DNA from: Candidatus Gorgyraea atricola
GTDB lineage: Bacteria > Omnitrophota > Gorgyraeia > Gorgyraeales > Gorgyraeaceae
Assembly: GCA_030765235.1 (NCBI GenBank)
Contig: JAVCCW010000025.1
Location: 240-64,239 of the forward strand
Length of the DNA stretch: 64,000 nt
Reading direction: 5' to 3'
Shown: one piece after another, positions 1 to 64,000 of the stretch
How positions within the stretch are numbered: position 1 is the first letter of the stretch
How the letters are laid out: every line of letters begins with the position of its first letter
The notes under the pieces: model-generated
Database searches by the model: none
The model's input: the letters and a program-made list of their open reading frames with translations, nothing else
What the model was told of the DNA's origin: nothing
Program-made: the position numbers and the translations under genes

Positions 1-111
1 GGTCGCATTAACAGGAAAATATTACCGGCAGATTGTTTTAGCTGTGCGCGTTGTTTGAATGTTTGTCCAGTTGATGCTATCCAATATACGTTTTTCTTAA
101 AAAAAGGGTAA
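1..111 (+). CDS. C-terminal end of a 4Fe-4S ferredoxin-domain protein (partial; upstream part lies outside the window)
   Basis: In-frame translation ...ADCFSCARCLNVCPVDAIQYTFFLKKG* shows a CxxCxxCxxxCP cluster motif; stop at 109-111. Confidence 0.45.
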   Translation, partial: GRINRKILPADCFSCARCLNVCPVDAIQYTFFLKKG

Positions 112-116
112 TCTAA

Positions 117-413
117 ATGATTGCACCAAGAAGCAATTATTTTAAGAGCGTACTGTTCTCCATAGTTATAATTTTTATATTTCTGTCTGTGGCAGCAGGG
201 TTTCTGCATAATCACAGCGATTCAGAATTTCATAATGATTGTCCTGTGTGTATTTTAGCTATAACCGCATATATAATTATATTTTTCACAATCCTTCTTT
301 TTGTAGATTTTCCATATATTGGTTTTACTTATATTACGTTCCAAAAGTTTATATATATAGATTTTTACTCCTCAAATTTTTCTCGAGCTCCTCCATTTCT
401 CTTTAAAGTCTAA
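117..413 (+). CDS. Small hypothetical membrane protein with a CPVC motif
   Basis: ORF of 98 aa with two hydrophobic segments; no recognisable family; AT-rich. Confidence 0.3.
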   Translation: MIAPRSNYFKSVLFSIVIIFIFLSVAAGFLHNHSDSEFHNDCPVCILAITAYIIIFFTILLFVDFPYIGFTYITFQKFIYIDFYSSNFSRAPPFLFKV

Positions 414-468
414 TTTCGTCACTTAAAATTCACTTATACTACATAAAATAGAGGAGTGTTGCCTTTAT

Positions 469-1197
469 ATGAAGAAAATTTTATATCTAACCTTATTTTT
501 AATGGGTATTGCATCTTTTGCGTATGCAGCAAGGCCATTATCTACCGATGATGCAGGAACAGTAGAAAAAGGATTTTTTGAGATAGAGAACGGTTTTGAA
601 TATGTTAAACAAGATGATGAAGAATATAATTTGAGCTTTGCTTTGAAATACGGTATTAGTGAAAGTTTTCATATAGGAGTAGAGCTTCCATATAAGTTTA
701 TTAACTTTAAGGAAAGCGAGGATATGGATGGTATAGGAGATCTCGTAGTTAGTTCTAAATATAATTTCTTGGAGGATGAAGGGAATTTGCCCAGCATGTC
801 TTTAGGTGTCAGTATCAAGACAGAAACAGGAGATGCAGATAAAGGCTTAGGCACAAGTGAAGTAGATTATGGTGTTAATGGAATAATGAGTAAGGAAATA
901 GGAAGATTAATCTCGCATTTAAATGTAGGTTATACATTTGTTGGAGGGCCAGGAAAGGATACATCTTCCTATGGGCTTGCTATGGAATATCCAATAAATG
1001 AAAATTTGAATGTATTAGGAGAGATTACTGGTGAGACAGCTTTTGATGGAGATTTTGATGACAATCCTTTTAGCGGACTGGTGGGGGTAAATTATGCTAT
1101 AAATGCGATGGTAATGTTCGATCTTGGAATAGGCTTTGAGATTTCAGATGCAAGCCCTGATTATACTATTGTTACAGGTTTGACATTAGGATTTTGA
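469..1197 (+). CDS. Secreted outer-membrane beta-barrel-like protein
   Basis: Signal peptide MKKILYLTLFLMGIASFAYA; alternating beta-strand-like composition; C-terminal ...LTLGF (terminal Phe is typical of OMPs); RBS ggagtg upstream. Confidence 0.55.
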   Translation: MKKILYLTLFLMGIASFAYAARPLSTDDAGTVEKGFFEIENGFEYVKQDDEEYNLSFALKYGISESFHIGVELPYKFINFKESEDMDGIGDLVVSSKYNFLEDEGNLPSMSLGVSIKTETGDADKGLGTSEVDYGVNGIMSKEIGRLISHLNVGYTFVGGPGKDTSSYGLAMEYPINENLNVLGEITGETAFDGDFDDNPFSGLVGVNYAINAMVMFDLGIGFEISDASPDYTIVTGLTLGF

Positions 1198-1215
1198 TAT
1201 TTTCATTAAGGATTG

Positions 1216-1393
1216 TACTAGTCACTATTTGGTCACTAGCAATAATCCTCAAAATCACCAATTCTCATAACTTATTGTGAGATAATAGGTTACAACCATA
1301 CAATCCATCTAGGACATCAGATTTTCGATCTGACGACACCGGTTCGAATCCGGTTGGGGACGCCATTTTATCATAACTAATTGTAAAATAATA
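1216..1393 (+). repeat. Composite repeat unit, copy 1 (actagtcactatttggtcactagc / ccaattc / tRNA-like fragment / ttgtaaaataataag); related to 3281-3391
   Basis: Same sub-blocks recur at 3281-3391 in a slightly different order, flanking the 1622-3244 gene on both sides. Confidence 0.7.
1317..1365 (+). other. tRNA-derived 3' fragment A: anticodon arm tcaga-TTTTCGA-tctga (anticodon UUC, Glu-like), T-arm accgg-TTCGAAT-ccggt, acceptor 3' strand tggggac, G, CCA; no 5' half present
   Basis: Canonical T-loop TTCGAAT and encoded CCA; the matching 5' acceptor strand gtcccca is absent upstream. Confidence 0.6.
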
Positions 1394-1535
1394 AGATAGG
1401 AAAGTACTTAATAAGCTACTCTTGAAGTGTCGTCAGATTGTATCTCTGATGACATAGCGGGGAGGGTCGAATTTAGCAAGTTTGTAGTTTTTTCAATAAT
1501 GCACCCACTGTAGCCATCTTTGTCTCGAAATCGCA

Positions 1536-1621
1536 CCCCTTCCCAATAAGCTATATTTGTGATATACTTATAATTGAATAAGTAGCTCAACTTAGCCCCT
1601 GAGAAAGGGCGATTTTTTGCC
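1536..1621 (+). promoter_or_regulatory. Conserved promoter/leader module of paralog family member P1 (extended -10 TGaTATACT at 1560-1568; motif gagaaaggg-N-tttttt before the ATG)
   Basis: About 80 nt are conserved with 9170-9261 and more weakly with 62836-62922 (ccccttcccaataagcYatatttgtgRtata ... gcccYtgagaaagggYgRttttttg ... gattATG). Confidence 0.55.
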
Positions 1622-3244
1622 ATGATTATGACGAGATTTAGAAAACTGTTAATCACAAAAACAATAGGATTGGTTATAATAGTTACGTTCTCTGTAACTA
1701 CTACAGTCTACGGCATAGATTTGTCAGACTTCGAGCATCTTAGAAAGCCCCTTGATTTTAGCGATGTTTCTTTGGATGCGGACAAGAGACACAGCGATGC
1801 AAGAAAAGACTTGGTAGCTACAGAAGAAAATCTAAGACTTATAGATGAAAATGAAAGAAATGATATTTTGCAAGCGATTAAAATTTCCATAGAGGGAGTA
1901 AGAATAGCAAAGCGTCTAAAATTAATTTCTCGAAAACAAAAAAATGAAAATATTTCTTTGTTGCGAGAATTAAAAAGAAAAAATTCAATCTTTATTCGTT
2001 CGAATCCTGAAAAAATATTAAACATAGATTATTTTTTGGGGCCAATTCGTTCCAACGAAAGATTTATTTTTGCCCAAGAATTATTTAATAGGTCCTGGTT
2101 TAAAGGGCGTGGCCTGGAATACCTATCCGACCTTATTCTCTTTCGCACCCTATCTACCGATGACCTAAGAAATAAAATCATAGGCGAGGAGAAAGTTATC
2201 AAGTTAAAGCAAACAGTAGAATTTTACCTAGAAAACTATAGGAAGTCTCCCCAAGAAAGAAACCTAACATTGCTCTATTTTGAAGAATCGTTAGAAGATA
2301 TTAGGCCCAGAGTAACAGAAGCAATAAAAGAAGTGATTGACCAATTGTTTTATCAGGAATCTGAAGAACGCAATAAATTAATACAAAGCTTAGAAACGTT
2401 AAATATTTTTAGATCTAGGAAGGGGAATTGGTTATCTACTAGCCATTATTATTGGGTACTTTTTAAAGCCTTGTTTCTTGGGCATTCTGTTAAGAAAGAT
2501 GTTGTTCATCATGAGATGGGGCATCATAGTAGATACCTTTTTAATTTAGAAGACCCTTTCAGTGTATTTGGAAATATAGTAAGAGGACTTTTGGGTAAGG
2601 AAGACGAAAACGTACAAAAGGGGAAAGATTATGCCCGTTCTTATTTGGAGCAAAAAGTAACTCAAGGGGAACTCAAGAAAACAATAAGCGAAAAATGGTT
2701 AGAGGGTAGGACTAAAAAATATAGAGATCCTAAAGATTTTTTCTCTGACGAGGATTATAAGGCAGGATATTTTTTAGCAGGTCTTTTCTTGGGATTACAT
2801 GGGAACGATAAAAAACGGGCAATGAAATTTGCATTGGATTTAACTTTTGCCGAATGGTTTAATTGGACAAGAAAATTTTTGAAAAAATATTATTTTTTAA
2901 ATAACCTTTATCTTGCTTTAGGGCTGGTAGGTGATATTTTATTTGTAATATCCGGTGGATGGGGTATTTATATATTAACAGAATCAGCATGGGCAGTAGT
3001 TGGTGGCGTTATCGCCATTATTGTTCTCGGAGCATTTTTAATGACAGGGCATGAATCTTACCGTGAGAAATTATTCAATGAAAGAGTCGAAAGAGGAGAT
3101 GTTAAAGATTTTGGTGCACCAATTGCAGATATAGACCTTATAGATGAAGAAGCTCCTCAACATAAGACTGATGATGCAGATGCAGCAAATAATTTGACTT
3201 CCGAACTAATTAAGTTTAGAAAACTTCAAGCAGACGATTTATAA
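1622..3244 (+). CDS. Paralog family member P1: signal-anchored protein with an HExxH (HEMGHH) motif and C-terminal transmembrane segments; putative secreted or membrane metallopeptidase-like protein
   Basis: 540-aa ORF; N-terminus ...TTTVYGIDLSDFEHLRKPL is shared with the ORF at 62923 and loosely with the ORF at 9262; HEMGHH at about aa 297; hydrophobic C-terminal region. Confidence 0.6.
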   Translation: MIMTRFRKLLITKTIGLVIIVTFSVTTTVYGIDLSDFEHLRKPLDFSDVSLDADKRHSDARKDLVATEENLRLIDENERNDILQAIKISIEGVRIAKRLKLISRKQKNENISLLRELKRKNSIFIRSNPEKILNIDYFLGPIRSNERFIFAQELFNRSWFKGRGLEYLSDLILFRTLSTDDLRNKIIGEEKVIKLKQTVEFYLENYRKSPQERNLTLLYFEESLEDIRPRVTEAIKEVIDQLFYQESEERNKLIQSLETLNIFRSRKGNWLSTSHYYWVLFKALFLGHSVKKDVVHHEMGHHSRYLFNLEDPFSVFGNIVRGLLGKEDENVQKGKDYARSYLEQKVTQGELKKTISEKWLEGRTKKYRDPKDFFSDEDYKAGYFLAGLFLGLHGNDKKRAMKFALDLTFAEWFNWTRKFLKKYYFLNNLYLALGLVGDILFVISGGWGIYILTESAWAVVGGVIAIIVLGAFLMTGHESYREKLFNERVERGDVKDFGAPIADIDLIDEEAPQHKTDDADAANNLTSELIKFRKLQADDL

Positions 3245-3280
3245 AAAATTATTCTATTAAAAAGATGCTTGAACTAGTCA

Positions 3281-3391
3281 CTATTTGGTCACTAGCGATA
3301 AACTGAAAACTTACCAATTCGCCCAACCTGTTGTAAAATAATAAGTTGTAAGTATAATATTTTACTAGGACATCAGATTTTCGATCTGACG
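3281..3391 (+). repeat. Composite repeat unit, copy 2, including tRNA-derived fragment B (ctaggacatcagattttcgatctgacg, 3365-3391)
   Basis: 27-nt identity with 1309-1335; shares actagtcactatttggtcactagc and ttgtaaaataataag with copy 1. Confidence 0.7.
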
Positions 3392-3404
3392 CCGATAAAA
3401 CCCC

Positions 3405-3433
3405 TTGACATTGTATATACCATATGGTATATT
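3405..3433 (+). promoter_or_regulatory. Sigma70-like promoter of the Fic gene (TTGACA-17-TATATT) carrying a perfect 18-bp palindrome ATATACCATATGGTATAT (3415-3432); candidate autoregulatory operator
   Basis: Read directly from the sequence; the downstream gene encodes an N-terminal HTH. Confidence 0.5.
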
Positions 3434-3437
3434 TTAA

Positions 3438-4346
3438 ATGGTGATAAATATGAAAAATGGTATATTTTCCGTACAAGAGCAGATTAGTTATATTATGAAA
3501 ATGTCTGGTATGAACCAGGCAGATATAGCTAGGGCTTTAGAGGTGGATTACAAGACTGTAAACAGGTGGATTAACGAAGAAAGGGCACCGCATACTGCAC
3601 ATAGGCAAAAGCTTTATAAGTTATTTATCGAAAAAGTTGATTTGCCTTTATTGGCCGCTAGATTAAAAAAAAGATACAAGAATCCTCTGAAAACAATAAA
3701 AGAAAACCCCAGCATATATAATAAGTTCCTGGTAAGTTTGACCTATAATTCAGATGCGATCGAAGGCAGCACTTTAACAGAGAGTGATACGGAAAGGATC
3801 ATTATACAAGGAGATGTCTTGGCCAATAAAAGCCAGAAGGCACAACAAGAGGCAATAAACCATAAGACAGCGCTGGAGTTTGTATTTTCAAAAGCAACCA
3901 GGGATTTTAAAATAGACGAAGGTTTTATATTGTCGTTGCACAGAATGGTTATGCACGGGTTAAGCAAAGACGCGGGTCAATTAAGAAGGGTAAACGTAAA
4001 CATAAGAGGGCTTCAGAAAAAATTGTCCCACTACCAGTTTGTTCCGCAGCTATTTAAGGAGTTTACCTCAGATGTAAATACGTACGGGGGTAATGTGATA
4101 AAAAAGACAGCCATTAATCATTATGAATTTGAAGAGATGCACCCATTTAGTGATGGGAATGGCAGGGTGGGTAGGCTCATTTCCATAACTCAGCTATTAT
4201 CAAAAAACTTCCCTCCTTGTGTAATACAAAATAAAGACAGAGAGCGTTACTATGGTGTTCTGCAGATGGGAGACATACATAGGTTTGACCCTATAGCGAA
4301 TTTTTTCGCTGAAAGCATTTTGCAAGGATATGCTTTGTTGGAATAA
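3438..4346 (+). CDS. HTH (XRE-like) plus Fic domain protein (adenylyltransferase family), class II architecture with an N-terminal inhibitory motif
   Basis: Fic motif HPFSDGNGRVGR; N-terminal HTH ...MNQADIARALEVDYKTVNRWI; SDAIEG matches the (S/T)xxxE(G/N) inhibitory motif; the true start may be the ATG at 3450. Confidence 0.8.
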   Translation: MVINMKNGIFSVQEQISYIMKMSGMNQADIARALEVDYKTVNRWINEERAPHTAHRQKLYKLFIEKVDLPLLAARLKKRYKNPLKTIKENPSIYNKFLVSLTYNSDAIEGSTLTESDTERIIIQGDVLANKSQKAQQEAINHKTALEFVFSKATRDFKIDEGFILSLHRMVMHGLSKDAGQLRRVNVNIRGLQKKLSHYQFVPQLFKEFTSDVNTYGGNVIKKTAINHYEFEEMHPFSDGNGRVGRLISITQLLSKNFPPCVIQNKDRERYYGVLQMGDIHRFDPIANFFAESILQGYALLE

Positions 4347-4391
4347 CTTTCCTCCTTGACCATCCTGATTTTTCTTCTATAATATAACGAC

Positions 4392-6224
4392 ATGCGTTAT
4401 ACCAGAGATCAAATATTATCCGCGCTCAAACAATATTGGGGTTATACTTCTTTCCGGCCTTTACAGGAAGAGATAATTTTTTCTATTCTCGAGGACAAAG
4501 AGAGCCTTACAGTCCTGCCCACTGGCGGGGGAAAGTCACTCTGCTTCCAATTGCCGGCGCTTCTTAGGGATGGCATGGCAGTTGTCATTTCTCCGCTTAT
4601 ATCTCTCATGAAAGACCAGGTGGACGCGTTAAAAGATATAGGAATAGCCGCGGTATATTTAAATTCCAGCTTATCTATTAAGGAACAAAGAAAAATAATA
4701 GCGCTTATCCAGGAGCAAAAAATAAAACTTCTCTATATCTCGCCTGAGCGTTTGCAGAACGAAGAGACAGTTGATCTCTTGCGCTCGGTACAGGTCTCCT
4801 TTTTTGTAATAGATGAGGCGCATTGTATAAGCCACTGGGGGCATGATTTCAGGGCTGACTATCGTAATCTCAGGATTATAAAGGAGATGTTCCCGTCGAT
4901 GAGTGTCCACGCGTTTACAGCCACTGCTACAAAAGCAGTGCAGGATGATATTGTGGCCCAGCTAAAATTTGACGACGCGAAAGTACACATTGCTTCTGTA
5001 GACCGGTCTAATCTGACATACAGGGTGGTGCCCCGCACGATCATTATACAGCAGATAACTGATGTGCTGAAAAAACACGTTAACGAACCAGGCATTATAT
5101 ATTGTCTGCGCAGGGATGATGTTGACACGATATCTGATAAATTAAATAAACTTGGTTTCGAGAACCTGCCTTATCACGCGGGCCTTACAGATGAAGTGCG
5201 CCACGTGAACCAGGATAAGTTCGTGCGTGAACAGGTCAATATAATAGTGGCAACAGTTGCCTTTGGCATGGGTATTGACCGTTCAAATATCCGTTTTATC
5301 ATACACGCTGCTATGCCCAAAAGCCTGGAATATTATCACCAGGAAACAGGACGCTCTGGCCGCGATGGACTCCCGTCATATTGTTACATGTTTTTTGGCG
5401 GCAGGGATTATCGCACCTGGAAGTTTCTGTCGGAAAAATCCTCTAATCAGGATACTCTCGTTGCTAAACTAAATACAATATATCATTTTTGCTCAAAGCC
5501 TCAGTGCAGGCACAAGGCTATCGCAGCTTATTTTGACCAGGTGTATGATAAAAATTCCTGCGCGGCCTGCGATTATTGCCTGGATGAATTTGACATGGTC
5601 GTGAATCCTTTAAAGATAGGGCAGGACATATTGTTCTGTATATACGAGGTCACACAGGATATCTCTTACGGATTTGGCGCAGGCCATATAGCCAATATAT
5701 TAAAGGGGCATCTGACCGATAATGTTGAAAGAAGAGGACATCATAAGTTAGCCAAGTTTGGTATGATGACCGGCACTTCGCTGGAATTCATAAGATACAT
5801 GATAGAGCAGATGATAGGCCAGGATTTTCTTGTAAGGGAGGGAGCGTATTCTACACTTTCGCTTACGCCTTCCGCGATAAAGGTGCTAAAAGGCGAGATC
5901 ACTCCGACGCTGGTCAAGCCGCTACTGGCCAAAAAGAAAAAAGAGATCGCGAAGAAAAGAAAAGAGATAAAAGAAAAAGAATGGCAGGGCATAGATCAGG
6001 AATTATTTCAGATGCTTCGCAGGAAACGAGCAGAGCTTGCGTTTAACCATCGTGTCCCAGCCTTCATAATCTTTGGAGACAAATCCTTAAAAGACATGGC
6101 CATCATAAAACCTACCACAAAAGAAACCTTTGCCACAGTATTTGGAGTAGGCGCCAAAAAAGCAGAGACCTACGCAGACACCTTTACTTCAATAATCAGC
6201 GAATACCTGAAGTCATATGACTGA
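4392..6224 (+). CDS. recQ: ATP-dependent DNA helicase RecQ
   Basis: Q-motif FRPLQ, Walker A PTGGGKS, DEAH box, zinc-binding cysteines, HRDC-like C-terminus; promoter TTGACC-16-TATAAT at 4356-4383. Confidence 0.9.
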   Translation: MRYTRDQILSALKQYWGYTSFRPLQEEIIFSILEDKESLTVLPTGGGKSLCFQLPALLRDGMAVVISPLISLMKDQVDALKDIGIAAVYLNSSLSIKEQRKIIALIQEQKIKLLYISPERLQNEETVDLLRSVQVSFFVIDEAHCISHWGHDFRADYRNLRIIKEMFPSMSVHAFTATATKAVQDDIVAQLKFDDAKVHIASVDRSNLTYRVVPRTIIIQQITDVLKKHVNEPGIIYCLRRDDVDTISDKLNKLGFENLPYHAGLTDEVRHVNQDKFVREQVNIIVATVAFGMGIDRSNIRFIIHAAMPKSLEYYHQETGRSGRDGLPSYCYMFFGGRDYRTWKFLSEKSSNQDTLVAKLNTIYHFCSKPQCRHKAIAAYFDQVYDKNSCAACDYCLDEFDMVVNPLKIGQDILFCIYEVTQDISYGFGAGHIANILKGHLTDNVERRGHHKLAKFGMMTGTSLEFIRYMIEQMIGQDFLVREGAYSTLSLTPSAIKVLKGEITPTLVKPLLAKKKKEIAKKRKEIKEKEWQGIDQELFQMLRRKRAELAFNHRVPAFIIFGDKSLKDMAIIKPTTKETFATVFGVGAKKAETYADTFTSIISEYLKSYD

Positions 6225-6411
6225 ATATATTTGCCCTCACTGCAAGCAGCCTGTTTATGATGACGATGCAATAAGGTGTCTTTATTGCGGGGAAAGTCTG
6301 AACCGTAGCATAGGCTTTATGGCACGCATAAAATATCCACCGTATAAAACAATAATCATCGCTGCCGTAATATTGGTCTTAGTAAGTTTTATCGCATTAA
6401 TAATTAGATAA
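6217..6411 (+). CDS. Small zinc-ribbon (CPHC...CLYC) protein with a C-terminal transmembrane helix
   Basis: 64-aa ORF overlapping the recQ stop; CxxC-N14-CxxC followed by a hydrophobic helix. Confidence 0.45.
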   Translation: MTEYICPHCKQPVYDDDAIRCLYCGESLNRSIGFMARIKYPPYKTIIIAAVILVLVSFIALIIR

Positions 6412-6422
6412 GAGGTGAAAAA

Positions 6423-7208
6423 ATGAAATTACCGAGTTCTTTAGTGGTGTTTGATCTTGAGACGACCGGTACTTGGATTGAGAAGGACAGGATAGTCGAG
6501 ATCGGTATGATCAAGTTATTGCCGGATGGTTCAAGAGAGGCTTATGTAAAACGCGTTAATCCTGGCATACCAATTCCACCTAATGTCAGTCGTATTATTA
6601 ATATCGTGGACGGTGATGTTAAAGACGCGCCGCGATTTAAGGATATAGCCAAGGAGGTGCAGGAGTTTATAGGCGATTCTGATCTTGGCGGATTCAATAT
6701 CCTGAGATTTGACCTGCCTGTATTGGAGCGCGAGTTTTTTGACGCGGGCTTCAGTTTTTATTGGCGCGAGCGTAATATATACGACGCGCAAAAAGTTTAT
6801 CACATACACGAAAAAAGGGACCTGACAGCCGCTTACCGGTTATACTGCGGAAAAAATCTTGATAACGCGCATTCCGCCCTGGGTGACGCTGAAGCAACGG
6901 TCGAGATATTTGACGCGCAGATCAAAAAGTACGGGGCCGTGGAGCAGGGCATAGAGTCTCTGAAAGATTTTGATTATGAACGCTCCAGCGCTTATTTTGA
7001 TAAAGGCCGAAAGTTTTGCTGGTGGAATGGCGAACTGTATCCAATGTTCGGTAAATATGGAAAGAAAAAACACATAAAGGACATCCTCAAGAATGACCGT
7101 CGATATTTAGAATGGGTGATTACCAAGGATTTTAGCGAGGAAATCAAGGTGATGATAAAAAAAGCCCTGGCCGGAGAATTGCCGCAGGCCCCGTCATTTG
7201 ATAATTAA
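6423..7208 (+). CDS. DEDDh 3'-5' exonuclease (DnaQ / DNA polymerase III epsilon-like) with a C-terminal extension
   Basis: Exo I motif VVFDLETTG; Exo III ...HSALGDAEAT; RBS agaggtg. Confidence 0.8.
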   Translation: MKLPSSLVVFDLETTGTWIEKDRIVEIGMIKLLPDGSREAYVKRVNPGIPIPPNVSRIINIVDGDVKDAPRFKDIAKEVQEFIGDSDLGGFNILRFDLPVLEREFFDAGFSFYWRERNIYDAQKVYHIHEKRDLTAAYRLYCGKNLDNAHSALGDAEATVEIFDAQIKKYGAVEQGIESLKDFDYERSSAYFDKGRKFCWWNGELYPMFGKYGKKKHIKDILKNDRRYLEWVITKDFSEEIKVMIKKALAGELPQAPSFDN

Positions 7209-7223
7209 AAGGAGGTTTAGCGT

Positions 7224-7877
7224 ATGACTTATCTAAGGATAATTTTAATATTAATATTCCTTTCAATCGTTTCTTGGGTAGGGGAGTCCAATGTTTTTGC
7301 TGAAAAATTAAAACCCATTGAGCTTTTAAAACCTCAGCTCGAAAGAGGCGTATTGTTAATGCAGGCGCTCAAGGAAAGAAAATCAGAACGTGAGTTCAGC
7401 ACCAAGGAGCTTTCCCTGGAACTTATTTCAAATCTTTTATGGGCTGCTTCTGGCGTAAACAGGCCTGATTCTGGAAAACTTACATCTCCCACTGCAAAAA
7501 ACTGGCAAGAAATCGAGATATATGTGGCTATGGAAAAAGGATTATATTTATACAATGCCCAAAAGCATACCTTAGAACCGATCATGGCTAAGGATGTGCG
7601 GGAGTTTGTCGGGCTTCAGTCTTTTACGCAAATAGCTCCTCTTGATCTTATATATGTAGCTGATTTTGCAAAAATGGGTGGACATAATGAAGGGACAATT
7701 TTTTATTCAGCGACCGATACAGGGTTTATCAGTCAGAATGTATATCTTTTCTGTGCATCAGAAGGGCTGGCAACTGTTGTCCTGGGCTGGGTTGATAAAC
7801 CAGCCTTGTCAAAAATCATGAACCTTAGAGACGATCAAAGTATAATACTTACACAGCCAGTAGGTTATCCAGAGTAA
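7224..7877 (+). CDS. Secreted nitroreductase-superfamily (SagB-type dehydrogenase-like) protein
   Basis: Signal peptide; RxSPTAKNWQEIEIYV resembles the SagB-type RxSPSAGxxYPxExY region. Confidence 0.55.
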   Translation: MTYLRIILILIFLSIVSWVGESNVFAEKLKPIELLKPQLERGVLLMQALKERKSEREFSTKELSLELISNLLWAASGVNRPDSGKLTSPTAKNWQEIEIYVAMEKGLYLYNAQKHTLEPIMAKDVREFVGLQSFTQIAPLDLIYVADFAKMGGHNEGTIFYSATDTGFISQNVYLFCASEGLATVVLGWVDKPALSKIMNLRDDQSIILTQPVGYPE

Positions 7878-7887
7878 GGGAAATTTT

Positions 7888-9111
7888 ATGAAACGTAAAA
7901 AAGTTGAACTCGTGGCTCCAGCAGGATCCTGGGCTGGGCTACAGACTGCTATAAAATATGGGGCAGATAGTGTGTATTTTGGCGTAAGAGATTTGAACAT
8001 GCGCCACAGCGCAGAGAATTTTGATTTACTCGAGCTGGACAAGGCAATGAAGTTATTGCATAAAAACAATAGAAAAGGTTACCTGACTTTAAATACTATC
8101 ATCTACAATAACGAACTTAGCAAGATCAGGAAGATCCTGAAAAAGGCTAAAAAAGCAGGCGTGGACGCGGTTATTGCTTGGGACATGGCTGTTCTTAAGA
8201 TAGCTAAAGAATTAAAACTCAAGGTTCATCTTTCAACTCAGGCAAGTGTTTCAAATTTTTCTGCAGTGAAATTCTATAGTTTATTAGGGGTTAAAAGGAT
8301 TGTGCTGGCAAGGGAGTGTAGTTTCGAAGCAATAAAGGATATCATTAAATCCATCAGAAAAGAGAAGATAGGCTGCGAGATAGAGACATTTATCCACGGC
8401 GCCATGTGCGTGAGCCTATCAGGAAGATGCTTTTTATCGTCGTATGCATTTGCAAAATCAGCAAATAGAGGCAAGTGTATCCAGCCCTGCAGGAGGCGAT
8501 ATCTTATCACTGACCTGGAAGAAAAGGGCAATAAGTATATTTTGGGCAAGGATTATATATTGAGTCCCAAGGATCTATGCACAATAGATTTTATTGACAG
8601 ACTTATAGAAATAGGCGTAACTTCTTTTAAAATAGAAGGCAGGATGCGTAACCCTGAGTATGTGAAGGAGGTAACTTCTGTATACAGGACTGCGATAGAC
8701 GCGTTCTTTAAAGATAGCCTGAGCGCGCAGTTGAAAAAAAATCTCAAGCGCAGACTGAATTCGGTCTACAATAAAGGCTTTACGAACGGATTTTTCTGGG
8801 AGACACCTAATGATACAGGTGCTGGCCCTGTAGACAGTAAACACGAAAAGATCTTTTTAGGAGAGGTGGTTAATTTTTACAATAAAAATAACGTCGCGGC
8901 CATCCATATAAGGAACCAAGGTGTTAAGATAGGAGACAGGATCGCAATCTACGGAAAAAGCACACCCTTATCCATCGCAGAAGTAAAAGAGATGCAGATA
9001 GCCGGCAAGGCAGTAACCTTTACAGAAAAAGGCAAACAAGTAGGCATAAAACTACCCTTCAAAGTAAGACGCAACGACAAGGTCTTCTTTTACAAGCAAA
9101 AACATGCTTAA
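7888..9111 (+). CDS. Peptidase U32 family protein (collagenase-like; YhbU/RlhA family)
   Basis: N-terminus KKVELVAPAGSWAGLQTAIKYGADSVYFG and a central cysteine-rich region typical of U32. Confidence 0.8.
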   Translation: MKRKKVELVAPAGSWAGLQTAIKYGADSVYFGVRDLNMRHSAENFDLLELDKAMKLLHKNNRKGYLTLNTIIYNNELSKIRKILKKAKKAGVDAVIAWDMAVLKIAKELKLKVHLSTQASVSNFSAVKFYSLLGVKRIVLARECSFEAIKDIIKSIRKEKIGCEIETFIHGAMCVSLSGRCFLSSYAFAKSANRGKCIQPCRRRYLITDLEEKGNKYILGKDYILSPKDLCTIDFIDRLIEIGVTSFKIEGRMRNPEYVKEVTSVYRTAIDAFFKDSLSAQLKKNLKRRLNSVYNKGFTNGFFWETPNDTGAGPVDSKHEKIFLGEVVNFYNKNNVAAIHIRNQGVKIGDRIAIYGKSTPLSIAEVKEMQIAGKAVTFTEKGKQVGIKLPFKVRRNDKVFFYKQKHA

Positions 9112-9149
9112 CTTTACATTTAAGGTCTTGCTTTAAATGTAAAGTTAAG
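9107..9149 (+). repeat. REP-B palindromic element copy 1 (cttaactttacatttaa-ggtcttgc-tttaaatgtaaagttaag); hairpin terminator candidate containing the U32 stop codon
   Basis: Near-perfect 17-bp inverted arms; the same element is found inverted at 49817-49856. Confidence 0.7.
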
Positions 9150-9169
9150 TACAATTCGCCATACCGCTA

Positions 9170-9261
9170 CCCCCTTCCCAATAAGCCATATTTGTGGTAT
9201 AATATACTTGTATGAGCATCTCAACCAGGCCCTTGAGAAAGGGTGGTTTTTTGGGTGGATT
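9170..9261 (+). promoter_or_regulatory. Conserved promoter/leader module of paralog P2 (extended -10 TGgTATAAT at 9195-9203)
   Basis: Aligns with 1536-1621. Confidence 0.55.
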
Positions 9262-10170
9262 ATGGAGAGAATTAAAAAACAGTTAACTGTGATAACGTTA
9301 TTTGTGTTTGTATTTACAGCCACAGCTTATAGCGCAGATGGGCATCTAAGGATACCGCTTTTATCAAAAGAGAAAGAGGCCCTGCAGAAATTAAGAGATT
9401 TATTTTATAATGACGACATGAACTTGCGAGAACGCTTGCATCTGCAGGGCATAACAGAAAAAGAAATTGACATTATCGGAAAAGAGACTAAAGAGCCTCA
9501 AGACTACAGATATTTTTATGAATACGAATTAGGGATTGTGCAAATCAAATCTTTGATGCAATATCTTAAAGGGCCAGTAATTTTAGTTATAGAAGGAGAG
9601 ATGGGTAGCGGCAAATCTACGTTAATACATAGGCTGGCAACAGGACGCGATTTTGGTATAAACCCTTCAGCTATCACTGTATTTGACGAAGATATTTTAG
9701 ACATGGAGCATGACGAAGACGAAATGAGAGATATAATAGAATTATTTATCGAAACGATAGAAACTGATAAGAATTTTATAATTTATGATGGGCATTTTTT
9801 TATACAGCATGTTCGCACGTTGCCTAGTGTATACGACAGAACGAAAGAGTTACTGAAAAAGTTTTATATTATTAAAGTTAGCATAGAAGCTATCTGGGAT
9901 AGAGAAGGGCGTATACTGACAAAAAACGAAGATTTTGTTACTATACCCACAATTGGTGACCTAGACTTTGATGATAAGTTGCAAAGCCAGAAAAGATATA
10001 TTATGATTAAGCCCGATGCGATACTACAAAAGGCAAAAGGGGATTCTTCAAAGGACTTATCCCGAGATGCTGTCCAACTCGGCAATAAGAAAAAAATCAT
10101 AAAAGAACTAAATCGTCTAAAAGTTAAGACGCTGCATTTTCTTAGGAAAATTGGTTTTAGATTTTTGTGA
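9262..10170 (+). CDS. Paralog family member P2: secreted or signal-anchored P-loop NTPase (nucleoside/nucleotide-kinase-like Walker A)
   Basis: Start at the conserved gattATG (the ORF track starts at TTG 9208 inside the leader); signal peptide MERIKKQLTVITLFVFVFTATAYSA; Walker A VIEGEMGSGKST; N-terminus ...LRIPL shared with P1 and P3. Confidence 0.6.
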   Translation: MERIKKQLTVITLFVFVFTATAYSADGHLRIPLLSKEKEALQKLRDLFYNDDMNLRERLHLQGITEKEIDIIGKETKEPQDYRYFYEYELGIVQIKSLMQYLKGPVILVIEGEMGSGKSTLIHRLATGRDFGINPSAITVFDEDILDMEHDEDEMRDIIELFIETIETDKNFIIYDGHFFIQHVRTLPSVYDRTKELLKKFYIIKVSIEAIWDREGRILTKNEDFVTIPTIGDLDFDDKLQSQKRYIMIKPDAILQKAKGDSSKDLSRDAVQLGNKKKIIKELNRLKVKTLHFLRKIGFRFL

Positions 10171-10214
10171 TGTAGAAGAGAGTAAGCAGTCTTCCTAATA
10201 ATCCCATCCAAATA

Positions 10215-10250
10215 TCAGATTTTCGATCTGACTCCGACTGGTTCGAATCC
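10215..10250 (+). other. tRNA-derived fragment C (anticodon arm tcaga-TTTTCGA-tctga followed by ggTTCGAATCC)
   Basis: Same anticodon arm as fragments A and B; T-loop-like TTCGAATCC; the acceptor region is not canonical. Confidence 0.5.
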
Positions 10251-10295
10251 ACCGGGCGGAGGGGCCCACGAACAGAATACCCCACGCACCATAAT
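10247..10295 (+). repeat. Repeat R2, copy a (atccaccgggcggaggggcccacgaacagaataccccacgcaccataata)
   Basis: About 90% identical to 34633-34684. Confidence 0.65.
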
Positions 10296-10307
10296 ATGGG
10301 ATAAAGA

Positions 10308-10346
10308 GATTGCTTCGGCCCCGGTAAATCGGGACCTCGCAATGAC
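10308..10346 (-). repeat. Palindromic repeat family GTCATTGCGAGG-[stem-loop]-CCGAAGCAATC, copy i (reverse orientation)
   Basis: The terminal inverted repeat ATTGC...GCAAT encloses a GC hairpin. Confidence 0.65.
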
Positions 10347-10659
10347 ATACATATTTCCCTGTTAACTTACCGATTATCCTAAAACCTATTAATCGCTTAT
10401 AACTTTCCTCTTTACAAAACCTTACCCACCTTGTATAATAATTCAGCTGCATGCCCCGTTCCAAATTTTATAGGATGTGGAATTGTTTAGGGGTATGTAT
10501 GTTTTTAGAGTCACTAAATCAATATGACAGCCAAATCAAAGATTTGGAACGGGGTGAAGAAAAAGGCTAAGCGTATAAAGGTACGTAGGTCTTGGACCAT
10601 TAATCCCAAAACTCGCGTAAAAAAGAGTGAGAAGCGCTATTCCAGAAAAGATAAAATGA

Positions 10660-10709
10660 GATTGCTTCGCGGAGTTTACCCCGAGCGAAGTCGAGGGGCC
10701 CGCAATGAC
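10660..10709 (-). repeat. Palindromic repeat family GTCATTGCG...CGAAGCAATC, long copy ii (reverse orientation); about 85% identical to 62706-62754
   Basis: gtcattgcgggcccctcgacttcgctcggggtaaactccgcgaagcaatc on the minus strand. Confidence 0.65.
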
Positions 10710-10729
10710 GTATTGGAGGGTGATAAGAT

Positions 10730-11602
10730 ATGAAGTTAAAACTTGGACTTCCTAAGGGTAGCCTGCAAGAGGCTACTATCCGGATGTTTAAAAAAGCAGG
10801 CTTTAATATATCTATAGGTTCTAGAAGTTATTTCCCATCTATAGATGATATAGAGATAGAGCCGTTTTTATTAAGGGCGCAGGAGATGGCGAGATATGTT
10901 GCTGATGGCGCGCTTGACTGCGGCATTACAGGCAATGACTGGACCATAGAGAGCGGCAAACAGGTCGTAAAGGTGTGCGATCTTATATATGGCAAGCAGG
11001 GCCTCAGGCCAGTGCGCTGGGTTCTGGCAGTACCGAAAGATTCAAAGATAAGAAGCGCAAAGGATCTTAAGGGAAAACGTATAGCCACTGAACTCGTCAA
11101 TGCTACAAAGGCATATTTTAAGAAGAAAAAGGTGAGCGTGGATGTAGAATTCAGCTGGGGTGCGACAGAGGCAAAGGTGGGCGCAGGCCTGGTAGACGCA
11201 ATAGTCGAACTTACTGAAACAGGCATGAGCCTCAAGGCTAATAACCTTCGCATCATCGATACGATCTGCGAATCCACGACTCTTGTAGTAGCAAATAAGG
11301 CCTCGTGGAAGAATCCATGGAAAAGGCAGAAGATAGAATCCATAGCGCTTCTTCTAAAAGGCGCGTTGGCAGCTGAGGAAAAGGTAGGGCTTAAGATGAA
11401 CGTGGAAGAAAAGAATCTCAAGAAAGTGATCTCCATTCTTCCTGCCATGAAAAAACCCACCATCTCAAAACTTTCTCAAAAAGGATGGTGCGCGATAGAG
11501 ACTATAGTTGAAGAAACAATCGTTCGTAATATTATTCCAAAGCTGAAAAAGCAGGGCGCTCAAGGAATCATCGAATATCCATTGAATAAAGTGATACAAT
11601 AA
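10730..11602 (+). CDS. hisG: ATP phosphoribosyltransferase, long form (HisG-L)
   Basis: [25 protein letters not shown]...; about 290 aa including the C-terminal regulatory domain. Confidence 0.88.
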
Positions 11603-11615
11603 CAGGAGGTCGTAC

Positions 11616-11705
11616 ATGCCTTGTGGCAGAAAACGAAAACGCAGAAAGATCTCGACTCATAAGAGGAAAAAAAGACGCAGAAGAGATAGACACAAGAAGA
11701 AGTAA
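11616..11705 (+). CDS. 29-aa extremely basic peptide (MPCGRKRKRRKISTHKRKKRRRRDRHKKK)
   Basis: Strong RBS aggagg 7 nt upstream; below the ORF-track size cut-off; K/R-rich throughout. Confidence 0.4.
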   Translation: MPCGRKRKRRKISTHKRKKRRRRDRHKKK

Positions 11706-11720
11706 CCGCGGTTTACAACA

Positions 11721-13280
11721 TTGATAATGACTTCGAGACATTTATTAATCTTAGCGATTGCAGGGATAGTGGCTTTGCATGGCGTGGGCTGCGTGTCTAC
11801 AGAGAAGGCAAAGAAACGCGTAACATTCAGCCCTGCCCAGGAGATTTTGAGGATAGCAGAGAAAAAGACTGCTCCGTCCATAGCACCCCGTTCATACGCC
11901 CATTATTCTATGGGCATGATCTATGACAATGAAGGCAATGTCTCCCAAGCAATAGAAGAATACCTTAAGGCCATTGAGATCGATCCTGGCGCAGCGCCTG
12001 TGTATTATAAATTAGGCGCAGCTTACGTAAAACTGGGCAGGGCTAACGAGGCCATTGTAAATCTCAAAAAGGCATCAGAGCTCGACAAAGAAAATAGTCA
12101 CGCCAGATTTTTGCTCGCTCTTATTTATACCTCTCAGCAAAATTATGACGAGGCAGCAAAGGAATACGAAGAGATCTTGAAAAGCGACCCAAAGGATCTC
12201 GCGATCCTTACGTCCCTGGCAGATATGTATATACTTGGCCAGGATTTGGACAGGGCCATAAAGATCTATGAAAAACTTGCTGGAGAAAAAAGGGATTCAC
12301 CGCTGATCCATTTTAATCTCGGAGTCGTATACACAAAGGCAGCGCGGATCGAGGCCGCGGTGAAAGAATTTAAAAAGGCAATAAAGTTAAGGCCAGATTA
12401 TCTGGAGGCCCATTTAGCCCTGGCAGTGCTCTTTGAAATAAATAATAATCTGGATGGGGCAATAACGCATTACGAGAAGTCGATAAAACTCGACCCTGTA
12501 AATACAAAATTATATCGCCAGTTGGGTCAGCTCTATTTTCAGATGGAGAATGCCACTGAGGCGATACGCCAGTATAAGCTTTTGTTGAAGTTTGACCCTG
12601 AGGATGTTATTGCGCATATAGAGCTCAGTTATATCTATGTCGCAGATTCCAGGATCGATGATGCGATAGAACTTTTAAAAGAGGCGCTTCTTCTGGAGGA
12701 AAGAACAGAGGATATCTATCTTGCCTTGGGTTTTTGTTACAGTGAAAAAGGCGACAAAAACTCCGCGGTAGAGTCGTACAAAAAAAGCATAGAAGTAGAC
12801 CCCTTTAATCCAAAATCTCATTTTTATCTGGGGGCAATGCTTGAAGATATGGGCCAGCGGAAAGACGCGTTCCTGCAGCTGGAGAGATCCCTAGAGTTAA
12901 ATGCTGATGATCCTGAGGTATTGAATTATCTTGGTTATATATACGCTGAGGAAGGCATAAATCTTGAAGAGGCAGATCGTCTAGTAAGAAAGGCGCTCTC
13001 TATGAGCCCGAATAACGGCGCGTATATAGATAGCCTTGGGTGGGTTTATTATAAAAGGGGCATGTTTGAAGAGGCGAAGCTGGAACTTGAAAGGGCGATA
13101 GGGCTGATAGGTGACGATCCTGTAGTATATGATCATCTGGGAGACGCGTATTTTAAGACAGGCGCGCTTGATCAGGCAAAAGGGGCCTGGCAAAAATCAC
13201 TCCAACTTAACGAAAACAAGGAAGTTCAAAAGAAACTGGATGAGCTATGTCAAAAAGAAGAGCTGATATCAAAGAATTAG
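11721..13280 (+). CDS. TPR-repeat protein, probable lipoprotein or secreted
   Basis: N-terminal hydrophobic segment ending ...GVGC; many 34-aa TPR-like repeats (AxxYxxAI / LGxxY patterns). Confidence 0.8.
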   Translation: MIMTSRHLLILAIAGIVALHGVGCVSTEKAKKRVTFSPAQEILRIAEKKTAPSIAPRSYAHYSMGMIYDNEGNVSQAIEEYLKAIEIDPGAAPVYYKLGAAYVKLGRANEAIVNLKKASELDKENSHARFLLALIYTSQQNYDEAAKEYEEILKSDPKDLAILTSLADMYILGQDLDRAIKIYEKLAGEKRDSPLIHFNLGVVYTKAARIEAAVKEFKKAIKLRPDYLEAHLALAVLFEINNNLDGAITHYEKSIKLDPVNTKLYRQLGQLYFQMENATEAIRQYKLLLKFDPEDVIAHIELSYIYVADSRIDDAIELLKEALLLEERTEDIYLALGFCYSEKGDKNSAVESYKKSIEVDPFNPKSHFYLGAMLEDMGQRKDAFLQLERSLELNADDPEVLNYLGYIYAEEGINLEEADRLVRKALSMSPNNGAYIDSLGWVYYKRGMFEEAKLELERAIGLIGDDPVVYDHLGDAYFKTGALDQAKGAWQKSLQLNENKEVQKKLDELCQKEELISKN

Positions 13281-14071
13281 AAAAAATAGCAAAAGAGATC
13301 CGGATTGAAATAGTGAAGATGCTTACTTGCGCTGGCTCAGGCCATACAGGTGGGTCGTTATCCATGGTGGAGCTTGTCGTGGGGCTTTATTTTTATAAGT
13401 TTAGATGCGAATCTGACAAGCCACTCTGCGATACGCGTGACATATTTGTGCTTTCAAAGGGCCATGCCTGTCCTGCGCTATACGCAGTGCTCGCGCACAT
13501 GAATTTTTTCGATAAGAAAGAACTATGCACATTGAGAAAGACAGGCACGCGGCTTCAAGGCCATCCTCAGGTCGGACTGCCAGGCATAGAGGCATCAACT
13601 GGTTCTTTGGGTCAGGGCCTTTCGATCGCGAATGGATACGCGCTTGCCGCAAGATTAAACAAAGACCCTAAGCGCATCTATTGTCTTATGGGCGATGGTG
13701 AGCTCGATGAAGGACAGATCTGGGAAGCAGCCCTTACATCAGCGCATTATAAGTTAGATAATGTGTGCGGCATAGTGGATAATAATAAATTTCAGATAGA
13801 TGGAAGAATAGAAGATGTAAAAGGCCTTGAACCACTTAAGGAAAAATGGCGCGCGTTTAACTGGGAAGTGCTGGAGGTAGACGGGCATAGCATAAAAGAA
13901 GTGGTAGATGCTTATGACAAGGCAGAAACCATAAAAGGAAAGCCTACTTTAATAATAGCGCACACAGTGAAGGGAAAAGGCGTTTCATTTTTTGAAAACC
14001 AGAATCAATATCACGGCGTAGCCCCTAGTAAAGAAGAATTAGAAAGAGCGTTAAAGGAATTAGGATCGTAG
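13247..14071 (+). CDS. tktA: Transketolase, N-terminal (thiamine diphosphate-binding) subunit
   Basis: GHTGGSLSMVE, ...GDGELDEGQIWEA motifs; split-gene arrangement with the next ORF. Confidence 0.88.
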   Translation: MSKRRADIKELEKIAKEIRIEIVKMLTCAGSGHTGGSLSMVELVVGLYFYKFRCESDKPLCDTRDIFVLSKGHACPALYAVLAHMNFFDKKELCTLRKTGTRLQGHPQVGLPGIEASTGSLGQGLSIANGYALAARLNKDPKRIYCLMGDGELDEGQIWEAALTSAHYKLDNVCGIVDNNKFQIDGRIEDVKGLEPLKEKWRAFNWEVLEVDGHSIKEVVDAYDKAETIKGKPTLIIAHTVKGKGVSFFENQNQYHGVAPSKEELERALKELGS

Positions 14072-14080
14072 AAAGGCAAT

Positions 14081-15019
14081 ATGGACAGAAAACCAACAAG
14101 AGATGGATTTGGCGAAGGACTTTTGGAGCTGGGCAGTAACCGGCAGGACATAGTGGTACTTTCAGCAGACCTGACAGATTCTACGCGCGCAGGATGGTTT
14201 AAAAAGAAATTTCCTGAGAGATTTTTTTCAATGGGCGTGAGCGAACAGGACATGATCTCTACTGCAGCAGGCATGGCGCTTTCAGGCAAAATAGCCTTTG
14301 CCTGCACATTCGGAGTATTTGCCGCAGGCAGGGCATGGGATCAGGTACGGGTCTCAGTCGCATACATGGATCTGGACGTAAAGATAGCTGGGACGCATGG
14401 AGGCGTATCAGTAGGACCAGATGGCCCAACGCACCAGGCAATAGAAGAGATAGTGCTCATGCGCATCCTGCCAAACATGAGAGTAGTTGTGCCGTGTGAT
14501 GCTATAGAAGCGAAAAAAGCGACCATTGCCAGCGCTTCTTGTAAGGGCCCTGTGTATCTGAGGCTGGGCAGGTTAAAAGAACCCATTATTACAAAAGAGG
14601 AAGATAGTTTTGAAATAGGTAAAGCAAAGGTTTTAAGGAATGGCAAGGATGTTACGATCATAGCATGCGGCCATGAAGTGAGTGAAGGACTTATCGCATG
14701 CGAGATTTTAAAAAAGCAAGGCATTGACGCGCGTCTTATTAATCTACACACAGTAAAACCGATTGATAAAGCCACGATTTTAAAAGCAGCCAGAGAAACA
14801 GGCGCGATAGTAACAGCTGAAGAACATACTATAGCAGGCGGCATGGGCAGTGCTGTATGCGAGGTCTTGATGCAGGAGAACCCAGTGCCAGTGGAGTTCA
14901 TAGGCGTAAAAGATAGATTTGGCGAATCAGGCGATCCTAACGAGCTTTTTAAGATATTTGAATTAACCGCGGAAGACATTGCTAAGGCGGCGAAAAAGGT
15001 TATCGCAAGAAAGAAATAA
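14081..15019 (+). CDS. tktB: Transketolase, C-terminal (pyrimidine-binding) subunit
   Basis: Conserved FSMGVSEQDMISTAAGMAL... and ...GPDGPTHQ motifs. Confidence 0.88.
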   Translation: MDRKPTRDGFGEGLLELGSNRQDIVVLSADLTDSTRAGWFKKKFPERFFSMGVSEQDMISTAAGMALSGKIAFACTFGVFAAGRAWDQVRVSVAYMDLDVKIAGTHGGVSVGPDGPTHQAIEEIVLMRILPNMRVVVPCDAIEAKKATIASASCKGPVYLRLGRLKEPIITKEEDSFEIGKAKVLRNGKDVTIIACGHEVSEGLIACEILKKQGIDARLINLHTVKPIDKATILKAARETGAIVTAEEHTIAGGMGSAVCEVLMQENPVPVEFIGVKDRFGESGDPNELFKIFELTAEDIAKAAKKVIARKK

Positions 15020-15035
15020 ATGTAGGTCACGCAAT

Positions 15036-15074
15036 AGCTGCTTATAGCAGCTGTAGGGCACACTTTAGTGTGCC
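15036..15074 (+). repeat. REP-A element copy 1 (agctgcttatagcagct + gtagggcacactttagtgtgcc double hairpin)
   Basis: Identical 39-mer at 20508-20546; second hairpin also at 27315-27336. Confidence 0.7.
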
Positions 15075-15085
15075 AAAAGAGTTTC

Positions 15086-15973
15086 ATGCATGAATTCATT
15101 GTCTACGCCCCAGCAAAGTTGAATTTGTATTTAGATGTAGTTGGAAAGCGGCCTGACGGTTACCACGATATAGAAACGATCTTTGAAAAAATAGATTTAA
15201 AAGACGAGATCCTCATAAGAAAGAAAGGCAGAACCCTTGAGGTAAAAGTAGAACCTCATGACGTATGTCCTTCAGGCGATGACAACATTGTTTATAAGGC
15301 TGTTCAGGCCCTTTTAAAAGAGGCCAATGCTGATCTGGGCTTGGAGATAGTCGTCAAAAAAAATATACCTGTCTCTGCTGGGCTGGGAGGAGGCTCGAGC
15401 GATGCAGCATCAGCGCTTCGCTCTATAAATGAACGATTCGAACTGGCTGTGCCTTTCGAACGACTTTTATCCATTGCCTCGGCTACAGGCGCAGACGTTG
15501 GATTTTTTATGCAGGATGATCCTTTTGCAATAGGCACTGGCAGAGGAGACACTATAGAACCAATAAATACAGATTGTTCTTTGTCGCACGTGGTCATAAA
15601 GTTTGAGCTATCTATCTCAACATCCGAGATGTACAAAAGGCTTGATAGCCACAAGAGAAAATCCAAACGCTCAAACATCAAAGACATCGCCTCGAACATT
15701 AAAAATAAAGATATATCTTTAGTAGGCGCGAATTGTTACAATATCTTTGAGGAGGTCCTGGATGGTTATGGCCAGGATATAAAGAGAATCAAGGTTTTAT
15801 TGTCACAGGCAGCTGGAATGCCTGTGTTTTTATCTGGGAGCGGACCTTCGATCTTCTGCACAGTTAAAAGCAGGGGGGAGGCGATGAAAATAGCAGAGAA
15901 GGTGCCGAAGGGAAACAGGTTGAAATCGTTTGTTGTAACAACGAACACTGGAGGCATCTATGGAGATAACTGA
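15086..15973 (+). CDS. ispE: 4-diphosphocytidyl-2-C-methyl-D-erythritol kinase
   Basis: MHEFIVYAPAKLNLYLDV..., GHMP kinase motif PVSAGLGGGSSDAA; the ORF-track start at 15068 lies inside the REP element, so the ATG at 15086 is preferred. Confidence 0.85.
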   Translation: MHEFIVYAPAKLNLYLDVVGKRPDGYHDIETIFEKIDLKDEILIRKKGRTLEVKVEPHDVCPSGDDNIVYKAVQALLKEANADLGLEIVVKKNIPVSAGLGGGSSDAASALRSINERFELAVPFERLLSIASATGADVGFFMQDDPFAIGTGRGDTIEPINTDCSLSHVVIKFELSISTSEMYKRLDSHKRKSKRSNIKDIASNIKNKDISLVGANCYNIFEEVLDGYGQDIKRIKVLLSQAAGMPVFLSGSGPSIFCTVKSRGEAMKIAEKVPKGNRLKSFVVTTNTGGIYGDN

Positions 15974-16358
15974 GGTTAGGATATTTCCAAAAGAGGGATT
16001 GAACAATAAGCTGCGCGCATACGCTACCATAACTATTGAGAATGCATTCGTGGTCAGAAATATAAAGGTCATAGAGGGGAAGAACGGGCTTTTTGTAGCA
16101 ATGCCGTCGCGAAGAATGAAAGATTCGTGCCCGAAATGCGGGCATAAGAACGAGGTCAGAAGTAAATTTTGCAATGAATGTAGCGCTAGTATCCCTGCAA
16201 AGGCACCTGTAGCTGCTACCCCAGAGGCCCAACACGATGCGCGGCAGTCAGAGCATAAAGACATTGCGCATCCCATAACTGTGGAGTGCAGGGAGCGTAT
16301 CCAGAGAAAGGTCCTGGATGCGTACGAGGCAGAAAAGGGTAAGCCCAAGAGTATATAG
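15960..16358 (+). CDS. spoVG: SpoVG-family protein with an inserted CxxC...CxxC zinc-ribbon segment
   Basis: MEITEVRIFP...AYATITIENAFVVRNIKVIEGKNGLFVAMPSRR...DIAHPIT...; insertion CPKCGHKNEVRSKFCNEC between the conserved AMPSRR and DIAHPI blocks. Confidence 0.8.
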   Translation: MEITEVRIFPKEGLNNKLRAYATITIENAFVVRNIKVIEGKNGLFVAMPSRRMKDSCPKCGHKNEVRSKFCNECSASIPAKAPVAATPEAQHDARQSEHKDIAHPITVECRERIQRKVLDAYEAEKGKPKSI

Positions 16359-16368
16359 CGGAAGATAG

Positions 16369-16442
16369 TGGGACGTCGTCCAAAGGTAGGACGCGAGGTT
16401 TTGGATCTCGTTATTGTGGTTCGAATCCACACGTCCCAGCCA
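16369..16442 (+). tRNA. tRNA-Gln (anticodon TTG), U1:A72 pair, CCA encoded
   Basis: Manual fold: acceptor tgggacg/cgtccca, anticodon stem cgagg/tctcg with loop ttTTGga, T-arm tgtgg-TTCGAAT-ccaca. Confidence 0.8.
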
Positions 16443-16492
16443 TCCTGCGCTCAAATGGGACGAATCTTCGAAGCATGCTTCGGATGGCAAAC
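16443..16492 (+). other. Conserved tRNA 3'-trailer element, copy 1 (tcctgcgctcaaatgggacgaatcttcgaagcatgcttcggatggcaaacc)
   Basis: About 85% identical to 56824-56873 immediately after tRNA-Lys; the tRNA CCA plus tcc can pair with the downstream ggatgg; inner palindrome cgaagcatgcttcg. Confidence 0.55.
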
Positions 16493-16518
16493 CATTGACT
16501 TACGGAAGGTAGAAGACC

Positions 16519-17787
16519 ATGAAAAATATAGCTGCTGTAATTTTAGCTGCGGGCGAGGGTACGAGGATGCGTTCCTCGATCCCCAAAGTGCTTCATACTA
16601 TTTGCGGGAGGTCGATGATAGACTATCCGCTGCTTACCCTAAAATCTATCGGCATACAGAATATAGTAGTTGTGGTCGGCCACAGGTCTGGCCTGGTACA
16701 AGAAAATCTAACAGGAGTAAAATGCATTAAGCAGGATAAACTTCTTGGCACTGGAGACGCGGTCTTAAAGACGAAAAATGTTCTTTTAAAAGATAATAAA
16801 ATAGACATGGTTCTTATAACATGCGGGGACGTGCCTTTATTAAAGGCCGAGACATTGCGGAGGCTTATCTCAAGACACCTCTCTACGCGTTCTGGCTGTA
16901 CCCTTCTTACTTCTCATCTGAAGAACCCTACCGGTTATGGCAGAATTTTACGTTCTGGCAATGATAAGATCGTGAAGATAGTCGAAGAAGTGGATGCCTC
17001 GATCTATGAGAAGGTCACAGAAGAGATAAATGTAGGCGTGTATTGTTTTGATAAAGATGCGCTTTTTGACGCGCTCCAAGAAATAAAGCCAAACAATAGA
17101 AAAAAGGAATATTACCTGACAGATACAATAGAGATCCTGGCCAAATCAGGCATAGTAGTAGATTCTATATCCACTGATGAGACTGAAGAATTTTTGGGTG
17201 TTAATACGCGGAGTGACCTGATGCAGGCAGAGGAGGTTGTGAGGCGCAGGGTCCTGGCTGATATCATGCAGAAGGGCGTGAGCATCATTGACCCGAACAA
17301 TACCTATATACAGGAGGGCGTTGAGATAAAAAGGGACACGGTAATATATCCCTATACATTTATAGATAACGGTGTTAAAATAGGCCAGAAATGCAGCATC
17401 GGCCCGTTCGCGCGATTGCGGCAAGGTACTGTACTGGATGAGGAAGTCTCCATTGGAAACTTTGTGGAGATAGTGCGCTCTAAAGTAGGCAAGGCCACAA
17501 AGATCCGCCATCAGTGCTATATAGGCGATACTGTAATAGGCAAGCGCGTCAATATTGGCGCGGGCACAATAGTCGCAAATTACGACGGAAAGCATAAGCA
17601 TAAGACTGTCATTGATGACAATGCTTTTATAGGTACAGGCACTGTATTAATAGCGCCTGTCAAGATAGGCAAGGGTAGTGTGACTGGCGCTGGCAGCGTT
17701 GTCACCAAGAACCATAACGTACCTGCGGGCAGGACGGTGATCGGCGTGCCTGCGAAGATACTAAAAAGGACCAAACACTCTGTGTAA
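16519..17787 (+). CDS. glmU: Bifunctional UDP-N-acetylglucosamine pyrophosphorylase / glucosamine-1-phosphate N-acetyltransferase
   Basis: AAVILAAGEGTRMRS N-terminus; C-terminal left-handed beta-helix hexapeptide repeats. Confidence 0.88.
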   Translation: MKNIAAVILAAGEGTRMRSSIPKVLHTICGRSMIDYPLLTLKSIGIQNIVVVVGHRSGLVQENLTGVKCIKQDKLLGTGDAVLKTKNVLLKDNKIDMVLITCGDVPLLKAETLRRLISRHLSTRSGCTLLTSHLKNPTGYGRILRSGNDKIVKIVEEVDASIYEKVTEEINVGVYCFDKDALFDALQEIKPNNRKKEYYLTDTIEILAKSGIVVDSISTDETEEFLGVNTRSDLMQAEEVVRRRVLADIMQKGVSIIDPNNTYIQEGVEIKRDTVIYPYTFIDNGVKIGQKCSIGPFARLRQGTVLDEEVSIGNFVEIVRSKVGKATKIRHQCYIGDTVIGKRVNIGAGTIVANYDGKHKHKTVIDDNAFIGTGTVLIAPVKIGKGSVTGAGSVVTKNHNVPAGRTVIGVPAKILKRTKHSV

Positions 17788-17858
17788 TGTTTAATGTGTA
17801 ATGTGTAATGTACCAAGCTGCCCCAATTACATTACACCTTACACCTTACACATTACAC
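17782..17858 (+). repeat. Inverted pair of tandem 7-mer arrays: (gtgtaatgt / ttaatgt / gtaatgt x2) ... (acattac / accttac x2 / acattacac), forming a long hairpin between glmU and prs
   Basis: Read directly; arms 17782-17812 and 17828-17858 are reverse complements; the left arm overlaps the glmU stop codon. Confidence 0.7.
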
Positions 17859-17876
17859 AAGCAAAGTGAGGTAACC

Positions 17877-18821
17877 ATGAACAAGACCGCTTCTATTGTT
17901 ACAGGTAATTCCAATACGGCTCTGGCAAAAGAGATCGTAAAATACCTAAAGATGCCCCTTTCAAAGGCCATTGTAACTGTGTTTAGCGAGGGCGAGGTAT
18001 TCGTAAAAATAGAAGAGAATGTGCGCGGCAAGGACGTATTTATAGTACAGTCAACATGTCCTCCTGTAAATGATAATCTTATGGAACTATTGATATTGCT
18101 GGATGCATTAAAGAGGGCCTCTGCAAAGAGGATTACAGCGGTACTCCCTTATTTTGGATATGCTAGGCAGGACCGCAAGGACCAGCCGCGCGTTCCAATA
18201 ACCGCGAAGCTTGTGGCAAATCTTTTGACCACTGCAGGCGCGGACAGGGTACTTACAGTGGATCTGCACGCAGGCCAGATACAGGGTTTCTTTGATATAC
18301 CTGTGGATCATCTTTTTGCAGTTAATATATTCGTCAAATATTTTAAGCAGCTAAAGATCAAAGACATCACAGTCGCATCTCCAGATGTAGGCGGTATAAA
18401 AATGGCGCGGGGATATGCAAAGAGATTAGGCGCGCCATTGGCCATAGTGGATAAAAGAAGGGTTTCAGGAGAAGACACAGAGGTTATGAATATCCTGGGC
18501 GAGGAAGAGGTAAAGGGAAGACATGTATTGCTGGTAGATGATTTAGTGGCAACTGCTGGATCTCTTGTTGAGGCAGCAGGTGCGCTAAAGCGCGCAGGCG
18601 CAAAAGATGTCTATGCCGCGATCACACACCCTGTTTTGTCAGGCCCAGCAATACAACGCATAGAAAAATCAGCCATAAAGAAGCTGGTAGTAACAAACAC
18701 CATTCCTGTGGAGGATGGAAAAAAGCACAAAAAAATAAAAGTGCTATCCATAGCACCTCTTTTAGCAGAGGCAATAAAGAGGATACACAACGAGGAGTCA
18801 GTAAGCTGTTTATTCGACTGA
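17877..18821 (+). CDS. prs: Ribose-phosphate pyrophosphokinase (PRPP synthetase)
   Basis: ...IVTGNSNTALAKEI..., PRPP-binding VLLVDDLVATAGS; the ORF-track upstream extension (17808) runs through the repeat, so the ATG at 17877 with RBS gaggt is preferred. Confidence 0.88.
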   Translation: MNKTASIVTGNSNTALAKEIVKYLKMPLSKAIVTVFSEGEVFVKIEENVRGKDVFIVQSTCPPVNDNLMELLILLDALKRASAKRITAVLPYFGYARQDRKDQPRVPITAKLVANLLTTAGADRVLTVDLHAGQIQGFFDIPVDHLFAVNIFVKYFKQLKIKDITVASPDVGGIKMARGYAKRLGAPLAIVDKRRVSGEDTEVMNILGEEEVKGRHVLLVDDLVATAGSLVEAAGALKRAGAKDVYAAITHPVLSGPAIQRIEKSAIKKLVVTNTIPVEDGKKHKKIKVLSIAPLLAEAIKRIHNEESVSCLFD

Positions 18822-18825
18822 AAAT

Positions 18826-18879
18826 CGCGGAACCTACGCGGAAGCCGGCCTTCGGCCGGACGCGGAACTTACGCGGAAG
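18826..18879 (+). promoter_or_regulatory. 19-bp direct repeats (cgcggaacYtacgcggaag) flanking a GC hairpin ccggccttcggccgg, in the leader of rplY
   Basis: Direct repeats at 18826-18844 and 18861-18879; hairpin at 18845-18859. Confidence 0.5.
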
Positions 18880-18898
18880 ATTAACGGGGAGGAATTAA

Positions 18899-19630
18899 AT
18901 GGATTTCGTAGAATTACACGCGAGTTTGAGAGAAGGAACAGGTAAGGAGATCAACAAGAAATTAAGGAGCGGTGGCCTTGTGCCAGCGGTTGTCTATAAA
19001 AAAGGCGAGGATACCCAGTCCCTGAAGATAGACAAAAAAGAACTTTTTACAACCCTTCATACAGAGGCAGGAGAAAATGTTATAGTAAAGCTCTGTATAG
19101 ATGGCGCAAAAAAGAAAAAAGAACGCACTGTGATATTTAAAGATATACAAAGGGATCCCATAAAGGATATATTGTTGCACGTGGATTTCCAGGAGATATC
19201 TTTGACCGACACGCTCAAGGTAAAAGTGGCAATAGCAGCAAAAGGCGAGGCTATGGGAGTCAAGCAGGACGGCGGCGTACTGCAGCATGTGTTATGGGAA
19301 TTGGAGCTGGAGTGTCTGCCTACCAATATTCCTGAAAAGATCGAAGTGGATATAACTAACCTGAAGTTAGGCGAATCAATACATGTGAAAGACATCACCA
19401 TACCTGAAGACGTAAAGGTATTGGATGATCCTGAAGGCGTTGTCTTTAGCGTGGAACATCCTAAGAGCGTAGAGGATCTTGTGGCAGCGCCTGCTGAAGG
19501 AGAGTTGCTGGAGCCAGAGGTAATAAAGGAGAAGAAAGAGGTACCTGAGGAAGGCGAGGCAGCTGAAGGCGCAGAAAAACCAGCCCCAGCTAAGGAAGAG
19601 AAAAAGGCGGAAAAAAAAGAGGGAAAATAA
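18899..19630 (+). CDS. rplY: Ribosomal protein L25 / general stress protein Ctc, with an acidic KE-rich C-terminal tail
   Basis: Conserved position after prs and before pth; L25 beta-barrel N-terminus; long E/K-rich tail. Confidence 0.8.
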   Translation: MDFVELHASLREGTGKEINKKLRSGGLVPAVVYKKGEDTQSLKIDKKELFTTLHTEAGENVIVKLCIDGAKKKKERTVIFKDIQRDPIKDILLHVDFQEISLTDTLKVKVAIAAKGEAMGVKQDGGVLQHVLWELELECLPTNIPEKIEVDITNLKLGESIHVKDITIPEDVKVLDDPEGVVFSVEHPKSVEDLVAAPAEGELLEPEVIKEKKEVPEEGEAAEGAEKPAPAKEEKKAEKKEGK

Positions 19631-19647
19631 AGGAACGTTAGCTATAC

Positions 19648-20220
19648 ATGAAACTAATAGTCGGCCTTGGAAACCCCGGGGATAAATACGCTCTTACTCG
19701 ACACAACATAGGGTTTTTGATTTTAGAGGAATTCGCAGGCCAGAATGATATACGATTTAAATCCAATAGGCGCTTCAAGGCGCTTACAGGAGAAGGCGCT
19801 GTGGGTAAGGAAAATGTAATTCTTGCCATGCCCCAGACCTTCATGAATCTTTCAGGCCATTCTGTGCGTTCCATGGCGAACTGGCTCAAGATAAACTTGA
19901 GCGATATATTATTGGTAGTAGATGACATAGCGCTTGAATTTGGCGCGTTAAGAATAAGACCCAAGGGTTCCAGCGGTGGGCACAAGGGTCTGGGCTCAAC
20001 AATAGATGTTTTAGGCACGAATGAGTTTTCCAGGATGAGAATAGGCATCATGGGAAGAAAGGGCATAAAGGATTGTTCAAAATATGTCCTCAGTATGTTT
20101 ACAAAAAAAGAACGAACACTCTTACCAGATATCTTAAAACGCTCCTCTAGAGCGTGCGAGTGCTGGGCGAGACAGGGCGTTGATACAGCAATGAACAAAT
20201 ACAACGGAGGTCAAGGATGA
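19648..20220 (+). CDS. pth: Peptidyl-tRNA hydrolase
   Basis: MKLIVGLGNPG...HNIGF... motifs. Confidence 0.9.
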   Translation: MKLIVGLGNPGDKYALTRHNIGFLILEEFAGQNDIRFKSNRRFKALTGEGAVGKENVILAMPQTFMNLSGHSVRSMANWLKINLSDILLVVDDIALEFGALRIRPKGSSGGHKGLGSTIDVLGTNEFSRMRIGIMGRKGIKDCSKYVLSMFTKKERTLLPDILKRSSRACECWARQGVDTAMNKYNGGQG

Positions 20221-20501
20221 AGAGTTACGAGGCTATACTTATTGTTAAACCAGATCTTAGTCAGGACGGACTTGACAAGACGCTAAAACAGATCAAGGAT
20301 ATCTTTGCAAAGAATAAAGTATCTTCAGAAGATTTCAAAGAAATGGGCAAGCAAAGAATGGCTTTCCCTATAAAAAAATTCAAAGAGGGCGTGTATTATC
20401 TTGTGAATTTTGATATGGATCCTGCTGCGATAACCACGATCAAGCGCTCTTTTAATCTGAACGAGACGATATTAAGGACATTGATCATTAGCAAGGGGTG
20501 A
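20217..20501 (+). CDS. rpsF: 30S ribosomal protein S6
   Basis: MKSYEAILIVKPDL...; operon rpsF-ssb-rpsR-rplI. Confidence 0.88.
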   Translation: MKSYEAILIVKPDLSQDGLDKTLKQIKDIFAKNKVSSEDFKEMGKQRMAFPIKKFKEGVYYLVNFDMDPAAITTIKRSFNLNETILRTLIISKG

Positions 20502-20507
20502 TTACAC

Positions 20508-20546
20508 AGCAGCTTATAGCAGCTGTAGGGCACACTTTAGTGTGCC
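20508..20546 (+). repeat. REP-A element copy 2
   Basis: Identical to 15036-15074. Confidence 0.7.
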
Positions 20547-20574
20547 GAACAAGAGCAAGCAAGGGAGGATAAGG

Positions 20575-21009
20575 ATGGCCAGTTTTAATAAGGTATTTTT
20601 GATGGGGAATCTTACAAGGGATCCTGAACTGCGTTATGTACCTAGCGGAGCGCCTGTTGCCACATTTGGCCTGGCAGTGAATCGCAGATACGTGACACAG
20701 CAGGGAGAGAAAAAAGACGAAGTGTGTTTTGTCAGGATCGTAGTCTTTGGAAAACAGGCAGAAAGTTGTAGCCAATACTTGAATAAAGGCCGACTTGTTT
20801 TTATAGAAGGTCGCCTGCAGTATCGGTCATGGGAGCAGGAAGGTCAGAAGAGAAATTCGCTGGATGTTGTCGCAGACAGGGTCCAGTTTTTGGGCGCGCC
20901 ACGCTCGCAGGGTACCGGCGCGGATGTAGACTCTGCCAGCGAGATTCCAAAAGGCGGCGAGGTAACAGAGAGCGCGGGACTAAAAACGGATGAAGAGGCA
21001 CCATTCTAA
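20575..21009 (+). CDS. ssb: Single-stranded DNA-binding protein
   Basis: MASFNKVFLMGNLTRDPELRY...; RBS ggaggataagg; acidic C-terminal tail ...DEEAPF; the ORF-track start at 20542 lies inside the REP element. Confidence 0.88.
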   Translation: MASFNKVFLMGNLTRDPELRYVPSGAPVATFGLAVNRRYVTQQGEKKDEVCFVRIVVFGKQAESCSQYLNKGRLVFIEGRLQYRSWEQEGQKRNSLDVVADRVQFLGAPRSQGTGADVDSASEIPKGGEVTESAGLKTDEEAPF

Positions 21010-21026
21010 TTGAATAAGGAGGAGAA

Positions 21027-21323
21027 ATGCCAGGAGAGAGACGAGGTAGTTTTCAGAAGCAAAAGGGTAGATTCCAAAAGGGCAAAAAGAAGGGCCCAAA
21101 ACGAAAACTTTTTTTTAAGAAGAAGTTTTGCAAGTTTTGCGCGGATAAGGTAGATAGCGTAGATTACAAGGATGTGATGAAACTGAAAAGGTTTATCACT
21201 GAGAAAGGAAAGATCCTGCCGAACCGCATAACAGGGAATTGCGCCAAACACCAAAGGGTTGTAGCGCGTGCCATAAAACAGGCAAGATATGTCGCGCTTT
21301 TGCCATACGTGAGTGAAGGATAG
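21027..21323 (+). CDS. rpsR: 30S ribosomal protein S18
   Basis: ...[44 protein letters not shown]... Confidence 0.88.
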
Positions 21324-21360
21324 ATTCCGAGGTAAGCGAAGCTCGAGGGGGATTTAAAAC

Positions 21361-21804
21361 ATGAAAGTAATACTGATAGAAGATGTCCAGAAGCTAGGGG
21401 TAATGGGTGAGGTGATCCAAGTCAAAGAAGGCTATGCCAGGAATTTTCTTTTTCCAAAGGATCTGGCAAAGCCGGCAACAGGCTCAAATATGAAGATAAT
21501 AGATGAGATAAAGAAAAAGAAGATACAGGCCCTTACGAAAGAGAAAAAAGAAGCAGAGGAACTCAAAGAAAAACTTTCACATGTCTCTTGCACTGTCTCT
21601 GTTGAGGCAGGGGATGATGATAGGCTTTTTGGAAGCGTGACCACGCAAGATATCTCAAAGGCCTTTGAGGAGGCAGGACTTTCTCTGGACAAGCGAAAGA
21701 TAATCCTTGAAGAACCAATAAAGAAACTCGGCGTCTATCACATTACTGTAAAGATCCATCCCGAAGTCACGGGAGCGGTGAAGGTGTGGGTGGTGAAAAA
21801 ATAA
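21361..21804 (+). CDS. rplI: 50S ribosomal protein L9
   Basis: MKVILIEDVQKLG...GYARNFLFP... Confidence 0.9.
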   Translation: MKVILIEDVQKLGVMGEVIQVKEGYARNFLFPKDLAKPATGSNMKIIDEIKKKKIQALTKEKKEAEELKEKLSHVSCTVSVEAGDDDRLFGSVTTQDISKAFEEAGLSLDKRKIILEEPIKKLGVYHITVKIHPEVTGAVKVWVVKK

Positions 21805-21805
21805 T

Positions 21806-23161
21806 ATGGACAAGATAGATATGCAATTAGAAAAAATGCCGCCGCAGAATTTAGAGGCGGAAATGGCAGCGTTGGGTTCTATGCTCATAGAAGAAAACGC
21901 CATTGCTGACGCCATAGATATCCTGGATGCGAGCTGCTTTTACAATGATGCGAATCGTAAGATCTTCGAATGCATGTTGCAGCTATACAGTAGCGGCAAG
22001 GCAGTTGACATAGTCACATTAATAGAGGAATTAAAAAAGACAGAAGACCTTGAGAGAATAGGCGGCGCTACTTATATAACAGGCCTTACTACAGTAGTGC
22101 CGACAGCCGCGAATGTGAAGCACTATGGCAGCATTGTAAGAGAAAAGAGCATACTGCGCAATCTGATATCTGTTTCTACGAATATTATCTCTGAAAGCTA
22201 TGACGCGCAGGGCGATGTGCGAAAGATCCTGGACAGGGCAGAGCGTACCATATTCGAGATCTCTTCCAGGAAGATGGATACGCATTTTTCTCCGATAAAA
22301 GAGGTAATAAAAGATAGCATCGAGACAATAGACAGGCTCTATCAGCAAAAGGCGCATGTAACTGGAGTCGCGACTGGCTTCAGTGATCTTGATGGTCTGA
22401 CAGCAGGACTGCATCCTTCAGACCTGATCATCTTTGCAGGCCGCCCGTCAATGGGTAAGAGCGCGCTCGTTACTTCTATGGCAGAACACATTGGCCTGGT
22501 TGAGAAAAAGCCGATCGCGATCTTTAGCCTTGAGATGTCCAAGGAACAGCTGGCACAAAGGATGCTCTGTGCTCACGCGCGCGTAAACGCACATAGCGTG
22601 AGGACAGGATTCCTGTCCCAGTCTGACTGGCCGCGTCTTACAAGCGCTGCAGGTAAGCTTTCAGACGCGCCTATTTTTATAGACGATACTGCTGGACTTT
22701 CCGTACTTGAATTAAGGGCAAAGGCAAGGCGATTAAAATCCCAGCAAGACATACAGATAATAATAGTGGACTATCTTCAGCTAATGCAGGGGCTGCCAGG
22801 TTCTGAGAATAGACAGCAGGAGATCTCAGAGATCTCCAGATCTTTAAAGGCGCTTGCAAGAGAATTAAACGTACCACTAATAGCAGTGAGTCAGCTCTCA
22901 AGGGCAGTGGAGTCGCGACAGGACCACAGGCCCCAGCTTTCAGATCTGCGGGAATCAGGCGCCATAGAGCAGGATGCGGATCTGGTAGGACTTTTATTAA
23001 GAGAAGAATACTATAGCCCTACACCGGAGAACAGAGGCATAGCAGAGCTTATTATTGCAAAGCAGCGCAATGGCCCTGTGGGCACAGTAAAGCTCACTTT
23101 TATCAAGGATTATGCGAGATTTGAAAACCTCACCATGGTGGCTGAGGAAGTAGTGGAGTAG
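21806..23161 (+). CDS. dnaB: Replicative DNA helicase DnaB
   Basis: PPQNLEAEMAALGSML..., Walker A AGRPSMGKSA, ...LIAKQRNGP... Confidence 0.9.
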   Translation: MDKIDMQLEKMPPQNLEAEMAALGSMLIEENAIADAIDILDASCFYNDANRKIFECMLQLYSSGKAVDIVTLIEELKKTEDLERIGGATYITGLTTVVPTAANVKHYGSIVREKSILRNLISVSTNIISESYDAQGDVRKILDRAERTIFEISSRKMDTHFSPIKEVIKDSIETIDRLYQQKAHVTGVATGFSDLDGLTAGLHPSDLIIFAGRPSMGKSALVTSMAEHIGLVEKKPIAIFSLEMSKEQLAQRMLCAHARVNAHSVRTGFLSQSDWPRLTSAAGKLSDAPIFIDDTAGLSVLELRAKARRLKSQQDIQIIIVDYLQLMQGLPGSENRQQEISEISRSLKALARELNVPLIAVSQLSRAVESRQDHRPQLSDLRESGAIEQDADLVGLLLREEYYSPTPENRGIAELIIAKQRNGPVGTVKLTFIKDYARFENLTMVAEEVVE

Positions 23162-23174
23162 TAGAAATACTATG

Positions 23175-23304
23175 AAAAAATCCCAATACTACCAATACTA
23201 CCAAATCCCCAATAAATCCCAATTTCAAAATCCCAAACATGGTTTTGGATTTGGGATTTTGGATTTATTTGGTAGTATTGGTATTTATTGGGATTTGGGA
23301 TTTT
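23175..23304 (+). repeat. About 130-bp imperfect palindrome built from aatccca / tgggatt units (arms roughly 23175-23237 and 23243-23304), between dnaB and bamA
   Basis: Read directly; the two arms are near reverse complements around a central atgg. Confidence 0.7.
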
Positions 23305-23315
23305 CTCAAGGTAGA

Positions 23316-23344
23316 TTGACATGTTAGTAGATATATGCTATATT
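23316..23344 (+). promoter_or_regulatory. Sigma70-like promoter for bamA (TTGACA-17-TATATT)
   Basis: Consensus -35 and good -10 with 17-bp spacing, about 14 nt upstream of the bamA start. Confidence 0.55.
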
Positions 23345-23357
23345 CGTTAATAATATA

Positions 23358-25679
23358 ATGATTAAAAAGACTTCTATAATACTCTTCGCGGTTTTATTTC
23401 TATTAGGGACATGTTTTTCTGTCTCTCTACTGGCCCAGGAAGAATCCTCTAAAAAAATTATTAAATATGTGGACGTAAAAAACAATAAAACTGTCTCAAG
23501 CGCAAAGATATTGGCTAAGCTAAAGACAAAAAGGGGAGATATATTTTTAGAAAAGGTGGTCAATGAAGACGTCAAGAGACTTTATCTCATGGGATATTTC
23601 AGTGATGTCAGCATTTCGATCGAAGAGGTCCAGGACGGCGTAGGCGTTATATTTACAGTCAAAGAAAAGCCGCCGCTCACATCCCTCAGGTTCATCGGCA
23701 ATAAGAGATTCAAGGAAGAAAAGTTAAAGACAGTTATTAAGTCAAAATTGAATGAATTTGCAGATGAAAGAAAACTTAAGCAGGACGCGGACGCCATAGA
23801 AGACCTCTATAAGCGCGCAGGCTACCCGTGGGTTAAGGTTACATACGAGGTGGAGACTGCTGAGGATGTAAACGAAGGCATAGCTATTTTCAGGATAGAT
23901 GAAAGTGTAAAGGCAGTTGTGAGAAAGATGAGCGTAATCGGGAATACCGCATTTAGCGATAAGCGTATATTAAAGGTCGTGAAGAGTCGGACATCCGGCA
24001 TGTTCCGCTCAGGTGTTTATAAAAAAGATGTAGTGGATGATGACATGGAGCGGATCAAGAATTTTTATAGAAGTGAAGGGTTTTTGGATGTCGATACTAG
24101 CTACGAAGTGGTATCCAGGGAAAAGGGAAAGAAGAAATGGATCGAGCTGGTGATACGACTTGAAGAGGGAAGAAGGTACATTGCTGGCGATGTCAAGATA
24201 GTCGGCAATTCTATTTTTTCAGATGAACAGCTAAAGGCCCTTTTAAAAGTAAGACCAGCAGATGTATTTACAGAGATGGCCCTGCACGGTGAGGTAGCAG
24301 CTATCCAGGAATATTATTTTGATAAAGGCTATATAATGGCTAAGGTAAAGCCGGATACACTCTTGAATCTAAGTACAGACAGGGTGGATGTCGTCTACAA
24401 TATCGTTGAGGGCGAGATCTGTTATGTAAATAAAGTCAATGTAAGAGGAAACACCAAGACAAAGGACATTGTGATCAGGAGAGAGTTAAGGCTTAATCCA
24501 GGCGATCAGTATGACGGTAAAAAGTTGCAGCGCAGTAAAGAACGTCTTTATAATCTTGGGTTTTTCGAGGACATAACATTTGACACAGAGGATACCGAAG
24601 TAGAAAACAAAAAAGACATGGTGGTAGAGGTAAAAGAGTCTAAGACAGGCGAGTTCAGTTTTGGAGGAGGCTTTTCTTCTGTAGATAAACTCATAGGCTT
24701 TATAGAAGTAGAGCAGAGGAATTTTGATATCTTGAATTTTCCGACATTTACAGGAGATGGCCAGGATCTTAAATTAAGGGCAGAGTTTGGCAGTGTGCGT
24801 AAAAATTATCTCCTGAGCTGGACTGAGCCGTGGATCTTTGATCGCCCTCTTAGTTTTGGATTTGATTTGTACGCCTCTGAGCGGAACAGAAGCGGATCTA
24901 CAGGCTATGCCTATGATGAGGAAAAACAAGGAGGCGCTTTAAGGCTGGGCAAGGAATTCAACGAATACCTGAGGGGTGATTTTGTATACAGGCTCGAGAC
25001 CGTTGATATATCTGATATATCTGCCACGGCGTCTCAGGAATTAAAAGATGAGCTGGGCGAAAAGACAGTCTCCAGTGTCTTGTTTCAGCTCACAAGAAAT
25101 ACCACGGATAATGCTTTTAATCCTACACAAGGCTATGTATTGACAGGCTATGTTGAAGTAGCTGGCGGCCTTATAGGAGGAGACAGGGACTTTGCAAAGT
25201 TTTTTGATTCTGGTAGCCACTATTCTAAAATAGGGCCTTTTGTCTTGGAGCTGAAGGCAAGAAGCGGTGTTGTCAGTTCATTTGGTGATTCAGGCAAGGT
25301 ACCTATATATGAGCGCTTTTTTGCTGGCGGTACTTATAGTATACGCGGGTATAAAGAGCGTGACGTCGGGCCAAAAGATATTTCAGGAGATGCAATAGGA
25401 GGCGGGAGCATGTTTGTAGCCAATGCAGAGATGACACTCCCCATAGTGACCAATATAAAAGGCGCGTTGTTTGTTGATGCAGGCAATGTGTGGGCAAGAC
25501 CTGACAGTAAACCGAAAAGCGGCACAGCTACAAGAGGACTAAAAGCAGGCGCAGGTGTTGGTGTTAGGATAAAGACTCCGATAGGGCCTGTTAAATTGGA
25601 TTTCGGATATCCTTTAAATCCAGAAACATGGCAGGAAGATCAGCCTAGATTTCATTTTAGTATGAGTAGGGGGTTTTAA
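23358..25679 (+). CDS. bamA: Outer membrane protein assembly factor BamA (Omp85)
   Basis: Signal peptide, POTRA-like repeats, C-terminal beta-barrel ending ...FHFSMSRGF. Confidence 0.88.
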   Translation: MIKKTSIILFAVLFLLGTCFSVSLLAQEESSKKIIKYVDVKNNKTVSSAKILAKLKTKRGDIFLEKVVNEDVKRLYLMGYFSDVSISIEEVQDGVGVIFTVKEKPPLTSLRFIGNKRFKEEKLKTVIKSKLNEFADERKLKQDADAIEDLYKRAGYPWVKVTYEVETAEDVNEGIAIFRIDESVKAVVRKMSVIGNTAFSDKRILKVVKSRTSGMFRSGVYKKDVVDDDMERIKNFYRSEGFLDVDTSYEVVSREKGKKKWIELVIRLEEGRRYIAGDVKIVGNSIFSDEQLKALLKVRPADVFTEMALHGEVAAIQEYYFDKGYIMAKVKPDTLLNLSTDRVDVVYNIVEGEICYVNKVNVRGNTKTKDIVIRRELRLNPGDQYDGKKLQRSKERLYNLGFFEDITFDTEDTEVENKKDMVVEVKESKTGEFSFGGGFSSVDKLIGFIEVEQRNFDILNFPTFTGDGQDLKLRAEFGSVRKNYLLSWTEPWIFDRPLSFGFDLYASERNRSGSTGYAYDEEKQGGALRLGKEFNEYLRGDFVYRLETVDISDISATASQELKDELGEKTVSSVLFQLTRNTTDNAFNPTQGYVLTGYVEVAGGLIGGDRDFAKFFDSGSHYSKIGPFVLELKARSGVVSSFGDSGKVPIYERFFAGGTYSIRGYKERDVGPKDISGDAIGGGSMFVANAEMTLPIVTNIKGALFVDAGNVWARPDSKPKSGTATRGLKAGAGVGVRIKTPIGPVKLDFGYPLNPETWQEDQPRFHFSMSRGF

Positions 25680-25689
25680 TTAAGGAGGT

Positions 25690-25738
25690 TACGTAATGTT
25701 ACGTAATGTTATGGAAGGTTATGGAAGGTTACTGGTTC
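25690..25738 (+). repeat. Run of consecutive 10-mers starting with gtta (gttacgtaat x2, gttatggaag x2, gttactggtt) spanning the skp RBS and start codon
   Basis: Read directly; encodes the N-terminus [12 protein letters not shown]. Confidence 0.65.
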
Positions 25739-26223
25739 TAAGTTTAGTCGCAGTGTTTCTGTTTGCAGGGCATGTGTTTGCGCAGGACGGCAAAATAGGC
25801 TTCGTAGATCTCTCTCGGTCATTTGATGAGTATCAGAAGACAAAAGATTTTGATAGGAATCTGGAAAAGACAGGGGATATCAAGCAGCAGCAGAGAGAGA
25901 AGCTGGTTAAAGATATAAGAAAGATGAGGGATGAGATCGAGCTCATGAATGAAAAGGCCAGACAGAAGAAAGAGGATGATATAGAGGCGAAGATAAAATC
26001 TCTTCAGGAGTTTGACCAGGATGCCAAGATGGAGCTTACAAAGGAAAGAGACGATATGGTGCGAGAGATCCTGAAAGAGATAAATACAGTGATAGAAGAA
26101 TACGGAAAGACCCATGCGTATTCGATTATCTTAAACGACAGAGTTCTTTTATACGGACAAAAGACCCATGATGTGACAGACGAGATCATTGATTTGTTAA
26201 ACAAAAATTACGAGCAGCAATAA
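25696..26223 (+). CDS. skp: Periplasmic chaperone Skp (OmpH)
   Basis: Signal peptide, coiled-coil, K/E-rich; conserved bamA-skp-lpxD order; the start may instead be the ATG at 25711. Confidence 0.82.
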
Positions 26224-26233
26224 GGACAGAGAG

Positions 26234-27268
26234 ATGAAGAAGACATTGACCGAAATAGCCGCTATAGTCGACGGAGAGATCGTAGGCGACGAGAAAACAG
26301 TTGTGACTGGCATATGCGGCATAAAAGAGGCGCAGAAGGGTGACCTCACATTTATCGCAAATTCCAGGTATCTTTCGCTTATGAATCAGACAAAGGCATC
26401 CGCGATTATTACGTCCCGAGATGTGAAGTCAGCGCCCAAGCCTATCGTACGCACTGAAAATCCTTCTATAGCATTTGCCAAGATGGTCTCTCTTATGGCG
26501 CCCAATGAGGTAAAAAAGCCAAAAGGCATACACCCTACTGCTGTTATAGGAGAAAAGGTAAGAATCGGCAGGAACGTAGCTATACAGGCCTATGTTGTTA
26601 TCGAAGATAATGTTGAAATAAAAGATAGTACTATTCTTTATGCAGGGGCATACGTGGGGCATCACGCAAAGATAGGGAAGAACTGCAAGATATATCCGTA
26701 TGTTATAATCAGGGAACGCGTTGAGATAAACGATAGAGTAATCATACATGGAGGTACTGTTATAGGCAGTGATGGTTTTGGTTTTTCTACAGTCAAAGGC
26801 GTGCATCAGAGGATCCCCCAGATCGGTACTGTGGTGATAGAGGATGACGTAGAGATCGGGGCCAATGTCACGATAGACAGGGCGCGTTTCGAAAAAACTA
26901 TTATAAAAAAAGGCACTAAGATAGATAATCTTGTCCAGATAGCTCATAATGTAATCGTCGGAGAACATTCTATAATAGTTTCCCAGAGTGGGATATCAGG
27001 GAGCGCAGTTATCGGGAACAATGTTACACTGGCAGGTCAGGCCGGGGTCATAGGGCATGTTACTGTTGGAGACAATGTAGTAATTGCCGCAAGAGCTGGC
27101 GTGACAAAGTCTATCCCTTCTAATGCCTGTGTTTCAGGCTATCCTGCGAAGCCACACACAGTTGCTAAGAGAATTAATGCATGTGTCCAGAACCTTCCGG
27201 ATTTATACAAAAAGGTACGAGCATTAGAAGAAGAAATAGAAAAGTTTAAAGGCAAAGGCCGAGAATAG
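26234..27268 (+). CDS. lpxD: UDP-3-O-acylglucosamine N-acyltransferase
   Basis: Hexapeptide-repeat left-handed beta-helix; [20 protein letters not shown]-terminus. Confidence 0.88.
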
Positions 27269-27314
27269 GCAGATTTCAATCTGCCTGTTTATGAAGGCTT
27301 TTGCGACCACTTTT

Positions 27315-27336
27315 GTAGGTCACACTTCAGTGTGAC
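27315..27336 (+). repeat. REP-A element, partial copy 3 (gtaggtcacacttcagtgtgac), preceded by hairpin ggcagatttcaatctgcc (27268-27285)
   Basis: Matches the second hairpin of REP-A with a few substitutions. Confidence 0.55.
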
Positions 27337-27355
27337 AATCCCTAACAGAGGATAT

Positions 27356-28669
27356 ATGGAACAGAAAACAATAAAAAAACCAATAGAGCTTAGTGGCGTC
27401 GGTCTTCATACAGGTGCTGAGGTACATCTTAAATTTAAACCTGCGCCTACGAATACAGGCATAAACTTCATAAGAGTAGACGTGAAAGATTCTCCTATGA
27501 TAGGGGCGAATATCCACCATATGCTGGATCAGGATAAAAGCCCCAGGCGCACGTCCATTGGCAGAGGTTCAGTAGAGGTGCACACAATAGAACATCTAAT
27601 GGCAGCATTATGGGCCATGGGCATAGATAATCTTCTTATTGAGATAGATGGTCCAGAGCTTCCAGGCCTGGATGGCAGCGCAATCGGTTTTATCGAGACA
27701 CTGAAAAAGGTTGGCATAGAAAATCAGGACCTGCCAAAAAAGGTGTATCAGGTGCGTTCCCCTATCTGGATAGAGCAGGATGACGCCATAATCATGGTCT
27801 TGCCTGATAATCAATTCAGGGTATCCTATACATTGAATTACGAACACCCTCTTCTAAAGTCGCAGTATCTTTCTTTTGTGTTGGATGAAAATACTTTTGA
27901 AAAAGAACTGGCTTCTTCAAGGACCTTTTGTCTTGAGAGGGAGGTCAGTGATTTGAGGAAACAGGGGCTTGGCAAGGGCGCAAACTACGAGAATACCGTC
28001 GTGGTGGGCAAGAAAGGTGTTATAGATAATGATTTGAGGTTTGACGATGAATTCGCAAGGCATAAGATACTGGATTTATTGGGGGATTTATATCTATTGG
28101 GGTATGTGATAAAAGGTCATATAATAGCAATACGCAGTGGCCACCCTTTAAATATAAAGCTTGTTGATAAGATAAGCGCGCAGAGAGAAAAAATACAGGC
28201 TGGCGGCATAAAGGGCGTGTATGTTGAGACAGAAGGTAATGTTCTGGACTCCAGTGATATCCAAAAGATCCTGCCGCATCGCTATCCATTCTTGCTTGTC
28301 GATAAGATCATAGAGCTTGTGCCGGATAAAAAGGCAGTCGGGATCAAGAATGTCACAATGAACGAGCAATTCTTTACAGGGCATTTTCCAGGGACACCTG
28401 TTATGCCAGGCGTGTTGATTGTTGAGGCAATGGCGCAGGTGGCAGGCGTATTGATGTTGAATAAAAAAGAGAATGTTGGGAAAATGGCCTATTTTATGAG
28501 TTTGGATAAGGCAAAGTTCAGAAAGACAGTAGTGCCTGGAGACCAATTACGGCTCGAGGTAAACGTAGTTAAGCTAAAGTCAAAAATAGGCCATGTGCAT
28601 ACGCGCGCGCTTGTAGATGGCCAGGTCGTAAGCGAGGCAAATCTGATGTTTGCGCTCGTGGATGCGTAA
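27356..28669 (+). CDS. lpxC-fabZ: Bifunctional LpxC (UDP-3-O-acyl-GlcNAc deacetylase) / FabZ (3-hydroxyacyl-ACP dehydratase) fusion
   Basis: N-terminal LpxC (...SGVGLHTGAEV..., HKILDLLGDL) followed by the FabZ hot-dog domain (...LPHRYPFLLVDKI...GHFPG.PVMPGVL..E); ATG at 27356 with RBS gagga. Confidence 0.85.
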   Translation: MEQKTIKKPIELSGVGLHTGAEVHLKFKPAPTNTGINFIRVDVKDSPMIGANIHHMLDQDKSPRRTSIGRGSVEVHTIEHLMAALWAMGIDNLLIEIDGPELPGLDGSAIGFIETLKKVGIENQDLPKKVYQVRSPIWIEQDDAIIMVLPDNQFRVSYTLNYEHPLLKSQYLSFVLDENTFEKELASSRTFCLEREVSDLRKQGLGKGANYENTVVVGKKGVIDNDLRFDDEFARHKILDLLGDLYLLGYVIKGHIIAIRSGHPLNIKLVDKISAQREKIQAGGIKGVYVETEGNVLDSSDIQKILPHRYPFLLVDKIIELVPDKKAVGIKNVTMNEQFFTGHFPGTPVMPGVLIVEAMAQVAGVLMLNKKENVGKMAYFMSLDKAKFRKTVVPGDQLRLEVNVVKLKSKIGHVHTRALVDGQVVSEANLMFALVDA

Positions 28670-28690
28670 GTTTCAGAAGACAGAGGTCAG

Positions 28691-29488
28691 ATGACAATTC
28701 ATCCGACAGCAATTATAGATAAAAAGGCGAAATTGGCCGACGATGTAGAAGTCGGCCCTTATGCTATTGTAGGTCCTTCAGTGGAAATAGGGAGTAAGAC
28801 CACTATAGGAGGCCATGCGGTAGTTGATGGCAATACTACTATTGGCAAGGGCTGCTCTATTTTCACAGGCGCAGTAATAGGGAGCCCTCCTCAGGATCTT
28901 AAATATAAAGGCGCAAAGAGCTTTTTGAAGATAGGGGAGAATAATATTATCAGAGAATATGTAACTATGAATCCAAGCACAGATGAGGGAGGAGTTACAT
29001 CTATAGGAGACGGAAATCTTTTCATGGCCTATTCTCATGTGGCGCATGATTGCAAGATCGGCAGCGACTGTGTTATCGCGAATTCAGGAACACTCGCAGG
29101 ACACGTGACGCTGGAAGATAAAGTAGTGATAGGCGGACTCACTGCCATACATCAGTTTGTGCGCATAGGTAAGATGGCGATTATAGGCGGATGTTCAAAG
29201 GTAGTGCAGGATATTCCGCCTTTTTCTACTTGTGACGGGCATCCAGCAAGGGTGTATGCCTTGAACCTGGTGGGACTGAGGCGTTCAGGTGTGTCAAAGG
29301 ATGCTCAAGCCTCGCTCAAAAAGGCCTTTAAGATCTTATTTCATTCCGGGCTTACATTTAAAACCGGCGCAGAGAAAGTAAAGCAGGAAATACCGAGCTG
29401 TGGAGAAGTGCAGTATCTATTGGATTTTATAAAAGGATCAAAGAGGGGCATGTGCAGGGGTGAAGAGAATAGGTCTAATAGCAGGTAA
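28691..29488 (+). CDS. lpxA: Acyl-ACP--UDP-GlcNAc O-acyltransferase
   Basis: MTIHPTAIIDKKAKL...; hexapeptide repeats. Confidence 0.88.
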   Translation: MTIHPTAIIDKKAKLADDVEVGPYAIVGPSVEIGSKTTIGGHAVVDGNTTIGKGCSIFTGAVIGSPPQDLKYKGAKSFLKIGENNIIREYVTMNPSTDEGGVTSIGDGNLFMAYSHVAHDCKIGSDCVIANSGTLAGHVTLEDKVVIGGLTAIHQFVRIGKMAIIGGCSKVVQDIPPFSTCDGHPARVYALNLVGLRRSGVSKDAQASLKKAFKILFHSGLTFKTGAEKVKQEIPSCGEVQYLLDFIKGSKRGMCRGEENRSNSR

Positions 29489-30260
29489 TGGTGGTTTTCC
29501 AATACTTTTTGCGCAAGAGGCAAAGAAAAAAGGCGTAGAGGTAATTGCGATAGGCATAAATGAAGAGACAGCAAAAGAATTAGAAGGTCATGTCAGCAAG
29601 ATATACTGGTTAGGCGTAGGAGAATTAGAAAAATTATTTCAGGTGTTGCTTACAGAGAAATTAAAAGAAGTTGTGATGGCAGGCCAGGTAAAGCATAAAA
29701 GGCTTTTTGAGAACATAAAGCTGGATACTGGCATGCAGAAGCTCCTGGCTGGCACAAAAGATAAAAAGACAGATTCGCTTATAGGGTCGATCGCAAAGAA
29801 ATTAGAGCAGGCCGGGGTAAAGGTCTTGGACTCTACGACTTTTTTATCAGATTACCTTCCAAAAAAAGGTGTTCTAACAAAGAATAATCTCGATAAAAGG
29901 ATTTTAGATGACATTGAATTTGGCAGGGGCATTGCCAAGTCCATTGCTGGCCTGGATATAGGCCAGACAGTAGTTGTGAAGGATAAGGTAGTCCTTGCAG
30001 TTGAGTCTATTGAGGGCACAGACGAGACAATAAAAAGGGCTGCGAAATATGGCAAGGACGGCATAGTGGTTATAAAGGTATCCAAACCAAATCAGGACAT
30101 GAGATTCGACGTACCTATAATAGGGCCTGATACGATAAGCCTGTTAAAAGATGTAAAGGCAGCTTGCATATCAATAGAGGCGCAGAAGACACTCATCATA
30201 GATAAGGCTGAGACCATTAAACTTGCGGATCAATCAGACATAGGGATTGTGGCATCATGA
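29460..30260 (+). CDS. lpxI: UDP-2,3-diacylglucosamine hydrolase LpxI (DUF1009 family)
   Basis: MKRIGLIAGNGGFPILFAQEAKKKG...; position within the lpx cluster. Confidence 0.7.
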   Translation: MKRIGLIAGNGGFPILFAQEAKKKGVEVIAIGINEETAKELEGHVSKIYWLGVGELEKLFQVLLTEKLKEVVMAGQVKHKRLFENIKLDTGMQKLLAGTKDKKTDSLIGSIAKKLEQAGVKVLDSTTFLSDYLPKKGVLTKNNLDKRILDDIEFGRGIAKSIAGLDIGQTVVVKDKVVLAVESIEGTDETIKRAAKYGKDGIVVIKVSKPNQDMRFDVPIIGPDTISLLKDVKAACISIEAQKTLIIDKAETIKLADQSDIGIVAS

Positions 30261-30964
30261 GCTCTAAAAAATCTACAAAGAAATCAGACACAATAGGCGC
30301 GCTTTCAAAGATTAGCAAGGCCATATCCAGTGATTTATATTTAGAAGATATCTTAAAGCTTATCGTGACTGTAACAGCTGAGGTCATGAATTCCAGGATC
30401 TGTTCATTGATGCTTTTGGATGAGAAGGGACAAAATCTTGTCATAAGGGCCACGCAGACTATCAGCGAAGAATATATAAAAAAGCAGCCCCTGAAAAAAG
30501 GACAAGGCATTGCCTGGAAGGTGGTGCAGGAAAATAAACCAGTCACTGTACCTGATGTATTAAAGGAATCAGGTTATAAACATAAAGACATAGCAGAGAA
30601 AGAAGGCCTTGTATCACTATTGTGTGTACCAATGGCAGTTAAAAAAAGGGTTATAGGTGTCTTAAACTGTTACACCTCAAAGCCTCACAAGTTCTCAAAG
30701 ATAGAAGTTAATATACTCACCAGCGTGGCAAATCAGGCAGCTGTTGCTATAGAGAATACGGAACTCATGGTAAGGACAAAAGTTATACAGGAAGAATTAG
30801 AGACACGCAAGGTCGTTGAAAAGGCAAAGGGCATACTGATGAGGAGCGAGGGCCTGACAGAAGAAGACGCATTCAGGACGATCCAGAAATACAGCATGGA
30901 CCGCCGCAAGCCCATGAAAGAAGTCGCAGAAGCCATCATCATGATGCACGACTTAAGGAAATGA
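30257..30964 (+). CDS. GAF-ANTAR RNA-binding antitermination regulator
   Basis: N-terminal GAF fold region; C-terminal ANTAR ...VEKAKGILMRSEGLTEEDAFRTIQKYSMDRRKPMKEVAEAII... Confidence 0.8.
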   Translation: MSSKKSTKKSDTIGALSKISKAISSDLYLEDILKLIVTVTAEVMNSRICSLMLLDEKGQNLVIRATQTISEEYIKKQPLKKGQGIAWKVVQENKPVTVPDVLKESGYKHKDIAEKEGLVSLLCVPMAVKKRVIGVLNCYTSKPHKFSKIEVNILTSVANQAAVAIENTELMVRTKVIQEELETRKVVEKAKGILMRSEGLTEEDAFRTIQKYSMDRRKPMKEVAEAIIMMHDLRK

Positions 30965-31347
30965 CAAAATACGAAGGCTTACAGACAAAGGTTCGCAAGT
31001 TAAGAACACCTAAAATAGAGGTGTGGCGCAATCAGTATGCGGACAAGGATTATGTTGTGATGCTCGAGAATCCGGAATTTACATGTGTTTGCCCTAAGAC
31101 AGGTTTGCCTGATTTTGCAAATATCACGATTCAGTATAAGCCTGATAAATGGTGCGTGGAACTCAAGTCCTTTAAGCTATACATGATTTCTTACAGGGAT
31201 GTCGGCATATTCCACGAGCATGTAGTAAATAGGGTCATGGATGATCTTGTTGCATCATGCAAGCCAAGATGGCTGTATATTAAAGGTGAGTTCAATGTGC
31301 GCGGAGGAATCAAGACCACAGTTACATCAGAATATAAAAGGAGTTAA
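30961..31347 (+). CDS. queF: NADPH-dependent 7-cyano-7-deazaguanine reductase (type I QueF)
   Basis: ...VCPKTGLPDFA...ELKSFKLYM... QueF motifs. Confidence 0.85.
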   Translation: MTKYEGLQTKVRKLRTPKIEVWRNQYADKDYVVMLENPEFTCVCPKTGLPDFANITIQYKPDKWCVELKSFKLYMISYRDVGIFHEHVVNRVMDDLVASCKPRWLYIKGEFNVRGGIKTTVTSEYKRS

Positions 31348-31349
31348 TC

Positions 31350-32681
31350 ATGACAATAAAAACCAAAAAAGACGTCTTAGCTGCAGTAAAAAAACACAAT
31401 ATTAAATTTATTAAACTCTGGTTCACTGATGTCCTGGGTTTCCAGAAGGGCATTGCTATAACTAAGAGAGAGCTTGCCAAGGCCATGGAAGATGGTATGG
31501 GATTTGACGGCTCATCCATCGAAGGATTTGCCCGTATAGAAGAAAGCGACATGGTGGCAATGCCTGACGCTTCTACATTCCAGCTGATCCCGTGGCGCAC
31601 AGAAAAAGATGGTCTTTCTGCGCGGATGTTCTGTGACATTGTAAAGCCAAATGGCAAACCTTTTGAAGGAGATCCGCGATATATCTTGAAGAAAAATCTA
31701 AAAAAGGCCAAGGATATGGGTTTTACCTATTATATAGGGCCAGAGCTGGAATATTTTTATTTTGAAAATCCTAAAAACACGATTATTCTTGATAGGGGCG
31801 GATATTTTGACCTGACGCCTCTTGATGTGGCGCAGGATCTGAGGCGTGAAACAGTAGTCATGCTCGAGAAGATGGGTGTAAAGGTAGAATACTCTCATCA
31901 CGAGGTTGCTACGTCCCAGCACGAGATAGACCTGAGGTATTGTGACGCGCTTACCATGGCAGACAATGTCATGACCTATCGCATGGTAGTAAAAGAAGTG
32001 GCGCGTCAGCACGGTAAATACGCTACTTTTATGCCAAAACCGATTTACGGCATAAACGGAAGCGGCATGCACGTGCATCAATCTCTTTTTAAGGGCTCAA
32101 AGAACGCGTTTTTCAGTAAAACCGATAAATCGCATCTTTCAGACACAGCAAAATATTTTATAGCCGGAATATTAAAACACGTTCCTGAGATGACAGCAGT
32201 GACGAATCAATGGGTGAACTCTTACAAAAGGCTTATACCTGGCTATGAGGCGCCTGTGTACATATGCTGGGCACAGATGAATCGCTCTGCGCTTGTGAGG
32301 GTGCCGATGTACAAGCCTGGTAAAGAAAAAGCAACCAGGGTAGAATTCCGTTCTCCTGACCCGGCAGCAAATCCATACCTTGCCCTTTCTGTTATGCTGG
32401 CAGCTGGTTTAGAAGGCATGAAAAAGAAGTACAAGCTTCCCAAGGCAGCAGAGGATAATATCTATCGGATGACAGAAAAAGAAAGAGAAAGATCTGGGAT
32501 AGAGTCTTTGCCAGAAGACCTTTACGAGGCAATTAAGCTTACAGAAAAAAGTAAGCTCGTAAAAGAAGCCCTTGGCGAAAAATTATTCGAATACTTTATC
32601 CGCAATAAATATATGGAGTGGGACGAATACAAGGCCCAGGTGTCAAAGTACGAGATTGACAAGTACCTGCCAATACTCTAA
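31350..32681 (+). CDS. glnA: Glutamine synthetase
   Basis: 443 aa; beta-grasp N-domain; catalytic-domain motifs ...NGSGMHVHQS..., ...SRSALVRVP... Confidence 0.88.
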   Translation: MTIKTKKDVLAAVKKHNIKFIKLWFTDVLGFQKGIAITKRELAKAMEDGMGFDGSSIEGFARIEESDMVAMPDASTFQLIPWRTEKDGLSARMFCDIVKPNGKPFEGDPRYILKKNLKKAKDMGFTYYIGPELEYFYFENPKNTIILDRGGYFDLTPLDVAQDLRRETVVMLEKMGVKVEYSHHEVATSQHEIDLRYCDALTMADNVMTYRMVVKEVARQHGKYATFMPKPIYGINGSGMHVHQSLFKGSKNAFFSKTDKSHLSDTAKYFIAGILKHVPEMTAVTNQWVNSYKRLIPGYEAPVYICWAQMNRSALVRVPMYKPGKEKATRVEFRSPDPAANPYLALSVMLAAGLEGMKKKYKLPKAAEDNIYRMTEKERERSGIESLPEDLYEAIKLTEKSKLVKEALGEKLFEYFIRNKYMEWDEYKAQVSKYEIDKYLPIL

Positions 32682-32690
32682 CAATACATT

Positions 32691-33371
32691 ATGCGTAAAA
32701 TAAGCATTGTAGTTATTCTGATAGTCTATTGCTGCGGGCTGGCCCATGCTGCGCCGCCTTTTGCCAAGGGTGAGAAGTTGACGTATAATGTGAAGTATAA
32801 GGCCTTGAAAGTAGGCACCTCTGTCCTTACTTTTCATGGTGAAAAAGATCTAGGCAATAAAAAGGCCTATCATATTACATTTTCTACAAAGATCCCCTCA
32901 CTTAAGGACACCGAAGAGCTATACGCGGACAAGGAAACTTTCCTTCCGATAGAGGTGCACAGGACGATCAAGAAGAGGTTAGGATTTGGCGACAGGATAA
33001 AAGAGGTGTATGACCAGGAGAATTTCAGGGTGGATATTTCTTCAAAGAGCAAGCTGCGCAAAAAGAATTTTTCAATACAAAAGGATTCACCTATCCATAA
33101 TGCGATACTCCTGGCGTATTACTATAGGACGCAGGATTCCTTTAATAAAGGCGATAAATTTAAGATTGCGCTACCCACGTTTGATTTTGAGGTCTCATTT
33201 ACCGGCATAGAAGAGATAAAGACCCCTCTTGGAAAATTCCAGGCATATGCCTTTACAAGCGAACCACCCAGGTTCAGACTCTGGTTAAGCGCAGACGAAA
33301 AACGCATCCCCCTAAAAATCCACAACCCCTCTACCCTAGGCTATTCCCTAATAATAAAATCCATAGACTAA
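32691..33371 (+). CDS. Secreted DUF3108-like protein
   Basis: Signal peptide; about 226 aa; beta-rich; tentative family assignment. Confidence 0.5.
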   Translation: MRKISIVVILIVYCCGLAHAAPPFAKGEKLTYNVKYKALKVGTSVLTFHGEKDLGNKKAYHITFSTKIPSLKDTEELYADKETFLPIEVHRTIKKRLGFGDRIKEVYDQENFRVDISSKSKLRKKNFSIQKDSPIHNAILLAYYYRTQDSFNKGDKFKIALPTFDFEVSFTGIEEIKTPLGKFQAYAFTSEPPRFRLWLSADEKRIPLKIHNPSTLGYSLIIKSID

Positions 33372-33398
33372 CCCCCATTATCATTCCCGCCCCTTCAT

Positions 33399-33459
33399 GT
33401 CATTCCCGCGAAAGCGGGAATCCAAATCGCTCTATCATTGCGAACGCAGTGAAGCAATC
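33399..33459 (+). repeat. Two adjacent palindromic repeat units (gtcattcccgcgaaagcgggaatc at 33399-33422; tcattgcgaacgcagtgaagcaatc at 33435-33459), followed by further GC-rich hairpins up to the perfect palindrome gtcccgcccttttgactttgtcaaaagggcgggac (33549-33584)
   Basis: Read directly; source of the spurious ORF 33397-33657 (MSFPRKRES...). Confidence 0.65.
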
Positions 33460-33659
33460 TCACTCCTGCCCCGCCAGGCTGGCAGGCCTTCAAAAAGACG
33501 CTCGGCCGCCCCAGCGAGGCGGCCTTCGCTCATTGTAATTTTTTGCTCGTCCCGCCCTTTTGACTTTGTCAAAAGGGCGGGACACCATGCCCGCAAAAAA
33601 TTACGATGCTTTTTTCAGACCTACCAGCCCGCCGGGGCAGGAGCGAGATCCAGTTGAGA

Positions 33660-33745
33660 TTAGTTGGGCAGGGGAGTATAATGATAAAAGACAACCTTGG
33701 ACATTCCGACATAAGGACAACGCAGATATATTTACAGGCTGTTCC
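33660..33745 (+). pseudogene. C-terminal remnant of a tyrosine recombinase / phage-type integrase (...IMIKDNLGHSDIRTTQIYLQAV...)
   Basis: LGHSxIxTTQIY with the catalytic Tyr is the signature tail of tyrosine integrases; no N-terminal or catalytic core is found upstream, only a repeat cluster. Confidence 0.6.
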
Positions 33746-33818
33746 AAGGATAAAGAGTAAAGAGATAAAGAAGATTTTTGATAGGTGGAAGCAAAGGAAG
33801 GATAGGCGAAAAGTAGTT

Positions 33819-34364
33819 ATGATAGAAGTACCCGAGTATCTAAAAAAATTATTAGAAATAGAAGAAAAGGTAAAGTTGAAAAGATACTGCAATGATATAA
33901 TCGTAACACAGGAAGATTTTGTAAAATTAATAACCAATTGTTATAAAATTGGTTATCTTCACCAAATCAAACATCACGACTTTGTGTCTTCTCATCTTCA
34001 TCCTTCAGAAAAAGAGAAAGACGCATTAGCTTCAGTTACAGTTGGAGAAAGAATTACAGGAGATGCTAAAAAGTTTATGAATAAAATTTCTCAAATCTTC
34101 AAAGAACGCAGATATCTTGTTGCCCATATATTTTTTAACGAAAAGAAATGGCATATGTTCTACTTTGACCAAAGAGACGCAGAAAGTCAAAGGAAAAACC
34201 ATTGGAAAAAAGGGGCTCACATTCATTTCGTGAATTATTTATGGCCGCAGTATGATTTGAATAAATTATGGGAAATATTTGATATGGCTAATGCATCTGC
34301 CGGGGGTAAATTACATATCAAGTTTGAAGGGCAAGATTATGATAGAATTAATTCAACTATTTAA
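33819..34364 (+). CDS. Hypothetical protein, candidate cargo of a degraded integrative element
   Basis: ORF in frame with, and fused to, the integrase remnant; internal ATG at 33819 (MIEVPEYLKK...); no recognisable domain. Confidence 0.4.
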   Translation: MIEVPEYLKKLLEIEEKVKLKRYCNDIIVTQEDFVKLITNCYKIGYLHQIKHHDFVSSHLHPSEKEKDALASVTVGERITGDAKKFMNKISQIFKERRYLVAHIFFNEKKWHMFYFDQRDAESQRKNHWKKGAHIHFVNYLWPQYDLNKLWEIFDMANASAGGKLHIKFEGQDYDRINSTI

Positions 34365-34632
34365 GAGGTTTGATGTATATAACCCTTGTATAACCCTTGT
34401 ACCGTTTGCGAATTCTCCTACCAATGTGTCCCCAAGTTTATAACAGCTAAAAAGAAGGTCTGCGGAGCCCCATTCCAAATTCTAATCGATAAGCTATTTA
34501 TTATTTGTAACTAATTGCGGACAATTCTAATGGATTGTTTGGTGATATTCAAGAATTTGGAACGGGGCAGGCGAATTGAAAATTTAGCCTGCGATGGATA
34601 AGTGGGGCGTGGGGTGTTCTGTGAGTGGGAGG

Positions 34633-34684
34633 ATCCACACCGGGCGGAGGGGCCCGCGAACAGAATACCCCGCGCCCCACGATA
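34633..34684 (+). repeat. Repeat R2, copy b
   Basis: About 90% identical to 10247-10295; an 11-mer tandem duplication tataacccttg x2 lies nearby at 34376-34397. Confidence 0.65.
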
Positions 34685-34842
34685 CGTGATAAAAGGTTAC
34701 CCTTGAGCGAAGCCCCATACCAAAATCTTCGATTTGATACGGGGCAGGCAGACCTTCTTTTTAGCTGCTCCTGTAGCGTGAATTTCAGTTGCGATTTGTC
34801 TGGGTTATGGTAGCATAATGACAAGAGAGAAGGAGGAGTGAA

Positions 34843-35241
34843 ATGGTAAAAAGATTAGGGGTGTTTGTTTTTATAGTTTTAGTAGCTAGTATGTTAAGCA
34901 TGTTATGTTATGCTGAAGATCCTGGTATCTATGTGGCGGAACATTATAGGTACTTGACGGAGATCATCGAATGGAATATGGGTGATCCCAACAAGTGTGT
35001 TGAAAAGGCTAAGCGCTTCTTTGAAAGTATTGACAAAGAAGAATATGCGCGTAATTGGGAAGCGTCAATGAACAAGTTTCTTGGTGAAGAGCCATCTGAA
35101 GAATCCATGGAAAGCGAACCAGATAAATCTATGATGGAATATAATAATGCAATAGCACGTTTTATGCAGAAATATCCAGATCATGGCAGAAAGATACTGG
35201 AATTATCAATAGACATTATGGGCGAATCAAAAGCGAACTGA
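34843..35241 (+). CDS. Small secreted hypothetical protein
   Basis: Signal peptide MVKRLGVFVFIVLVASMLSMLCYA; RBS aaggaggag. Confidence 0.5.
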   Translation: MVKRLGVFVFIVLVASMLSMLCYAEDPGIYVAEHYRYLTEIIEWNMGDPNKCVEKAKRFFESIDKEEYARNWEASMNKFLGEEPSEESMESEPDKSMMEYNNAIARFMQKYPDHGRKILELSIDIMGESKAN

Positions 35242-35250
35242 CTGCTTTAG

Positions 35251-36951
35251 TTGGAGCAAGAGATGTTAGAATATATTAGTCATATTTTAGACAAGATTTC
35301 TTTTTATCACATTAATGTGCTGTTTCTTTTGGGCCTGGCGCTATTTGGGGGTACCATAGGCGGCCGTATTTTCCAGAAGATGCGAATTCCCCAGGTCGTA
35401 GGATACATAATAATCGGTATTTTAATAGGCCAGTCAGGATTAAAGATCGTTGGAGCGGATATCATAGAAGCACTGAGGCCATTTAATTATTTCGCGCTGG
35501 GGCTTATAGGTTTTATGGTAGGAGGCGAATTAAAGAAAGAGATATTTTCTAAATATGGAAAGCAGTTCAGCTATATCCTTCTCAGCGAAGGCATTGCGCC
35601 GTTTTTATTGGTAAGCATCGCTACAGGTATTATGGGGAGTTTTTTATTTGGGCCTTCGCCTTTTGTATGGGGGCTTGCGCTTCTTTTGGGAGCTATCTCA
35701 TCCGCGACAGATCCAGCCACAACCACATCTGTACTTAAGGAATATAAAACACGAGGCCCTCTGACCACCACTATCTTAGGAATCGTTGCCCTGGACGATG
35801 GCCTGGCCCTATTATTGTTCGCGATCGCATCCAGCATAGCAGGTACTTTAATAGGCCATGGCGATGCAAGTACATGGATTTCAATCATCCACCCGTTTTA
35901 TGAAATAGGCGGCGCTATTATTATAGGTATCTTATCAGGATTGGTTTTAGTAAAGATGCTCAGGAGATATTCAGAGAAAGAAAGGGTGCTTGCCTTTTGT
36001 ATCTCTACAGTGCTTTTGGTAACTGGATTGTCAGTAGCGGCAAATGTAAGCATGCTTTTAGCTGTTATGACATTAGGCGTCATGGTTGTGAATCTCGCGC
36101 CTCGTAAGAGCAAAGAGGCCTTTAGCCTGGTAGAGAGTTTTACGCCGCCGATCTATGTCTTATTCTTTGTGCTTGTAGGCGCAAAACTGACGCTTGGCCA
36201 TCTTACACCGTCTATTTTTCTCCTGGTCTTTGTATATCTTTTCTGCGGGATGTTCGGCAAGATGATAGGCGCTAGTATTGGCGCGCGTCTATCAAAGGCG
36301 CCAAAGACAGTTATAAAGTACCTTCCTTTTTCTCTTTTTAGCCAGGCAGGGGTTGCCATCGGGTTATCCATACTGGCTGCGCAGCATTTTCCAGGCCATA
36401 TTGGCAATACCCTCGTAATTATCATAACGACCACTACTTTTGTGACACAGATCATAGGCCCTCCTTTTACTAAATTCGCAGCCATAAAATCAGGAGAGGC
36501 AGGGTTGAATATTACAGAAGAGGATATAATAAAGAGCTCAAAGGCAGAGGATTTTATGGATAAAAACCCGCCCATTATATATGAGAATATGCACCTGCAG
36601 GATATACTGCAGATCTTTAGCGAAAATGACAGTCTGTACTATCCCATGGTGGACAAAGAGAAAAGACTCCAGGGCATAATAACTGTTGAGGGCATAAAAC
36701 AAACATTTTTGGAAACAGCTATGAGCGGCCTCATTCTAGCGCTGGATTTAATGGAGCCAGTAGTCGCGAAGACAACATGTGATACCCCCATGTCTGATAT
36801 AATAGACCTCTTAAATAGATACAACCTCGAATATCTCCCTGTGGTGGATAAAGCAAACAAGATACAAGGCTTTATAGAACGCAAAAAGCTAAATAAATTC
36901 ATATCTACTAAGATCATAGAACTGCAAAAACAAACTGATTCTCTTGGATAG
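35251..36951 (+). CDS. Monovalent cation:proton antiporter (CPA family) with a C-terminal CBS-domain pair
   Basis: About 11 TM helices followed by tandem CBS-like domains. Confidence 0.75.
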   Translation: MEQEMLEYISHILDKISFYHINVLFLLGLALFGGTIGGRIFQKMRIPQVVGYIIIGILIGQSGLKIVGADIIEALRPFNYFALGLIGFMVGGELKKEIFSKYGKQFSYILLSEGIAPFLLVSIATGIMGSFLFGPSPFVWGLALLLGAISSATDPATTTSVLKEYKTRGPLTTTILGIVALDDGLALLLFAIASSIAGTLIGHGDASTWISIIHPFYEIGGAIIIGILSGLVLVKMLRRYSEKERVLAFCISTVLLVTGLSVAANVSMLLAVMTLGVMVVNLAPRKSKEAFSLVESFTPPIYVLFFVLVGAKLTLGHLTPSIFLLVFVYLFCGMFGKMIGASIGARLSKAPKTVIKYLPFSLFSQAGVAIGLSILAAQHFPGHIGNTLVIIITTTTFVTQIIGPPFTKFAAIKSGEAGLNITEEDIIKSSKAEDFMDKNPPIIYENMHLQDILQIFSENDSLYYPMVDKEKRLQGIITVEGIKQTFLETAMSGLILALDLMEPVVAKTTCDTPMSDIIDLLNRYNLEYLPVVDKANKIQGFIERKKLNKFISTKIIELQKQTDSLG

Positions 36952-36965
36952 ATAGAAAGAACGAG

Positions 36966-37325
36966 ATGAAAAGGTTTTTGTTGTATTTAATAAGATGGCA
37001 GCTTAGCACGCCTATACTTTGGCTGGTTGTAAGGCAGCTGGGCGCGGGCCTGTGGCAGACTATGGTGGCCAATCTGATTGGTGCTAGTATATTTTTCTGG
37101 GTTGATAAGTTTATATTTACCTCCAAAGCAGTAGAGATGTGGCATTTTAAGGAATTAGGCACCTGCGATGCCTGCGGCAAAGAGACTTCTCTATGGAGAC
37201 TGGTATTAGCGCCCAAGTACGATAAAAGAGACTCTGAACCCAGATTCTTCTGCCTCGAATGTTCCAAAAAAAGAACAGACGAACTCAGGCAAAGGGGCAT
37301 AAATATTAGGGGCAGAAGTAGATAA
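36966..37325 (+). CDS. Small membrane protein with a C-terminal zinc-ribbon (CDACGK...CLECSKK)
   Basis: Two TM helices followed by CxxC-N24-CxxC. Confidence 0.45.
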   Translation: MKRFLLYLIRWQLSTPILWLVVRQLGAGLWQTMVANLIGASIFFWVDKFIFTSKAVEMWHFKELGTCDACGKETSLWRLVLAPKYDKRDSEPRFFCLECSKKRTDELRQRGINIRGRSR

Positions 37326-37349
37326 GGCTGCCAAATCCTCCCTTATTCT

Positions 37350-37395
37350 CCTAACTTTACACTTTTCTGACATACAGAAAAGTGTAAAGTTAGGT
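37350..37395 (+). terminator. REP-C palindrome (cctaactttacacttttctg-acata-cagaaaagtgtaaagttagg); hairpin terminator candidate, related in its arm motif aactttaca to REP-B
   Basis: 20-bp perfect inverted arms. Confidence 0.6.
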
Positions 37396-37426
37396 CTAGA
37401 TTCAAAAGAAAAAGGAAATTTTTTCC

Positions 37427-37455
37427 TTGACTAAATACTCTATTTCGTAGATAAT
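37427..37455 (+). promoter_or_regulatory. Sigma70-like promoter of gdhA (TTGACT-17-GATAAT)
   Basis: Read directly. Confidence 0.5.
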
Positions 37456-37467
37456 ATATTATACAAT

Positions 37468-37553
37468 TTGATACAAAGGTGTATCAAGCATGGATAGAAT
37501 TAGGTCAGGACAAAGGTGTTCTAGGTAAAGAATAGGAACACCTTTTTTATTTT
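37468..37553 (+). promoter_or_regulatory. ANTAR-type dual-hexaloop RNA motif overlapping an intrinsic terminator in the gdhA leader. Hairpin 1 ttgatac-AAAGGT-gtatcaa (37468-37487). Hairpin 2 aggac-AAAGGT-gttct (37507-37522). Terminator aaaggtgttc...gaacaccttt + T-tract (37512-37553).
   Basis: Both hexaloops are AAAGGU (A1, G4); hairpin 2 is the 5' arm of a 10-bp terminator stem followed by ttttttatttt; the SD aaggagg and ATG follow. Confidence 0.6.
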
Positions 37554-37566
37554 AAGGAGGATTATT

Positions 37567-38904
37567 ATGCAGAAGAAAATTAAAGACTTTATGGAGCTGG
37601 TTGTAAAGAAGAATCCTGGCGAGATAGAATTTCACCAGGCAGTGCAGGAAGTTGTAGAGTCAGTAATGCCATTTATTGAAAAAAATCCCAAGTATCGGGA
37701 TGCAAAGATACTCGAGAGGATCATTGAGCCAGAGAGAGTACTGATGTTCCGGGTACCATGGCAGGATGATAAGGGCGAGGTCCAGGTAAATAGAGGATTT
37801 CGCATAGAGATGAATAGTGCACTCGGCCCTTATAAAGGAGGCTTGAGGCTTCATCCGAGCGTATATATTGGGATCTTGAAGTTCCTGGCATTTGAGCAGG
37901 TGTTTAAGAACAGTTTGACCACGCTTCCTATGGGCGGCGGCAAAGGCGGTTCTGACTTTGACCCAAAGGGTAAGTCAGATAACGAGGTAATGAGATTCTG
38001 CCAGAGTTTTATGACAGAGCTGCAGCGCCATATCGGCCCAAACACAGATGTGCCAGCAGGAGATATAGGTGTAGGTGGTCGTGAGATAGGATTTATGTTC
38101 GGGCAGTACAAAAGGCTTCGCAATGAGTTTACAGGCATACTTACAGGCAAGGCCTTAAACTGGGGTGGAAGCTTGATAAGGCCAGAGGCAACGGGTTATG
38201 GCTGCGTATATTTTGCTGAAGAGATGTTAAAGACCAGGGGTGAATCTTTTAAAGGAAAGATCTGCGCTATTTCTGGTGCAGGCAATGTCGCGCAGTACAC
38301 TGTTGAAAAACTTCTCCAGCTAGGCGCAAAGTCAGTCACGCTCTCAGACTCCGGCGGGTACATCTATGATCCAGATGGAATAAGCGAGCAGAAGTTAGAG
38401 TTTGTGATGAAGCTAAAGAATGTACGTCGTGGCAGGATCAAGGAATACGCCGCGAAGTACAATTGTAAATATGTTGAAGGCAAGCGGCCGTGGGAAGTGA
38501 AGTGCGATTGCGCATTTCCGTCTGCTACGCAGAATGAAATACACGAGTCCGATGCTAAGCACCTTGTTAAAAATGGTTGCATGCTGGTTGCAGAGGGCGC
38601 GAACATGCCTACTGCGCCAGAAGCAATAAAGGTATTCCAGAAGGCAAAGATCCTGTATGGACCTGGCAAGGCATCAAATGCAGGAGGCGTTGCCACGAGT
38701 GGTTTAGAGATGTCGCAGAATAGCTTGAGGCTATCCTGGACAAGGGAAGAAGTGGACGGTAGACTGCATGATATAATGATCAAGATCCACGAAACTTGTG
38801 TTAAATACGGAAAACAAGGAAATGTTGTTGACTATGTAAAAGGCGCAAACCTTGGGGGTTTTGTAAAAGTAGCTGATGCAATGCTGGATCAGGGTTTGGT
38901 CTAA
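37567..38904 (+). CDS. gdhA: NADP-specific glutamate dehydrogenase
   Basis: ...KGGLRLHPSV..., GGGKGGSDFDPKGKSD, ...GAGNVAQY... motifs. Confidence 0.9.
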   Translation: MQKKIKDFMELVVKKNPGEIEFHQAVQEVVESVMPFIEKNPKYRDAKILERIIEPERVLMFRVPWQDDKGEVQVNRGFRIEMNSALGPYKGGLRLHPSVYIGILKFLAFEQVFKNSLTTLPMGGGKGGSDFDPKGKSDNEVMRFCQSFMTELQRHIGPNTDVPAGDIGVGGREIGFMFGQYKRLRNEFTGILTGKALNWGGSLIRPEATGYGCVYFAEEMLKTRGESFKGKICAISGAGNVAQYTVEKLLQLGAKSVTLSDSGGYIYDPDGISEQKLEFVMKLKNVRRGRIKEYAAKYNCKYVEGKRPWEVKCDCAFPSATQNEIHESDAKHLVKNGCMLVAEGANMPTAPEAIKVFQKAKILYGPGKASNAGGVATSGLEMSQNSLRLSWTREEVDGRLHDIMIKIHETCVKYGKQGNVVDYVKGANLGGFVKVADAMLDQGLV

Positions 38905-38944
38905 AACATTACACTAAAGTATAATGTATGTGCTTAATATGCGA

Positions 38945-38990
38945 TTTGCAATGGGGCGTTCTGAATAAGGGCGCCCCTTTCGCTTTTTTA
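38945..38990 (+). terminator. Intrinsic terminator after gdhA (gggcg...cgccc hairpin followed by a T-tract)
   Basis: ggggcgttctgaataagggcgcccctttcgctttttta. Confidence 0.5.
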
Positions 38991-39047
38991 GGCATTTACT
39001 CGGAACGTGCTTCGTGCTATAATGGGCCGTTAAAAAGGGGGTAAGTT

Positions 39048-42000
39048 GTGCCAAAGATCCAAGACATCAACAAGGTGCTGATTATAGGTTCTGGCCCGAT
39101 CGTGATAGGCCAGGCGTGCGAGTTTGACTATTCAGGGACACAGGCGTGCAAAGCATTGCGCGCTGCAGGATATAAGATCGTGCTTGTAAACTCTAACCCA
39201 GCTACAATTATGACAGATCCTGGAATGGCTGATGTCACCTATATAGAGCCGCTTAACGTTGAAAGAATTACCAGTATTATTGAAAAGGAAAGGCCAGACG
39301 CGCTTTTACCAAATCTTGGCGGGCAGACCGGGCTGAACCTATCCAGCGAGCTATCAAAAAAAGGCATTCTTAAGAAATTCGGCTGTAGGATCATAGGCGT
39401 GCAGCCAGATGCTATTGAGAGGGGCGAGGATAGGCTAGCATTTAAAGAGACAATGAAAAAGCTGGGCATCCCCATGCCAAAGAGTGAGCTTGCATATTCT
39501 GTTACAGAGGCTAAAAAAATTGCTCATAGTCTAGGTTATCCTATTATTATCAGGCCTGCATATACCATGGGCGGGACAGGTGGTGGAGCAGTATTTAATG
39601 ACGAAGAACTTGAGGTAATAGCTGCAAGAGGCATATCAGTGAGTCTCATTGGTCAGATCCTTGTTGAGGAGTCTGTTCTTGGCTGGGAAGAGTTAGAGCT
39701 TGAGGTAGTAAGGGATAGAGAGTCGAATAAGATCACAGTTTGTTTTATAGAAAATATTGACCCAATGGGCGTTCATACAGGAGATTCTTTTTGCTCTGCC
39801 CCTATGCTCACAGTGGAAAAAGAGATACAAAAGAAGCTTCAGGATTATTCCTATAAGATAGTTGATGCGATCGGCGTTATTGGCGGCACAAATGTTCAGT
39901 TTGCGCGAAAACCTAAAGACGATAGAGTGGTTGTAATAGAGATCAACCCAAGAACATCGCGTTCATCAGCCTTGGCAAGTAAGGCAACAGGTTTTCCGAT
40001 CGCGCTTGTATCATCCATGCTCGCAGGCGGGGATCTTTTAAGAGATATCCCTTACTGGCGCGACGGCACACTGGATAAATATACTCCTTCAGGAGATTAT
40101 GTGGTAATAAAATTTGCGCGCTGGGCGTTTGAAAAATTCAAGGGCATAAAAGACCAGCTTGGCACGCAGATGAGGGCTGTGGGCGAGGTAATGAGTATTG
40201 GCAAGACGTATAAAGAGGCATTTCAAAAGGCAATAAGGAGTCTTGAGAGAAAACGCTATGGTCTTGGTTTTGCTAAAAATTTCAACGAGCTTTCCCTGGA
40301 TGAATTAAGAAAGCTTCTTGCGTATCCCACGTCTGAAAGACAGTTTATTATGTATGAGGCGCTTAGAAAAGGCGCGAGCGTGGATGAGCTATATGATAAG
40401 ACATGCATACATAGATATTTTATCACGCAGATGAAAGAGCTTGTGGAGTTAGAAGAAGAGATTCTGAAATATAAAAGTAAGAAGCTCCCGGATGATATGC
40501 TCATAAAGGCAAAGGAAGATGGTTTTTCAGATAAATACCTGAGCCAGATTTTAGGTGTTAGTGAGAAAGAGATTCGCGAGAGACGTCTTAAGCTTGGCAA
40601 GACAGAGGCATGGCATGCGGTTCCTGTGAGCGGCGCAGAAAATGCAGCTTATTATTATTCGACTTACAGGGCGCCGGATAAGGTCAGTGTATCGTCTAAT
40701 AAAAAGATAATGATACTCGGTGGCGGGCCAAATAGGATCGGCCAGGGGATAGAGTTTGATTATTGCTGCTGTCATGCTGCATTTGCGCTCAGGGATCTGG
40801 GCTACGAGAGCATAATGGTCAATTGTAACCCTGAGACAGTTTCAACAGACTATGATACATCCGATAAACTTTATTTTGAGCCTTTGACTGTCGAAGATGT
40901 ATTGAGTATTTACAATAAAGAGAAGCCAGAAGGTGTGATCGTGCAGTTCGGCGGACAGACACCTCTTAATATTGCAAAAGAATTAGAGGATGCAGGTGTA
41001 AAAATACTTGGCACCTCTGTTGAAAGCATTGATCTTGCAGAGGATAGAGAGAATTTTGCTAAGGTAATGAAGAAGATGGATATTCCACAGCCAGAGAGTG
41101 GCATGGCGAGTACGCTCGAGCAGGCTTTGAAGATTGCAGAGAGAATTGGATACCCGCTTGTTGTAAGGCCTTCATATGTCTTGGGTGGAAGAGGCATGGA
41201 GATTGTCTATGATGAGGAGATGCTAAGAGATTATGTAAAGGCAGCAGTTGATGTATCTCCTGACAGGCCGATTCTCATAGATAAGTTCTTAGAAGATGCT
41301 GTAGAGGTAGAGGCAGATGCTATTTCAGACGGAGAGGATGTGTATATTCCGTCGATTATGGAGCACATAGAAGAGGCAGGCATACATTCTGGAGACTCAG
41401 CCTGCGTTATTCCTCCAAAGACAATACCTAAAAAACACATAGATACTATCTCTAGCTACACGCAAAAGATCGCGCAAAAGTTAAAGGTCGTGGGCCTTAT
41501 GAATATACAATATGCGATTGCAAAGGATAAGGTCTATGTCCTGGAGGCAAATCCCAGGGCGTCAAGGACTGTTCCTATAGTATCAAAAGTAGCTGGTATT
41601 TCCATGGCGAGGATAGCGACAGAGGTTATGCTTGGCAAGAAAATAAAGGACATGAATCTTAAGCCAAAGAAATACAAGCACTATGGCGTAAAAGAGGCTG
41701 TGTTCCCATTTTACATGTTTCAGGAAGTGGATCCCGTACTGGGTCCTGAGATGCGTTCTACAGGAGAGGTCATGGGCCTTGCTGATTCAGCAGGACTGGC
41801 GTATTTCAAAGCGCAAGAGGCAGCTGGCTTAAGACTTCCTACAGAAGGCACAGTACTTGTGACAGTCGCTGATAAGGATAAGAAGAAAAACATTGCTACG
41901 GCAGTAAAAAAACTAAAGGAACTTGGCCTTAAAGTAGTGACAACAGAAGGCACAAAGAAATTTTTGGCCAAACACGGTATTGAAGCAGAACTTATTAAAA

Positions 42001-42251
42001 AGACACATGAGGGAAGACCGAATATCATAGATGCTATTAACAATAAAGAGATAAAGCTTATTATCAATACGCCTGCTGGAAAGACCGCGGCATATGATGA
42101 TTCGTATATTCGTAAGAATGCGATCAAGCATAAGATCCCGTATATCACGACACCAGCGGCAGCTGTTGCAGTAGCGGATGGCATAAAGTCTTATCTTGAG
42201 AACAAGGGCGATGTAAAATCGCTGCAGCAATATCATTCGGAAATAACATAA
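39048..42251 (+). CDS. carB: Carbamoyl-phosphate synthase large subunit (GTG start)
   Basis: Two ATP-grasp halves and an MGS-like C-terminal domain; 1067 aa; promoter tgcTATAAT about 25 nt upstream. Confidence 0.9.
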   Translation: MPKIQDINKVLIIGSGPIVIGQACEFDYSGTQACKALRAAGYKIVLVNSNPATIMTDPGMADVTYIEPLNVERITSIIEKERPDALLPNLGGQTGLNLSSELSKKGILKKFGCRIIGVQPDAIERGEDRLAFKETMKKLGIPMPKSELAYSVTEAKKIAHSLGYPIIIRPAYTMGGTGGGAVFNDEELEVIAARGISVSLIGQILVEESVLGWEELELEVVRDRESNKITVCFIENIDPMGVHTGDSFCSAPMLTVEKEIQKKLQDYSYKIVDAIGVIGGTNVQFARKPKDDRVVVIEINPRTSRSSALASKATGFPIALVSSMLAGGDLLRDIPYWRDGTLDKYTPSGDYVVIKFARWAFEKFKGIKDQLGTQMRAVGEVMSIGKTYKEAFQKAIRSLERKRYGLGFAKNFNELSLDELRKLLAYPTSERQFIMYEALRKGASVDELYDKTCIHRYFITQMKELVELEEEILKYKSKKLPDDMLIKAKEDGFSDKYLSQILGVSEKEIRERRLKLGKTEAWHAVPVSGAENAAYYYSTYRAPDKVSVSSNKKIMILGGGPNRIGQGIEFDYCCCHAAFALRDLGYESIMVNCNPETVSTDYDTSDKLYFEPLTVEDVLSIYNKEKPEGVIVQFGGQTPLNIAKELEDAGVKILGTSVESIDLAEDRENFAKVMKKMDIPQPESGMASTLEQALKIAERIGYPLVVRPSYVLGGRGMEIVYDEEMLRDYVKAAVDVSPDRPILIDKFLEDAVEVEADAISDGEDVYIPSIMEHIEEAGIHSGDSACVIPPKTIPKKHIDTISSYTQKIAQKLKVVGLMNIQYAIAKDKVYVLEANPRASRTVPIVSKVAGISMARIATEVMLGKKIKDMNLKPKKYKHYGVKEAVFPFYMFQEVDPVLGPEMRSTGEVMGLADSAGLAYFKAQEAAGLRLPTEGTVLVTVADKDKKKNIATAVKKLKELGLKVVTTEGTKKFLAKHGIEAELIKKTHEGRPNIIDAINNKEIKLIINTPAGKTAAYDDSYIRKNAIKHKIPYITTPAAAVAVADGIKSYLENKGDVKSLQQYHSEIT

Positions 42252-42252
42252 T

Positions 42253-43788
42253 ATGTTCAAACGCGTCGTTACAAAAAAAATAAGTTTTGACAACGAAAAA
42301 TACCTCTCAGAGCAGACCAAGGAGATCCTCTCCAGGGTCAAAAAATTCGACAACAAGCTCTATCTGGAATTCGGAGGTAAGATATGTTTTGATTACCATG
42401 CCGCAAGGGTGTTGCCGGGCTATGACCCGAATGTCAAGATGCGACTTCTTGAAAAGCTTAAAGATTATACTGAGATAATTGTAAGCGTGTATGCAAAAGA
42501 TATTGAACAGGGTCGAGTGAGAGGAGATTACGGCATAACATATGACCTTGCTACATTAAAGTTAATAGATGATCTGAGGGCGTGGAACCTTAATGTTACA
42601 TCTGTTATACTCACGAGGTTTAATAACGAGCCAGCCGCAGTTAAGTTTAAACGCAGACTTGAAAAGTTAGGGCTTAAGGTCTATAAGCATGTAGAGATAA
42701 AAGGCTATCCGCATGACATTGAAACAATAGTAAGCGCTGGCGGTTATGGGAAAAATGATTATATCGAGACAAAAAAACCTATAGTTGTCATGACTGCGCC
42801 TGGTCCAGGAAGCGGGAAGCTCGCCACATGTCTTTCTCAGCTTTATCATGATCACGTAAAGGGAATAAATTCAGGCTACGCAAAGTTCGAGACATTCCCC
42901 ATATGGAACCTGACGCTTAATCATCCTGTGAACATTGCTTATGAAGCCGCAACAGTTGATCTGGCTGATTTTAATCTGATCGACCCATTTCATCTCGAAA
43001 GATACAAAGAGGAAACAATAAATTATAACCGCGATGTCGACGCATTCCCCATATTAAGGAATATTATCCATAAGATCACAGGCTCCAGCGACAGTTATTA
43101 TAATTCACCGACAGATATGGGTGTTAATAGGGCTGGTTTTGGCATAATAGATGATGAAGGCACTCGTGTGGCTGCAAAAGAAGAGATAATCCGAAGATAC
43201 TTTCGCCATAATCTGGAATTTGCAATTGGTACCGGCACCAAAGAAGAGGTTGAGCGCTCAGTTGCGATCATGGATAAGGCAGGTGTTAAAGTTGAAGATA
43301 GATCTGTAGTTCTTCCTGCCAGAAAATCAGCAGAGGATTGCAGAAAAAAGGGCAAGGGCAATAAAGGCTATTACTGCGGCGCTGCGATCGAGCTCAGCGA
43401 CGGTAAGATCGTGACGGGTAAGAATTCTCCTGTTATGCATGCGGCATCCGCAGCTATTATAAATGCGATAAAACATCTTGCAGGTATTGGCGATAAAGTA
43501 CATATACTCAAGCCAGAGGTCATGAGCGATCTATCTAAATTGAAAAAAGATATATTAAGAATGAGTTCAGAAAGTTTAACCCTGGATGAAATATTAGTAG
43601 CGTTATCTATAAGCGCACATACAGATAAAAACGCAAAAAAAGCCCTGTCCATGCTCAAAGACTTGAGTGGATGCGAACTTCACAATACGCACCTTCCTAC
43701 GCCCGGAGATGAAGCAGGACTCAGGAGACTTGGCATAAATTTCACAACAGACGCAATTCCATCGTCGAGCTTGTTTTTTAATTACTAA
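42253..43788 (+). CDS. UPF0371 / DUF1846-family protein
   Basis: ...LYLEFGGKICFDYHAARVLPGYDPN... matches the conserved N-terminal block of UPF0371 proteins as recalled; not verified. Confidence 0.55.
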   Translation: MFKRVVTKKISFDNEKYLSEQTKEILSRVKKFDNKLYLEFGGKICFDYHAARVLPGYDPNVKMRLLEKLKDYTEIIVSVYAKDIEQGRVRGDYGITYDLATLKLIDDLRAWNLNVTSVILTRFNNEPAAVKFKRRLEKLGLKVYKHVEIKGYPHDIETIVSAGGYGKNDYIETKKPIVVMTAPGPGSGKLATCLSQLYHDHVKGINSGYAKFETFPIWNLTLNHPVNIAYEAATVDLADFNLIDPFHLERYKEETINYNRDVDAFPILRNIIHKITGSSDSYYNSPTDMGVNRAGFGIIDDEGTRVAAKEEIIRRYFRHNLEFAIGTGTKEEVERSVAIMDKAGVKVEDRSVVLPARKSAEDCRKKGKGNKGYYCGAAIELSDGKIVTGKNSPVMHAASAAIINAIKHLAGIGDKVHILKPEVMSDLSKLKKDILRMSSESLTLDEILVALSISAHTDKNAKKALSMLKDLSGCELHNTHLPTPGDEAGLRRLGINFTTDAIPSSSLFFNY

Positions 43789-43803
43789 CCAGGAGGCTTA
43801 CAC

Positions 43804-45222
43804 ATGAGTGGCATATTTGGAGTAGCAGCAGAGAAGAATTGTACATTGGATCTATTTTATGGGGTTGACTATCATACTCACCTGGGCACAGAGTACGGCG
43901 GAATAGCTGTATCGACAGACAAGAGGATCTACAGGCAGATCCATGACATATCTCAGAGCCAGTTTAAATCCAAGTTTTACGAAGACTATAAAAAATTCGG
44001 AGGAAAGTATGGCATTGGCGTAATAAGCGATTCTGACGCGCAGCCCATGTTTTTAAATGCCAAATTCGGATCGTTTGCAATATGCATGACAGGTCTTATA
44101 GAAAATACAGGACAGCTTATAAAGGAGCTGCACAAAAGAGGCCATTCTTTTAGCGAGACAGAAGGCGGGTCTTCAAATAGCGTCGAGGTGGTGGCAAAAC
44201 TCATAAGCGAGGGAGAAGATTTTGTAAGTGGTATTGAGAATATGTCTAGCAAGATCATAGGTTCTGCCAGCGTACTTTTACTTTGTAAAGACGGTATATA
44301 TGCGGCAAGAGACAGATTTGGGTATACGCCACTTGTTGTAGGAAAAAGAGGAAATGATTTTGCTGTTTGTTCAGAGTCATGCGCTTTTCCTAACACGGAT
44401 TTCAAGATCCAGAAATTTCTTTCACCTGGCGAGATAGTTTTAGTGAATGATAAGGGCGTGAAACAGGTAAGAGGCCCGAAAGACGTAAATCAGATATGCT
44501 CATTTTTATGGATATATACGGGATTTCCAGCCTCTACTTATGAAGGCGTAGGTGTTGAGACAGTAAGGGAAAGATGTGGCAGGACTTTAGCAAAGCGTGA
44601 CAAGGATATAGAAGTGGATGTTATTTCCGGCATTCCAGATTCAGGCGTTGCGCATGCGATCGGCTATAGCATGGAGTCGAAAAAACCATATAGGCGGCCA
44701 CTTGTAAAATACACGCCTGGGTACGGTAGAAGCTATACCCCGCCTGTCCAGGAGATAAGGGACCGTGTGGCAAAGATGAAGCTTATACCTGTAAAGGATG
44801 TCATAAATGGGAATAGAATCATTGTGTGCGACGATTCTATTGTAAGAGGGACACAACTTAAGAACTTTGCTATTAATAAGCTCTGGGACAATGGCGCAAA
44901 AGAGATACACGCAAGGCCAGCATGTCCGCCACTGATGTTTCCGTGCAAATTCTGTTTATCCACAAGATCTATCAGTGAGCTCGCAGCGCGCCGAGCAATA
45001 AGGAATATAGAGGGTAAAGATATCGACGATGTCTCGAAATATACAGACGACACCACCCCAGAATACAAGAAGATGATCAAGTGGATTGAAAAAGATATTG
45101 GCGTTACCACACTCCGCTATCAGAGGCTTGATGATATGATAAAAGCAATAGGCCTTCCTCGCGAAAAACTTTGCACCTATTGCTGGAATGGCGAGTGCCG
45201 AGCCAAAGGCAATCTCATTTGA
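43804..45222 (+). CDS. Amidophosphoribosyltransferase (PurF)-like protein with Ser in place of the N-terminal Cys nucleophile
   Basis: N-terminus MSGIFGV... (PurF has MCGIVGI...); PRPP-binding motif IIVCDDSIVRGTQL; C-terminal Cys cluster CPPLMFPCKFC. Confidence 0.7.
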   Translation: MSGIFGVAAEKNCTLDLFYGVDYHTHLGTEYGGIAVSTDKRIYRQIHDISQSQFKSKFYEDYKKFGGKYGIGVISDSDAQPMFLNAKFGSFAICMTGLIENTGQLIKELHKRGHSFSETEGGSSNSVEVVAKLISEGEDFVSGIENMSSKIIGSASVLLLCKDGIYAARDRFGYTPLVVGKRGNDFAVCSESCAFPNTDFKIQKFLSPGEIVLVNDKGVKQVRGPKDVNQICSFLWIYTGFPASTYEGVGVETVRERCGRTLAKRDKDIEVDVISGIPDSGVAHAIGYSMESKKPYRRPLVKYTPGYGRSYTPPVQEIRDRVAKMKLIPVKDVINGNRIIVCDDSIVRGTQLKNFAINKLWDNGAKEIHARPACPPLMFPCKFCLSTRSISELAARRAIRNIEGKDIDDVSKYTDDTTPEYKKMIKWIEKDIGVTTLRYQRLDDMIKAIGLPREKLCTYCWNGECRAKGNLI

Positions 45223-45248
45223 GATCCTTCAGCCCTTTGGGCTTCAGG

Positions 45249-46505
45249 ATGAGCTCTCGGATAAGAATAGAGAAAAAGACTTCCCGAGAGCTCAGTAAAA
45301 TCGTTGTTGTTGGCGGTGGGCCCAGCGCTATGATGGCTGCGATACGCTCTAGCCAGCTAGGCCAGTCCGTAACCCTCCTGGAAAAAAATCCTACTTTAGG
45401 TAAAAAACTTCTCTTAAGCGGCAAAGGCCGTTGTAATCTTACCAATGCGTGTAGTCTGGAAGAATTTCTTGAGAGATTCTCAAAAAGCGGGCCATTCTTA
45501 AGAGATGCTTTTAAGATTTTCTTTAATCAAGAGCTAATGGATTTTTTTGAGGTGAGAGGATTAAAGCTCAAGATAGAGCGGCAAAAAAGGGTCTTTCCTG
45601 TAACTGATGAAGCGGACAGTATCCTTCGAGTGTTAAAGAAAGAACTCTTAGAGAATAAAATTAAGATTATTTATAATACCGCTGTTAATGATATTGTGAT
45701 AAAGAGTGACAAATTTTTGGTTAATTCGATCCTGGCTGATAAGGTAATCCTGGCAACAGGCGGTATCTCTTATGGTTTTACTGGCTCAACAGGCCAAGGC
45801 ATGAAAATAGCTAAAGCGCTAGGCCATCGCATAACTCCTTTAAGGCCAGGTCTTGTGGCATTAGATATAAAAAAGAATTATTCTAAATTCTTGGAGGGTC
45901 TGACATTAAAAAATATACGCCTTCGATTTACCGACGGGAAAAAAGAGATTCTCTCGGATATAGGAGAATTACTTTTTACTAAGACCGGGATCTCAGGTCC
46001 GCTTGTTTTGTCTTTGAGCGGGAAAATAGTGGATTGGCTGGACAAAAAGGGCAGGGTCTATCTCGAAATAGATCTTAAACCTGCGCTATCCCTCGAAAAA
46101 TTAGAAACCAGGCTATTAAGGGAATTCAAGGAGAGCCCCAAAAAGGCTCTCAAAAATACACTTAAAAGTCTTTTGCCTATGAGATTAATCGATGTGTTTT
46201 TGGATATTGCTGGGCTCTTGCCTGATAAAAAAGTTAACCAGGTTACGCAGGATGAGCGAAAAAGAATCGCCATGTTATTAAAGGCCCTGCGCTTTGAGAT
46301 CAAAGGGTCACGCCCCATAAAAGAGGCAATGGTCACACGTGGAGGCGTATCTTTAAAGGACATTGACCCGCGCACTATGCAGTCCCGCATCATTAAGGGC
46401 CTATACTTTGCCGGTGAGATCATAGACATAGACGCAGACACAGGCGGCTTTAACCTACAAGCAGCATTCTCCACAGGCTACCTAGCTGGTCAAACCCTTC
46501 CTTGA
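45249..46505 (+). CDS. FAD-dependent oxidoreductase, HI0933-like (BaiN / aminoacetone-oxidase family)
   Basis: Dinucleotide-binding [16 protein letters not shown]; ...GKGRCNLTN...; C-terminal [16 protein letters not shown]. Confidence 0.8.
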
Positions 46506-46539
46506 AAACAAGAAGCATATCTGTTATCATATTATTCCT

Positions 46540-48291
46540 ATGAAAAATACGTACGATGTTATAGTTATAGGTGCAGGGCATGCTGGGGTGGAGGCGGCTC
46601 TTGTAGCTAACAGGATGAAGGTTAAGACTCTGCTTATTACTATGGATGTGGATAAGATAGGGTATATGTCTTGCAATCCTGCTATTGGTGGCATTGGTAA
46701 GGGCCAGCTGGTAAAGGAGCTGGATGCGTTGGGTGGGGAGATGGCTAAGGCAACGGATTTTAGCGCTATACAGTTTCGTATGCTGAATAAGAAAAAAGGA
46801 CCTGCTGTTTGGTCATCAAGGGCACAGGTGGATCGATCTCTTTATTTAAAGTACATGAAAGATGCAGTAAAAAATATAGATGTTTTAGAAGGCTGCGTGA
46901 CAACTCTTATTATAAAGAATAAAATCGCATGCGGGGTAAAACTTAAAGACGGAAGTTTTATAAAAACCAAGGCAGTTATTCTTACGCCAGGTACATTCTT
47001 AAACGGCGTTATTCACATTGGCCTTGAGCATTTTTCAGGCGGTAGGTTAGGCGATCCAGCGTCTCTGAGCCTTTCAGATAATCTAAGGTCATTAGGTTTT
47101 GATGTATTGCGGCTTAAAACAGGAACCACTGCTCGCTTAGATACAAAGACCATAAAATTTTCTAAAATGAAGAAGCAGCTTGGCGATAATCCTCCAGTCC
47201 CGTTTTCATTCTCAACAAAGAAGATCTCCAGAAAACAACTCCCGTGCTACATTACATATACAAATAAAAAAACGCATGAGATCATCCGCAAAGGCTTGGA
47301 TCGCTCGCCGCTTTATACCGGGAAGATTAAATCCACTGGCGCTAGATATTGTCCGTCAATAGAAGATAAGATAGTACGGTTTAGCGATAGAGATAGACAC
47401 CAGGTATTCCTGGAGCCAGAAGGATTAAAAAAAGATCAGTATTATCCTAATGGAATATCTACGAGCCTGCCACAGGATATACAGCTAAAGATGATTCGGT
47501 CTATCCCTGGGCTTGAAAAGGCAGAAATAAATATACCTGGCTATGGCATAGAATATGATTTTGTAAATCCTACACAGCTAAAGTCAACGCTTGAGACAAA
47601 ACTCATTGAAAATCTTTATCACGCAGGCCAGATCAATGGCACTACTGGTTATGAAGAGGCAGCGGCGCAGGGTTTTATGGCAGGTGTAAACGCGGTGCTT
47701 AAAATAAGAAAAAAAGCACCTTTTATCTTAGATCGTTCACAGGCATATATAGGTGTCCTTATAGATGACCTTGTGACAAGAGGCACGCAGGAACCTTACA
47801 GGATGTTTACATCGCGCGTTGAGCATCGACTTGTCTTAAGGGAAGACAATGCTGATCTAAGGCTGAGTGGAATAGGGCATAATCTAGGCCTTGTGAGTAA
47901 AAAGGACTACGAAAAAGTAGTCTCCAAGAAGATAAATATATCCAATGAGCTTAAAAGGATAAAAAACACAAGAGGTTACTTGCGTACTAGAGGCCTTTCT
48001 AATGAAGAAATGAAGCAAGTAGAGATAGAAGTAAAATATAAAGGTTTTATTGACAGGCAGGCAAAGGAGATCGAGAAGTTTAAGCAAATAGAAAAGATAA
48101 ACATACCAAATAGCTTTAAGTATAAAGGTATACCAGGCCTATCAAAAGAGATCATTGAAAAACTTACCATGGCCAGGCCAATAAATCTTGGCCAGGCCTC
48201 AAGGATCTCAGGCATAACTCCTGTTGCAATCTCAGTTCTAATGGTGTATCTTAAAAGATACAAAGAAACCCTATGCAAAAAGAAACAGTAG
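46540..48291 (+). CDS. mnmG: tRNA uridine 5-carboxymethylaminomethyl modification enzyme MnmG (GidA)
   Basis: [17 protein letters not shown]...; 583 aa. Confidence 0.9.
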
Positions 48292-49814
48292 TAGTCCTGG
48301 ATTTTGGCGCACAGTATAACCAGCTCATAGCCCGTCGTGTAAGAGAATGCAATATATACTGTGTACTTCTGCCTTACAATACTTCACTCGCAAAGATAAA
48401 ATCCCTGAAACCCAGCGCGATTATACTCACAGGTGGACCTTCCAGCGTTACAAGGAAAGGTTCTCCAAAGTGCGATTCAAGGATCTTTGGATTAAATGTC
48501 CCTATCTTGGGTATCTGTTATGGTATGCAGTTAATGGGATATTTGCTTGGTGGTAAAGTAGGAAAGAGTAAGCGCCGAGAATATGGCAATGCAGAGCTTA
48601 TTGTAGATAAAAAAGACAAATTCTATTCAGGCTGGAAAAGAAAAGAAAAGATATGGATGAGTCATGGTGATCAGGTGCTAAGGCTGCCAAAGGGTTTTGT
48701 AAGACTTGCTCATACGAAAAACAGTAAGATCGCCAGCATGTTTCATCCTGAGAAAAAGATTTACGGGGTCCAGTTTCATCCAGAGGTAGTGCATACACCA
48801 AAAGGCATGGTTATTTTTAAGAATTTCCTCTATAAGGTCGCTGGCCTTAAACCAACATGGACGATGAAGTCTTTTGTCAGAGAGGCTATCAAGGATATGC
48901 GGGCGAATGTCAAAAAAGAAAAGGTGGTGCTTGGTTTAAGCGGCGGGGTAGACTCTTCTGTGGCAGCAATTCTTTTGCACAAGGCCATTGGCAAGAAATT
49001 ACACTGCATCTTTGTTGATAATGGAGTATTAAGAAAAGATGAAAAGAGGAATGTTATCGAGATGTTTAGAAGGCATTTTCACATGAATCTTCATGTGATA
49101 GATGCAGAGGAGAGATTCCTGAAGGCCTTGAGGGGAGTAGAAGACCCGGAGAAAAAGCGCAAAACAATAGGAAGGGAATTTATCAGGGTCTTTGAAAAAG
49201 AGGCACATCGTCTTGGAAAGATAAAGTATTTAGCGCAGGGCACACTTTATCCTGATGTGATTGAGAGCGTCTCTGCAAAAGGCGGGCCGTCAGCTACAAT
49301 AAAGACGCACCATAATGTAGGGGGCTTGCCCAAAAAGATGGGGTTTAAGCTCATAGAGCCATTAAAGGATTTGTTCAAGGACGAGGTCAGAAGATTAGGA
49401 AAAGAGCTTAGCTTGAGTGATGAGATGGTGTGGAGACAACCTTTTCCAGGTCCTGGCCTTGCTGTAAGGATCATAGGAGATGTTACAAAGGATCGCTTAG
49501 ATATTCTTCGCGAGGCAGATGCGATCGTGCAGGAAGAGATGAAAAAATACCCTGGCTATAAAAACATCTGGCAGTCATTCGCGGTTTTATTGCCAGTAAA
49601 AAGCGTAGGTGTAATGGGCGATGAAAGGACTTACGAAAACGTCTGTGCCATACGAATAGTCACAAGCCTTGACGCAATGACAGCAGACTGGGCCAAGATC
49701 CCCTACGACATCCTAGGCAAGATCTCCAACCGCATCATAAACGAAGCCTCTGGCATAAATCGAGTAGTCTACGACATCTCCTCCAAACCCCCGTCAACAA
49801 TAGAGTGGGAATAA
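48273..49814 (+). CDS. guaA: GMP synthase (glutamine-hydrolysing)
   Basis: GATase ...ILGICYGMQ...; ATP-PPase LSGGVDSSV; C-terminal ...STIEWE. Confidence 0.9.
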
Positions 49815-49816
49815 AA

Positions 49817-49856
49817 ATAACTTTACATTTAAAGCAAGACCTTAAATGTAAAGTTA
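49817..49856 (-). repeat. REP-B palindromic element copy 2 (inverted relative to copy 1); bidirectional terminator candidate between the convergent guaA and lpxB genes, containing the lpxB stop codon
   Basis: taactttacatttaa-agcaagacc-ttaaatgtaaagttaa; the loop is the reverse complement of the loop at 9124-9131. Confidence 0.7.
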
Positions 49857-50981
49857 ACTCAGGAATTTTTGGATTAGGTGTGCGGTGCGGTCGGATGCGC
49901 CTGGTGAGCCTAGTTTTTGTTTGACCTGTTTTAGCTCGAGTTTGATTTCGTCCTGGTTTTGGAGTGTTTCTAGAGTTTCTCTTGCTATATTTTTCGCGTT
50001 TACCTGAAACTGTACCAGTTCTGGTACGATCCTTTTTCCTGCCACTACATTTACCAAACCTATATCTGGGATTTTTATCAAATTTCTTGCCAAAAACCAG
50101 GTGATCAGCGATGTCTTGTAGATAATCACCATTGGCTTTTGCATGATGGCTGTTTCGAGCGTGGCGCTTCCAGAAGAGAGGATTACCAAATCAGCTATAT
50201 CCATTATTTCATAGGGCCTGTTTTCGAGTGAATGCGGTTTTATCTTTGAGCGGGCAATAATATTGTTATAAATAGATCTATCCAATTCTTTCCTCCGAGA
50301 AAGTATAAATTCAACATCAGGTAATTTTTCTTTTATGAGCTCGCATGCCTTTAGCATAGAAGGGAGGTGTTTTTCAACCTCTTTTGCGCGAGAACCAGGA
50401 AGGAGCGCAATCTTTTTAGAGTGGTGATTAAGATGCAGGTGCTTTATGGTTTCTTCTTTTTTCCAGCCAGATCTTACTATGTCTAAGAAAGGATGCCCTA
50501 CGAAACTTACCTTTACGCCAGCCTGTTTATATAATTCCTCCTCAAACCCAAATATCACGATCATCTTATCAACGCATTTTTTTATTTCCGCGACTCTCTC
50601 TTTTCCCCACGCCCATATCTGAGGGCTGATGTAATATATTACAGGGATATTTTTTGCTTTCGCCTGTTTTGCGAAACGCATGTTAAATCCTGGGTAGTCT
50701 ACCAGAATAACCGCGTCAGGGCGTCTTGATTCAAGTAGATCGACCAGTTTTTTGAAGAGCTTCTTGAATACGCTGAGATGTTTTATCACCTCTATAAACC
50801 CCACGACTGCGAGCTCGACAATGTCATAGACAATATCGACGCCAGCTTCTTTCATCTTTTTCCCGCCAACGCCGAATATTTCTATGTGGGGATTGAGTGT
50901 TTTAAGGGATCGCGCGAGGTGTGCAGCCTGCAGGTCGCCAGATGCCTCGCCTGCGATGATCATAAGTCGCTTCTTCTTCAT
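49854..50981 (-). CDS. lpxB: Lipid-A-disaccharide synthase
   Basis: MKKKRLMIIAGEASGD... Confidence 0.88.
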   Translation of the reverse strand: MKKKRLMIIAGEASGDLQAAHLARSLKTLNPHIEIFGVGGKKMKEAGVDIVYDIVELAVVGFIEVIKHLSVFKKLFKKLVDLLESRRPDAVILVDYPGFNMRFAKQAKAKNIPVIYYISPQIWAWGKERVAEIKKCVDKMIVIFGFEEELYKQAGVKVSFVGHPFLDIVRSGWKKEETIKHLHLNHHSKKIALLPGSRAKEVEKHLPSMLKACELIKEKLPDVEFILSRRKELDRSIYNNIIARSKIKPHSLENRPYEIMDIADLVILSSGSATLETAIMQKPMVIIYKTSLITWFLARNLIKIPDIGLVNVVAGKRIVPELVQFQVNAKNIARETLETLQNQDEIKLELKQVKQKLGSPGASDRTAHLIQKFLS

Positions 50982-51895
50982 GTTTTTAGCTTTTTTAGGA
51001 TTTTGTGAGCCACTAGTAGAGCGTTATATCCTTCGATCCCTGAGACAGTGGGCCTTTTTTTATTAAGCACGCAGTCCACAAAGGATGAGATCTCTTTCTT
51101 CAAAGGCTGTTCTTTTTTGATATCGATTTTTTTAGAGGAGATCTTATTTTTTATCTTTTTAGAGATCACAGCTTCCTGGTTCATGTAGTCTAAAGAGATA
51201 TAACAGTCTTTTTGAAATATTCGAATCTTACGCAGACTGTCACTTGTCACGCGGCTTGCAGTAAGGTCGCATACAGTGCCGTTTTTAAATCTGAGCCTGG
51301 CATTTGCAATATCCTCATGTTTTGTTAGGATTTTTATGCCTATTGCCTCGATGCTTTCGATCTTTGATTTTATGAGACCTAACACTATATCGATGTCATG
51401 TATCATTAGATCAAGTACCACGCCCACGTCTTTTACGCGCGGACTAAAAGGCCCGAGCCTGTGCACCTCTATAAACTTTGGTTTTGAGGAAAGCCCTTCT
51501 ATCGCCTGTATGGCAGAGTTAAATCGCTCAACATGACCTACCTGCATTATCAGGCGTTTTTTCTTAGCGAGTTTTAATAGCTCTTTGGCCTCTTTAATCG
51601 TTTTTGTGATAGGTTTTTCTATAAGTACAGGTATGCCGCGGTTCAAAAACGACCGAGCGATTTTATAATGGAGGTATGTAGGCGTGACAATGCTTACAGC
51701 GTCCAGGTTTTTCTTAAAAAGCTCCCTATAATCTGAGCACCAAGGTTTTTTTAAGGCATGTGCAATGGATTTTGCCCTGTCTTTGTCATTGTCGCACAGA
51801 CAAACGAGCTCTACATCCTTTAATTCCGAGTATATCCGGGCATGAAGAGAGCCTAATCGCCCTATTCCAACCACTCCAACACGTAGTTTTTTCAT
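50978..51895 (-). CDS. Gfo/Idh/MocA-family NAD-dependent oxidoreductase, possibly a GnnA-like UDP-GlcNAc 3-dehydrogenase
   Basis: Rossmann fold KKLRVGVVGIGRLGSLHA, ...EKP... motif; co-operonic with lpxB; the ORF track extends to 51931 but the Met at 51895 is preferred. Confidence 0.75.
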   Translation of the reverse strand: MKKLRVGVVGIGRLGSLHARIYSELKDVELVCLCDNDKDRAKSIAHALKKPWCSDYRELFKKNLDAVSIVTPTYLHYKIARSFLNRGIPVLIEKPITKTIKEAKELLKLAKKKRLIMQVGHVERFNSAIQAIEGLSSKPKFIEVHRLGPFSPRVKDVGVVLDLMIHDIDIVLGLIKSKIESIEAIGIKILTKHEDIANARLRFKNGTVCDLTASRVTSDSLRKIRIFQKDCYISLDYMNQEAVISKKIKNKISSKKIDIKKEQPLKKEISSFVDCVLNKKRPTVSGIEGYNALLVAHKILKKLKT

Positions 51896-51996
51896 ATCTA
51901 CAATAATAACAAACCTCTCGACAAAAGTCAATGAGAGTGATATAATACCTCAAATCATGCCGAGGTCGAACCTCGGCATTTTTGGGCTATATCATT

Positions 51997-53817
51997 ATGA
52001 GAGAATACTTACGATTTCTAAAATTTCTGAAGCCGCATCTCTGGATTATGGCAGTCGCTTTAGTGTGCATGATTGTCTCATCTGGCATGGGAGGGGTGTC
52101 TCTGGGCATGATCATTCCGCTTGTTGACAATATCCTTGCTGGGAAGACGATATCTATGCCAGGCGTTCAGAGCCCGCCAGAATTTATCATCAGTCTTGTA
52201 GATAAGATCAATACTATACCAAAGGTTGCGCTTCTGAACTGGCTTGTATTGATCATAGCTTTAATATTTCTCATAAAAGAGATATTTTTATTTCTCCATA
52301 CATATCTTATGAGTAAGCTTGGCCAGTCTGTGTTAAGGGATGTAAGATTGACAGTCTATAAAAAGCTTCTTAGTCTTTCAGGAGATTTTTATTCAAGTAT
52401 GCAGACAGGCGAATTGGTCTCAAGGATCACTTTTGATGTAGGGATCATAGTGAATTCTATTACCGAGGGGCTCACAGATCTATTGCTCCAGCCAATACAG
52501 CTTTTGATATACCTTACCATGCTTATATGGATAAAGATATATTTTTCAATTCCAGTGACGCTGATCCTGGTCACCATAGTTGTATTCCCGCTTGTAGCAT
52601 ACCCTGTTATAAAGATAGGCAAAAAACTCAGAAAGATATCTGAGTCTACACAGGAGAGCATGGCGGATATAAACTCTTTATTATTTGAAACAATATACGG
52701 CATAGGCATTGTGAAATCATTTTCAGCAGAAAAATATCAGATAAATAAATTTGCCTCGTACAGTTACCGTTATTACAAAATGCTTCTCAAGTCTGTAAAG
52801 CGCATGGCTATCATAAGTCCCCTTGGCGAGTTCGTGGGTGTAGCGTGCATGGCCATTGTGCTGTATTTTGGCGGCAAAGAGGTGATAGCGGGCCGACTTT
52901 CAGGAGGCGCCTTTATAGCATTCTTAGCAGCGCTTCTTTCTCTTATAAAACCATTTAAGAGATTAAGCAGGCTTTATGGCGTAAATCTTCAGGCCCTTGC
53001 GGCAATAACAAGGGTGTTCAATGTACTCGACAGGGAGCCTACGATAAAAGACAGGCCTGGCGCTATTAAGCTAGTTGGATTTAAAGGTCGCATTGAATTA
53101 AAGGATGTAGATTTTTCGTATGGCGATGGCCCTGGGGTATTGAAAAACATTAATGTGAGTTTGACAAAGGGCAAGATCCTGGCAATAGTGGGACTGAGCG
53201 GCGCTGGAAAGAGCACATTAGTGAACTTACTACCCAGGTTTTATGATCCAAATAGCGGTGCAGTATTGATTGATGGCAAAGATATTAGGGACTTTAACAT
53301 TCCATCTGTTCGTGAACACATAGGCATTGTGTCGCAAGAGACAATACTTTTTAATGACTCGATTCGAAATAACATTGCGTTCGGTAAGCCTGATGCAAGC
53401 ATGGACGACATTATAAAGGCGGCAAAGGCAGCAAACGCCCATGATTTTATTGAAAAGACCTCAGATGGCTATGACACCTTTATAGGCGACAGGGGCATGA
53501 GGCTTTCAGGAGGCGAAAAGCAGCGTATTGCGATCGCAAGAGCACTTTTTAAGGACCCGCCTATACTTATACTTGATGAGGCAACGAGCCAGCTTGATAC
53601 TGAGTCAGAGAGACTTGTCCAGGAGGCAATAGATCGGCTCATGGCGCACAGGACAGTGTTTGTAATTGCGCATAGACTCTCTACTGTTGAACATGCGGAT
53701 AATATAGTGGTGCTTGAAGGCGGCAAGATCATAGAGATAGGCACACACAGGCAATTATTAGAGATCTCAGGCACGTATAAGCGGCTGTATGAGCTGCAGT
53801 TTAAATCCGTCCGATAG
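51997..53817 (+). CDS. msbA: Lipid A export ABC transporter MsbA-like (fused permease and ATPase)
   Basis: 6-TM domain; Walker A GLSGAGKST, signature LSGGEKQR, Walker B ILILDEAT; divergent from the lpxB operon; alternative start at 51982. Confidence 0.85.
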   Translation: MREYLRFLKFLKPHLWIMAVALVCMIVSSGMGGVSLGMIIPLVDNILAGKTISMPGVQSPPEFIISLVDKINTIPKVALLNWLVLIIALIFLIKEIFLFLHTYLMSKLGQSVLRDVRLTVYKKLLSLSGDFYSSMQTGELVSRITFDVGIIVNSITEGLTDLLLQPIQLLIYLTMLIWIKIYFSIPVTLILVTIVVFPLVAYPVIKIGKKLRKISESTQESMADINSLLFETIYGIGIVKSFSAEKYQINKFASYSYRYYKMLLKSVKRMAIISPLGEFVGVACMAIVLYFGGKEVIAGRLSGGAFIAFLAALLSLIKPFKRLSRLYGVNLQALAAITRVFNVLDREPTIKDRPGAIKLVGFKGRIELKDVDFSYGDGPGVLKNINVSLTKGKILAIVGLSGAGKSTLVNLLPRFYDPNSGAVLIDGKDIRDFNIPSVREHIGIVSQETILFNDSIRNNIAFGKPDASMDDIIKAAKAANAHDFIEKTSDGYDTFIGDRGMRLSGGEKQRIAIARALFKDPPILILDEATSQLDTESERLVQEAIDRLMAHRTVFVIAHRLSTVEHADNIVVLEGGKIIEIGTHRQLLEISGTYKRLYELQFKSVR

Positions 53818-53920
53818 CCCCAAAAATGGCTTGCAAAAGCAAAAGCTTGTGATATAATAAAACACCTATAATTTTGAGCATATTTTGTCAAAACTACCAT
53901 AATTAAGAGGAGGTAAGCAC

Positions 53921-54802
53921 GTGGACACAGAATTAATCAAGAAACTTTTGGAAGCAGGTTCCCATTTTGGCCATAACAGGAGCCGCTGGAACCCAAGAAT
54001 GAAGAAGTTTATCTTTGGGGAGCGTTCAAGGATCCATATAATAGATCTTGAAAAGACAGTAGAGTTTATCAATAAGGCCAGGGAGTTTTTAAAAGAGGTA
54101 GCTGCCAAGGGAGAGAAGATCCTTTTTGTCGGTACCAAGAAACAAGCCCAGGACGTCATAACTGAAGCTGCTCAGCGTTCAGGCATGTATTTTGTCAAGA
54201 ATAGATGGCTGGGTGGCACACTCACTAATTTTAAGACGATTCGCAACAGCATAAACCGCCTAAAGGACATCGAGACAATGGAAAAAGATGGAACGTTCGA
54301 AGCCATTACAAAGAAAGAGCGGGCTATTCTTACAAAGGAGATGGAGAAATTAAGAAAAAATCTCCAGGGCATAGTCGAGATGAAAAAGATGCCAGGTGCC
54401 ATGTTTATCGTGGATTCCAAGAAGGAAGACATAGCTGTAAAAGAGGCCAAGAAGCTCGGGATCCCTATAGCGGCTATAATAGATACAAATGCAGATCCTG
54501 ATTTTATTGATTATCCTATACCAGCTAATGACGATGCCATGCGTTCCATAAAGCTTATAACAGATATGATCACAGATGGTATTATGGAGGGTCAGGGCCA
54601 GTTTGATCAATCAGAGGTCGATAAGAAGGCTGTGCAAAAAGAACAGGAGTCGGGGGATAAAAGCGAGCTTATTGAAAAGCCTTCGGAGCTTGCAGAGACA
54701 ATAGAGGAAGAAAAACTGAAGGACAAGGAAAAGGAAGAGAAAAAGACAAAACCAGTTGTTAAAAAGAAACCATATAGACCAAGCAGACCAAAAAACAGAT
54801 GA
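53921..54802 (+). CDS. rpsB: 30S ribosomal protein S2 (GTG start) with a KE-rich C-terminal extension
   Basis: ...[25 protein letters not shown]...; promoter TTGCAA-16-TATAAT at about 53830-53858. Confidence 0.88.
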
Positions 54803-54835
54803 TCCAATTTCTTATAGAAAGGTAAGGTAAGCACG

Positions 54836-56145
<1,310 letters not shown>

Positions 56146-56176
56146 GCCAAACGTCCATATTGAAAAGGAGATAATT

Positions 56177-56740
56177 ATGCTACCCCTCCAAAAGCGCCTT
56201 CATGAAATAGAAGAAAAAATGAAAAAGTCTGTGGATGCGACAGTAAGGGAATTCGCAGAGATTAGGACTGGTCGAGCAAATCCAAGCCTTGTTGAAGGCA
56301 TAATGGTGGATTATTATGGTACAAATACGCCATTGAAACAATTGGCTGGTATATCTGTGCCAGAGCCGCGGCTTATCGCTATTCATCCATGGGATCCTTC
56401 CAGTGTACCTACAATAGAAAAGGCGATCTTAAAATCACAGCTGGGAATAAATCCTGTAAATGACGGAAAGCTCATAAGGATAGCCATACCTTCTCTCACC
56501 AAGGAAAGATGTGCAGAGCTCGGGAAAGTACTGCATAAGATCTCAGAACAAGGCAGGGTCTCTATCAGGACAGTACGCAGGGATGCCATAGACAGTATAA
56601 AGAAGATGGAAGATTCAAAAGAGATCCCGGAAGACGCGCGTTTCAAGGGCCAGGAAGAAGTCCAAAAATTAACAGAGAAATATACAAAGAAGATCGACGA
56701 GCTTTTAAAGAATAAAGAGAAAGAACTTGATACTATATAA
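56177..56740 (+). CDS. frr: Ribosome recycling factor
   Basis: ...FAEIRTGRANPSLVEGIMVDYYG... Confidence 0.9.
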   Translation: MLPLQKRLHEIEEKMKKSVDATVREFAEIRTGRANPSLVEGIMVDYYGTNTPLKQLAGISVPEPRLIAIHPWDPSSVPTIEKAILKSQLGINPVNDGKLIRIAIPSLTKERCAELGKVLHKISEQGRVSIRTVRRDAIDSIKKMEDSKEIPEDARFKGQEEVQKLTEKYTKKIDELLKNKEKELDTI

Positions 56741-56746
56741 TGGTGT

Positions 56747-56823
56747 GGGCCGCTAGCTCATATTGGTAGAGCATCGCCCTTTTAAGGCGGTGGCGCCGCG
56801 TTCGATTCGCGGGCGGCTCACCA
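56747..56823 (+). tRNA. tRNA-Lys (anticodon TTT), CCA encoded
   Basis: Manual fold: acceptor gggccgc/gcggctc (one G:U pair), D-arm gctc...gagc, anticodon stem tcgcc/ggcgg with loop ctTTTaa, T-arm ccgcg-TTCGATT-cgcgg. Confidence 0.8.
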
Positions 56824-56873
56824 TCCTACGCTCAAATAGAGCGAATCTTCGCAGCATGCTACGGATGGCAAGC
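56824..56873 (+). other. Conserved tRNA 3'-trailer element, copy 2
   Basis: About 85% identical to 16443-16492. Confidence 0.55.
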
Positions 56874-56884
56874 CAGAATCAAAG

Positions 56885-57331
56885 ATGACCAAACCTCCTT
56901 ATAAAATCATCGAACATACTGCTGATGTTAGGATAAAGGCGAATGGCCGAACTCTCAAGGAGTTATTCGAGAATGCAGCAAAAGGCATGTTCGGGATCAT
57001 CGGCGGCCCCAGTACCACTCGCTTCGCTCGGGTACGGGGTAAACAAGCACACAGAAAAATAGAGATACAAAAAGACGTTCAGAGTTTTGAAGAATTATTA
57101 GTATATTGGCTGAGCGAGTTATTGTATATTTTTAATAGAGATCAAATAATTTTTAGCAGTTTTAATATTCGAGAATTAGAAAAAAATCGATTAGTCGCTG
57201 AATCCTCAGGCGAGAAAATAGCCCCCGAAAACACCGACCTCCAGACAGAAATCAAGGCAGTCACCTTCCACGACCTTAAAATAGAAAAAAATAACGCAGG
57301 CTTTACCTGCAAAATCATTTTTGATGTATAA
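56885..57331 (+). CDS. Archease (RtcB activator / chaperone)
   Basis: ...YKIIEHTADVRIKA...; overlaps the start of rtcB. Confidence 0.8.
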   Translation: MTKPPYKIIEHTADVRIKANGRTLKELFENAAKGMFGIIGGPSTTRFARVRGKQAHRKIEIQKDVQSFEELLVYWLSELLYIFNRDQIIFSSFNIRELEKNRLVAESSGEKIAPENTDLQTEIKAVTFHDLKIEKNNAGFTCKIIFDV

Positions 57332-58772
57332 GATAGAAAAGATAGATAACTATCGCTGGAAAATACCTACCTCTTACAAGCAAGGCATGAAAGTTCCTGG
57401 CGTTATCTACGCAAGCGAATGTCTTCTTCCTGAAATCCTCAAAGACAAGGCACCTGAACAAGTAGCAAATGTTGCATTCCTGCCAGGCATAGTTAAATAT
57501 TCTCTTGCCATGCCTGATATCCATTGGGGCTATGGTTTTTCAATAGGCGGCGTAGCAGCTACAGATCCTAAAGAAAACGGTGTGATTTCACCAGGAGGAG
57601 TAGGCTATGACATAAATTGTGGAGTACGACTTCTGCGAAGTGACTTAACAGCTCAAGATATAAAACCAAAATTGCAAAATTTGATCAACAGTTTATTTAG
57701 CAATGTTCCATGCGGCGTTGGTTCAAGCGGTGATATTAGAGTAAGCGACAAAGAAGAGACCGAGATTTTTTTAAAAGGTGCTGGATGGGCTGTTAAAAAA
57801 GGTTATGGCGTAAAAGAGGATCTTGAATATACAGAAAATAAAGGCTGTATGGAGGGCGCAGATCCAGATAAGGTTTCTGACAGGGCATACGAAAGAGGAA
57901 GAAAACAATCAGGAACGCTTGGTTCAGGCAATCATTTCTTAGAAATCCAGGTAGTAGACGAGGTTTACGACGATAAAATCGCAAATATCTTTGGACTTTT
58001 TAAAGGCCAGGCTACAGTTATGATCCATTCTGGTTCACGCGGTCTTGGCTACCAGGTGTGTGATGATTATGTAAAAGGTATGGTGAGATGTTTAGGTAAA
58101 TATAATATAAATGTGCCTGACAGACAACTTGCATGTGCGCCCCTGGATTCTCCAGAAGGAAAGGCATATTTTTCTGCCATGAAATGCGCCGCGAATTATG
58201 CGTGGAGCAATAGACAATGCCTTATGTATCTTGCAAGAGAGATCTTTGAGAAGGTCTTTAGCAAAAGCTGGAGTGATCTGGGCCTACATCTTGTATATGA
58301 CGTAGCGCATAACATTGCAAAGATGGAGAGACACATTGTCGACGGCAAAGAAAAGACATTATGTGTTCACAGAAAGGGTGCTACACGAGCATTTCCGCCG
58401 CATCATCCAGATATTCCAGAAAGGTACAAAGAAACAGGCCAGCCAGTGATTATTCCAGGAGATATGGGTAGTTTTTCTTACATTCTTGCAGGTACTAAAG
58501 GCTCTATGCAAGAAACCTTTGGCTCGACCTGCCATGGCGCAGGAAGACGTATGTCTCGTTCTGCTGCAATAAGAAAATGCAGCGGCAGAAGAATAGATAA
58601 GGAATTATTTGACAGAAGTGGTATAATAGTTAGAGCTAAAGGCAGGTCTACTTTAGCCGAAGAAGCGCCAGAGGCATACAAAGATGTTGAGGCAGTAGTG
58701 GATGTAGTGCACCAGGCAGGCATCTCAAAAAAGATCGCCAGGATGAAACCACTTGGCGTAATCAAAGGATAA
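57321..58772 (+). CDS. rtcB: RNA-splicing ligase RtcB (3'-phosphate / 5'-hydroxyl RNA ligase)
   Basis: ...GYDINCG..., ...STCHGAGRRMSR...; 483 aa. Confidence 0.88.
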   Translation: MMYKIEKIDNYRWKIPTSYKQGMKVPGVIYASECLLPEILKDKAPEQVANVAFLPGIVKYSLAMPDIHWGYGFSIGGVAATDPKENGVISPGGVGYDINCGVRLLRSDLTAQDIKPKLQNLINSLFSNVPCGVGSSGDIRVSDKEETEIFLKGAGWAVKKGYGVKEDLEYTENKGCMEGADPDKVSDRAYERGRKQSGTLGSGNHFLEIQVVDEVYDDKIANIFGLFKGQATVMIHSGSRGLGYQVCDDYVKGMVRCLGKYNINVPDRQLACAPLDSPEGKAYFSAMKCAANYAWSNRQCLMYLAREIFEKVFSKSWSDLGLHLVYDVAHNIAKMERHIVDGKEKTLCVHRKGATRAFPPHHPDIPERYKETGQPVIIPGDMGSFSYILAGTKGSMQETFGSTCHGAGRRMSRSAAIRKCSGRRIDKELFDRSGIIVRAKGRSTLAEEAPEAYKDVEAVVDVVHQAGISKKIARMKPLGVIKG

Positions 58773-58782
58773 GGAAAGAGTC

Positions 58783-60036
58783 ATGTTAGACATAAAATTT
58801 ATCAGAGAAAACCCAGATATAGTAAAAAAGGCAATAAAGAATAGAGGTCTTAAGATAGACATAAAGGAACTCCTGGATCTAGATGCCGAACGCCGTAAAA
58901 TTCTGGCAGAGGTAGAGGTTCTAAAGTCAGACAAGAACAAGGTCTCTAAGGGTGGGAAGCCCAGCCCAGACGTCATAGCTAATATGAAGGCTATATCCCA
59001 AAAAGTAGCTGATTTAGATGGTAAGGTGGGGCAAATTAGCCAAAAAATAAGCACTTTAATGCTTAACATCCCAAATATACCCCATAAATCCATACCTGTG
59101 GGGAGGCCAGAAGCCAATAAGGTGGTTCGTAAGTGGGGAAACATCCCTAAATTTGACTTTAAACCTAAGAGCCACATAGAGTTAGGACAAAATCTCGACA
59201 TATTAGATTTCCCTCGCTCAGCCAAGATATCTGGTTCAGGGTTTTGCCTCTTTAAGGGAATGGGTGCCCAACTCGAAAGAGCGCTTATTAACTTTATGCT
59301 GGATCTCCACACAAAGGAGCATGGGTATAAGGAGGTATTTCCGCCATTCTTAGTTAACAGAGCCAGCATGACAGCTACAGGCCAGCTGCCTAATCTAGAG
59401 GAAGACATGTATCGCCTAAAGGATGATGACCTGTTTCTTATCCCTACAGCAGAGGTACCTGTGACAAATATGCACAGGGATGAAGTATTGGATGAGGGAA
59501 AACTACCTACCTACTATACTGCATATACAGCGTGTTTCAGGCGAGAGGCAGGCTCATACGGCAAAGATACAAAGGGCCTTATGAGGGTGCACCAGTTTGA
59601 CAAGATAGAAATGGTTAAGTTCGTAAAGCCAGACTCGTCTTATGACGAACTCGAGAGTTTATTGAAATGCGCGGAAGAAGTGCTTAAAAGATTGAAACTT
59701 TCTTATCGCGTAATAATGCTTTCAACAGGCGATATAAGCTTTGCTACCTCTAAATGCTATGATATCGAGGCATGGGCTCCAGGTATTGAGAAAAATCTTG
59801 AGGTCTCCAGCTGCAGTAATTTCACAGATTTTCAGGCGCGGAGAGCAAACATAAAATATAGACCAAAGGATAAGAAAAAGTTAGAATATGTCCATACGCT
59901 TAATGGTTCTGGTATTGCGCTAGCCAGGACAGTCATCGCAATAATAGAAAATTATCAAGAGAAAGACGGCAGCATCTTAATACCAGAGGTACTCAGGCCG
60001 TATATGAATGGCCGCGAGAAGATCACCAAAGAATAG
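58783..60036 (+). CDS. serS: Seryl-tRNA synthetase
   Basis: MLDIKFIRENPDIVKKAIKNRG...; class II motifs FRRE and GSGIALARTV. Confidence 0.9.
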   Translation: MLDIKFIRENPDIVKKAIKNRGLKIDIKELLDLDAERRKILAEVEVLKSDKNKVSKGGKPSPDVIANMKAISQKVADLDGKVGQISQKISTLMLNIPNIPHKSIPVGRPEANKVVRKWGNIPKFDFKPKSHIELGQNLDILDFPRSAKISGSGFCLFKGMGAQLERALINFMLDLHTKEHGYKEVFPPFLVNRASMTATGQLPNLEEDMYRLKDDDLFLIPTAEVPVTNMHRDEVLDEGKLPTYYTAYTACFRREAGSYGKDTKGLMRVHQFDKIEMVKFVKPDSSYDELESLLKCAEEVLKRLKLSYRVIMLSTGDISFATSKCYDIEAWAPGIEKNLEVSSCSNFTDFQARRANIKYRPKDKKKLEYVHTLNGSGIALARTVIAIIENYQEKDGSILIPEVLRPYMNGREKITKE

Positions 60037-60696
60037 ATGCTTATAAAGATACTGCGTTTTATAGGAAGCATCTTGCTTATCCCTGCATGCGTAGCGCTCA
60101 CCACGAGTTTCTACAAAGGGATAATATCAATAAAATACGTTTCAGAATCAGGGATTCTTTTTATATTAGGCGCATTAGCCTATTCTGTTCTGCACCTGGT
60201 CTTTGTCAAACTTGATTTTTTATATGTCCTTGGACACGAACTTACGCATGCGATAGCAACATTTTTTTCAGGCGGAAAAGTCAAAGGCATGAAAGTATCC
60301 AGTAGAGGCGGCAGTATAAGGACTACCACGCCCAATCTTTTTGTTGCCCTGGCGCCGTATCTTATTCCAGGGTATACAGTTTTTATAGCGCTTTTGTATT
60401 TTTTATTATCGTTCTTTACAGATGTAGACAGGTTTTCAGGCATTTTTATATTTCTAATAGGTTTTACTCTTATGTTCCATCTCTCTTACACTGCGCAGTC
60501 CATAAGAGAGAAGCAATCAGATTTGATTAAGTCAGGATATTTATTCTCTATATCCTTTTTGTACATAGTTAATCTTGTAATTGTATTTGCGATAGTAAGC
60601 TTTTTGTTCAATGTATCTTTTACGAATTTTTTGTCAGAGGCTTATGAGGGATCAAAACAGTTTTACTGTTATTCCTGGAAGCAGTTGTTTTTGTGA
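60037..60696 (+). CDS. Polytopic membrane protein with an HExxH motif (YVLGHELTHAIA); putative membrane-embedded zinc metallopeptidase-like protein
   Basis: Start abuts the serS stop codon; 5-6 TM helices; the HExxH lies after the first TM pair. Confidence 0.6.
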   Translation: MLIKILRFIGSILLIPACVALTTSFYKGIISIKYVSESGILFILGALAYSVLHLVFVKLDFLYVLGHELTHAIATFFSGGKVKGMKVSSRGGSIRTTTPNLFVALAPYLIPGYTVFIALLYFLLSFFTDVDRFSGIFIFLIGFTLMFHLSYTAQSIREKQSDLIKSGYLFSISFLYIVNLVIVFAIVSFLFNVSFTNFLSEAYEGSKQFYCYSWKQLFL

Positions 60697-60714
60697 AGAA
60701 GGTCCTTCGACGCG

Positions 60715-60739
60715 CCAAATAATGCTTCGCATTATTTGG
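60715..60739 (+). repeat. Hairpin ccaaataatg-cttcg-cattatttgg upstream of tRNA-Ser(GGA); shares its arm sequence with the hairpin at 60898-60929 downstream of the tRNA
   Basis: Read directly. Confidence 0.6.
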
Positions 60740-60771
60740 CTTGCTCAGGATCAATTTTGCTTCGCAAAATT

Positions 60772-60862
60772 GGAGAGATCGCATAGCCTGGCCTAGTGCG
60801 CGCGCTTGGAAAGCGCGTAGACGGGCAACCGTCTCCAGGGTTCGAATCCCTGTCTCTCCGCC
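60772..60862 (+). tRNA. tRNA-Ser (anticodon GGA), long variable arm, CC encoded
   Basis: Acceptor ggagaga/tctctcc, anticodon stem cgcgc/gcgcg with loop ttGGAaa, variable stem gacgg...ccgtc, T-arm caggg-TTCGAAT-ccctg. Confidence 0.8.
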
Positions 60863-60897
60863 GAATTTGCCGAAGGCAAATTCGATCCCGAGCAAGT

Positions 60898-60929
60898 CAA
60901 ATAATGTGACGAATAGGAACATTATTTGG
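60898..60929 (+). repeat. Hairpin caaataatg-tgacgaataggaa-cattatttgg downstream of tRNA-Ser(GGA)
   Basis: Same 9-10-bp arms as 60715-60739. Confidence 0.6.
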
Positions 60930-60982
60930 CGTGTCGAGGGACATCTTGCGACGTTTGTGTAATGTGGAAGGTGTAATGTGTA

Positions 60983-62434
60983 ATGAAAAAATTTAGTTTA
61001 ATCACAATTTTTATTCTTCTACTTGGTATCGTAGCCATATTCTATATACAATTTCTCACCCCCACACTATATGGGGCGGATGGGTATTTGCATATTAGGA
61101 TGGCTGAGTTTTTGCGGGATCTTGGGCCGAGGTATGATTTTCACTGGGCAAGGTACTCTACCTTTAGCGAGAATTTTTCAGACAAGGATTTTCTGTTTCA
61201 CACGCTTTTAGTTCCATTTACAGGTTTTGAAAATATATTCTATGGCGCCAAGCTCGCGGCAGCATTATTTGCAGCGCTTTTGTTCTTTGTATTTTACCTG
61301 ATACTTAGGAAATATTCTGATAGGATCGTCTTGCCGTTTTTCCTTATCTTATTTTTCTTCTCAGACATGTTCTTGCAGGCAATATCCAGACCCAGGCCTA
61401 TCTCTCTCGTAATTTTAATAAGTTTAGTTGCCATACATCTTGTTATAAAAAAGCGGCATGGCCTGCTATTTTTGGTGGCACTTCTCTATAGTCTCGGCCA
61501 TATTACAAGCCCTTTAATCATTATCTACGCGTTAATAGTCGAGATTGTAAGATATGCAGATAAAAAGGAATTTTGCGCAAAGACGCTTCTTGTCGCATTT
61601 TCAGGCGTAGCGTTGGGTTTTCTAATTCATCCAAATGTCCCGAATAATTTCCTTCAATTTTATTTAAACTCGATTCTTGTACCGCTTTATACGATGAAGA
61701 CAGGTATCCTTGAGCTGGGTGCTGAGTTTTTCCCGATTAATACGCGGCAGTTTCTTTTAGGTTACCCGGTTATAGTAATAGGTGTAATTACTTTAATATT
61801 CGTTGGTATTTCTAAAAGGCCAAAGATCAGATTTGAGACCAAGGTATTTCTGACGCTGGGCATGGTATTTTTCATACTTTCTTTTATCTGTAGGCGCTAT
61901 CTCTTGCATGGTTATCCGATAATGCTCGTAGCCCTTGCATCATATTGTTCAGATTCTGAAATAAAAAACATCAGCAAAAAGGCAACTGTCTTTATAGTCG
62001 CTGGAATGCTGCTCTTAGGTTTTAATTCCTTTAAAGCTGTCAGATATAACGGCCTTGTTACAAAGATCGTAAACACGCACTACGAGAGATTCGGCAAGTG
62101 GATGAAAGACTATATTCCAGATGAAAAACTCATATTCCACGCCAACTGGTCTGATTCGCAATATTTCATAGGACTAAATCCAGACAATGATTACTTCGTC
62201 ACACTCGACCCTGTTTACATGTATAAGTGGAATCCAGAGCTTTACAAGTTGTACAGGGATGTCTCATTTGGAAATACTGACAATCCTTATGCTATACTAA
62301 AGAATAAATTTAAGATAAAATACGGCTACGTAGGCAAAAACTATTTCAAGGGCCTGATCGAACAAATAAAAGCAGATTCCAGATTCACAATACTAACCGA
62401 AGACAACTTCGGCATAATTTTTACACTAACATAA
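60983..62434 (+). CDS. Polytopic integral membrane protein, GT-C-fold glycosyltransferase-like (speculative)
   Basis: 483 aa; more than 10 predicted TM helices; the start codon is embedded in gtgtaatgt repeats (60955-60990). Confidence 0.6.
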   Translation: MKKFSLITIFILLLGIVAIFYIQFLTPTLYGADGYLHIRMAEFLRDLGPRYDFHWARYSTFSENFSDKDFLFHTLLVPFTGFENIFYGAKLAAALFAALLFFVFYLILRKYSDRIVLPFFLILFFFSDMFLQAISRPRPISLVILISLVAIHLVIKKRHGLLFLVALLYSLGHITSPLIIIYALIVEIVRYADKKEFCAKTLLVAFSGVALGFLIHPNVPNNFLQFYLNSILVPLYTMKTGILELGAEFFPINTRQFLLGYPVIVIGVITLIFVGISKRPKIRFETKVFLTLGMVFFILSFICRRYLLHGYPIMLVALASYCSDSEIKNISKKATVFIVAGMLLLGFNSFKAVRYNGLVTKIVNTHYERFGKWMKDYIPDEKLIFHANWSDSQYFIGLNPDNDYFVTLDPVYMYKWNPELYKLYRDVSFGNTDNPYAILKNKFKIKYGYVGKNYFKGLIEQIKADSRFTILTEDNFGIIFTLT

Positions 62435-62444
62435 AGTTATTTTC

Positions 62445-62534
62445 GGAGAGGTGGCAGAGCGGCCGAATGCGGTGGTCTTGAAAACCATTATGGGCTTACG
62501 CTCATCGGGGGTTCGAATCCCTCCCTCTCCGCCA
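62445..62534 (+). tRNA. tRNA-Ser (anticodon TGA), long variable arm, CCA encoded
   Basis: Acceptor ggagagg/cctctcc, anticodon loop cTTGAaa, variable arm ttatgggcttacgctcat, T-arm ggggg-TTCGAAT-ccctc. Confidence 0.8.
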
Positions 62535-62537
62535 TGT

Positions 62538-62571
62538 GTCATTGCGAGGGCATGAAATGCCCGAAGCAATC
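62538..62571 (+). repeat. Palindromic repeat family GTCATTGCGAGG...CCGAAGCAATC, copy iv
   Basis: gtcattgcgagggcatgaaatgcccgaagcaatc. Confidence 0.65.
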
Positions 62572-62705
62572 CCACCAAATCATCATAACCCCTATATTTT
62601 CCAAGCACATATAACATCAGCTGACCTCAGCTAACATCAGTTTTCATCAGGCATACTTTGTCCATTTTTTGACATTTATGTGGTGGAAATGTGGTGGCCT
62701 TCTTC

Positions 62706-62754
62706 TGTCATTGCGAGTCCCTCGGCTTCACTCGGGATAAACTCCGCGAAGCAG
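62706..62754 (+). repeat. Palindromic repeat family, long copy v
   Basis: About 85% identical to the reverse complement of 10660-10709. Confidence 0.65.
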
Positions 62755-62835
62755 CCTCTATTAAAATATCTGAACATTACTGGGCTAATAAGATTTAATA
62801 GAGGCTTCATACGAATAATATTGCAAGAAACCGTT

Positions 62836-62922
62836 TTCTGTGGTATACTTATTATATAAGATGTTACCCTTAAAGCGAATGTAACTTTTACCAAAAATAA
62901 AGGCTATTTTTTTATCTGCATT
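62836..62922 (+). promoter_or_regulatory. Promoter/leader module of paralog P3 (tgtgGtatacttaTtatatAAG; aaaggctattttttt; gcattATG)
   Basis: Partial conservation with 1555-1621 and 9190-9261. Confidence 0.45.
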
Positions 62923-64000
62923 ATGATTAACTTTAAAAAAGCCTACTATTTGAAGATTATAGCTATAACAGTGACTGTGTTTTTGTTTTTTAACACTACA
63001 GTCTACGGTACAGATCTATCTGATATAAAACAGCTTAGAATTCCCCTTTCATCTTGCAGTAAGGGGAGACTTAGTAAAGCTTATGAAAGTTTCAGAAGGA
63101 CAAAGGAGAAATTAGGTACATTTTCTTATGTTGCAAACGGTAGAGACCAGGAACAAGAGCAGGGTAATAGAAATACTACCTCTTCTCAAAGACAACAATC
63201 TCAGCCTATTTTAAAGTCTTTTTCAAAATCCCTTTTTGGCCGCACGCCTTTTAGGTATAGAGCCTTTTTGTTTTTCATGCCAGGCCTCTTTACCTTTATG
63301 TCTATTTTAGATTTAAATGCCAATGCACTTTCATATACTCCAGCACCAGTTAGTTCTGTTGAAGTGGTAGAAGTTATTACTTATCAAGAGCAGCAAAGTC
63401 AAAAAGTAACACAGGAAAAGATAGATAGGTTAATAAAACAGTTAGACGAAGATACTACGCGAGATACTGCTATAGATAAGCTAGTCAAAATCGGAGAACC
63501 CGCAGTAAATCCTCTTATTGAATCATTGAGGAATATGGACAGCCCCGTAATTGGCGCCCGCATACCCACTATCATTGCCTTAGGTCTAATAGGCCATGAA
63601 AGAGCAGTAAAACGTCTCATTGAATTATTGGAAAGTCAGAGGTACCCTATTCGCGAAGCCGCAGACACTGCTTTAGTCAAGATAGGCGAACCCGCAGTTT
63701 CTGCTCTAACCAAGGAATTAAATTCAGATGATTGGTGGGTTCAGAAAACAATTGCCCGCATACTCGGCGATATAGGCGACTCTCGATCAGCCCCTGCATT
63801 AATAAAGGTATTGGGCGATAAAAATTCAGGTGTTCGAGAAAATGCCGCAAAAGCTCTTGGCAAGATAGCCGATACTCAAACACTTTCTGCCTTATTTAAC
63901 GAAATAACCAATGAGAGCTCTTCTATCAGAGAACATGCTAAGGAAGTCATTATTAATGTCAGCGGGAAATCCGCAGTTTACTTAACGAATGTCCTCTCCA
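62923..64000 (+). CDS. Paralog family member P3: signal-anchored HEAT-repeat (PBS-lyase-like) protein, partial (continues beyond the window)
   Basis: No stop codon through 64000 (translated by hand); N-terminus MINFKKAYYLKIIAITVTVFLFFNTTVYGTDLSDIKQLRIPL; repeated ...GEPAV..L...L.D.....R..A...LG.IGD... HEAT-like units. Confidence 0.65.
   Translation, partial: MINFKKAYYLKIIAITVTVFLFFNTTVYGTDLSDIKQLRIPLSSCSKGRLSKAYESFRRTKEKLGTFSYVANGRDQEQEQGNRNTTSSQRQQSQPILKSFSKSLFGRTPFRYRAFLFFMPGLFTFMSILDLNANALSYTPAPVSSVEVVEVITYQEQQSQKVTQEKIDRLIKQLDEDTTRDTAIDKLVKIGEPAVNPLIESLRNMDSPVIGARIPTIIALGLIGHERAVKRLIELLESQRYPIREAADTALVKIGEPAVSALTKELNSDDWWVQKTIARILGDIGDSRSAPALIKVLGDKNSGVRENAAKALGKIADTQTLSALFNEITNESSSIREHAKEVIINVSGKSAVYLTNVLS

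Follow-up and report, generated by a model that had tools for sequence, protein, structure and literature searches.

A probable tandem array of integrase-less cassettes at tRNA-Glu(UUC) in Candidatus Gorgyraea atricola

The 64,000-nt stretch of the Candidatus Gorgyraea atricola genome analysed here (the window) probably opens within a tandem array of cassettes which carry no integrase, built at the tRNA-Glu(UUC) gene by tyrosine-integrase recombination centred on the anticodon stem-loop. This is genome plasticity of a known kind, found here in a little-studied phylum. Omnitrophota are uncultivated, very small and possibly host-dependent bacteria, and to our knowledge their mobile elements are almost undescribed. 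In this phylum the analysis places a hot spot for the gain and loss of genes between gyrA–tRNA-Glu and hisG. It also provides practical markers for accessory genes in MAGs, namely a 96-nt arm, a 27–57-nt tRNA fragment and a common 5' leader.

tRNA-Glu fragments and the arm beside them

The 19-mer of the anticodon arm, ATCAGATTTTCGATCTGAC, occurs at 1316, 3372 and 10214. Its mean count in shuffled sequences was 0.03, and no shuffle gave three matches. The three fragments to which these copies belong, A, B and C, all lie on the + strand. Fragment A (1309–1365) is identical at 57 of 57 bases to the intact tRNA-Glu(UUC) of the related loci L003, L008 and L018, which confirms the tRNA-Glu (UUC) origin that an initial annotation had proposed for the fragments. 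The same alignment bears out its description of a T arm, acceptor 3' strand and CCA with no 5' half. In full, the fragment consists of the D-stem 3' strand, anticodon arm, variable loop, T arm, acceptor 3' strand, discriminator G and CCA; the D arm and the 5' acceptor strand are missing, and the 5' strand GTCCCCA is absent upstream. Rfam recognises 1302–1354 as a partial tRNA (model positions 9–63), with 29.4 bits against a gathering score of 29. A functional tRNA gene would form a complete cloverleaf with both acceptor strands, which fragment A does not, and ARAGORN calls no tRNA there. Nor does ARAGORN find any tRNA-Glu in the 64-kb window, so that the intact parent is indeed missing from it, as had been noted.

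The other two fragments are shorter. From the repeat, 19-mer and copy alignments, fragment B (3365–3391, + strand) contains CTAGGAC and the anticodon arm only. Its tRNA homology stops after TCTGACG, and comparison with L003 shows a Fic gene segment in place of the T arm, acceptor strand and CCA. Fragment C (10214–10250, + strand) contains the anticodon arm followed by TCCGACTGGTTCGAATCC, and matches the L003 fragment at 37 of 37 bases. No arm is recognisable upstream of it, and it is cut off by one half of a REP-like palindromic element (10251–10305, + strand; 87% identity to 34639–34693).

Fragments A and B are each preceded by a longer repeat. A repeat search of the window joined the separate blocks first noticed into a single ungapped repeat of 123 nt, 1213–1335 against 3269–3391, with 79% identity. 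Within it, ACTAGTCACTATTTGGTCACTAGC is found at 1217–1240 and 3273–3296; allowing up to three mismatches, there are these two matches in the window and none in 100 shuffles. All four blocks reported on either side of the gene at 1622–3244 are present where they had been placed. One of those assigned to copy A, TTGTAAAATAATAAG at 1381–1395, does exist but lies 3' of the tRNA fragment, and so falls outside composite A. The in-register counterpart within A of the block in B is TTGTGAGATAATAGG, at 1275–1289.

The block at 1381–1395 instead forms part of a third, degenerate composite (1381–1457). This lies in a segment (1366–1533, + strand) delimited by an inverted-repeat flag on its hairpin and by its likeness to L030. 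The hairpin is a variant resembling the anticodon arm, TCAGA-ttgtatc-TCTGA at 1433–1449, and is followed by decayed tRNA-like sequence. The segment is 85% identical to L030 over 157 nt, and in L030 it comes after an arm and a variant hairpin. We had considered 1427–1457 as an inverted copy of the anticodon arm, and rejected this since the L030 comparison identifies it as a same-strand variant hairpin in a degenerate composite.

In composites A and B alike, an arm is followed by a tRNA-Glu fragment. The arm is a conserved, element-derived sequence of ∼96 nt which starts at two GTCAC repeats. Arm A (1216–1308, + strand; nhmmer profile match 1214–1315, 81.9 bits) has these at 1221–1225 and 1232–1236, a spacing of 11 bp, and 3' of the pair come the conserved blocks AGCnATAA and then a TAAAATAATAAGTT-like sequence. 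In arm B (3272–3364, + strand; match 3270–3371, 90.3 bits) they are at 3277–3281 and 3288–3292. Arm B is 86–90% identical to the arms of L008, L036, L057 and L104. Besides the two arms in the window, we found 26 copies in 20 related loci. In alignments with 18–25 copies from other genomes, the left edge is sharp at ACTAGTCAC. In nine cases an arm copy and an intact tRNA-Glu occur in one locus, and in all nine the arm is downstream of the tRNA, on the same strand. The arm is conserved, as is the anticodon arm in its left half. To the right of the anticodon loop the copies vary: some continue into a full tRNA 3' end, others into unrelated DNA or variant loops. Such variation would be expected if a tyrosine integrase made the crossover within the anticodon loop.

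In the arm we find neither RNA structure nor covariation, which favours a protein-binding DNA site. The idea of a structured RNA was dropped because the consensus fold contains the anticodon hairpin alone, and Rfam finds only the partial tRNA. A regulatory module, with the arm as operator and promoter and the tRNA-like fragment serving the gene downstream as 5' leader or processing signal, seems to us very improbable. Copy B does have TTGTAA-16-TATAAT, placed for a transcription start at the fragment edge, with a weaker match in copy A, and the tRNA-Asp-type arms of L205 and L208 have TTGACA-17-TAGAAT in the same position. However, across 19 aligned copies the −10 and −35 hexamers vary and the spacer is the best conserved block, on which grounds we rejected the arm as a conserved promoter. 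Moreover, the sequence 3' of the fragment differs from copy to copy (Fic with a promoter of its own, RecQ, a pilin or nothing), truncation of the fragment is common, and there is no covariation. The link to tRNA-Glu in position and orientation would also be left without explanation.

It is less credible still that the composites are an ordinary dispersed intergenic repeat, REP- or MITE-like, with a tRNA-like piece acquired by chance, the alternative offered in the initial annotation. REP-like palindromes do exist in this genome, for example at 10251–10305 and 34639–34693 and in the tRNA-Ser flanks at 60700–60942. The arm, in contrast, has neither terminal inverted repeats nor a palindromic fold. 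It occurs only twice in 64 kb, both times inside the array and on the same strand, and in relatives, wherever an intact tRNA-Glu shares the locus, it is downstream of the tRNA in the same orientation. The tRNA part is, in addition, an exact match to the tRNA-Glu of relatives.

The gyrA–tRNA-Glu–hisG site and its cargo

The intact tRNA-Glu that is missing from the window is found at the other end of the array in relatives (L003, L008, L018, L029, L030 and L052). In at least 27 of 39 loci, gyrA lies upstream of it. Two loci, L013 and L015, have an empty site, in which the order is gyrA–tRNA-Glu–hisG and hisG directly follows the tRNA. Other relatives have 1.4–2.8 kb of cassettes in between; such insertions follow the tRNA in L008 (ahead of hisG), L003, L018 and L029. 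In the window, hisG (10730–11602, + strand) is identified as the conserved chromosomal right neighbour of tRNA-Glu by tblastn synteny in L008, L013, L015 and L024, and marks the point where the core genome resumes. Fragment C is 516 nt upstream of hisG, compared with 380 and 445 nt between the 19-mer and hisG at the empty sites of L013 and L015. With respect to hisG, it therefore occupies the place where the tRNA 3' end ancestrally lay and forms the far boundary of the array, and at least the first 10.2 kb of the window are inserted material. It had been counted as one of three loci at which the fragment recurs; it is the end of the whole array rather than a third locus.

L003 is a close relative whose RecQ region has 94% nucleotide identity to the window. 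Its 5' module on one side, and its arm and fragment on the other, are those of the window but enclose a different cargo gene, and the two sequences differ exactly at the edges of module, arm and fragment. Together with the empty sites in L013 and L015, this answers the synteny check suggested at the outset: related genomes do show indels at these very boundaries.

The 5' module is found twice in the window. Copy 1 (1534–1621, + strand) is 79% identical to 9171–9286 and 85% identical to L003. It contains a promoter-like TTCCCA-17-TATACT with TG (1540–1568), a leader hairpin GCCC/GGGC (1595–1610) and a T-run (1613–1618). Copy 2 (9171–9261, + strand) has 79% nucleotide identity to copy 1. In L003 and L027 the module follows the intact tRNA-Glu and precedes the first cargo gene.

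Downstream of copy 1 is a cargo gene (1622–3244, + strand) whose 540-aa product, from the ORF list, has an N-terminal TM/signal segment, an HEMGH motif and C-terminal TM helices. It matches no Pfam or NCBIfam family, and has just two homologues in the database, one from its own MAG and the other, 63% identical, in a different setting. Copy 2 precedes a gene (9262–10170, + strand) for a 302-aa P-loop NTPase-like protein, also with an N-terminal TM/signal segment (ORF list, Pfam); a look-up of this protein returned only short contigs, each with a U32–cargo–hisG layout. The two genes had been taken for paralogs, a relationship that did not survive a BLASTP comparison of their products, which gave no match. 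The HExxH motif (HEMGH) is confined to the 540-aa protein. What the genes have in common is only the ∼117-nt 5' module, covering the promoter, leader and first codons (79% nucleotide identity).

Between them, directly after fragment B, lies a Fic/DOC gene with an HTH domain (3392–4346, + strand; Pfam Fic, 4e-17), with its own promoter TTGACA-17-TATATT at 3405–3433. The Fic segment is not present in L003, and homology between the window and L003 picks up again at 4342. Among the cargo are secreted or membrane proteins, toxin–antitoxin genes and Fic. The presumed inserted block also includes housekeeping-like genes (RecQ, an exonuclease, a nitroreductase and a U32 peptidase), and these count against reading it as a cassette array.

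Integrases and the formation of the array

No integrase was found in positions 1–10250 of the window or in any cassette locus when all ORFs were searched by hmmsearch with an integrase-family profile. The only match to this profile in the window is a remnant at 33606–34364, and by Pfam the cargo genes are not recombinases. Around the 28 arm copies there is likewise no adjacent integrase except at L163, where an arm and core lie 115 nt from a cro–xis–tyrosine-integrase module. The module seems to be part of an island that ends on the right in a different, tRNA-Asp-like fragment; no integrase is thus tied to the Glu-type site.

The integrase family of L163 has its own arm, TTTTGTCACgaTTTTGTCACg, directly after the int stop codon, followed by a tRNA 3' fragment, and these arms have the GTCAC-repeat architecture in common with the tRNA-Glu arms. 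Ca. Gorgyraea atricola has a 67%-identical integrase homologue (P0016) on another contig. Among unrelated metagenome contigs, the exact 16-mer GTCACTATTTGGNCAC is located from 61 nt before to 3 nt after the stop codon of a same-family integrase in six loci, and within 800 nt downstream of it in four more; in four unrelated metagenome loci a tRNA or tmRNA 3' end follows 49–71 nt past GTCACTATTTGGNCAC. Viral contigs yielded only distant relatives of the L163 integrase (22–31% identity), and a viral contig collection gave no matches to the arm 17-mer or to the anticodon 19-mer. We also considered a link between the integrase islands L205–L213 and tRNA-Glu and rejected it, as there is no tRNA-Glu, arm or fragment within 10 kb on each side; these islands end in a different tRNA-like 3' fragment, ...CGTCGTCCCCGCCA.

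The initial annotation interpreted the fragments as the footprint of integrase-mediated insertion into a tRNA gene. Footprints of site-specific insertion into tRNA-Glu are what we see; the pairing of A and B as attL and attR, on the other hand, does not hold, because both have the same architecture, with the arm on the left and the tRNA 3' part on the right. Both are therefore attR-type right junctions of successive cassettes in a tandem array. Nor is an integrase encoded in the bracketed segment or elsewhere in the array. The array's attL would be the intact tRNA-Glu, beside gyrA in relatives and outside the window here.

We propose the following scheme for the tandem array. An incoming element would carry an attP made up of the ∼96-nt arm, with two GTCAC repeats in 11-bp phase as putative arm-type sites, and a tRNA copy that begins at the D-stem 3' strand; with it would come a cargo gene that has a promoter and leader of its own. 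The stem halves ATCAGA/TCTGAC may serve as inverted core sites, with the 7-nt loop TTTTCGA as the overlap region. Integration would then regenerate the tRNA on the left and leave the arm and displaced tRNA 3' part (attR) on the right. Repeated integration would move older cassettes away from the tRNA and leave a row of attR scars, which in the window would be composite A (1216–1365), the decayed composite (1381–1457), composite B (3272–3391) and fragment C (10214–10250). The cassettes may be mobilised in trans by an integrase encoded elsewhere, or may be CIME-like derivatives that have retained their att arms. No circular or excised form of a cassette was seen.

A bolder reading, which we regard as possible rather than probable, is that Omnitrophota use an integron-like cassette capture at tRNA-Glu, in which a tyrosine integrase, chromosomal or island-borne and acting only in trans, shuttles single-gene cassettes into and out of the anticodon-loop site and the arm is a selected 'handle', not a scar. 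Each cassette would then have its own promoter and leader, the 96-nt arm with the tRNA fragment as its recombination site and, often, a shared N-terminal secretion/TM signal with an LRxP motif.

At the other extreme, the composites would be inert relics of ancient integrations, with cassettes turning over through homologous recombination at the conserved 5' module and arm, which seems to us unlikely. No array holds an integrase and many fragments are truncated or hybrid, and the flanks of L003 and the window are 79–85% identical around unrelated cargo, which would support homologous exchange. Inert scars should decay, however, whereas the sharp arm boundary is kept in 28 copies and fragment A still matches at 57 of 57 bases. 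Between the window and L008, moreover, the non-coding arm B is better conserved than the hisG coding sequence of the same genome pair (89% compared with 79%). That cassettes could also be exchanged through homologous recombination between conserved flanks is a point against the integrase-built array that we favour.

Comparison with known systems

Regeneration of the target with displacement of a fragment, at att sites centred on the anticodon, is an established principle (PMC4383910). The closest counterparts are the Islander-type tRNA/tmRNA islands with anticodon-centred 'A' class att sites (Williams 2002; PMC4383910), in which, as here, the target is regenerated and a co-oriented 3' fragment is left at the far end. 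The likeness extends to an identity segment across the anticodon arm, arm sites flanking the core, and presence or absence that varies among related genomes. One hallmark of these islands is seen here, a displaced tDNA fragment that repeats part of the target tRNA exactly and in the same orientation; the integrase which Islander requires is not, as no cassette has its own. The units here are also as small as one gene (1.4–2.4 kb), and the window has at least three successive fragments. Among 3919 islands, Islander detected just 4 tandems with three or more members, every member being required to have an integrase (PMC4383910).

CIMEs (PMC5704250) have lost their integration and transfer genes, keep their att sites and accrete in tandem at one target, as the cassettes do; the gene at 1622–3244 accordingly has att sites on both sides (composites A and B) and no integrase. 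Tandem accretion at att sites by ICESt1-related elements has been described (Pavlovic 2004, as cited in PMC5704250). CIMEs are, however, decayed ICEs or IMEs in Firmicutes (PMC5704250), whereas the present cassettes are uniformly integrase-less over ∼20 loci and have a strongly conserved arm. We identified no ICE or IME partner for them.

The tycheposons of Prochlorococcus (10.1101/2020.12.28.424599) resemble the array in their variable islands beside tRNA genes, scattered partial tRNAs, degenerate remnants and adaptive accessory cargo, and in that successive integration drives older elements inward. They differ in having their own tyrosine recombinase and replication genes, and the present site is a tRNA-Glu next to gyrA in a different phylum. 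The ssrA islands of Dehalococcoides (PMC3146451) are likewise tandem islands downstream of a single-copy RNA gene, with 3'-end direct repeats, a conserved motif just 5' of each repeat and some members without integration genes. There, however, the recombinase is a CcrB-like serine recombinase, the repeat is 20 bp long and the crossover lies in the T loop of tmRNA.

Integrons share the mostly single-gene cassettes, each with a terminal recombination site, at one fixed chromosomal position. In contrast to integrons, the array adjoins no IntI, attI or Pc, and is preceded by gyrA in relatives; its site is a tRNA fragment with an arm, not a folded attC, and its cassettes have their own promoters. 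If the cassettes move in trans, they would represent a compact cassette system distinct from integrons; if they do not, the locus would illustrate clearly how elements accrete in tandem and decay at a tRNA site. The mechanism is already known, and the unusual part is the uniform integrase-less state of the cassettes.

A tRNA-Glu(UUC) fragment joined to a conserved arm

The repeat blocks that the initial annotation had placed on either side of the cargo gene 1622-3244 are present. There are two copies of the 24-mer ACTAGTCACTATTTGGTCACTAGC, at 1217 and 3273, and three of the 19-mer anticodon arm ATCAGATTTTCGATCTGAC, at 1316, 3372 and 10214, in each case a count unmatched in 100 shuffles; a repeat search merges the separate blocks into a single ungapped repeat of 123 nt (1213-1335 versus 3269-3391, 79% identity). 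Rfam reports a partial tRNA at 1302-1354 (model positions 9-63) with a score barely over the gathering threshold, while ARAGORN called no tRNA there and no tRNA-Glu within the whole window.

Scanning one genome per species for exact matches to ATCAGATTTTCGATCTGAC gave 66 loci. Intact tRNA-Glu(UUC) genes account for 39 of the matches, with hosts mostly in the Omnitrophota or among MAGs labelled Planctomycetia, the most frequent sequence being GTCCCCATCGTCTAGTCTGGCCTAGGAC-ATCAGATTTTCGATCTGAC-GACACCGGTTCGAATCCGGTTGGGGACGCCA. Fragment A (1309-1365) is undecayed, being identical to this commonest gene at 57/57 bases, from CTAGGAC (D-stem 3' strand) through CCA. By this match to the intact gene of relatives, the derivation from tRNA-Glu(UUC), as initially proposed, is shown and not just plausible.

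A further 14 matches are fragments rather than genes, and 13 of these have upstream sequence in common. A profile built from the fragment copies found 26 additional copies in 20 loci, and the 64 kb window holds just two. The left edge of this shared arm is abrupt, at (A)CTAGTCACTATTTGGTCAC, which contains a pair of GTCAC repeats at a spacing of exactly 11 bp; the arm then proceeds via AGCGATAA and TAAAATAATAAGTT and passes unbroken into CTAGGAC, followed by the 5' half and loop of the anticodon arm. The sharp boundary is kept in 28 copies. Alignment of the arms gave neither a consensus RNA fold nor covariation, which favours a putative protein-binding DNA site. A promoter with a tRNA-like leader could be read into copy B, where TTGTAA-16-TATAAT is directed at the fragment, but across arm copies the hexamers vary and it is the spacer that is conserved, and the content downstream of the fragments is heterogeneous, so that this reading does not fit as a family property. 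A dispersed REP or MITE was also rejected, given two copies in 64 kb, a fixed orientation and no palindrome.

The arm copies diverge 3' of the anticodon loop. A perfect tRNA 3' end through CCA follows in window copy A, L003 (the closest relative), L008, L018, L057, L093 and L104; window copy B, L021, L056, L059, L134 and L163 change to unrelated DNA right of the loop; and two hybrid right junctions (L036/L096 and L044/L064) are each common to two genomes with differing left cargo. The stem is kept with a different 7-nt loop in L030 (twice), L081 and L093. A constant left and a variable right side is the pattern expected from site-specific crossover inside the anticodon loop, where we infer it to be located. 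The stem halves would be the inverted core sites, the left side would be element-derived and the right side whatever the target was. Such a site would belong to the common ‘anticodon-centred’ class of tRNA att sites (PMC4383910).

Cassettes between tRNA-Glu and hisG

In at least 27 of the 39 loci with an intact gene, gyrA lies directly upstream of tRNA-Glu. L013 and L015 are empty sites, with 380 and 445 nt from the 19-mer to the hisG start and no arm between. A single cargo gene separates the intact tRNA from an arm plus fragment in L018, L029 and L003 (span 1.4-2.4 kb). In L008 the tRNA is followed by two cassettes, encoding a Schlafen/AlbA_2 protein and a DUF5698/DUF2179 membrane protein, and then by a pilin gene and hisG; there is an arm after each cassette, the second carrying the fragment. 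Arm copies at loci that also contain an intact tRNA-Glu all lie downstream of it on the same strand (9/9). In the window, hisG (10730-11602) and a TPR gene lie 516 nt beyond fragment C (10214-10250), which thus occupies the expected place of the original tRNA 3' end; everything leftward, at least 10.2 kb, would then lie between an unseen tRNA and hisG. Fragment C and the fragment in L003 agree at 37/37 bases, the variant TCCGACTGG segment included.

L003 and the window are 94% identical across the start of RecQ. In L003, gyrA and tRNA-Glu are followed in order by REP-like hairpins, the 5' module, a 578-aa gene, arm plus fragment and RecQ; in the window the order is an OMP gene, arm and fragment A, a degenerate composite (1381-1457), 5' module, the 540-aa gene, arm and fragment B, Fic and RecQ. 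The 578-aa and 540-aa proteins are unrelated, whereas their flanks are homologous (5' module 85%, arm 79-83%). Fic and its promoter (about 3396-4341) stand where the fragment in L003 has its T arm, acceptor strand and CCA, and homology restarts at 4342. These insertions and deletions fall at exactly the boundaries about which the initial annotation had asked. The initial reading as an insertion footprint stands, but not the pairing of the repeats as attL and attR of one element: composites A (1216-1365) and B (3272-3391) are both attR-type junctions within an array.

Cassette cargo is diverse, comprising a mechanosensitive channel, an SBF/ACR3-type transporter, AbiEii with an HTH partner, ParE toxin, an MBL-fold protein, HATPase_c proteins, a 1304-aa glycosyltransferase–pentapeptide protein and Fic, together with the window's two cargo proteins (1622-3244 and 9262-10170), whose family is unknown. 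The 5' module (window 1534-1660 and 9171-9295; also L003, L027, L001, L044 and L018) precedes unrelated gene bodies and runs from a promoter-like TTCCCA-17-TATACT through the leader hairpin GCCCnTGAGAAAGGGC and a T-run to ATG. The proteins behind it begin alike, with a TM/signal segment at the N terminus and then a (Y-G-I-D-L-S…H)LRxP motif. The module has the appearance of a shared head for cassette expression and secretion, its leader possibly of attenuator type. The 540-aa protein is 100% identical to one annotated from the Ca. Gorgyraea atricola MAG; self-matches aside, its one homologue (L001, 63% identity) is also flanked by repeats (1318-1460 and 3375-3570); these are a different unit, AATAATAGCCGTCCTATTCAGGTACACCCTA…, reiterated many times, with a loose likeness to the GTCAC arm motif and no tRNA fragment.

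Other features of these loci were noted. A GC-rich REP-like palindromic family (…cgcaatgac, ggggcccgcgaacagaatacccc…) occurs in the window at 10251-10305, 10310-10345, 10660-10710, 34596-34693, 60700-60771, 60863-60942 and 62707-62753. One element truncates fragment C, others form an inverted pair around tRNA-Ser(GGA), and in L003 a related element stands after the intact tRNA-Glu. The U32 peptidase gene is followed, at 9107-9149, by a perfect 17-bp palindrome, CTTAACTTTACATTTAA / TTAAATGTAAAGTTAAG; its homologue in L018 (5588-5632) lies directly after the tRNA-Glu fragment, and it may once have been native sequence downstream of tRNA-Glu. The upstream gyrA is much longer in L003 (2689-6696, 1335 aa) and L018 (1-3060), the extra internal segment looking like an intein or homing-endonuclease insertion.

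Integrases and the GTCAC pair

A profile search for tyrosine integrases was negative both for the array in the window and for every cassette locus. An integron was rejected, there being neither an adjacent integrase nor an attC-like fold. The metagenome contig L163 has an arm with an anticodon-arm-like core; 115 nt beyond begins a cro-like HTH gene, after which come an HTH_17 excisionase-like gene and a tyrosine integrase (Phage_integrase 3e-26, SAM_5 3e-13). Directly after the integrase stop codon comes TTTTGTCACgaTTTTGTCACg, two GTCAC repeats 11 bp apart, and ∼60 nt further a different tRNA-like 3' fragment ending CGTCGTCCCCGCCA. L204, L205 and L208 have the same layout, and P0016, the integrase carried by L204 and annotated from Ca. 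Gorgyraea atricola, is 67% identical to that of L163.

The exact 16-mer GTCACTATTTGGNCAC, scanned across metagenomes, lies, in six unrelated contigs, from 61 nt before to 3 nt past the stop codon of a same-family integrase, and in four more within 800 nt downstream of one on the same strand; in four contigs a tRNA or tmRNA 3' end follows 49-71 nt further on. In the window the motif begins 24 and 33 nt past the stop codons of the upstream cargo genes, the position it has behind int elsewhere. We infer that the GTCAC pair is a putative arm-type site for the L163/P0016 integrase family or its excisionase, and that the cassettes would retain the integrase-proximal arm without the integrase. Among the loci searched no integrase was linked specifically to the Glu-type site, and for this reason mobilisation of the cassettes in trans is still put forward as a hypothesis.

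The exact 16-mer GTCACTATTTGG(N)CAC was found in seemingly unrelated contigs (L083, L098, L122, L143, L151, L179 and others), at or just past the stop codons in a single family of tyrosine integrases; a tRNA-Pro, tRNA-Ala or tmRNA gene adjoins it in L083, L179 and L143. Such cross-lineage conservation of a non-coding or overlapping 16-mer is striking. The ends of integrase-bearing islands (L163 2245-2335; L205 11140-11275; L208 11110-11215) combine arm repeats with a near-consensus promoter (TTGACA-17-TAGAAT in L205 and L208) and with a short tRNA-like 3' end …CCCCGTCGTCCCCGCCA, possibly derived from tRNA-Asp. The cargo of L205-L213 consists of defence genes (restriction-modification, SNF2/PLD helicase-nucleases, NYN). 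The window ORF 33606-34364 is probably an integrase remnant, since it starts with a tyrosine recombinase C-terminal catalytic motif (LGHSDIRTTQIYLQ) fused to unrelated sequence; REP-like hairpins lie 275 nt downstream.

Persistence of the array and related systems

Between the window and L008 the arm is 89% conserved and hisG 79%. Together with the sharp edge in 28 copies and the undecayed fragment A, this conservation argues for selection or recent spread; against it, many fragments are truncated and no excised form was found. Homologous exchange of cassettes, mediated by the conserved flanks, could also occur. We treat the active and relic views as overlapping, not mutually exclusive.

The proposed mechanism of the array matches that of classical tRNA-targeted islands (PMC4383910) and its architecture tandem accretion with CIME-like members (PMC5704250). 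Ecologically, its closest parallels are two: the islands beside tRNA genes in Prochlorococcus, which contain partial tRNAs and tycheposons (10.1101/2020.12.28.424599), and the ssrA island arrays of Dehalococcoides (PMC3146451). In contrast to these known systems, the integrase-less, often single-gene state is here uniform over about 20 loci, and the cassettes have a conserved arm in common, plus, in this lineage, a 5' leader.

Follow-up and report, generated by a model that had tools for sequence, protein, structure and literature searches.

The Sec signals ESPR (of autotransporters and two-partner secretion), YSIRK-G/S and KxYKxGKxW (of Gram-positive surface proteins) are conserved in sequence across differing passengers, and many of their carriers are very large surface or secreted proteins. 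This shared sequence is believed to guide when, where or by which path they are exported. In eukaryotes, the RxLR motif of oomycetes and PEXEL of Plasmodium (RxLxE/Q/D) are host-targeting motifs just behind a signal peptide; they occur in large lineage-specific families in which a signal peptide and a short linear motif precede diverse modular C-termini. Polymorphic toxins of the Rhs, CDI and MAF types join a constant N-terminus to unrelated C-terminal domains. Finally, known forms of control by a leader include intrinsic terminators and attenuators, and the processive antitermination of long operons (RfaH with ops, LoaP, UpxY, and phage Q at PR').

The Omnitrophota are widespread, uncultured, ultra-small bacteria, and at least some are predators or parasites. 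They encode the largest known proteins, and the export and control of these proteins is an open question. We analysed a 64,000-nucleotide stretch of DNA from Candidatus Gorgyraea atricola ("the window"), which contains three ORFs with similar 5' ends. These ORFs are members of a large family that is specific to Omnitrophota among named sequences and is defined by its 5' end rather than by its cargo. The shared 5' module consists of a promoter, a leader with a hairpin and a T-run in place of a Shine-Dalgarno site, and a putative Sec signal peptide followed by an IDLS…HLRxPL motif. We propose, with a probability of roughly 0.6, that this module exports, sorts and jointly controls its varied cargo. 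At the three loci, the features are:

1536-1568, forward strand: promoter block of locus 1, with -35 TTCCCA (1540-1545), a 17-nt spacer and a TG-extended -10 TATACT (1563-1568)
1569-1627, forward strand: leader of locus 1, lacking a Shine-Dalgarno site, with the hairpin GCCC-CTGAGAAA-GGGC (1595-1610), T6 (1613-1618), GCCATGATT, then ATG
1628-1714, forward strand: putative signal peptide of ORF1, residues 1-29 (MTRFRKLLITKTIGLVIIVTFSVTTTVYG); 66 bits to the family HMM, with a predicted signal peptidase I site after G29
1715-1753, forward strand: motif at the predicted mature N-terminus of ORF1, IDLSDFEHLRKPL, from repeat comparison and alignment to the family
1754-3244, forward strand: cargo of ORF1, with HEMGH (about 2510-2524) and, towards the C-terminus, a pair of hydrophobic helices (about 2897-3052)
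9171-9203, forward strand: promoter block of locus 2, with -35 TTCCCA (9175-9180), a 17-nt spacer and a TG-extended -10 TATAAT (9198-9203)
9204-9261, forward strand: leader of locus 2, with the hairpin GCCCTT-GAGA-AAGGGT (9229-9244), T6 (9247-9252), GGGTGGATT, then ATG
9262-9360, forward strand: divergent module of ORF2, with putative signal residues 1-24 (…TATAYS), then ADGHLRIPL; 21 bits to the family HMM (E = 2.5e-5)
9361-10170, forward strand: cargo of ORF2, P-loop NTPase-like, with Walker A GEMGSGKST at 9595-9621
62821-62849, forward strand: promoter of locus 3, TTGCAA-17-TATACT with TG extension
62850-62922, forward strand: leader of locus 3, with the weak hairpin CTTTTA-CCAAAAA-TAAAGG (62885-62903), T7 (62907-62913), ATCTGCATT, then ATG
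62923-63048, forward strand: module of ORF3, residues 1-29 (…NTTVYG), then TDLSDIKQLRIPL; 70.8 bits to the family HMM
63049-64000, forward strand: start of the cargo of ORF3, which continues past the end of the window

The three proteins are alike only in their first 43-55 residues. ORF1 aligns with ORF3 over residues 1-43 only (44% identity, E = 3e-7), ORF2 aligns with ORF3 at the N-terminus only (E = 0.004), and pairwise BLASTP detects no similarity between ORF1 and ORF2. The mature parts are unrelated and do not align pairwise, so the first-pass annotation was right that three genes with a common promoter, leader and signal module carry unrelated cargo. It was also right about the HExxH motif in ORF1, the Walker A motif in ORF2 and the HEAT repeats in ORF3. 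It had placed the start of ORF1 at 1622, which we correct to the ATG at 1628: this is the start in the NCBI annotation and it aligns with the ATG of the other family members.

The HExxH motif of ORF1 is kept in an orthologue (P0002; 63% identical) as HETGH instead of HEMGH, and the cargo of ORF1 has no sequence match in Pfam, NCBIfam or PDB. ORF2 is a divergent member, with TATAYS directly followed by ADGHLRIPL and a deletion of four residues. Its homologue P0155 (50% identical) has VYSADLLEREHLRPYL in this region, and the Walker A motif is conserved between the two; the matches of the P-loop region of ORF2 in Pfam, NCBIfam and PDB were all far below the cut-offs. AlphaFold models built from two-sequence alignments had a pLDDT of 34 for ORF1 and 48 for ORF2, too low for the models to be of use, and PADLOC reported nothing convincing for either protein. 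ORF1 is a candidate zinc metalloprotease, and ORF2 a candidate P-loop kinase or NTPase. ORF3 is rich in HEAT repeats (HEAT_2, E = 3.5e-27), and its full protein (P0003) has 3534 amino acids and is itself partial at the end of a contig.

To look for other members, we compared a 48-position profile from four N-termini to 1.84 billion protein cluster representatives. At least 186 protein clusters match the profile at E ≤ 1e-3 (9 of them at E ≤ 1e-10), so the possibility that there are only three copies and nothing elsewhere fails decisively. That so many clusters carry the tag supports the first-pass reading of common regulation and a common signal for export or sorting. Nearly all of the matches begin at residue 1, in proteins of 38-3534 amino acids, and all 10 of the named family members are from Candidatus Omnitrophota. 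The consensus is M-x-K-F-K-K-x-Y-N-x-K-IISLxVAVVFLxNST-[AV]-Y-G, followed by I-D-L-S-x-K-x-H-L-R-x-P-L. Its invariant core extends outside the hydrophobic segment: among 147 members, Y28 is present in 137, G29 in 127, L38 in 144, R39 in 145 and P41 in 119. The lysines before the hydrophobic segment are also conserved (K6 in 138/147 and K11 in 130/147), and conservation runs about 13 residues beyond the predicted cleavage site. A scan of metagenomes with a back-translated DNA pattern gave eight loci, and all eight are true members with the same leader. The narrower pattern TVYGxDLSDxxxLRxPL is over-specific and had no match in the genome or metagenome collections; few members have the final D of DLSD, and the consensus-based pattern found members instead. 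Scanning the leader DNA against the genome collection also gave no match. We found no description of this N-terminal module in Pfam, in NCBIfam or in the papers on giant proteins of Omnitrophota.

Could the three loci resemble each other merely because ordinary signal peptides and consensus promoter elements look alike in an AT-rich genome? The lack of a BLASTP match between ORF1 and ORF2 would fit this explanation, as would the frequency of extended -10 promoters in the window (16 loose matches) and the fact that, upstream, locus 3 has in common with the others only the extended -10, the T-run and ATTATG. However, the profile is specific, with its 186 N-terminally placed matches among 1.84 billion proteins, and the family HMM does not match the ordinary signal-peptide proteins of the window. 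The eight metagenomic loci that were found from DNA all proved to be members. Across both strands of the 64 kb, the arrangement T6-N(4-10)-ATTATG is confined to these three places. Furthermore, a 31-nt block that is common to loci 1 and 2 (1536-1566 and 9171-9201) has no mismatches to the degenerate string that had been read from the sequence earlier, and 0 of 100 shuffles matched it. We consider generic resemblance to be already refuted.

Beyond the constant N-terminal part, which is only about 45-55 residues long, cargo is diverse across the family. Two proteins of about 3500 amino acids each (P0003 and P0007) align over residues 1-56 only. When 82 members were compared to Pfam, most had no match, and the others matched scattered enzyme families: SAM methyltransferases, radical SAM proteins with B12, glycosyltransferases (GT2 and GT1), PMI, aldo-keto reductase, HATPase_c and HAD. 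Other cargo includes a SecA-like ATPase (in one member), a P-loop NTPase and HEAT-repeat giants. Cargo that uses cytoplasmic cofactors fits poorly with simple export to the periplasm.

The N-terminus itself looks like a Sec signal peptide with a fixed length of 29 residues, followed by a conserved motif at the N-terminus of the mature protein. At the level of sequence, it has the features expected for signal peptidase I: a charged n-region (net charge +2 to +4 in 131/136 members, mean +3.2), an apolar core (median, 12 residues; 12-15 between the 10th and 90th percentiles), a polar N-S-T after the core, and small residues at -1 (G, S or A in 136/136) and -3 (V, A, G, T, C or S in 125/136). Of these 136 members, 120 have their Y at residue 28. 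We infer cleavage and export from such sequence rules. Other kinds of signal do not fit. A lipoprotein signal peptide would have a conserved Cys and a lipobox L-[AS]-[GA]-C, and the +1 residue is instead I, T, V, M, L or A; the n-region M-x-K-F-K-K-x-Y-N-x-K lacks the RR that a Tat signal (S/T-R-R-x-F-L-K) would have; and the cleavage motif of a type IV pilin or pseudopilin (class III) signal, G|F(M)-T-L-x-E ahead of the hydrophobic helix, is absent, with the conserved G after the hydrophobic core.

It is possible, but we think unlikely, that the N-terminal segment is instead an uncleaved membrane anchor or docking tag, with YGIDL…HLRxPL as a juxtamembrane interaction motif. This would suit the cargo, which consists mostly of cytoplasmic-type, cofactor-dependent domains and includes SecA domains with HTH_8, a protein annotated as an ABC1/UbiB kinase and the P-loop protein ORF2; a 2026 preprint on long proteins of Omnitrophota also debates membrane-anchored cytoplasmic topologies. 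However, there are 3-5 Lys or Arg before the hydrophobic core and the net charge behind it is only about +1, so by the positive-inside rule, the N-terminus should stay in the cytoplasm and the cargo should go out. An apolar core of about 12 residues is also too short for a stable membrane-spanning helix, and the small residues at -1 and -3 are those expected of signal peptidase I sites. We therefore prefer a cleaved signal peptide.

The putative signal is like ESPR, YSIRK and KxYKxGKxW in being conserved across differing passengers, but it has no match to their models: neither ORF1, ORF3 nor the isolated 59-residue N-termini matched any N-terminal family in Pfam or NCBIfam, and these models were also absent from the 82 members that we compared to Pfam. 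In contrast to those signals, the module is found only in Omnitrophota among named sequences, its signal length is fixed at 29, conservation continues for about 13 residues past the cleavage site and includes the promoter and the 5' leader, and many of the cargoes are enzymes of a cytoplasmic kind. The arrangement of signal peptide, short linear motif and diverse C-termini recalls RxLR and PEXEL proteins, but the motif I-D-L-S-x-K-x-H-L-R-x-P-L differs in sequence and abuts the predicted cleavage site; we see this resemblance as a functional analogy only.

Upstream of the coding sequence, loci 1 and 2 both have a sigma-70 promoter with a TG extension and the hairpin GCCCYTGAGAAAGGG, then T6. 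Over the 95 nt before the ATG they are 77% identical, compared to a background of about 50-60% in the family. The first-pass annotation had described conserved upstream strings at all three loci. The extended -10 is indeed present at each of them (TATACT, TATAAT and TATACT, with TG), and at loci 1 and 2 so are the 31-nt block and the hairpin. Locus 3 shares the architecture only: it lacks ccccttccc… and gcccYtgagaaaggg, and its leader is 14 nt longer. The distance from the end of the -10 to the ATG is 59 nt at locus 1, 58 nt at locus 2, 59 nt at locus L010, and 58-59 nt at most loci. A canonical AGGAGG precedes the majority of the remaining genes in the window, but the three module genes lack a Shine-Dalgarno site. 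Directly 3' of the -10 there is a second -10-like hexamer (TATACTTATAAT, TATAATATACT and CATACTTTATATAG).

The leader is conserved across the family in its structure. A hairpin abuts a run of 5-7 Ts, with the ATG 8-11 nt later, in 16/16 members that have their own promoter. As RNA, the hairpin leads into A-U(5-7), with AUUAUG about 9 nt further on. These members have at least six different stems with compensatory changes (TGGCGT/ACGCCA, AGCCT/AGGCT, CTCCT/AGGAG, GCCCTT/AAGGGT, TAGCCCT/AGGGCTA and GATATTT/GAGTATC), and an anchored search for hairpins across members gave a combined P of 1e-7 relative to shuffled sequences (Fisher's method). The called starts of 12 further members are over-long, and their in-frame "…GYFFxQI-M" is a translation of this T-run, at an unchanged distance. 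We asked if such a peptide could be a real in-frame N-terminal extension ("EKGRFF…"), but the region upstream of locus 1 has a stop and no start codon, and there is an in-frame stop at locus L007 as well. By eye, neither a sigma-54 promoter nor a -10 inside the T-run (giving a leaderless mRNA) is a good fit in spacing or bases.

How the leader acts is less clear. The stems are 3-7 bp, several being only 3-4 bp, and folds of single leaders are no more stable than those of shuffled sequences (z = -0.2 to -1.1, and +0.6 for ORF3), so that the hairpin may lack the strength needed for termination. In a terminator scan of the leaders in the window, only locus 2 appeared to be terminator-like. The module does resemble leader attenuators and antitermination systems in having a hairpin and U-run no more than about 45 nt past the promoter and before the coding region, and, as in antitermination systems, this arrangement is common to a group of genes, some of which are very long. 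The second -10-like hexamer recalls the sigma-dependent pause that is used by phage Q. However, the stems are short and not significantly stable alone, in contrast to attenuators, and unlike the targets of RfaH, LoaP, UpxY or Q, the leader contains no ops or other known element and belongs to no Rfam family. (The only match to Rfam 15, including its leader and riboswitch families, was tRNA; we used the gathering threshold for the window and 12 loci, and E ≤ 1 for 1150-1640.) Since the U-run is at the usual place of the Shine-Dalgarno site, a role in translation is equally possible.

The upstream regions also indicate that promoter and leader evolve in concert within one genome. The region upstream of ORF1 is 65% identical to that of its own orthologue, which is below the 77% to its paralogue ORF2, and two paralogues at locus L005 are 81% identical upstream. 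Such similarity raises the question of recombination, and so do the tRNA genes and fragments near the three loci, which were reported in the first-pass annotation and which we find as follows:

1213-1366, forward strand: direct repeat copy 1 (1213-1335), running into a tRNA-Glu(UUC)-like 3' fragment (1302-1366, end GGGGACGCCA)
3269-3395, forward strand: direct repeat copy 2 (3269-3391), directly 3' of ORF1 and ending in a tRNA anticodon-arm fragment (3365-3395)
10205-10260, forward strand: last of the three tRNA-Glu-like fragments, 35 nt past the end of ORF2, without the 100-nt arm of the repeat copies
62445-62534, forward strand: intact tRNA-Ser(TGA) gene, 389 nt ahead of ORF3 and in the same orientation

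The fragment at 1302-1366 matches the Rfam tRNA model with 29.4 bits (model positions 9-63). The 123-nt repeats that bracket ORF1 are 79% identical, and an arm of about 100 nt with short internal repeats (TAGTCACTATTTGGTCACTAG) accompanies the tRNA-Glu fragment on both sides. In an Rfam E-value scan of a repeat element elsewhere in the window (34300-34900), the sole match was a chance one to an miRNA.

From these fragments it had been suggested that the loci arrived or were shuffled at tRNA-like att sites. If so, the shared 5' module might be a recombination handle, and its conservation would reflect recent exchange of DNA instead of function. ORF1 does resemble cis-mobilizable or integrative elements at tRNA genes, whose att sites consist of 3' tRNA fragments, in that a 3' tRNA-Glu fragment is directly repeated on both sides. 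The orthologue of ORF1 lies in a different context and is bracketed as well, by direct repeats of about 105 nt; defence genes adjoin ORF1 in both genomes; and the regions of ORF1 and ORF2 have low GC content. Other members also have a tRNA gene within 500 nt (at L005, L009 and L006/L007, besides locus 3 in the window), and an rve_3 integrase gene adjoins the member P0016. The closeness of the ORF1 promoter to that of its paralogue could be explained in this way too.

Nevertheless, we consider cargo swapping by site-specific recombination at such sites to be very doubtful. We found no integrase or recombinase at the loci in the window (no ORF in 117-9111 has an integrase domain), and the 64 kb contain no intact tRNA-Glu gene. 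Att-type direct repeats, each with a tRNA 3' fragment, enclose only ORF1: ORF2 has a single-sided fragment and no flanking repeat, and ORF3 has no fragment. The repeats around ORF1 are outside of the module and are unrelated in sequence to those around its orthologue. The similarity to integrative elements applies to ORF1 and in part to ORF2, and is not general to the family. Among 13 independent family loci, only four are within 500 nt of an intact tRNA gene, or six if fragments are counted, which leaves seven with neither. We scanned viral contigs for the module and found none. The shared coding block varies in its synonymous codons at conserved residues, which indicates conservation at the level of the protein rather than recent copying of DNA, and the module is kept in distant genomes whose proteins have diverged past 50%, which implies purifying selection.

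The family does share with Rhs, CDI and MAF systems the joining of a constant N-terminus to unrelated C-terminal domains. Its members are sometimes arranged in tandem (four at locus L007) and are situated in variable DNA of low GC content, close to defence genes. However, its constant part of about 45-55 residues is not a large delivery domain, we saw no immunity genes or orphan C-terminal cassettes, and instead of short toxin tips it carries entire enzymes or giant repeat proteins.

In the course of evolution, the module has become linked to many cargo domains that are unrelated to each other. As the most likely mechanism, we suggest that Sec exports the protein and that signal peptidase I then cleaves it behind G29. 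The IDLS…HLRxPL motif that would thereby be exposed at the N-terminus may be a signal for a second step of sorting or processing, and could bring the protein across or onto the outer membrane or cell surface, or to the cell of a host or prey. Sharing a promoter and a hairpin-U leader, all members could be under one control, by attenuation, antitermination or translation that does not depend on a Shine-Dalgarno site. Whatever its role, the tag is a sequence rule for listing the candidate secretome or effector set in any genome of Omnitrophota, and a handle for phylogenetic profiling towards the machinery that recognizes it. It is compact enough for reporter fusions (about 95 nt of regulatory DNA and about 130 nt of coding DNA). 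It also carries a warning for annotation: for many members the called start is wrong and too far upstream, giving a reading of "…GYFFxQIM", and names that are based on the cargo alone (methyltransferase, SecA-like, HEAT) mask the shared localization signal.

A bolder reading, which we offer tentatively and think improbable as a whole, is that the module is both the address label and the common on-switch of an effector or surface-protein repertoire of the Omnitrophota, as a bacterial counterpart of host targeting by RxLR and PEXEL. IDLSxKxHLRxPL would then route dozens of cytoplasmic-type enzymes, as well as the giants, out of the cell and possibly into or onto prey or host cells, and a promoter-proximal terminator would keep all members silent, with release of the regulon by an antiterminator or translational activator dedicated to it. 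We did not identify partner machinery such as a peptidase, a secretin or an antiterminator. If true, this reading could account for the recognition, as export substrates, of the puzzling giants of the phylum and their "intracellular" domains.

The first-pass annotation proposed that three genes of the window form a paralog family with a common upstream region, a common N-terminus and different C-terminal domains. All three loci exist as it set them out:

1628-3244: ORF1 (locus 1; start first given as 1622), 100% identical to a hypothetical protein from a 73,763-bp contig of the metagenome-assembled genome (MAG) of 'Candidatus Gorgyraea atricola' (phylum Omnitrophota, PVC group)
9262-10170: ORF2 (locus 2), with a Walker A motif
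62923 onward: ORF3 (locus 3), the beginning of a HEAT-repeat protein of 3534 amino acids, on the same contig as ORF1

In pairwise alignments, the proteins resemble each other in the N-terminus only. ORF1 aligns with ORF3 over residues 1-43 (E = 3e-7), and ORF2 aligns with ORF3 at the N-terminus (E = 0.004). A direct comparison of ORF1 with ORF2 gave no N-terminal match. ORF2 is a diverged member with a four-residue deletion; its homologue, 50% identical, reads VYSADLLEREHLRPYL.

This N-terminal module is not confined to the three genes. We built a profile from the three N-termini and that of an ORF1 orthologue (alignment A6, 48 positions) and searched 1.84 billion cluster representatives with HMMER. 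At E ≤ 1e-3 it matched 186 proteins, nearly all of them from residue 1, with lengths from 38 to 3534 amino acids (median 452). All ten members with a named source are proteins from Candidatus Omnitrophota/Omnitrophica MAGs. Within the window the family HMM found exactly these three members, and it matched none of the window's other proteins with signal peptides. From 147 N-termini we derived the consensus M-[IL]-K-F-K-K-x-Y-N-x-K-I-I-S-L-x-V-A-V-V-F-L-x-N-S-T-[AV]-Y-G-I-D-L-[SP]-x-K-x-H-L-R-x-P-[LV], and some of its most conserved positions lie beyond the hydrophobic core (Y28 in 137 of 147, G29 in 127, L38 in 144, R39 in 145, and P41 in 119). We found no model for the module in Pfam or NCBIfam, and two papers on giant proteins of Omnitrophota mention generic signal peptides and do not describe this conserved sequence or its leader. 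We also note that eleven members (P0008, P0024, P0026, P0040, P0044, P0047, P0055, P0065, P0067, P0082, and P0108) share a block, '…(R/K)Y(L/I)C…LAA…H…IL', after LRK(P/Q/H)LDF(N/S), which suggests that some members have a larger conserved N-terminal domain.

Behind the common N-terminus, the rest of the protein (the cargo) is unrelated from member to member, as was first proposed for the three genes. For example, P0003 (the full ORF3 protein) and P0007, each of about 3500 amino acids, align over residues 1-56 only. When 82 members were scanned against Pfam, the majority had no domain at all. The others belong to scattered enzyme families, mostly of cytoplasmic type: SAM methyltransferases, radical SAM proteins with a B12-binding domain, phosphomannose isomerase, aldo-keto reductase, GT2 and GT1 glycosyltransferases, HATPase_c, HAD hydrolases, pentapeptide repeats, and subtilase. 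One member is annotated as an ABC1/UbiB kinase. In P0016 (L012 10001-14272, a locus outside the window), the module is fused to SecA_DEAD, SecA_PP_bind, SecA_SW, and HTH_8, which is strange cargo if the protein is exported; a gene with an rve_3 integrase domain adjoins this one. The HExxH motif of ORF1 is retained in its orthologue (63% identical), and ORF1 has two hydrophobic helices in its C-terminal part, but it matched no family or solved structure. P-loop matches for ORF2 were all below threshold. AlphaFold models of ORF1 and ORF2 from two-sequence alignments were unusable (pLDDT 34 and 48).

The module behaves as a canonical, fixed-length signal for signal peptidase I, as predicted from 136 members. 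The tyrosine is residue 28 in 120 of these, the n-region has a net charge of about +3, and the median length of the apolar core is 12 residues. All 136 have glycine, serine, or alanine at position -1, and in 125 the residue at -3 is small. The main difficulty for export is the cytoplasmic-type cargo, which points either to delivery to a place where ATP and SAM exist, for example inside a cell of the prey or host, or to a rival model in which the N-terminal segment tethers the protein to the membrane. The charge distribution, the short apolar core, and the agreement with the -3/-1 rule all argue against a tether.

The promoter and leader that the three genes were thought to share are common to loci 1 and 2 as actual strings, while locus 3 has the architecture only. 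An exact 31-nt block is common to loci 1 and 2 (no matches in 100 shuffles), and over the upstream 95 nt the two are 77% identical, versus a family background of about 50-60%. Both have a TG-extended sigma-70 promoter and, in the leader, the hairpin GCCCYTGAGAAAGGG followed by T6. The pattern T6-N(4-10)-ATTATG occurs in the 64 kb only at the three family loci. None of the three genes has an AGGAGG site, which most other genes in the window carry.

We found eight JGI metagenome loci with a back-translated consensus pattern, all eight of them true family members, and five more by contig look-ups. In 16 of 16 members with their own promoter, a hairpin is followed by (usually) an A, a run of 5-7 Ts, 8-11 nt (usually 9, with consensus GCCNNNATT), and the ATG. 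The stems vary by genome with complementarity preserved (TGGCGT/ACGCCA, AGCCT/AGGCT, CTCCT/AGGAG, GCCCTT/AAGGGT, TAGCCCT/AGGGCTA, GATATTT/GAGTATC). In an anchored comparison with shuffled sequences, the hairpins had a mean z of 1.6 (Fisher combined p = 1e-7). Folds of single leaders were not significantly stable, a generic terminator scan passed locus 2 only, and Rfam had no family that matched the leader. In loci 1 and 2 and in L010 (a locus from elsewhere), the -10 element ends 58-59 nt ahead of the ATG, and a second -10-like hexamer follows it. In 12 more family proteins the start was called too far upstream, and the in-frame '…GYFFxQI-M' is this T-run, equally far from the ATG. We rejected the idea that this stretch is coding, since there is a stop but no start codon upstream in locus 1 and an in-frame stop in L007. 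L007 is a tandem array of four members (206-5320); its two internal genes lack the promoter and the hairpin-U leader, as expected for genes inside an operon. Another array, in L005, has two members.

Conserved residues are encoded by different codons across loci (leucine by TTG, CTG, CTA, or TTA; proline by CCT, CCC, or CCG; Lys11 by AAG or AAA), so the coding part is maintained by selection on the protein and not by recent copying. The non-coding part undergoes concerted evolution within genomes or lineages. The region upstream of locus 1 is 77% identical to that of its paralogue, locus 2, versus 65% to that of its own orthologue; the upstream regions of the paralogue pair in L005 are 81% identical; and the upstream regions of L001 (which holds the ORF1 orthologue), L004, L005, and L010 cluster at 76-84% identity with unrelated cargo.

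It was also suggested that the genes arrived or were shuffled by site-specific recombination at tRNA-like att sites. The tRNA-derived fragments are real, but no recombinase is present near the family loci of the window, and nothing ties the tRNA sites to swaps behind the module. The relevant features are:

1302-1366: 3' part of a tRNA-Glu(UUC)-like sequence, ending in GGGGACGCCA, with shorter copies 3' of ORF1 and of ORF2
3438-4346: HTH-Fic protein next to ORF1 (PADLOC SoFic/PDC-S04, E = 1e-36)
L001 1-1317: AbiU-like protein next to the ORF1 orthologue (E = 4e-29)

Direct repeats of 123 nt that include the fragment bracket ORF1. The orthologue lies in other surroundings, and the repeats that bracket it, about 105 nt long, are unrelated to these. 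At the DNA level the two loci are homologous only over a stretch that starts 39 nt upstream of the ATG and breaks off about 120 nt short of the stop codon. ORF1 possibly moves as a unit. An intact tRNA gene lies within 500 nt of a family member at 4 of 13 independent loci, the ORF1 and ORF2 regions have low GC, and defence-type genes adjoin ORF1 and its orthologue. This fits a family of accessory genes in variable, tRNA-associated regions.

Several other elements were noted. The interval from the tRNA-Glu fragment to the ORF1 promoter holds a second tRNA-like scrap (1430-1470, cgtcagaTTGTATCtctgatg…gggagggtcgaat), which neither ARAGORN nor Rfam detected. A unit of some 30 nt (GAAATAATAGCCGTCCTATTCAGGTACACCCTA) recurs at least six times around the ORF1 orthologue, as part of the bracketing repeats (L001 1318-1460 and 3340-3575). 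Two Omnitrophota genomes have a U32 peptidase gene a short way upstream of a family member (7888-9111 with ORF2, and L011 7483-8706 with P0007, with a Dus gene in between); the cargo of ORF2 and P0007 is unrelated. Short intergenic REP-like palindromes ('cattgcgag…cgaagcaatc') occur at 10309-10345, 10660-10710, and 62700-62760, and one site falls in the gap that separates tRNA-Ser from the ORF3 promoter. A 56-nt repeat (88% identical) occurs at 10250-10305, directly 3' of the third tRNA-Glu-like fragment, and at 34638-34693, within a long imperfect hairpin (34596-34683, GGGGCGTGGGGTGTTCTGT…ACAGAATACCCCGCGCCCC); this element had no Rfam match at E ≤ 1. The intergenic double palindrome AGCWGCTTATAGCAGCTGTAGGGCACACTTTAGTGTGCC (15036-15077 and 20508-20549, 95% identical, with a similar tail before 27332) overlaps mechanically called GTG starts, and the true starts are probably downstream ATGs. 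The ATG of an ORF (17808 and 60983) marks the exact end of each of two GTGTAAT repeat blocks (17781-17810 and 60956-60985, 90% identical). Near-identical long palindromes at gene 3' ends (TAACTTTACATTTAA…TTAAATGTAAAGTTAA, 9109-9148 and 49818-49857) look like a shared bidirectional terminator.

The best-supported reading is that the module is a dedicated, phylum-specific Sec signal peptide with a putative sorting or processing motif at the mature N-terminus. The common promoter and leader would put every member under one control. The earlier proposal of shared export and shared regulation is supported, with the function inferred from sequence. The conserved signal peptides ESPR, YSIRK, and KxYKxGKxW are analogous and not homologous, the RxLR/PEXEL host-targeting motifs are similar in architecture, and the closest known systems to the leader are 5' attenuators and processive antitermination systems. 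The module has been unannotated so far, and it should be useful for the under-studied phylum Omnitrophota.

Follow-up and report, generated by a model that had tools for sequence, protein, structure and literature searches.

We analyzed a 64,000-nucleotide stretch of DNA (the window) from Candidatus Gorgyraea atricola, an uncultured Omnitrophota bacterium. Its gdhA gene is likely preceded by a transcription attenuator of the ANTAR type, for which the GAF-ANTAR protein encoded at 30257–30964 would serve as antiterminator. This reading draws on sequence comparison, RNA folding and covariation, and it pairs the protein with the RNA by association. Table 1 gives the positions of the features involved.

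Table 1. Positions of the regulator gene, its neighbors and the gdhA leader elements, counted from the first nucleotide of the window
Feature	Position	Strand	Basis
GAF-ANTAR one-component regulator gene, 235 aa	30257–30964	+	Pfam GAF_2 + ANTAR
queF and type I glnA, co-operonic with the GAF-ANTAR gene	30961–32681	+	Pfam, NCBIfam
queF	30961–31347	+	Pfam/NCBIfam
Type I glnA	31350–32681	+	Pfam/NCBIfam
Sigma-70-like promoter, TTGACT-17 nt-GATAAT	37427–37455	+	Sequence match
Hairpin P1, ttgatac-AAAGGT-gtatcaa, 7-bp stem, AC/GT closing pairs	37468–37487	+	
Hairpin P2 (putative antiterminator), aggac-AAAGGT-gttct, 5-bp stem, AC/GT closing pairs	37507–37522	+	
Intrinsic terminator, 11-bp stem, 12-nt loop, U-run	37512–37553	+	Folding, covariance model
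Shine-Dalgarno sequence (SD), AAGGAGG	37554–37560	+	Read from sequence
gdhA, NADP-specific glutamate dehydrogenase, ATG at 37567	37567–38904	+	
Tentative, weaker ANTAR-like arrangement at the gdhA terminator	38918–38989	+	

Structure of the gdhA leader

The product of the gene behind this leader matches Pfam ELFV_dehydrog (1.4e-92) and scores 768 bits with NCBIfam NF006929, whose cutoff is 536. From the promoter, we infer a transcription start near 37462; TTGACTAAATA...GATAAT likewise stands upstream of gdhA in four related loci (L009, L011, L016 and L017), and L014 has a closely similar version. The original prediction had placed two hexaloop hairpins about 19 nt apart in this leader, and both are present in the sequence. 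Their hexaloops are identical (AAAGGT, in which the first base is A and the fourth is G, called A1 and G4 below) and the linker is 19 nt (37488–37506). The P1 stem can be extended to 8–9 bp, and that of P2 includes one G-U pair. The overlap of P2 with a terminator, also predicted, holds, but with a stem of 11 bp instead of 10: AAAGGTGTTCT (37512–37522), which forms both the 5′ arm of the terminator and the loop plus 3′ arm of P2, pairs with AGGAACACCTTT (37535–37545), and the U-run TTTATTTT follows at 37546–37553. The 3′ arm first proposed, gaacaccttt, lies at 37536–37545, one base off its implied position.

The minimum free energy structure of 37462–37566 combines P1 and the terminator (−20.8 kcal/mol, z = −3.1). 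Calculated separately, P1, P2 and the terminator have energies of −6.6, −3.5 and −13.0 kcal/mol, and P1 plus terminator reaches −19.6 kcal/mol, compared to −10.1 kcal/mol for P1 plus P2. When the 3′ arm of the terminator is masked, P2 forms. These energies and the shared segment 37512–37522 bear out the mutual exclusivity of P2 and the stronger terminator for which folding had been proposed as a check. Chance rarely produces such an arrangement: a first-order Markov simulation of 100 sequences, each 64 kb long, gave on average 0.05 occurrences of P2 plus terminator per sequence and 0.01 of the dual-hairpin version, whereas the window has one.

An ATG at 37490 opens a 12-codon ORF (37490–37528) that overlaps P2 and ends inside the terminator loop, which could suggest ribosome-mediated attenuation through a leader peptide. 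However, the ORF is not kept in related leaders (its ATG is missing from L006, it is 3 codons long in L010 and no early stop was seen in L012), and neither a convincing SD nor a regulatory codon run accompanies it. We consider this explanation extremely improbable.

Conservation and covariation of the motif

We compared the leader to 80 related loci, mostly Omnitrophota (numbered with the prefix L), using R1, a covariance model of P2 plus terminator. R1 matches the window at 37505–37553 (59 bits, E = 1.7e-11) and at no other site in the 64 kb, so that gdhA alone carries the motif; the scan found none before queF or glnA, and glnA sits inside the operon of the regulator without such a leader. 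Across the 80 loci, R1 yields 70 sites in 37. Among loci whose homologues reach 65% identity, the majority lack a site within ±10 kb; L080, from the complete Ca. Velamenicoccus genome, is one of these. Nearly all sites (69 of 70) are on the + strand, which is weak evidence because 91% of the coding sequence in these loci is on that strand. P2 and the terminator are found upstream of most of 18 gdhA orthologues, in 13 of them by reading the sequences by eye.

Both stems covary. For P2, 87% of cells in the 70 sites are paired versus 82 ± 1 in shuffles, and double changes occupy 38 cells versus 8 ± 2; with a slid partner, just 36–49% are paired. For the terminator stem, pairing is 96.7% and double-change cells number 87 versus 25 ± 4. 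The support for the two structures includes three-way changes. Within P2, the A-U pair never varies, 62 sites close the loop with C-G and 7 with U-G, and the third pair is G-U in 22 of the 70. Such frequent G-U pairs indicate pairing at the RNA level. When no stem was required of the candidates, 60 of 86 still formed a P2 stem 4 bp or longer.

P1 follows a different pattern. It is present in the orthologous leaders of L006, L010 and L012 and absent from the gdhA leaders of L009, L011, L014, L016 and L017, where the −10 box lies about 9–15 nt before P2. Among all 70 sites, a P1-like hairpin occurs at 40, against a background of 14%, and linkers range from about 1 to more than 40 nt. As far as these sequences indicate, orthologous leaders do not consistently keep both hairpins, and several have P2 only. 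These P1-less leaders agree with earlier work in which the minimal unit for binding was one hexaloop (PMC8934654).

The inverted repeat AGGAC-N6-GTTCT could also be read as a DNA operator that lies close to the transcription start and binds a dimeric transcription factor, with its overlap of the terminator a coincidence. In the P1-less leaders the repeat falls at about +1 to +20 from the promoter, a typical position for a repressor, whereas in the window it is about 45 nt downstream of the start. A G-U at the third pair, as in the 22 sites above and as the one in the window P2, would be a mismatch in a DNA palindrome. In addition, the asymmetric spacer (A1, G4, C6) is conserved and the terminator overlap is kept with three-way covariation, and an operator therefore seems very unlikely to us.

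A somewhat less remote alternative, though one we still hold to be quite unlikely, is an attenuator that works without a protein or under some other control. The terminator could be leaky and simply damp gdhA, with P1 and P2 incidental, or another factor could stabilize P2, be it temperature, a small molecule or some other RNA-binding protein. It is true that terminators with an A-tract and GGCGTTC...GAACGCC are common in these genomes, occurring also at gene ends and bidirectionally (L002 at 19133, L053 at 3712–3757), and that P1 has been dispensable in evolution. Yet compensatory changes preserve the 5′ arm of P2, which the terminator could do without; A1, G4 and the AC/GU closing pairs are the ANTAR determinants and recur in P2 of NalA (see below); and the downstream genes are strongly skewed to nitrogen assimilation and the ANTAR gene itself. 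Nor does a known riboswitch account for the region: with Rfam 15, no riboswitch, T-box or other leader family reached its gathering score in 37380–37600, and in the window-wide scan only tRNAs did.

The end of gdhA was considered as a second ANTAR-like site, but this is not established. A hairpin, agtat-AATGTAT-gtgct (38918–38934), precedes tgc-AATGGG-gcg (38947–38958), which overlaps a terminator at 38953–38977 that is followed by TTTCGCTTTTTT. The arrangement is conserved in L004, L010 and L012. R1 gives it just 11 bits, and analogous elements conserve the 3-bp P2′ stem poorly.

The GAF-ANTAR protein and its likely targets

The GAF-ANTAR ORF overlaps the lpxI stop with its start and the queF start with its stop, and the order lpxC/fabZ-lpxA-lpxI-ANTAR-queF-glnA is kept, wholly or partly, in most of L001–L031 and in L075. 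Its product, which is identical (100%) to a protein from a Ca. Gorgyraea atricola MAG, matches GAF_2 (1.1e-23) and ANTAR (8.1e-23) above the gathering score of each; the ANTAR match (PF03861) covers residues 178–228 with 80.4 bits against a cutoff of 27.3. The ANTAR region aligns gap-free to Rv1626, EutV and NasR and is homologous to the ANTAR regions of these proteins and of AmiR. In ANTAR proteins, an Arg and a Lys touch G4 of the RNA and an aromatic residue stacks on it (PMC8934654, PMC7496416). The counterparts here are R184, K191 and F206, aligned with R142/K149/Y164 of EutV and R340/K347/W362 of NasR; in 25 homologues, R184 and K191 are invariant and F206 nearly so. The original assignment of this gene to a GAF-ANTAR regulator is thus upheld, both by the profile matches and by the retained RNA-contact residues. 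An AF2 model (pLDDT 85) has a GAF fold followed by helices at 148–198 (long), 202–216 and 220–234, a predicted ANTAR-type helical fold with a long sensor-linking helix before it.

By sequence and structure, the closest matches of the GAF part (residues ~10–170) are the GAF domain of PtsP (3trc, 3ci6), NifA and Nlh, with identity to the PtsP/EI-Ntr and NifA GAF domains of only 21–27%. The NifA GAF domain binds 2-oxoglutarate. That of EI-Ntr binds glutamine (PMC4848567). Because PtsP/EI-Ntr and NifA are the nearest GAF relatives, we speculate that the protein most likely responds to the nitrogen status of the cell, through glutamine and/or 2-oxoglutarate, or to contact with a PII protein.

The 62 distinct ORFs that come first downstream of the motif include glutamate dehydrogenase (13), GAF-ANTAR (10), glutamate synthase (9), AmtB (8), glutamine synthetase (5), a GltD-like subunit (4) and CarB (2), and in relatives the P2/terminator module precedes glutamine synthetases of both type I and type III. 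The suggestion that other nitrogen genes might be gated in the same manner therefore holds in relatives but not in the window, where gdhA is the sole site.

Could a different ANTAR protein be the partner of this RNA? The attenuator would then be genuine, its partner encoded outside the window (a REC-ANTAR, for example), and the gene at 30257 would have other targets. Our view covers 64 kb of the genome, and within it the regulator gene and gdhA are 6.6 kb apart in different transcription units. Moreover, essentially one hexaloop motif serves ANTAR domains from differing architectures (PMC7496416), and the RNA by itself therefore does not reveal its partner. Nevertheless, the window holds no second ANTAR ORF, and all ANTAR paralogues in the 80 loci are homologues of the GAF-ANTAR query. 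In at least nine loci the motif directly precedes a GAF-ANTAR gene, by no more than 300 nt, and in many more it adjoins one, and gdhA is directly beside GAF-ANTAR genes in independent gene orders (L034, L040, L047, L048 and L054). We consider another partner unlikely, though it deserves more weight than the other alternatives.

Relation to known ANTAR systems and proposed mechanism

ANTAR targets are defined by A1/G4 hexaloops, AC/GU closing pairs and stems of at least 3 bp (PMC3369931, PMC8934654), and the gdhA leader has all of these in both P1 and P2. Its 19-nt linker lies outside the range of eut leaders (5–12 nt), in which linkers of 3 or 14 nt impaired EutV action. A short linker is a eut trait and not one that defines the family, because the general search model of Ramesh 2012 allowed the linker to vary (PMC3369931). 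The eut leaders of Enterococcus faecalis, on which EutW/EutV act and which are the defining ANTAR target, are otherwise alike, with dual A1/G4 hexaloops, AC/GU closing pairs and P2 over the terminator. However, EutV serves ethanolamine use as a phosphorylated response regulator, unlike the GAF-ANTAR protein, and it requires P1, which several orthologous gdhA leaders do without.

NasS/NasT-NalA offers a close parallel. NalA, the leader of nirBD in Pseudomonas, is a validated NasT target (PMC11387622, PMC10783516), and like the gdhA leader it has two A1/G4 hexaloop hairpins upstream of and overlapping an intrinsic terminator, in front of a nitrogen-assimilation operon governed by ANTAR antitermination (presumed in our case). 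The consensus P2 of NalA/P11, GGAC-AAAGGC-GUCC, closely resembles GGAC-AAAGGU-GUUC in the window. Differences lie in the regulator and the target: the nitrate sensor NasS holds NasT, a receiver-like ANTAR protein that c-di-GMP modulates, as opposed to the one-component GAF-ANTAR here, and NalA controls nitrate/nitrite reductase where the leader here precedes gdhA, for ammonium assimilation. The corresponding Rfam family, RF00625 (P11/NalA), matches with 29.3 bits, the similarity being confined to P2 and the terminator and the E-value of 5.8e-5 belonging only to a 221-nt search; with a gathering score of 70, we rejected membership. Other E-value matches in 37380–37600 were dismissed as noise.

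NasR, a NIT-ANTAR protein acting on the nasF leader of Klebsiella oxytoca, is likewise a one-component, ligand-sensing ANTAR protein with a two-hairpin leader and a nitrogen operon, and it offers a model for ANTAR autoinhibition by a sensor domain (PMC7496416). Its sensor is a NIT domain for nitrate/nitrite, while here it is a GAF domain. PAL and NasR are the only one-component ANTAR types given in PMC7496416 (2020), and in the ANTAR papers that we consulted (PMC3369931, 2012; PMC7496416, 2020) we found no experimentally characterised GAF-ANTAR protein. In PtsP/EI-Ntr and NifA the outputs are a phosphotransferase and an AAA+ activator, in place of ANTAR.

A link between ANTAR and nitrogen metabolism has been stated before, with motifs preceding genes for glutamate synthase, glutamine synthetase, PII, the ammonium transporter and nif (PMC3369931, PMC2995071, PMC4676874). 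Predicted or partly characterised ANTAR nitrogen regulons include those of Desulfotomaculum and Pelobacter (Ramesh 2012), clostridial NitR and Geobacter GnfK/GnfR. The characterised regulators of this group, NitR (as cited) and GnfR, are REC-ANTAR response regulators; here the regulator is a GAF-ANTAR and the lineage is Omnitrophota.

We propose the following sequence of events. Transcription would begin at the computed promoter match, and the nascent RNA would fold P1 and then the weak P2, in keeping with the folding and covariation results. Once 37535–37545 is transcribed, the 11-bp terminator is expected from the computed energies to capture the loop and 3′ arm of P2. RNA polymerase would then stop at the U-run before the gdhA SD, a default state of OFF because the terminator outcompetes P2. 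Active GAF-ANTAR protein, presumably dimeric through its long helix, would bind the A1/G4 hexaloops with their AC/GU closing pairs, keep P2 closed and block the terminator, so that transcription enters gdhA. We infer this antitermination step because the RNA-contact residues are conserved and EutV, NasR and NasT provide precedents. The GAF domain may set the activity of the protein, which is speculative.

We regard the gdhA leader as a well-supported further example of a known mechanism and not as a new kind of system. Since in related genomes the module precedes genes for glutamate dehydrogenase, glutamine synthetase, glutamate synthase, AmtB and CarB as well as the regulator gene, the GAF-ANTAR protein appears to control central nitrogen assimilation throughout the lineage.

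The GAF-ANTAR protein and its gene neighborhood

The 235-aa product of ORF 30257-30964 has the GAF sensor and C-terminal ANTAR domain that the original prediction assigned to it (Pfam GAF_2 1e-23, ANTAR 8e-23, both well over Pfam thresholds). Rv1626 (1S8N), EutV (6WSH) and NasR (4AKK) all give gap-free alignments with its ANTAR part, and AmiR (1QO0) was also matched. When EutV is bound to RNA, the fourth hexaloop position (G4) is flipped out, and the structure shows Arg142, Lys149 and Tyr164 in contact with it or stacked on it (PMC8934654); NasR R340A and W362A abolish RNA binding (PMC7496416). By alignment, R184, K191 and F206 of the GAF-ANTAR protein are the counterparts of these EutV/NasR RNA-contact residues; 25 homologues show no variation at R184 and K191 and hardly any at F206. 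In the AlphaFold model (pLDDT 85), a GAF fold is followed by a single long helix (148-198) and then two more helices, a predicted layout that is the one expected for ANTAR. By an HMM search with the ANTAR region, this is the only ORF of its kind in the window.

Pfam and NCBIfam matches also confirmed the predicted neighbors: a preQ1 synthase equivalog (QueF), a type I GlnA, and an NADP-specific glutamate dehydrogenase, GdhA (768 bits; cutoff 536). The start of the regulator gene overlaps lpxI and its stop overlaps queF, and the regulator is apparently part of a single operon (lpxC/fabZ-lpxA-lpxI-ANTAR-queF-glnA-DUF3108). This places a nitrogen regulator within a lipid-A cluster (27332-33371: lpxC-fabZ fusion, lpxA, lpxI, GAF-ANTAR, queF, glnA, DUF3108) in which start and stop codons overlap or abut. 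The preQ1 synthase gene is fixed between regulator and glnA, and about 30 Omnitrophota loci keep the cluster order wholly or partly.

About 4 kb separate DUF3108 from gdhA (33372-37400): a GC-richer, repeat-containing stretch (33372-33600), orf252 (33606-34364), orf132, a Na+/H+ exchanger with CBS domains, and orf119. L004, L006, L010 and L012, which belong to a set of 80 loci with GAF-ANTAR homologues, lack this segment and have gdhA directly 3′ of DUF3108; it looks like an old insertion, common to L002 and partly to L007. By eye, the N-terminus of orf252 resembles a tyrosine-recombinase C-terminal motif, a putative assignment, and orf252 was ruled out as a homologue of the porin-like proteins found 3′ of the RNA motif in other loci. 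Elsewhere, short tandem duplications (gttacgtaat twice, then gttatggaag twice; 25688-25730) lie at the start of ORF 25696-26223.

Anatomy and folding of the gdhA leader

The gdhA leader contains two hexaloop hairpins, P1 and P2, and the second, the presumed antiterminator, overlaps a terminator. Reading the sequence bore out the anatomy first proposed for it; the sole correction is that the terminator 3′ arm shifts by one base.

Elements of the gdhA leader, in window coordinates
Element	Position	Strand	Remarks
Promoter-like TTGACT-17 nt-GATAAT	37427-37455	+	Read from sequence; also found by consensus scan
P1, ttgatac-AAAGGT-gtatcaa	37468-37487	+	About 12 nt 3′ of promoter
P1-P2 linker		+	19 nt; read from sequence
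P2, aggac-AAAGGT-gttct	37507-37522	+	5 bp, one of them G-U
Terminator stem, 5′ arm AAAGGTGTTCT	37512-37522 × 37535-37545	+	11 bp, 12-nt loop; 5′ arm is P2 loop plus P2 3′ arm
TTTATTTT after terminator stem	37546-37553	+	Read from sequence
SD AAGGAGG	37554-37560	+	Followed by gdhA ATG at 37567

The minimum free energy structure of 37462-37566 consists of P1 plus the terminator (RNAfold, −20.8 kcal/mol, z = −3.1). Taken separately, P1 has an energy of −6.6, P2 of −3.5 and the terminator of −13.0 kcal/mol, and P2 folds once the terminator 3′ arm is masked or still untranscribed. P2 and the terminator are therefore mutually exclusive, as had been predicted, and the terminator prevails unless P2 is stabilized. 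Across 100 simulated 64-kb sequences, P2 plus terminator of comparable quality arose by chance at 0.05 per sequence, and the dual-hairpin version at 0.01 per sequence.

Rfam holds no generic ANTAR-target family, and at the gathering score it found only tRNAs in the window. A permissive Rfam search of the leader returned RF00625 (P11, which is NalA, the Pseudomonas nirBD leader) at a sub-threshold 29 bits (E 5.8e-5 in a 221-nt search). The P11 consensus is GGAC-AAAGGC-GUCC plus a terminator, and GGAC-AAAGGU-GUUC plus terminator of the window aligns onto it, although this is a resemblance only. NalA is bound by the ANTAR protein NasT via two hexaloops, in which A1 and G4 (loop positions 1 and 4) are required (PMC11387622, PMC10783516). 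In eut leaders, the AC/GU loop-closing pairs are conserved and necessary (PMC3369931); exactly these pairs are present in both window hairpins. The linker differs, with 19 nt in the window compared to 5-12 nt in eut leaders, where 14 nt is harmful (PMC3369931).

The P2/terminator element in related loci

A MAG of Candidatus Gorgyraea atricola (phylum Omnitrophota) encodes a protein 100% identical to the GAF-ANTAR protein, and the best 120 database matches share 75-100% identity with it. Among the GTDB species representatives scanned, at least 494 stretches encode relatives (65-97% identity); our comparative set is 80 such loci with 10-kb flanks (L001-L080). Synteny of lpx-ANTAR-queF-glnA, whole or partial, extends over most of L001-L031 and L075, and in loci more distant than these the regulator adjoins gdhA, glnA and second GAF-ANTAR paralogues in different gene orders.

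P2 (R-R-A-Y / A-n-n-G-n-n / G-U-Y-Y) with an overlapping terminator lies 5′ of most of 18 gdhA orthologues (13 by eye). A scan that required only AY-AnnGnn-GT and an overlapping terminator gave 86 plus-strand candidates, and in 60 of these the P2 stem reaches 4 bp or more, though the terminator imposes nothing on the P2 5′ arm. From 20 sites we built a covariance model, R1, whose structure is the terminator and in which the P2 5′ arm is sequence only; it found 70 sites at E ≤ 0.01, spread over 37 of the 80 loci. In the 70-site alignment, P2 pairing is 87% compared to 82 ± 1 in shuffles and 36-49% with the partner slid, with 38 double-change cells against 8 ± 2 in shuffles. Terminator pairing is 96.7%, with 87 double-change cells against 25 ± 4. 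Both structures are supported by these pair counts. The third P2 pair is A-U, G-U or G-C and changes together with its terminator partner, the signature of two competing helices.

A palindrome of this kind could instead be a DNA operator, but the numerous G-U pairs, which favor RNA pairing, the covariation and the conserved asymmetric loop contradict that reading, and we rejected it. Attenuation by a leader peptide is likewise contradicted, since the 12-codon ORF that would encode it (37490-37528) is not conserved; this too was rejected. We dropped strand bias as evidence: 69 of the 70 sites are on the plus strand, yet p is only ~0.01 because 91% of the coding sequence of the loci is also on that strand.

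Orthologous gdhA leaders differ in P1, which is present in the window, L006, L010 and L012. Five others lack it (L009 11745-11792, L011 4030-4079, L014 3758-3804, L016 11733-11779, L017 5026-5072) and keep the TTGACT...GATAAT promoter, P2 and terminator. In these the −10 box ends about 9-15 nt 5′ of P2, so the RNA has room for P2 only, making them candidate natural single-hexaloop attenuators. Over all sites, a P1-like hairpin (A1, G4, 6-7-nt loop, often cAC-AnnGUn(n)-GUg) accompanies 40 of 70, compared to a 14% background. This fits the revised view (PMC8934654) that the minimal site for ANTAR is a single hexaloop. No demonstrated case of a transcription attenuator with one hexaloop is known, the mode having been proposed only where the transcribing polymerase sets no time limit.

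Several leaders depart from this plan. In L011 (5430-5785), L014 (5204-5470) and L016 (13165-13380), a glutamate-synthase-like gene (529-530 aa) is separated from a promoter by two attenuators in tandem: a P1-like hairpin, then GGAT-AAAGAC-GTCC, each with a terminator. Leaders at L002 19126-19168 and L020 14889-14934, (t)gatac-AAAGGC-gttc..., have P2 limited to two AC/GT closing pairs and precede 416-418-aa ORFs that are probably amtB. A cAC-AnnGUU-GUg hairpin lies directly 5′ of them and their 5′ half matches that of window P1, which suggests that the two similar hexaloops have recombined, or that a mini-P2 stacks on P1. In L040 (8200-8367), two copies of a ~40-nt repeat (gcccgaacatatNtgattgttcggcgtgcgcttactgcgc) replace the motif 5′ of gdhA.

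Downstream genes and further sites

The first ORFs 3′ of the sites (62 distinct ORFs scanned against Pfam, in loci selected for containing the regulator) comprise glutamate dehydrogenase (13), GAF-ANTAR (10), glutamate synthase (9), AmtB (8), glutamine synthetase (5, 2 of them type III), GltD-like electron-transfer subunit (4), CarB (2) and CTP synthase (1). Judged by these genes, the element is linked to nitrogen assimilation and to the GAF-ANTAR family. In at least 9 loci the motif lies ≤300 nt 5′ of a GAF-ANTAR gene, which implies autoregulation. A family of ~250-aa proteins without a Pfam match is encoded directly 3′ of P2/terminator (L001 9386-10132, L028 11801 region, L030 13636-14379, L045 5284-6045, L064 11415 region); by sequence inspection they are apparently secreted and beta-rich, candidate outer-membrane channels for a nitrogen compound.

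The expectation that other nitrogen genes are targets held in relatives, with sites at glutamine synthetase, glutamate synthase and AmtB genes; in the window, gdhA stands alone. Pattern scans and an R1 search with filters off gave no second target in the 64 kb: R1 matches 37505-37553 (59 bits, E 2e-11), and the runner-up, at 15 bits, falls on the opposite strand of that terminator. No leader precedes the regulator, queF or glnA in the window because these genes overlap or abut. The 3′ end of gdhA carries a second, weaker candidate with an ANTAR-like layout (38918-38989): agtat-AATGTAT-gtgct, an 11-12-nt linker, and tgc-AATGGG-gcg overlapping the gdhA terminator (38953-38977). It is kept in L004, L010 and L012, with cgc-AAAGGG-gcg in L004 and L010; it scores just 11 bits with R1, and the P2′ stem it contains is weak. 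A conserved promoter of carB's own follows (TTTACT-17-TGcTATAAT, 38995-39023). Tentatively, this element may gate read-through into carB as a second window target.

We consider an ANTAR-type attenuator the probable mechanism at the gdhA leader: the terminator would win over P2 by default, and a stabilized P2 would allow read-through. A leaky terminator acting independently of protein was considered as well. Our view is limited to 64 kb, and another ANTAR protein encoded elsewhere in the genome could be the real partner; GAF-ANTAR genes repeatedly adjacent to the motif, and the autoregulatory placement, make this less likely than the GAF-ANTAR protein itself. The best matches to its GAF domain by sequence, NCBIfam and structure are PtsP/EI-Ntr (3TRC, 3CI6; target TM-score 0.82), NifA and NifA-like Nlh. 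The NifA GAF domain binds 2-oxoglutarate. That of EI-Ntr binds glutamine (PMC4848567). Given these ligands, the input would most plausibly be a nitrogen-status metabolite or PII protein, though this is speculative.

ANTAR motifs were predicted before glutamate synthase, glutamine synthetase, PII and ammonium transporter genes by Ramesh et al. 2012 (PMC3369931), and known ANTAR regulators include clostridial NitR (nitrogen assimilation) and Geobacter GnfR (nitrogen fixation) (PMC3369931, PMC2995071, PMC4676874). The mechanism and its tie to nitrogen genes are thus already established, and since both were predicted generally in 2012, known biology is extended, not overturned. Our literature search for ANTAR in Omnitrophota gave 'Antarctic' matches only, and in the ANTAR literature searched we found no experimentally characterized GAF-ANTAR protein. 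What is new is a concrete target for a GAF-ANTAR protein, the lineage (Omnitrophota and neighboring candidate phyla) and the dual/single-hairpin variation among orthologous leaders. It is tempting, if rather doubtful, to see the GAF-ANTAR protein as a one-component glutamine or 2-oxoglutarate sensor that, as the main regulator in these phyla, governs central nitrogen assimilation (GDH, GS, GOGAT, AmtB) along with its own gene, perhaps also acting co-transcriptionally on P1-less single-hexaloop attenuators. With both P1+ and P1− gdhA leaders occurring in nature, material is at hand to test whether one hexaloop suffices for co-transcriptional antitermination. GAF-ANTAR, an abundant ANTAR architecture, is assigned a concrete, testable target and regulon, and central nitrogen assimilation in the uncultured phylum Omnitrophota is probably controlled by antitermination at the RNA level.
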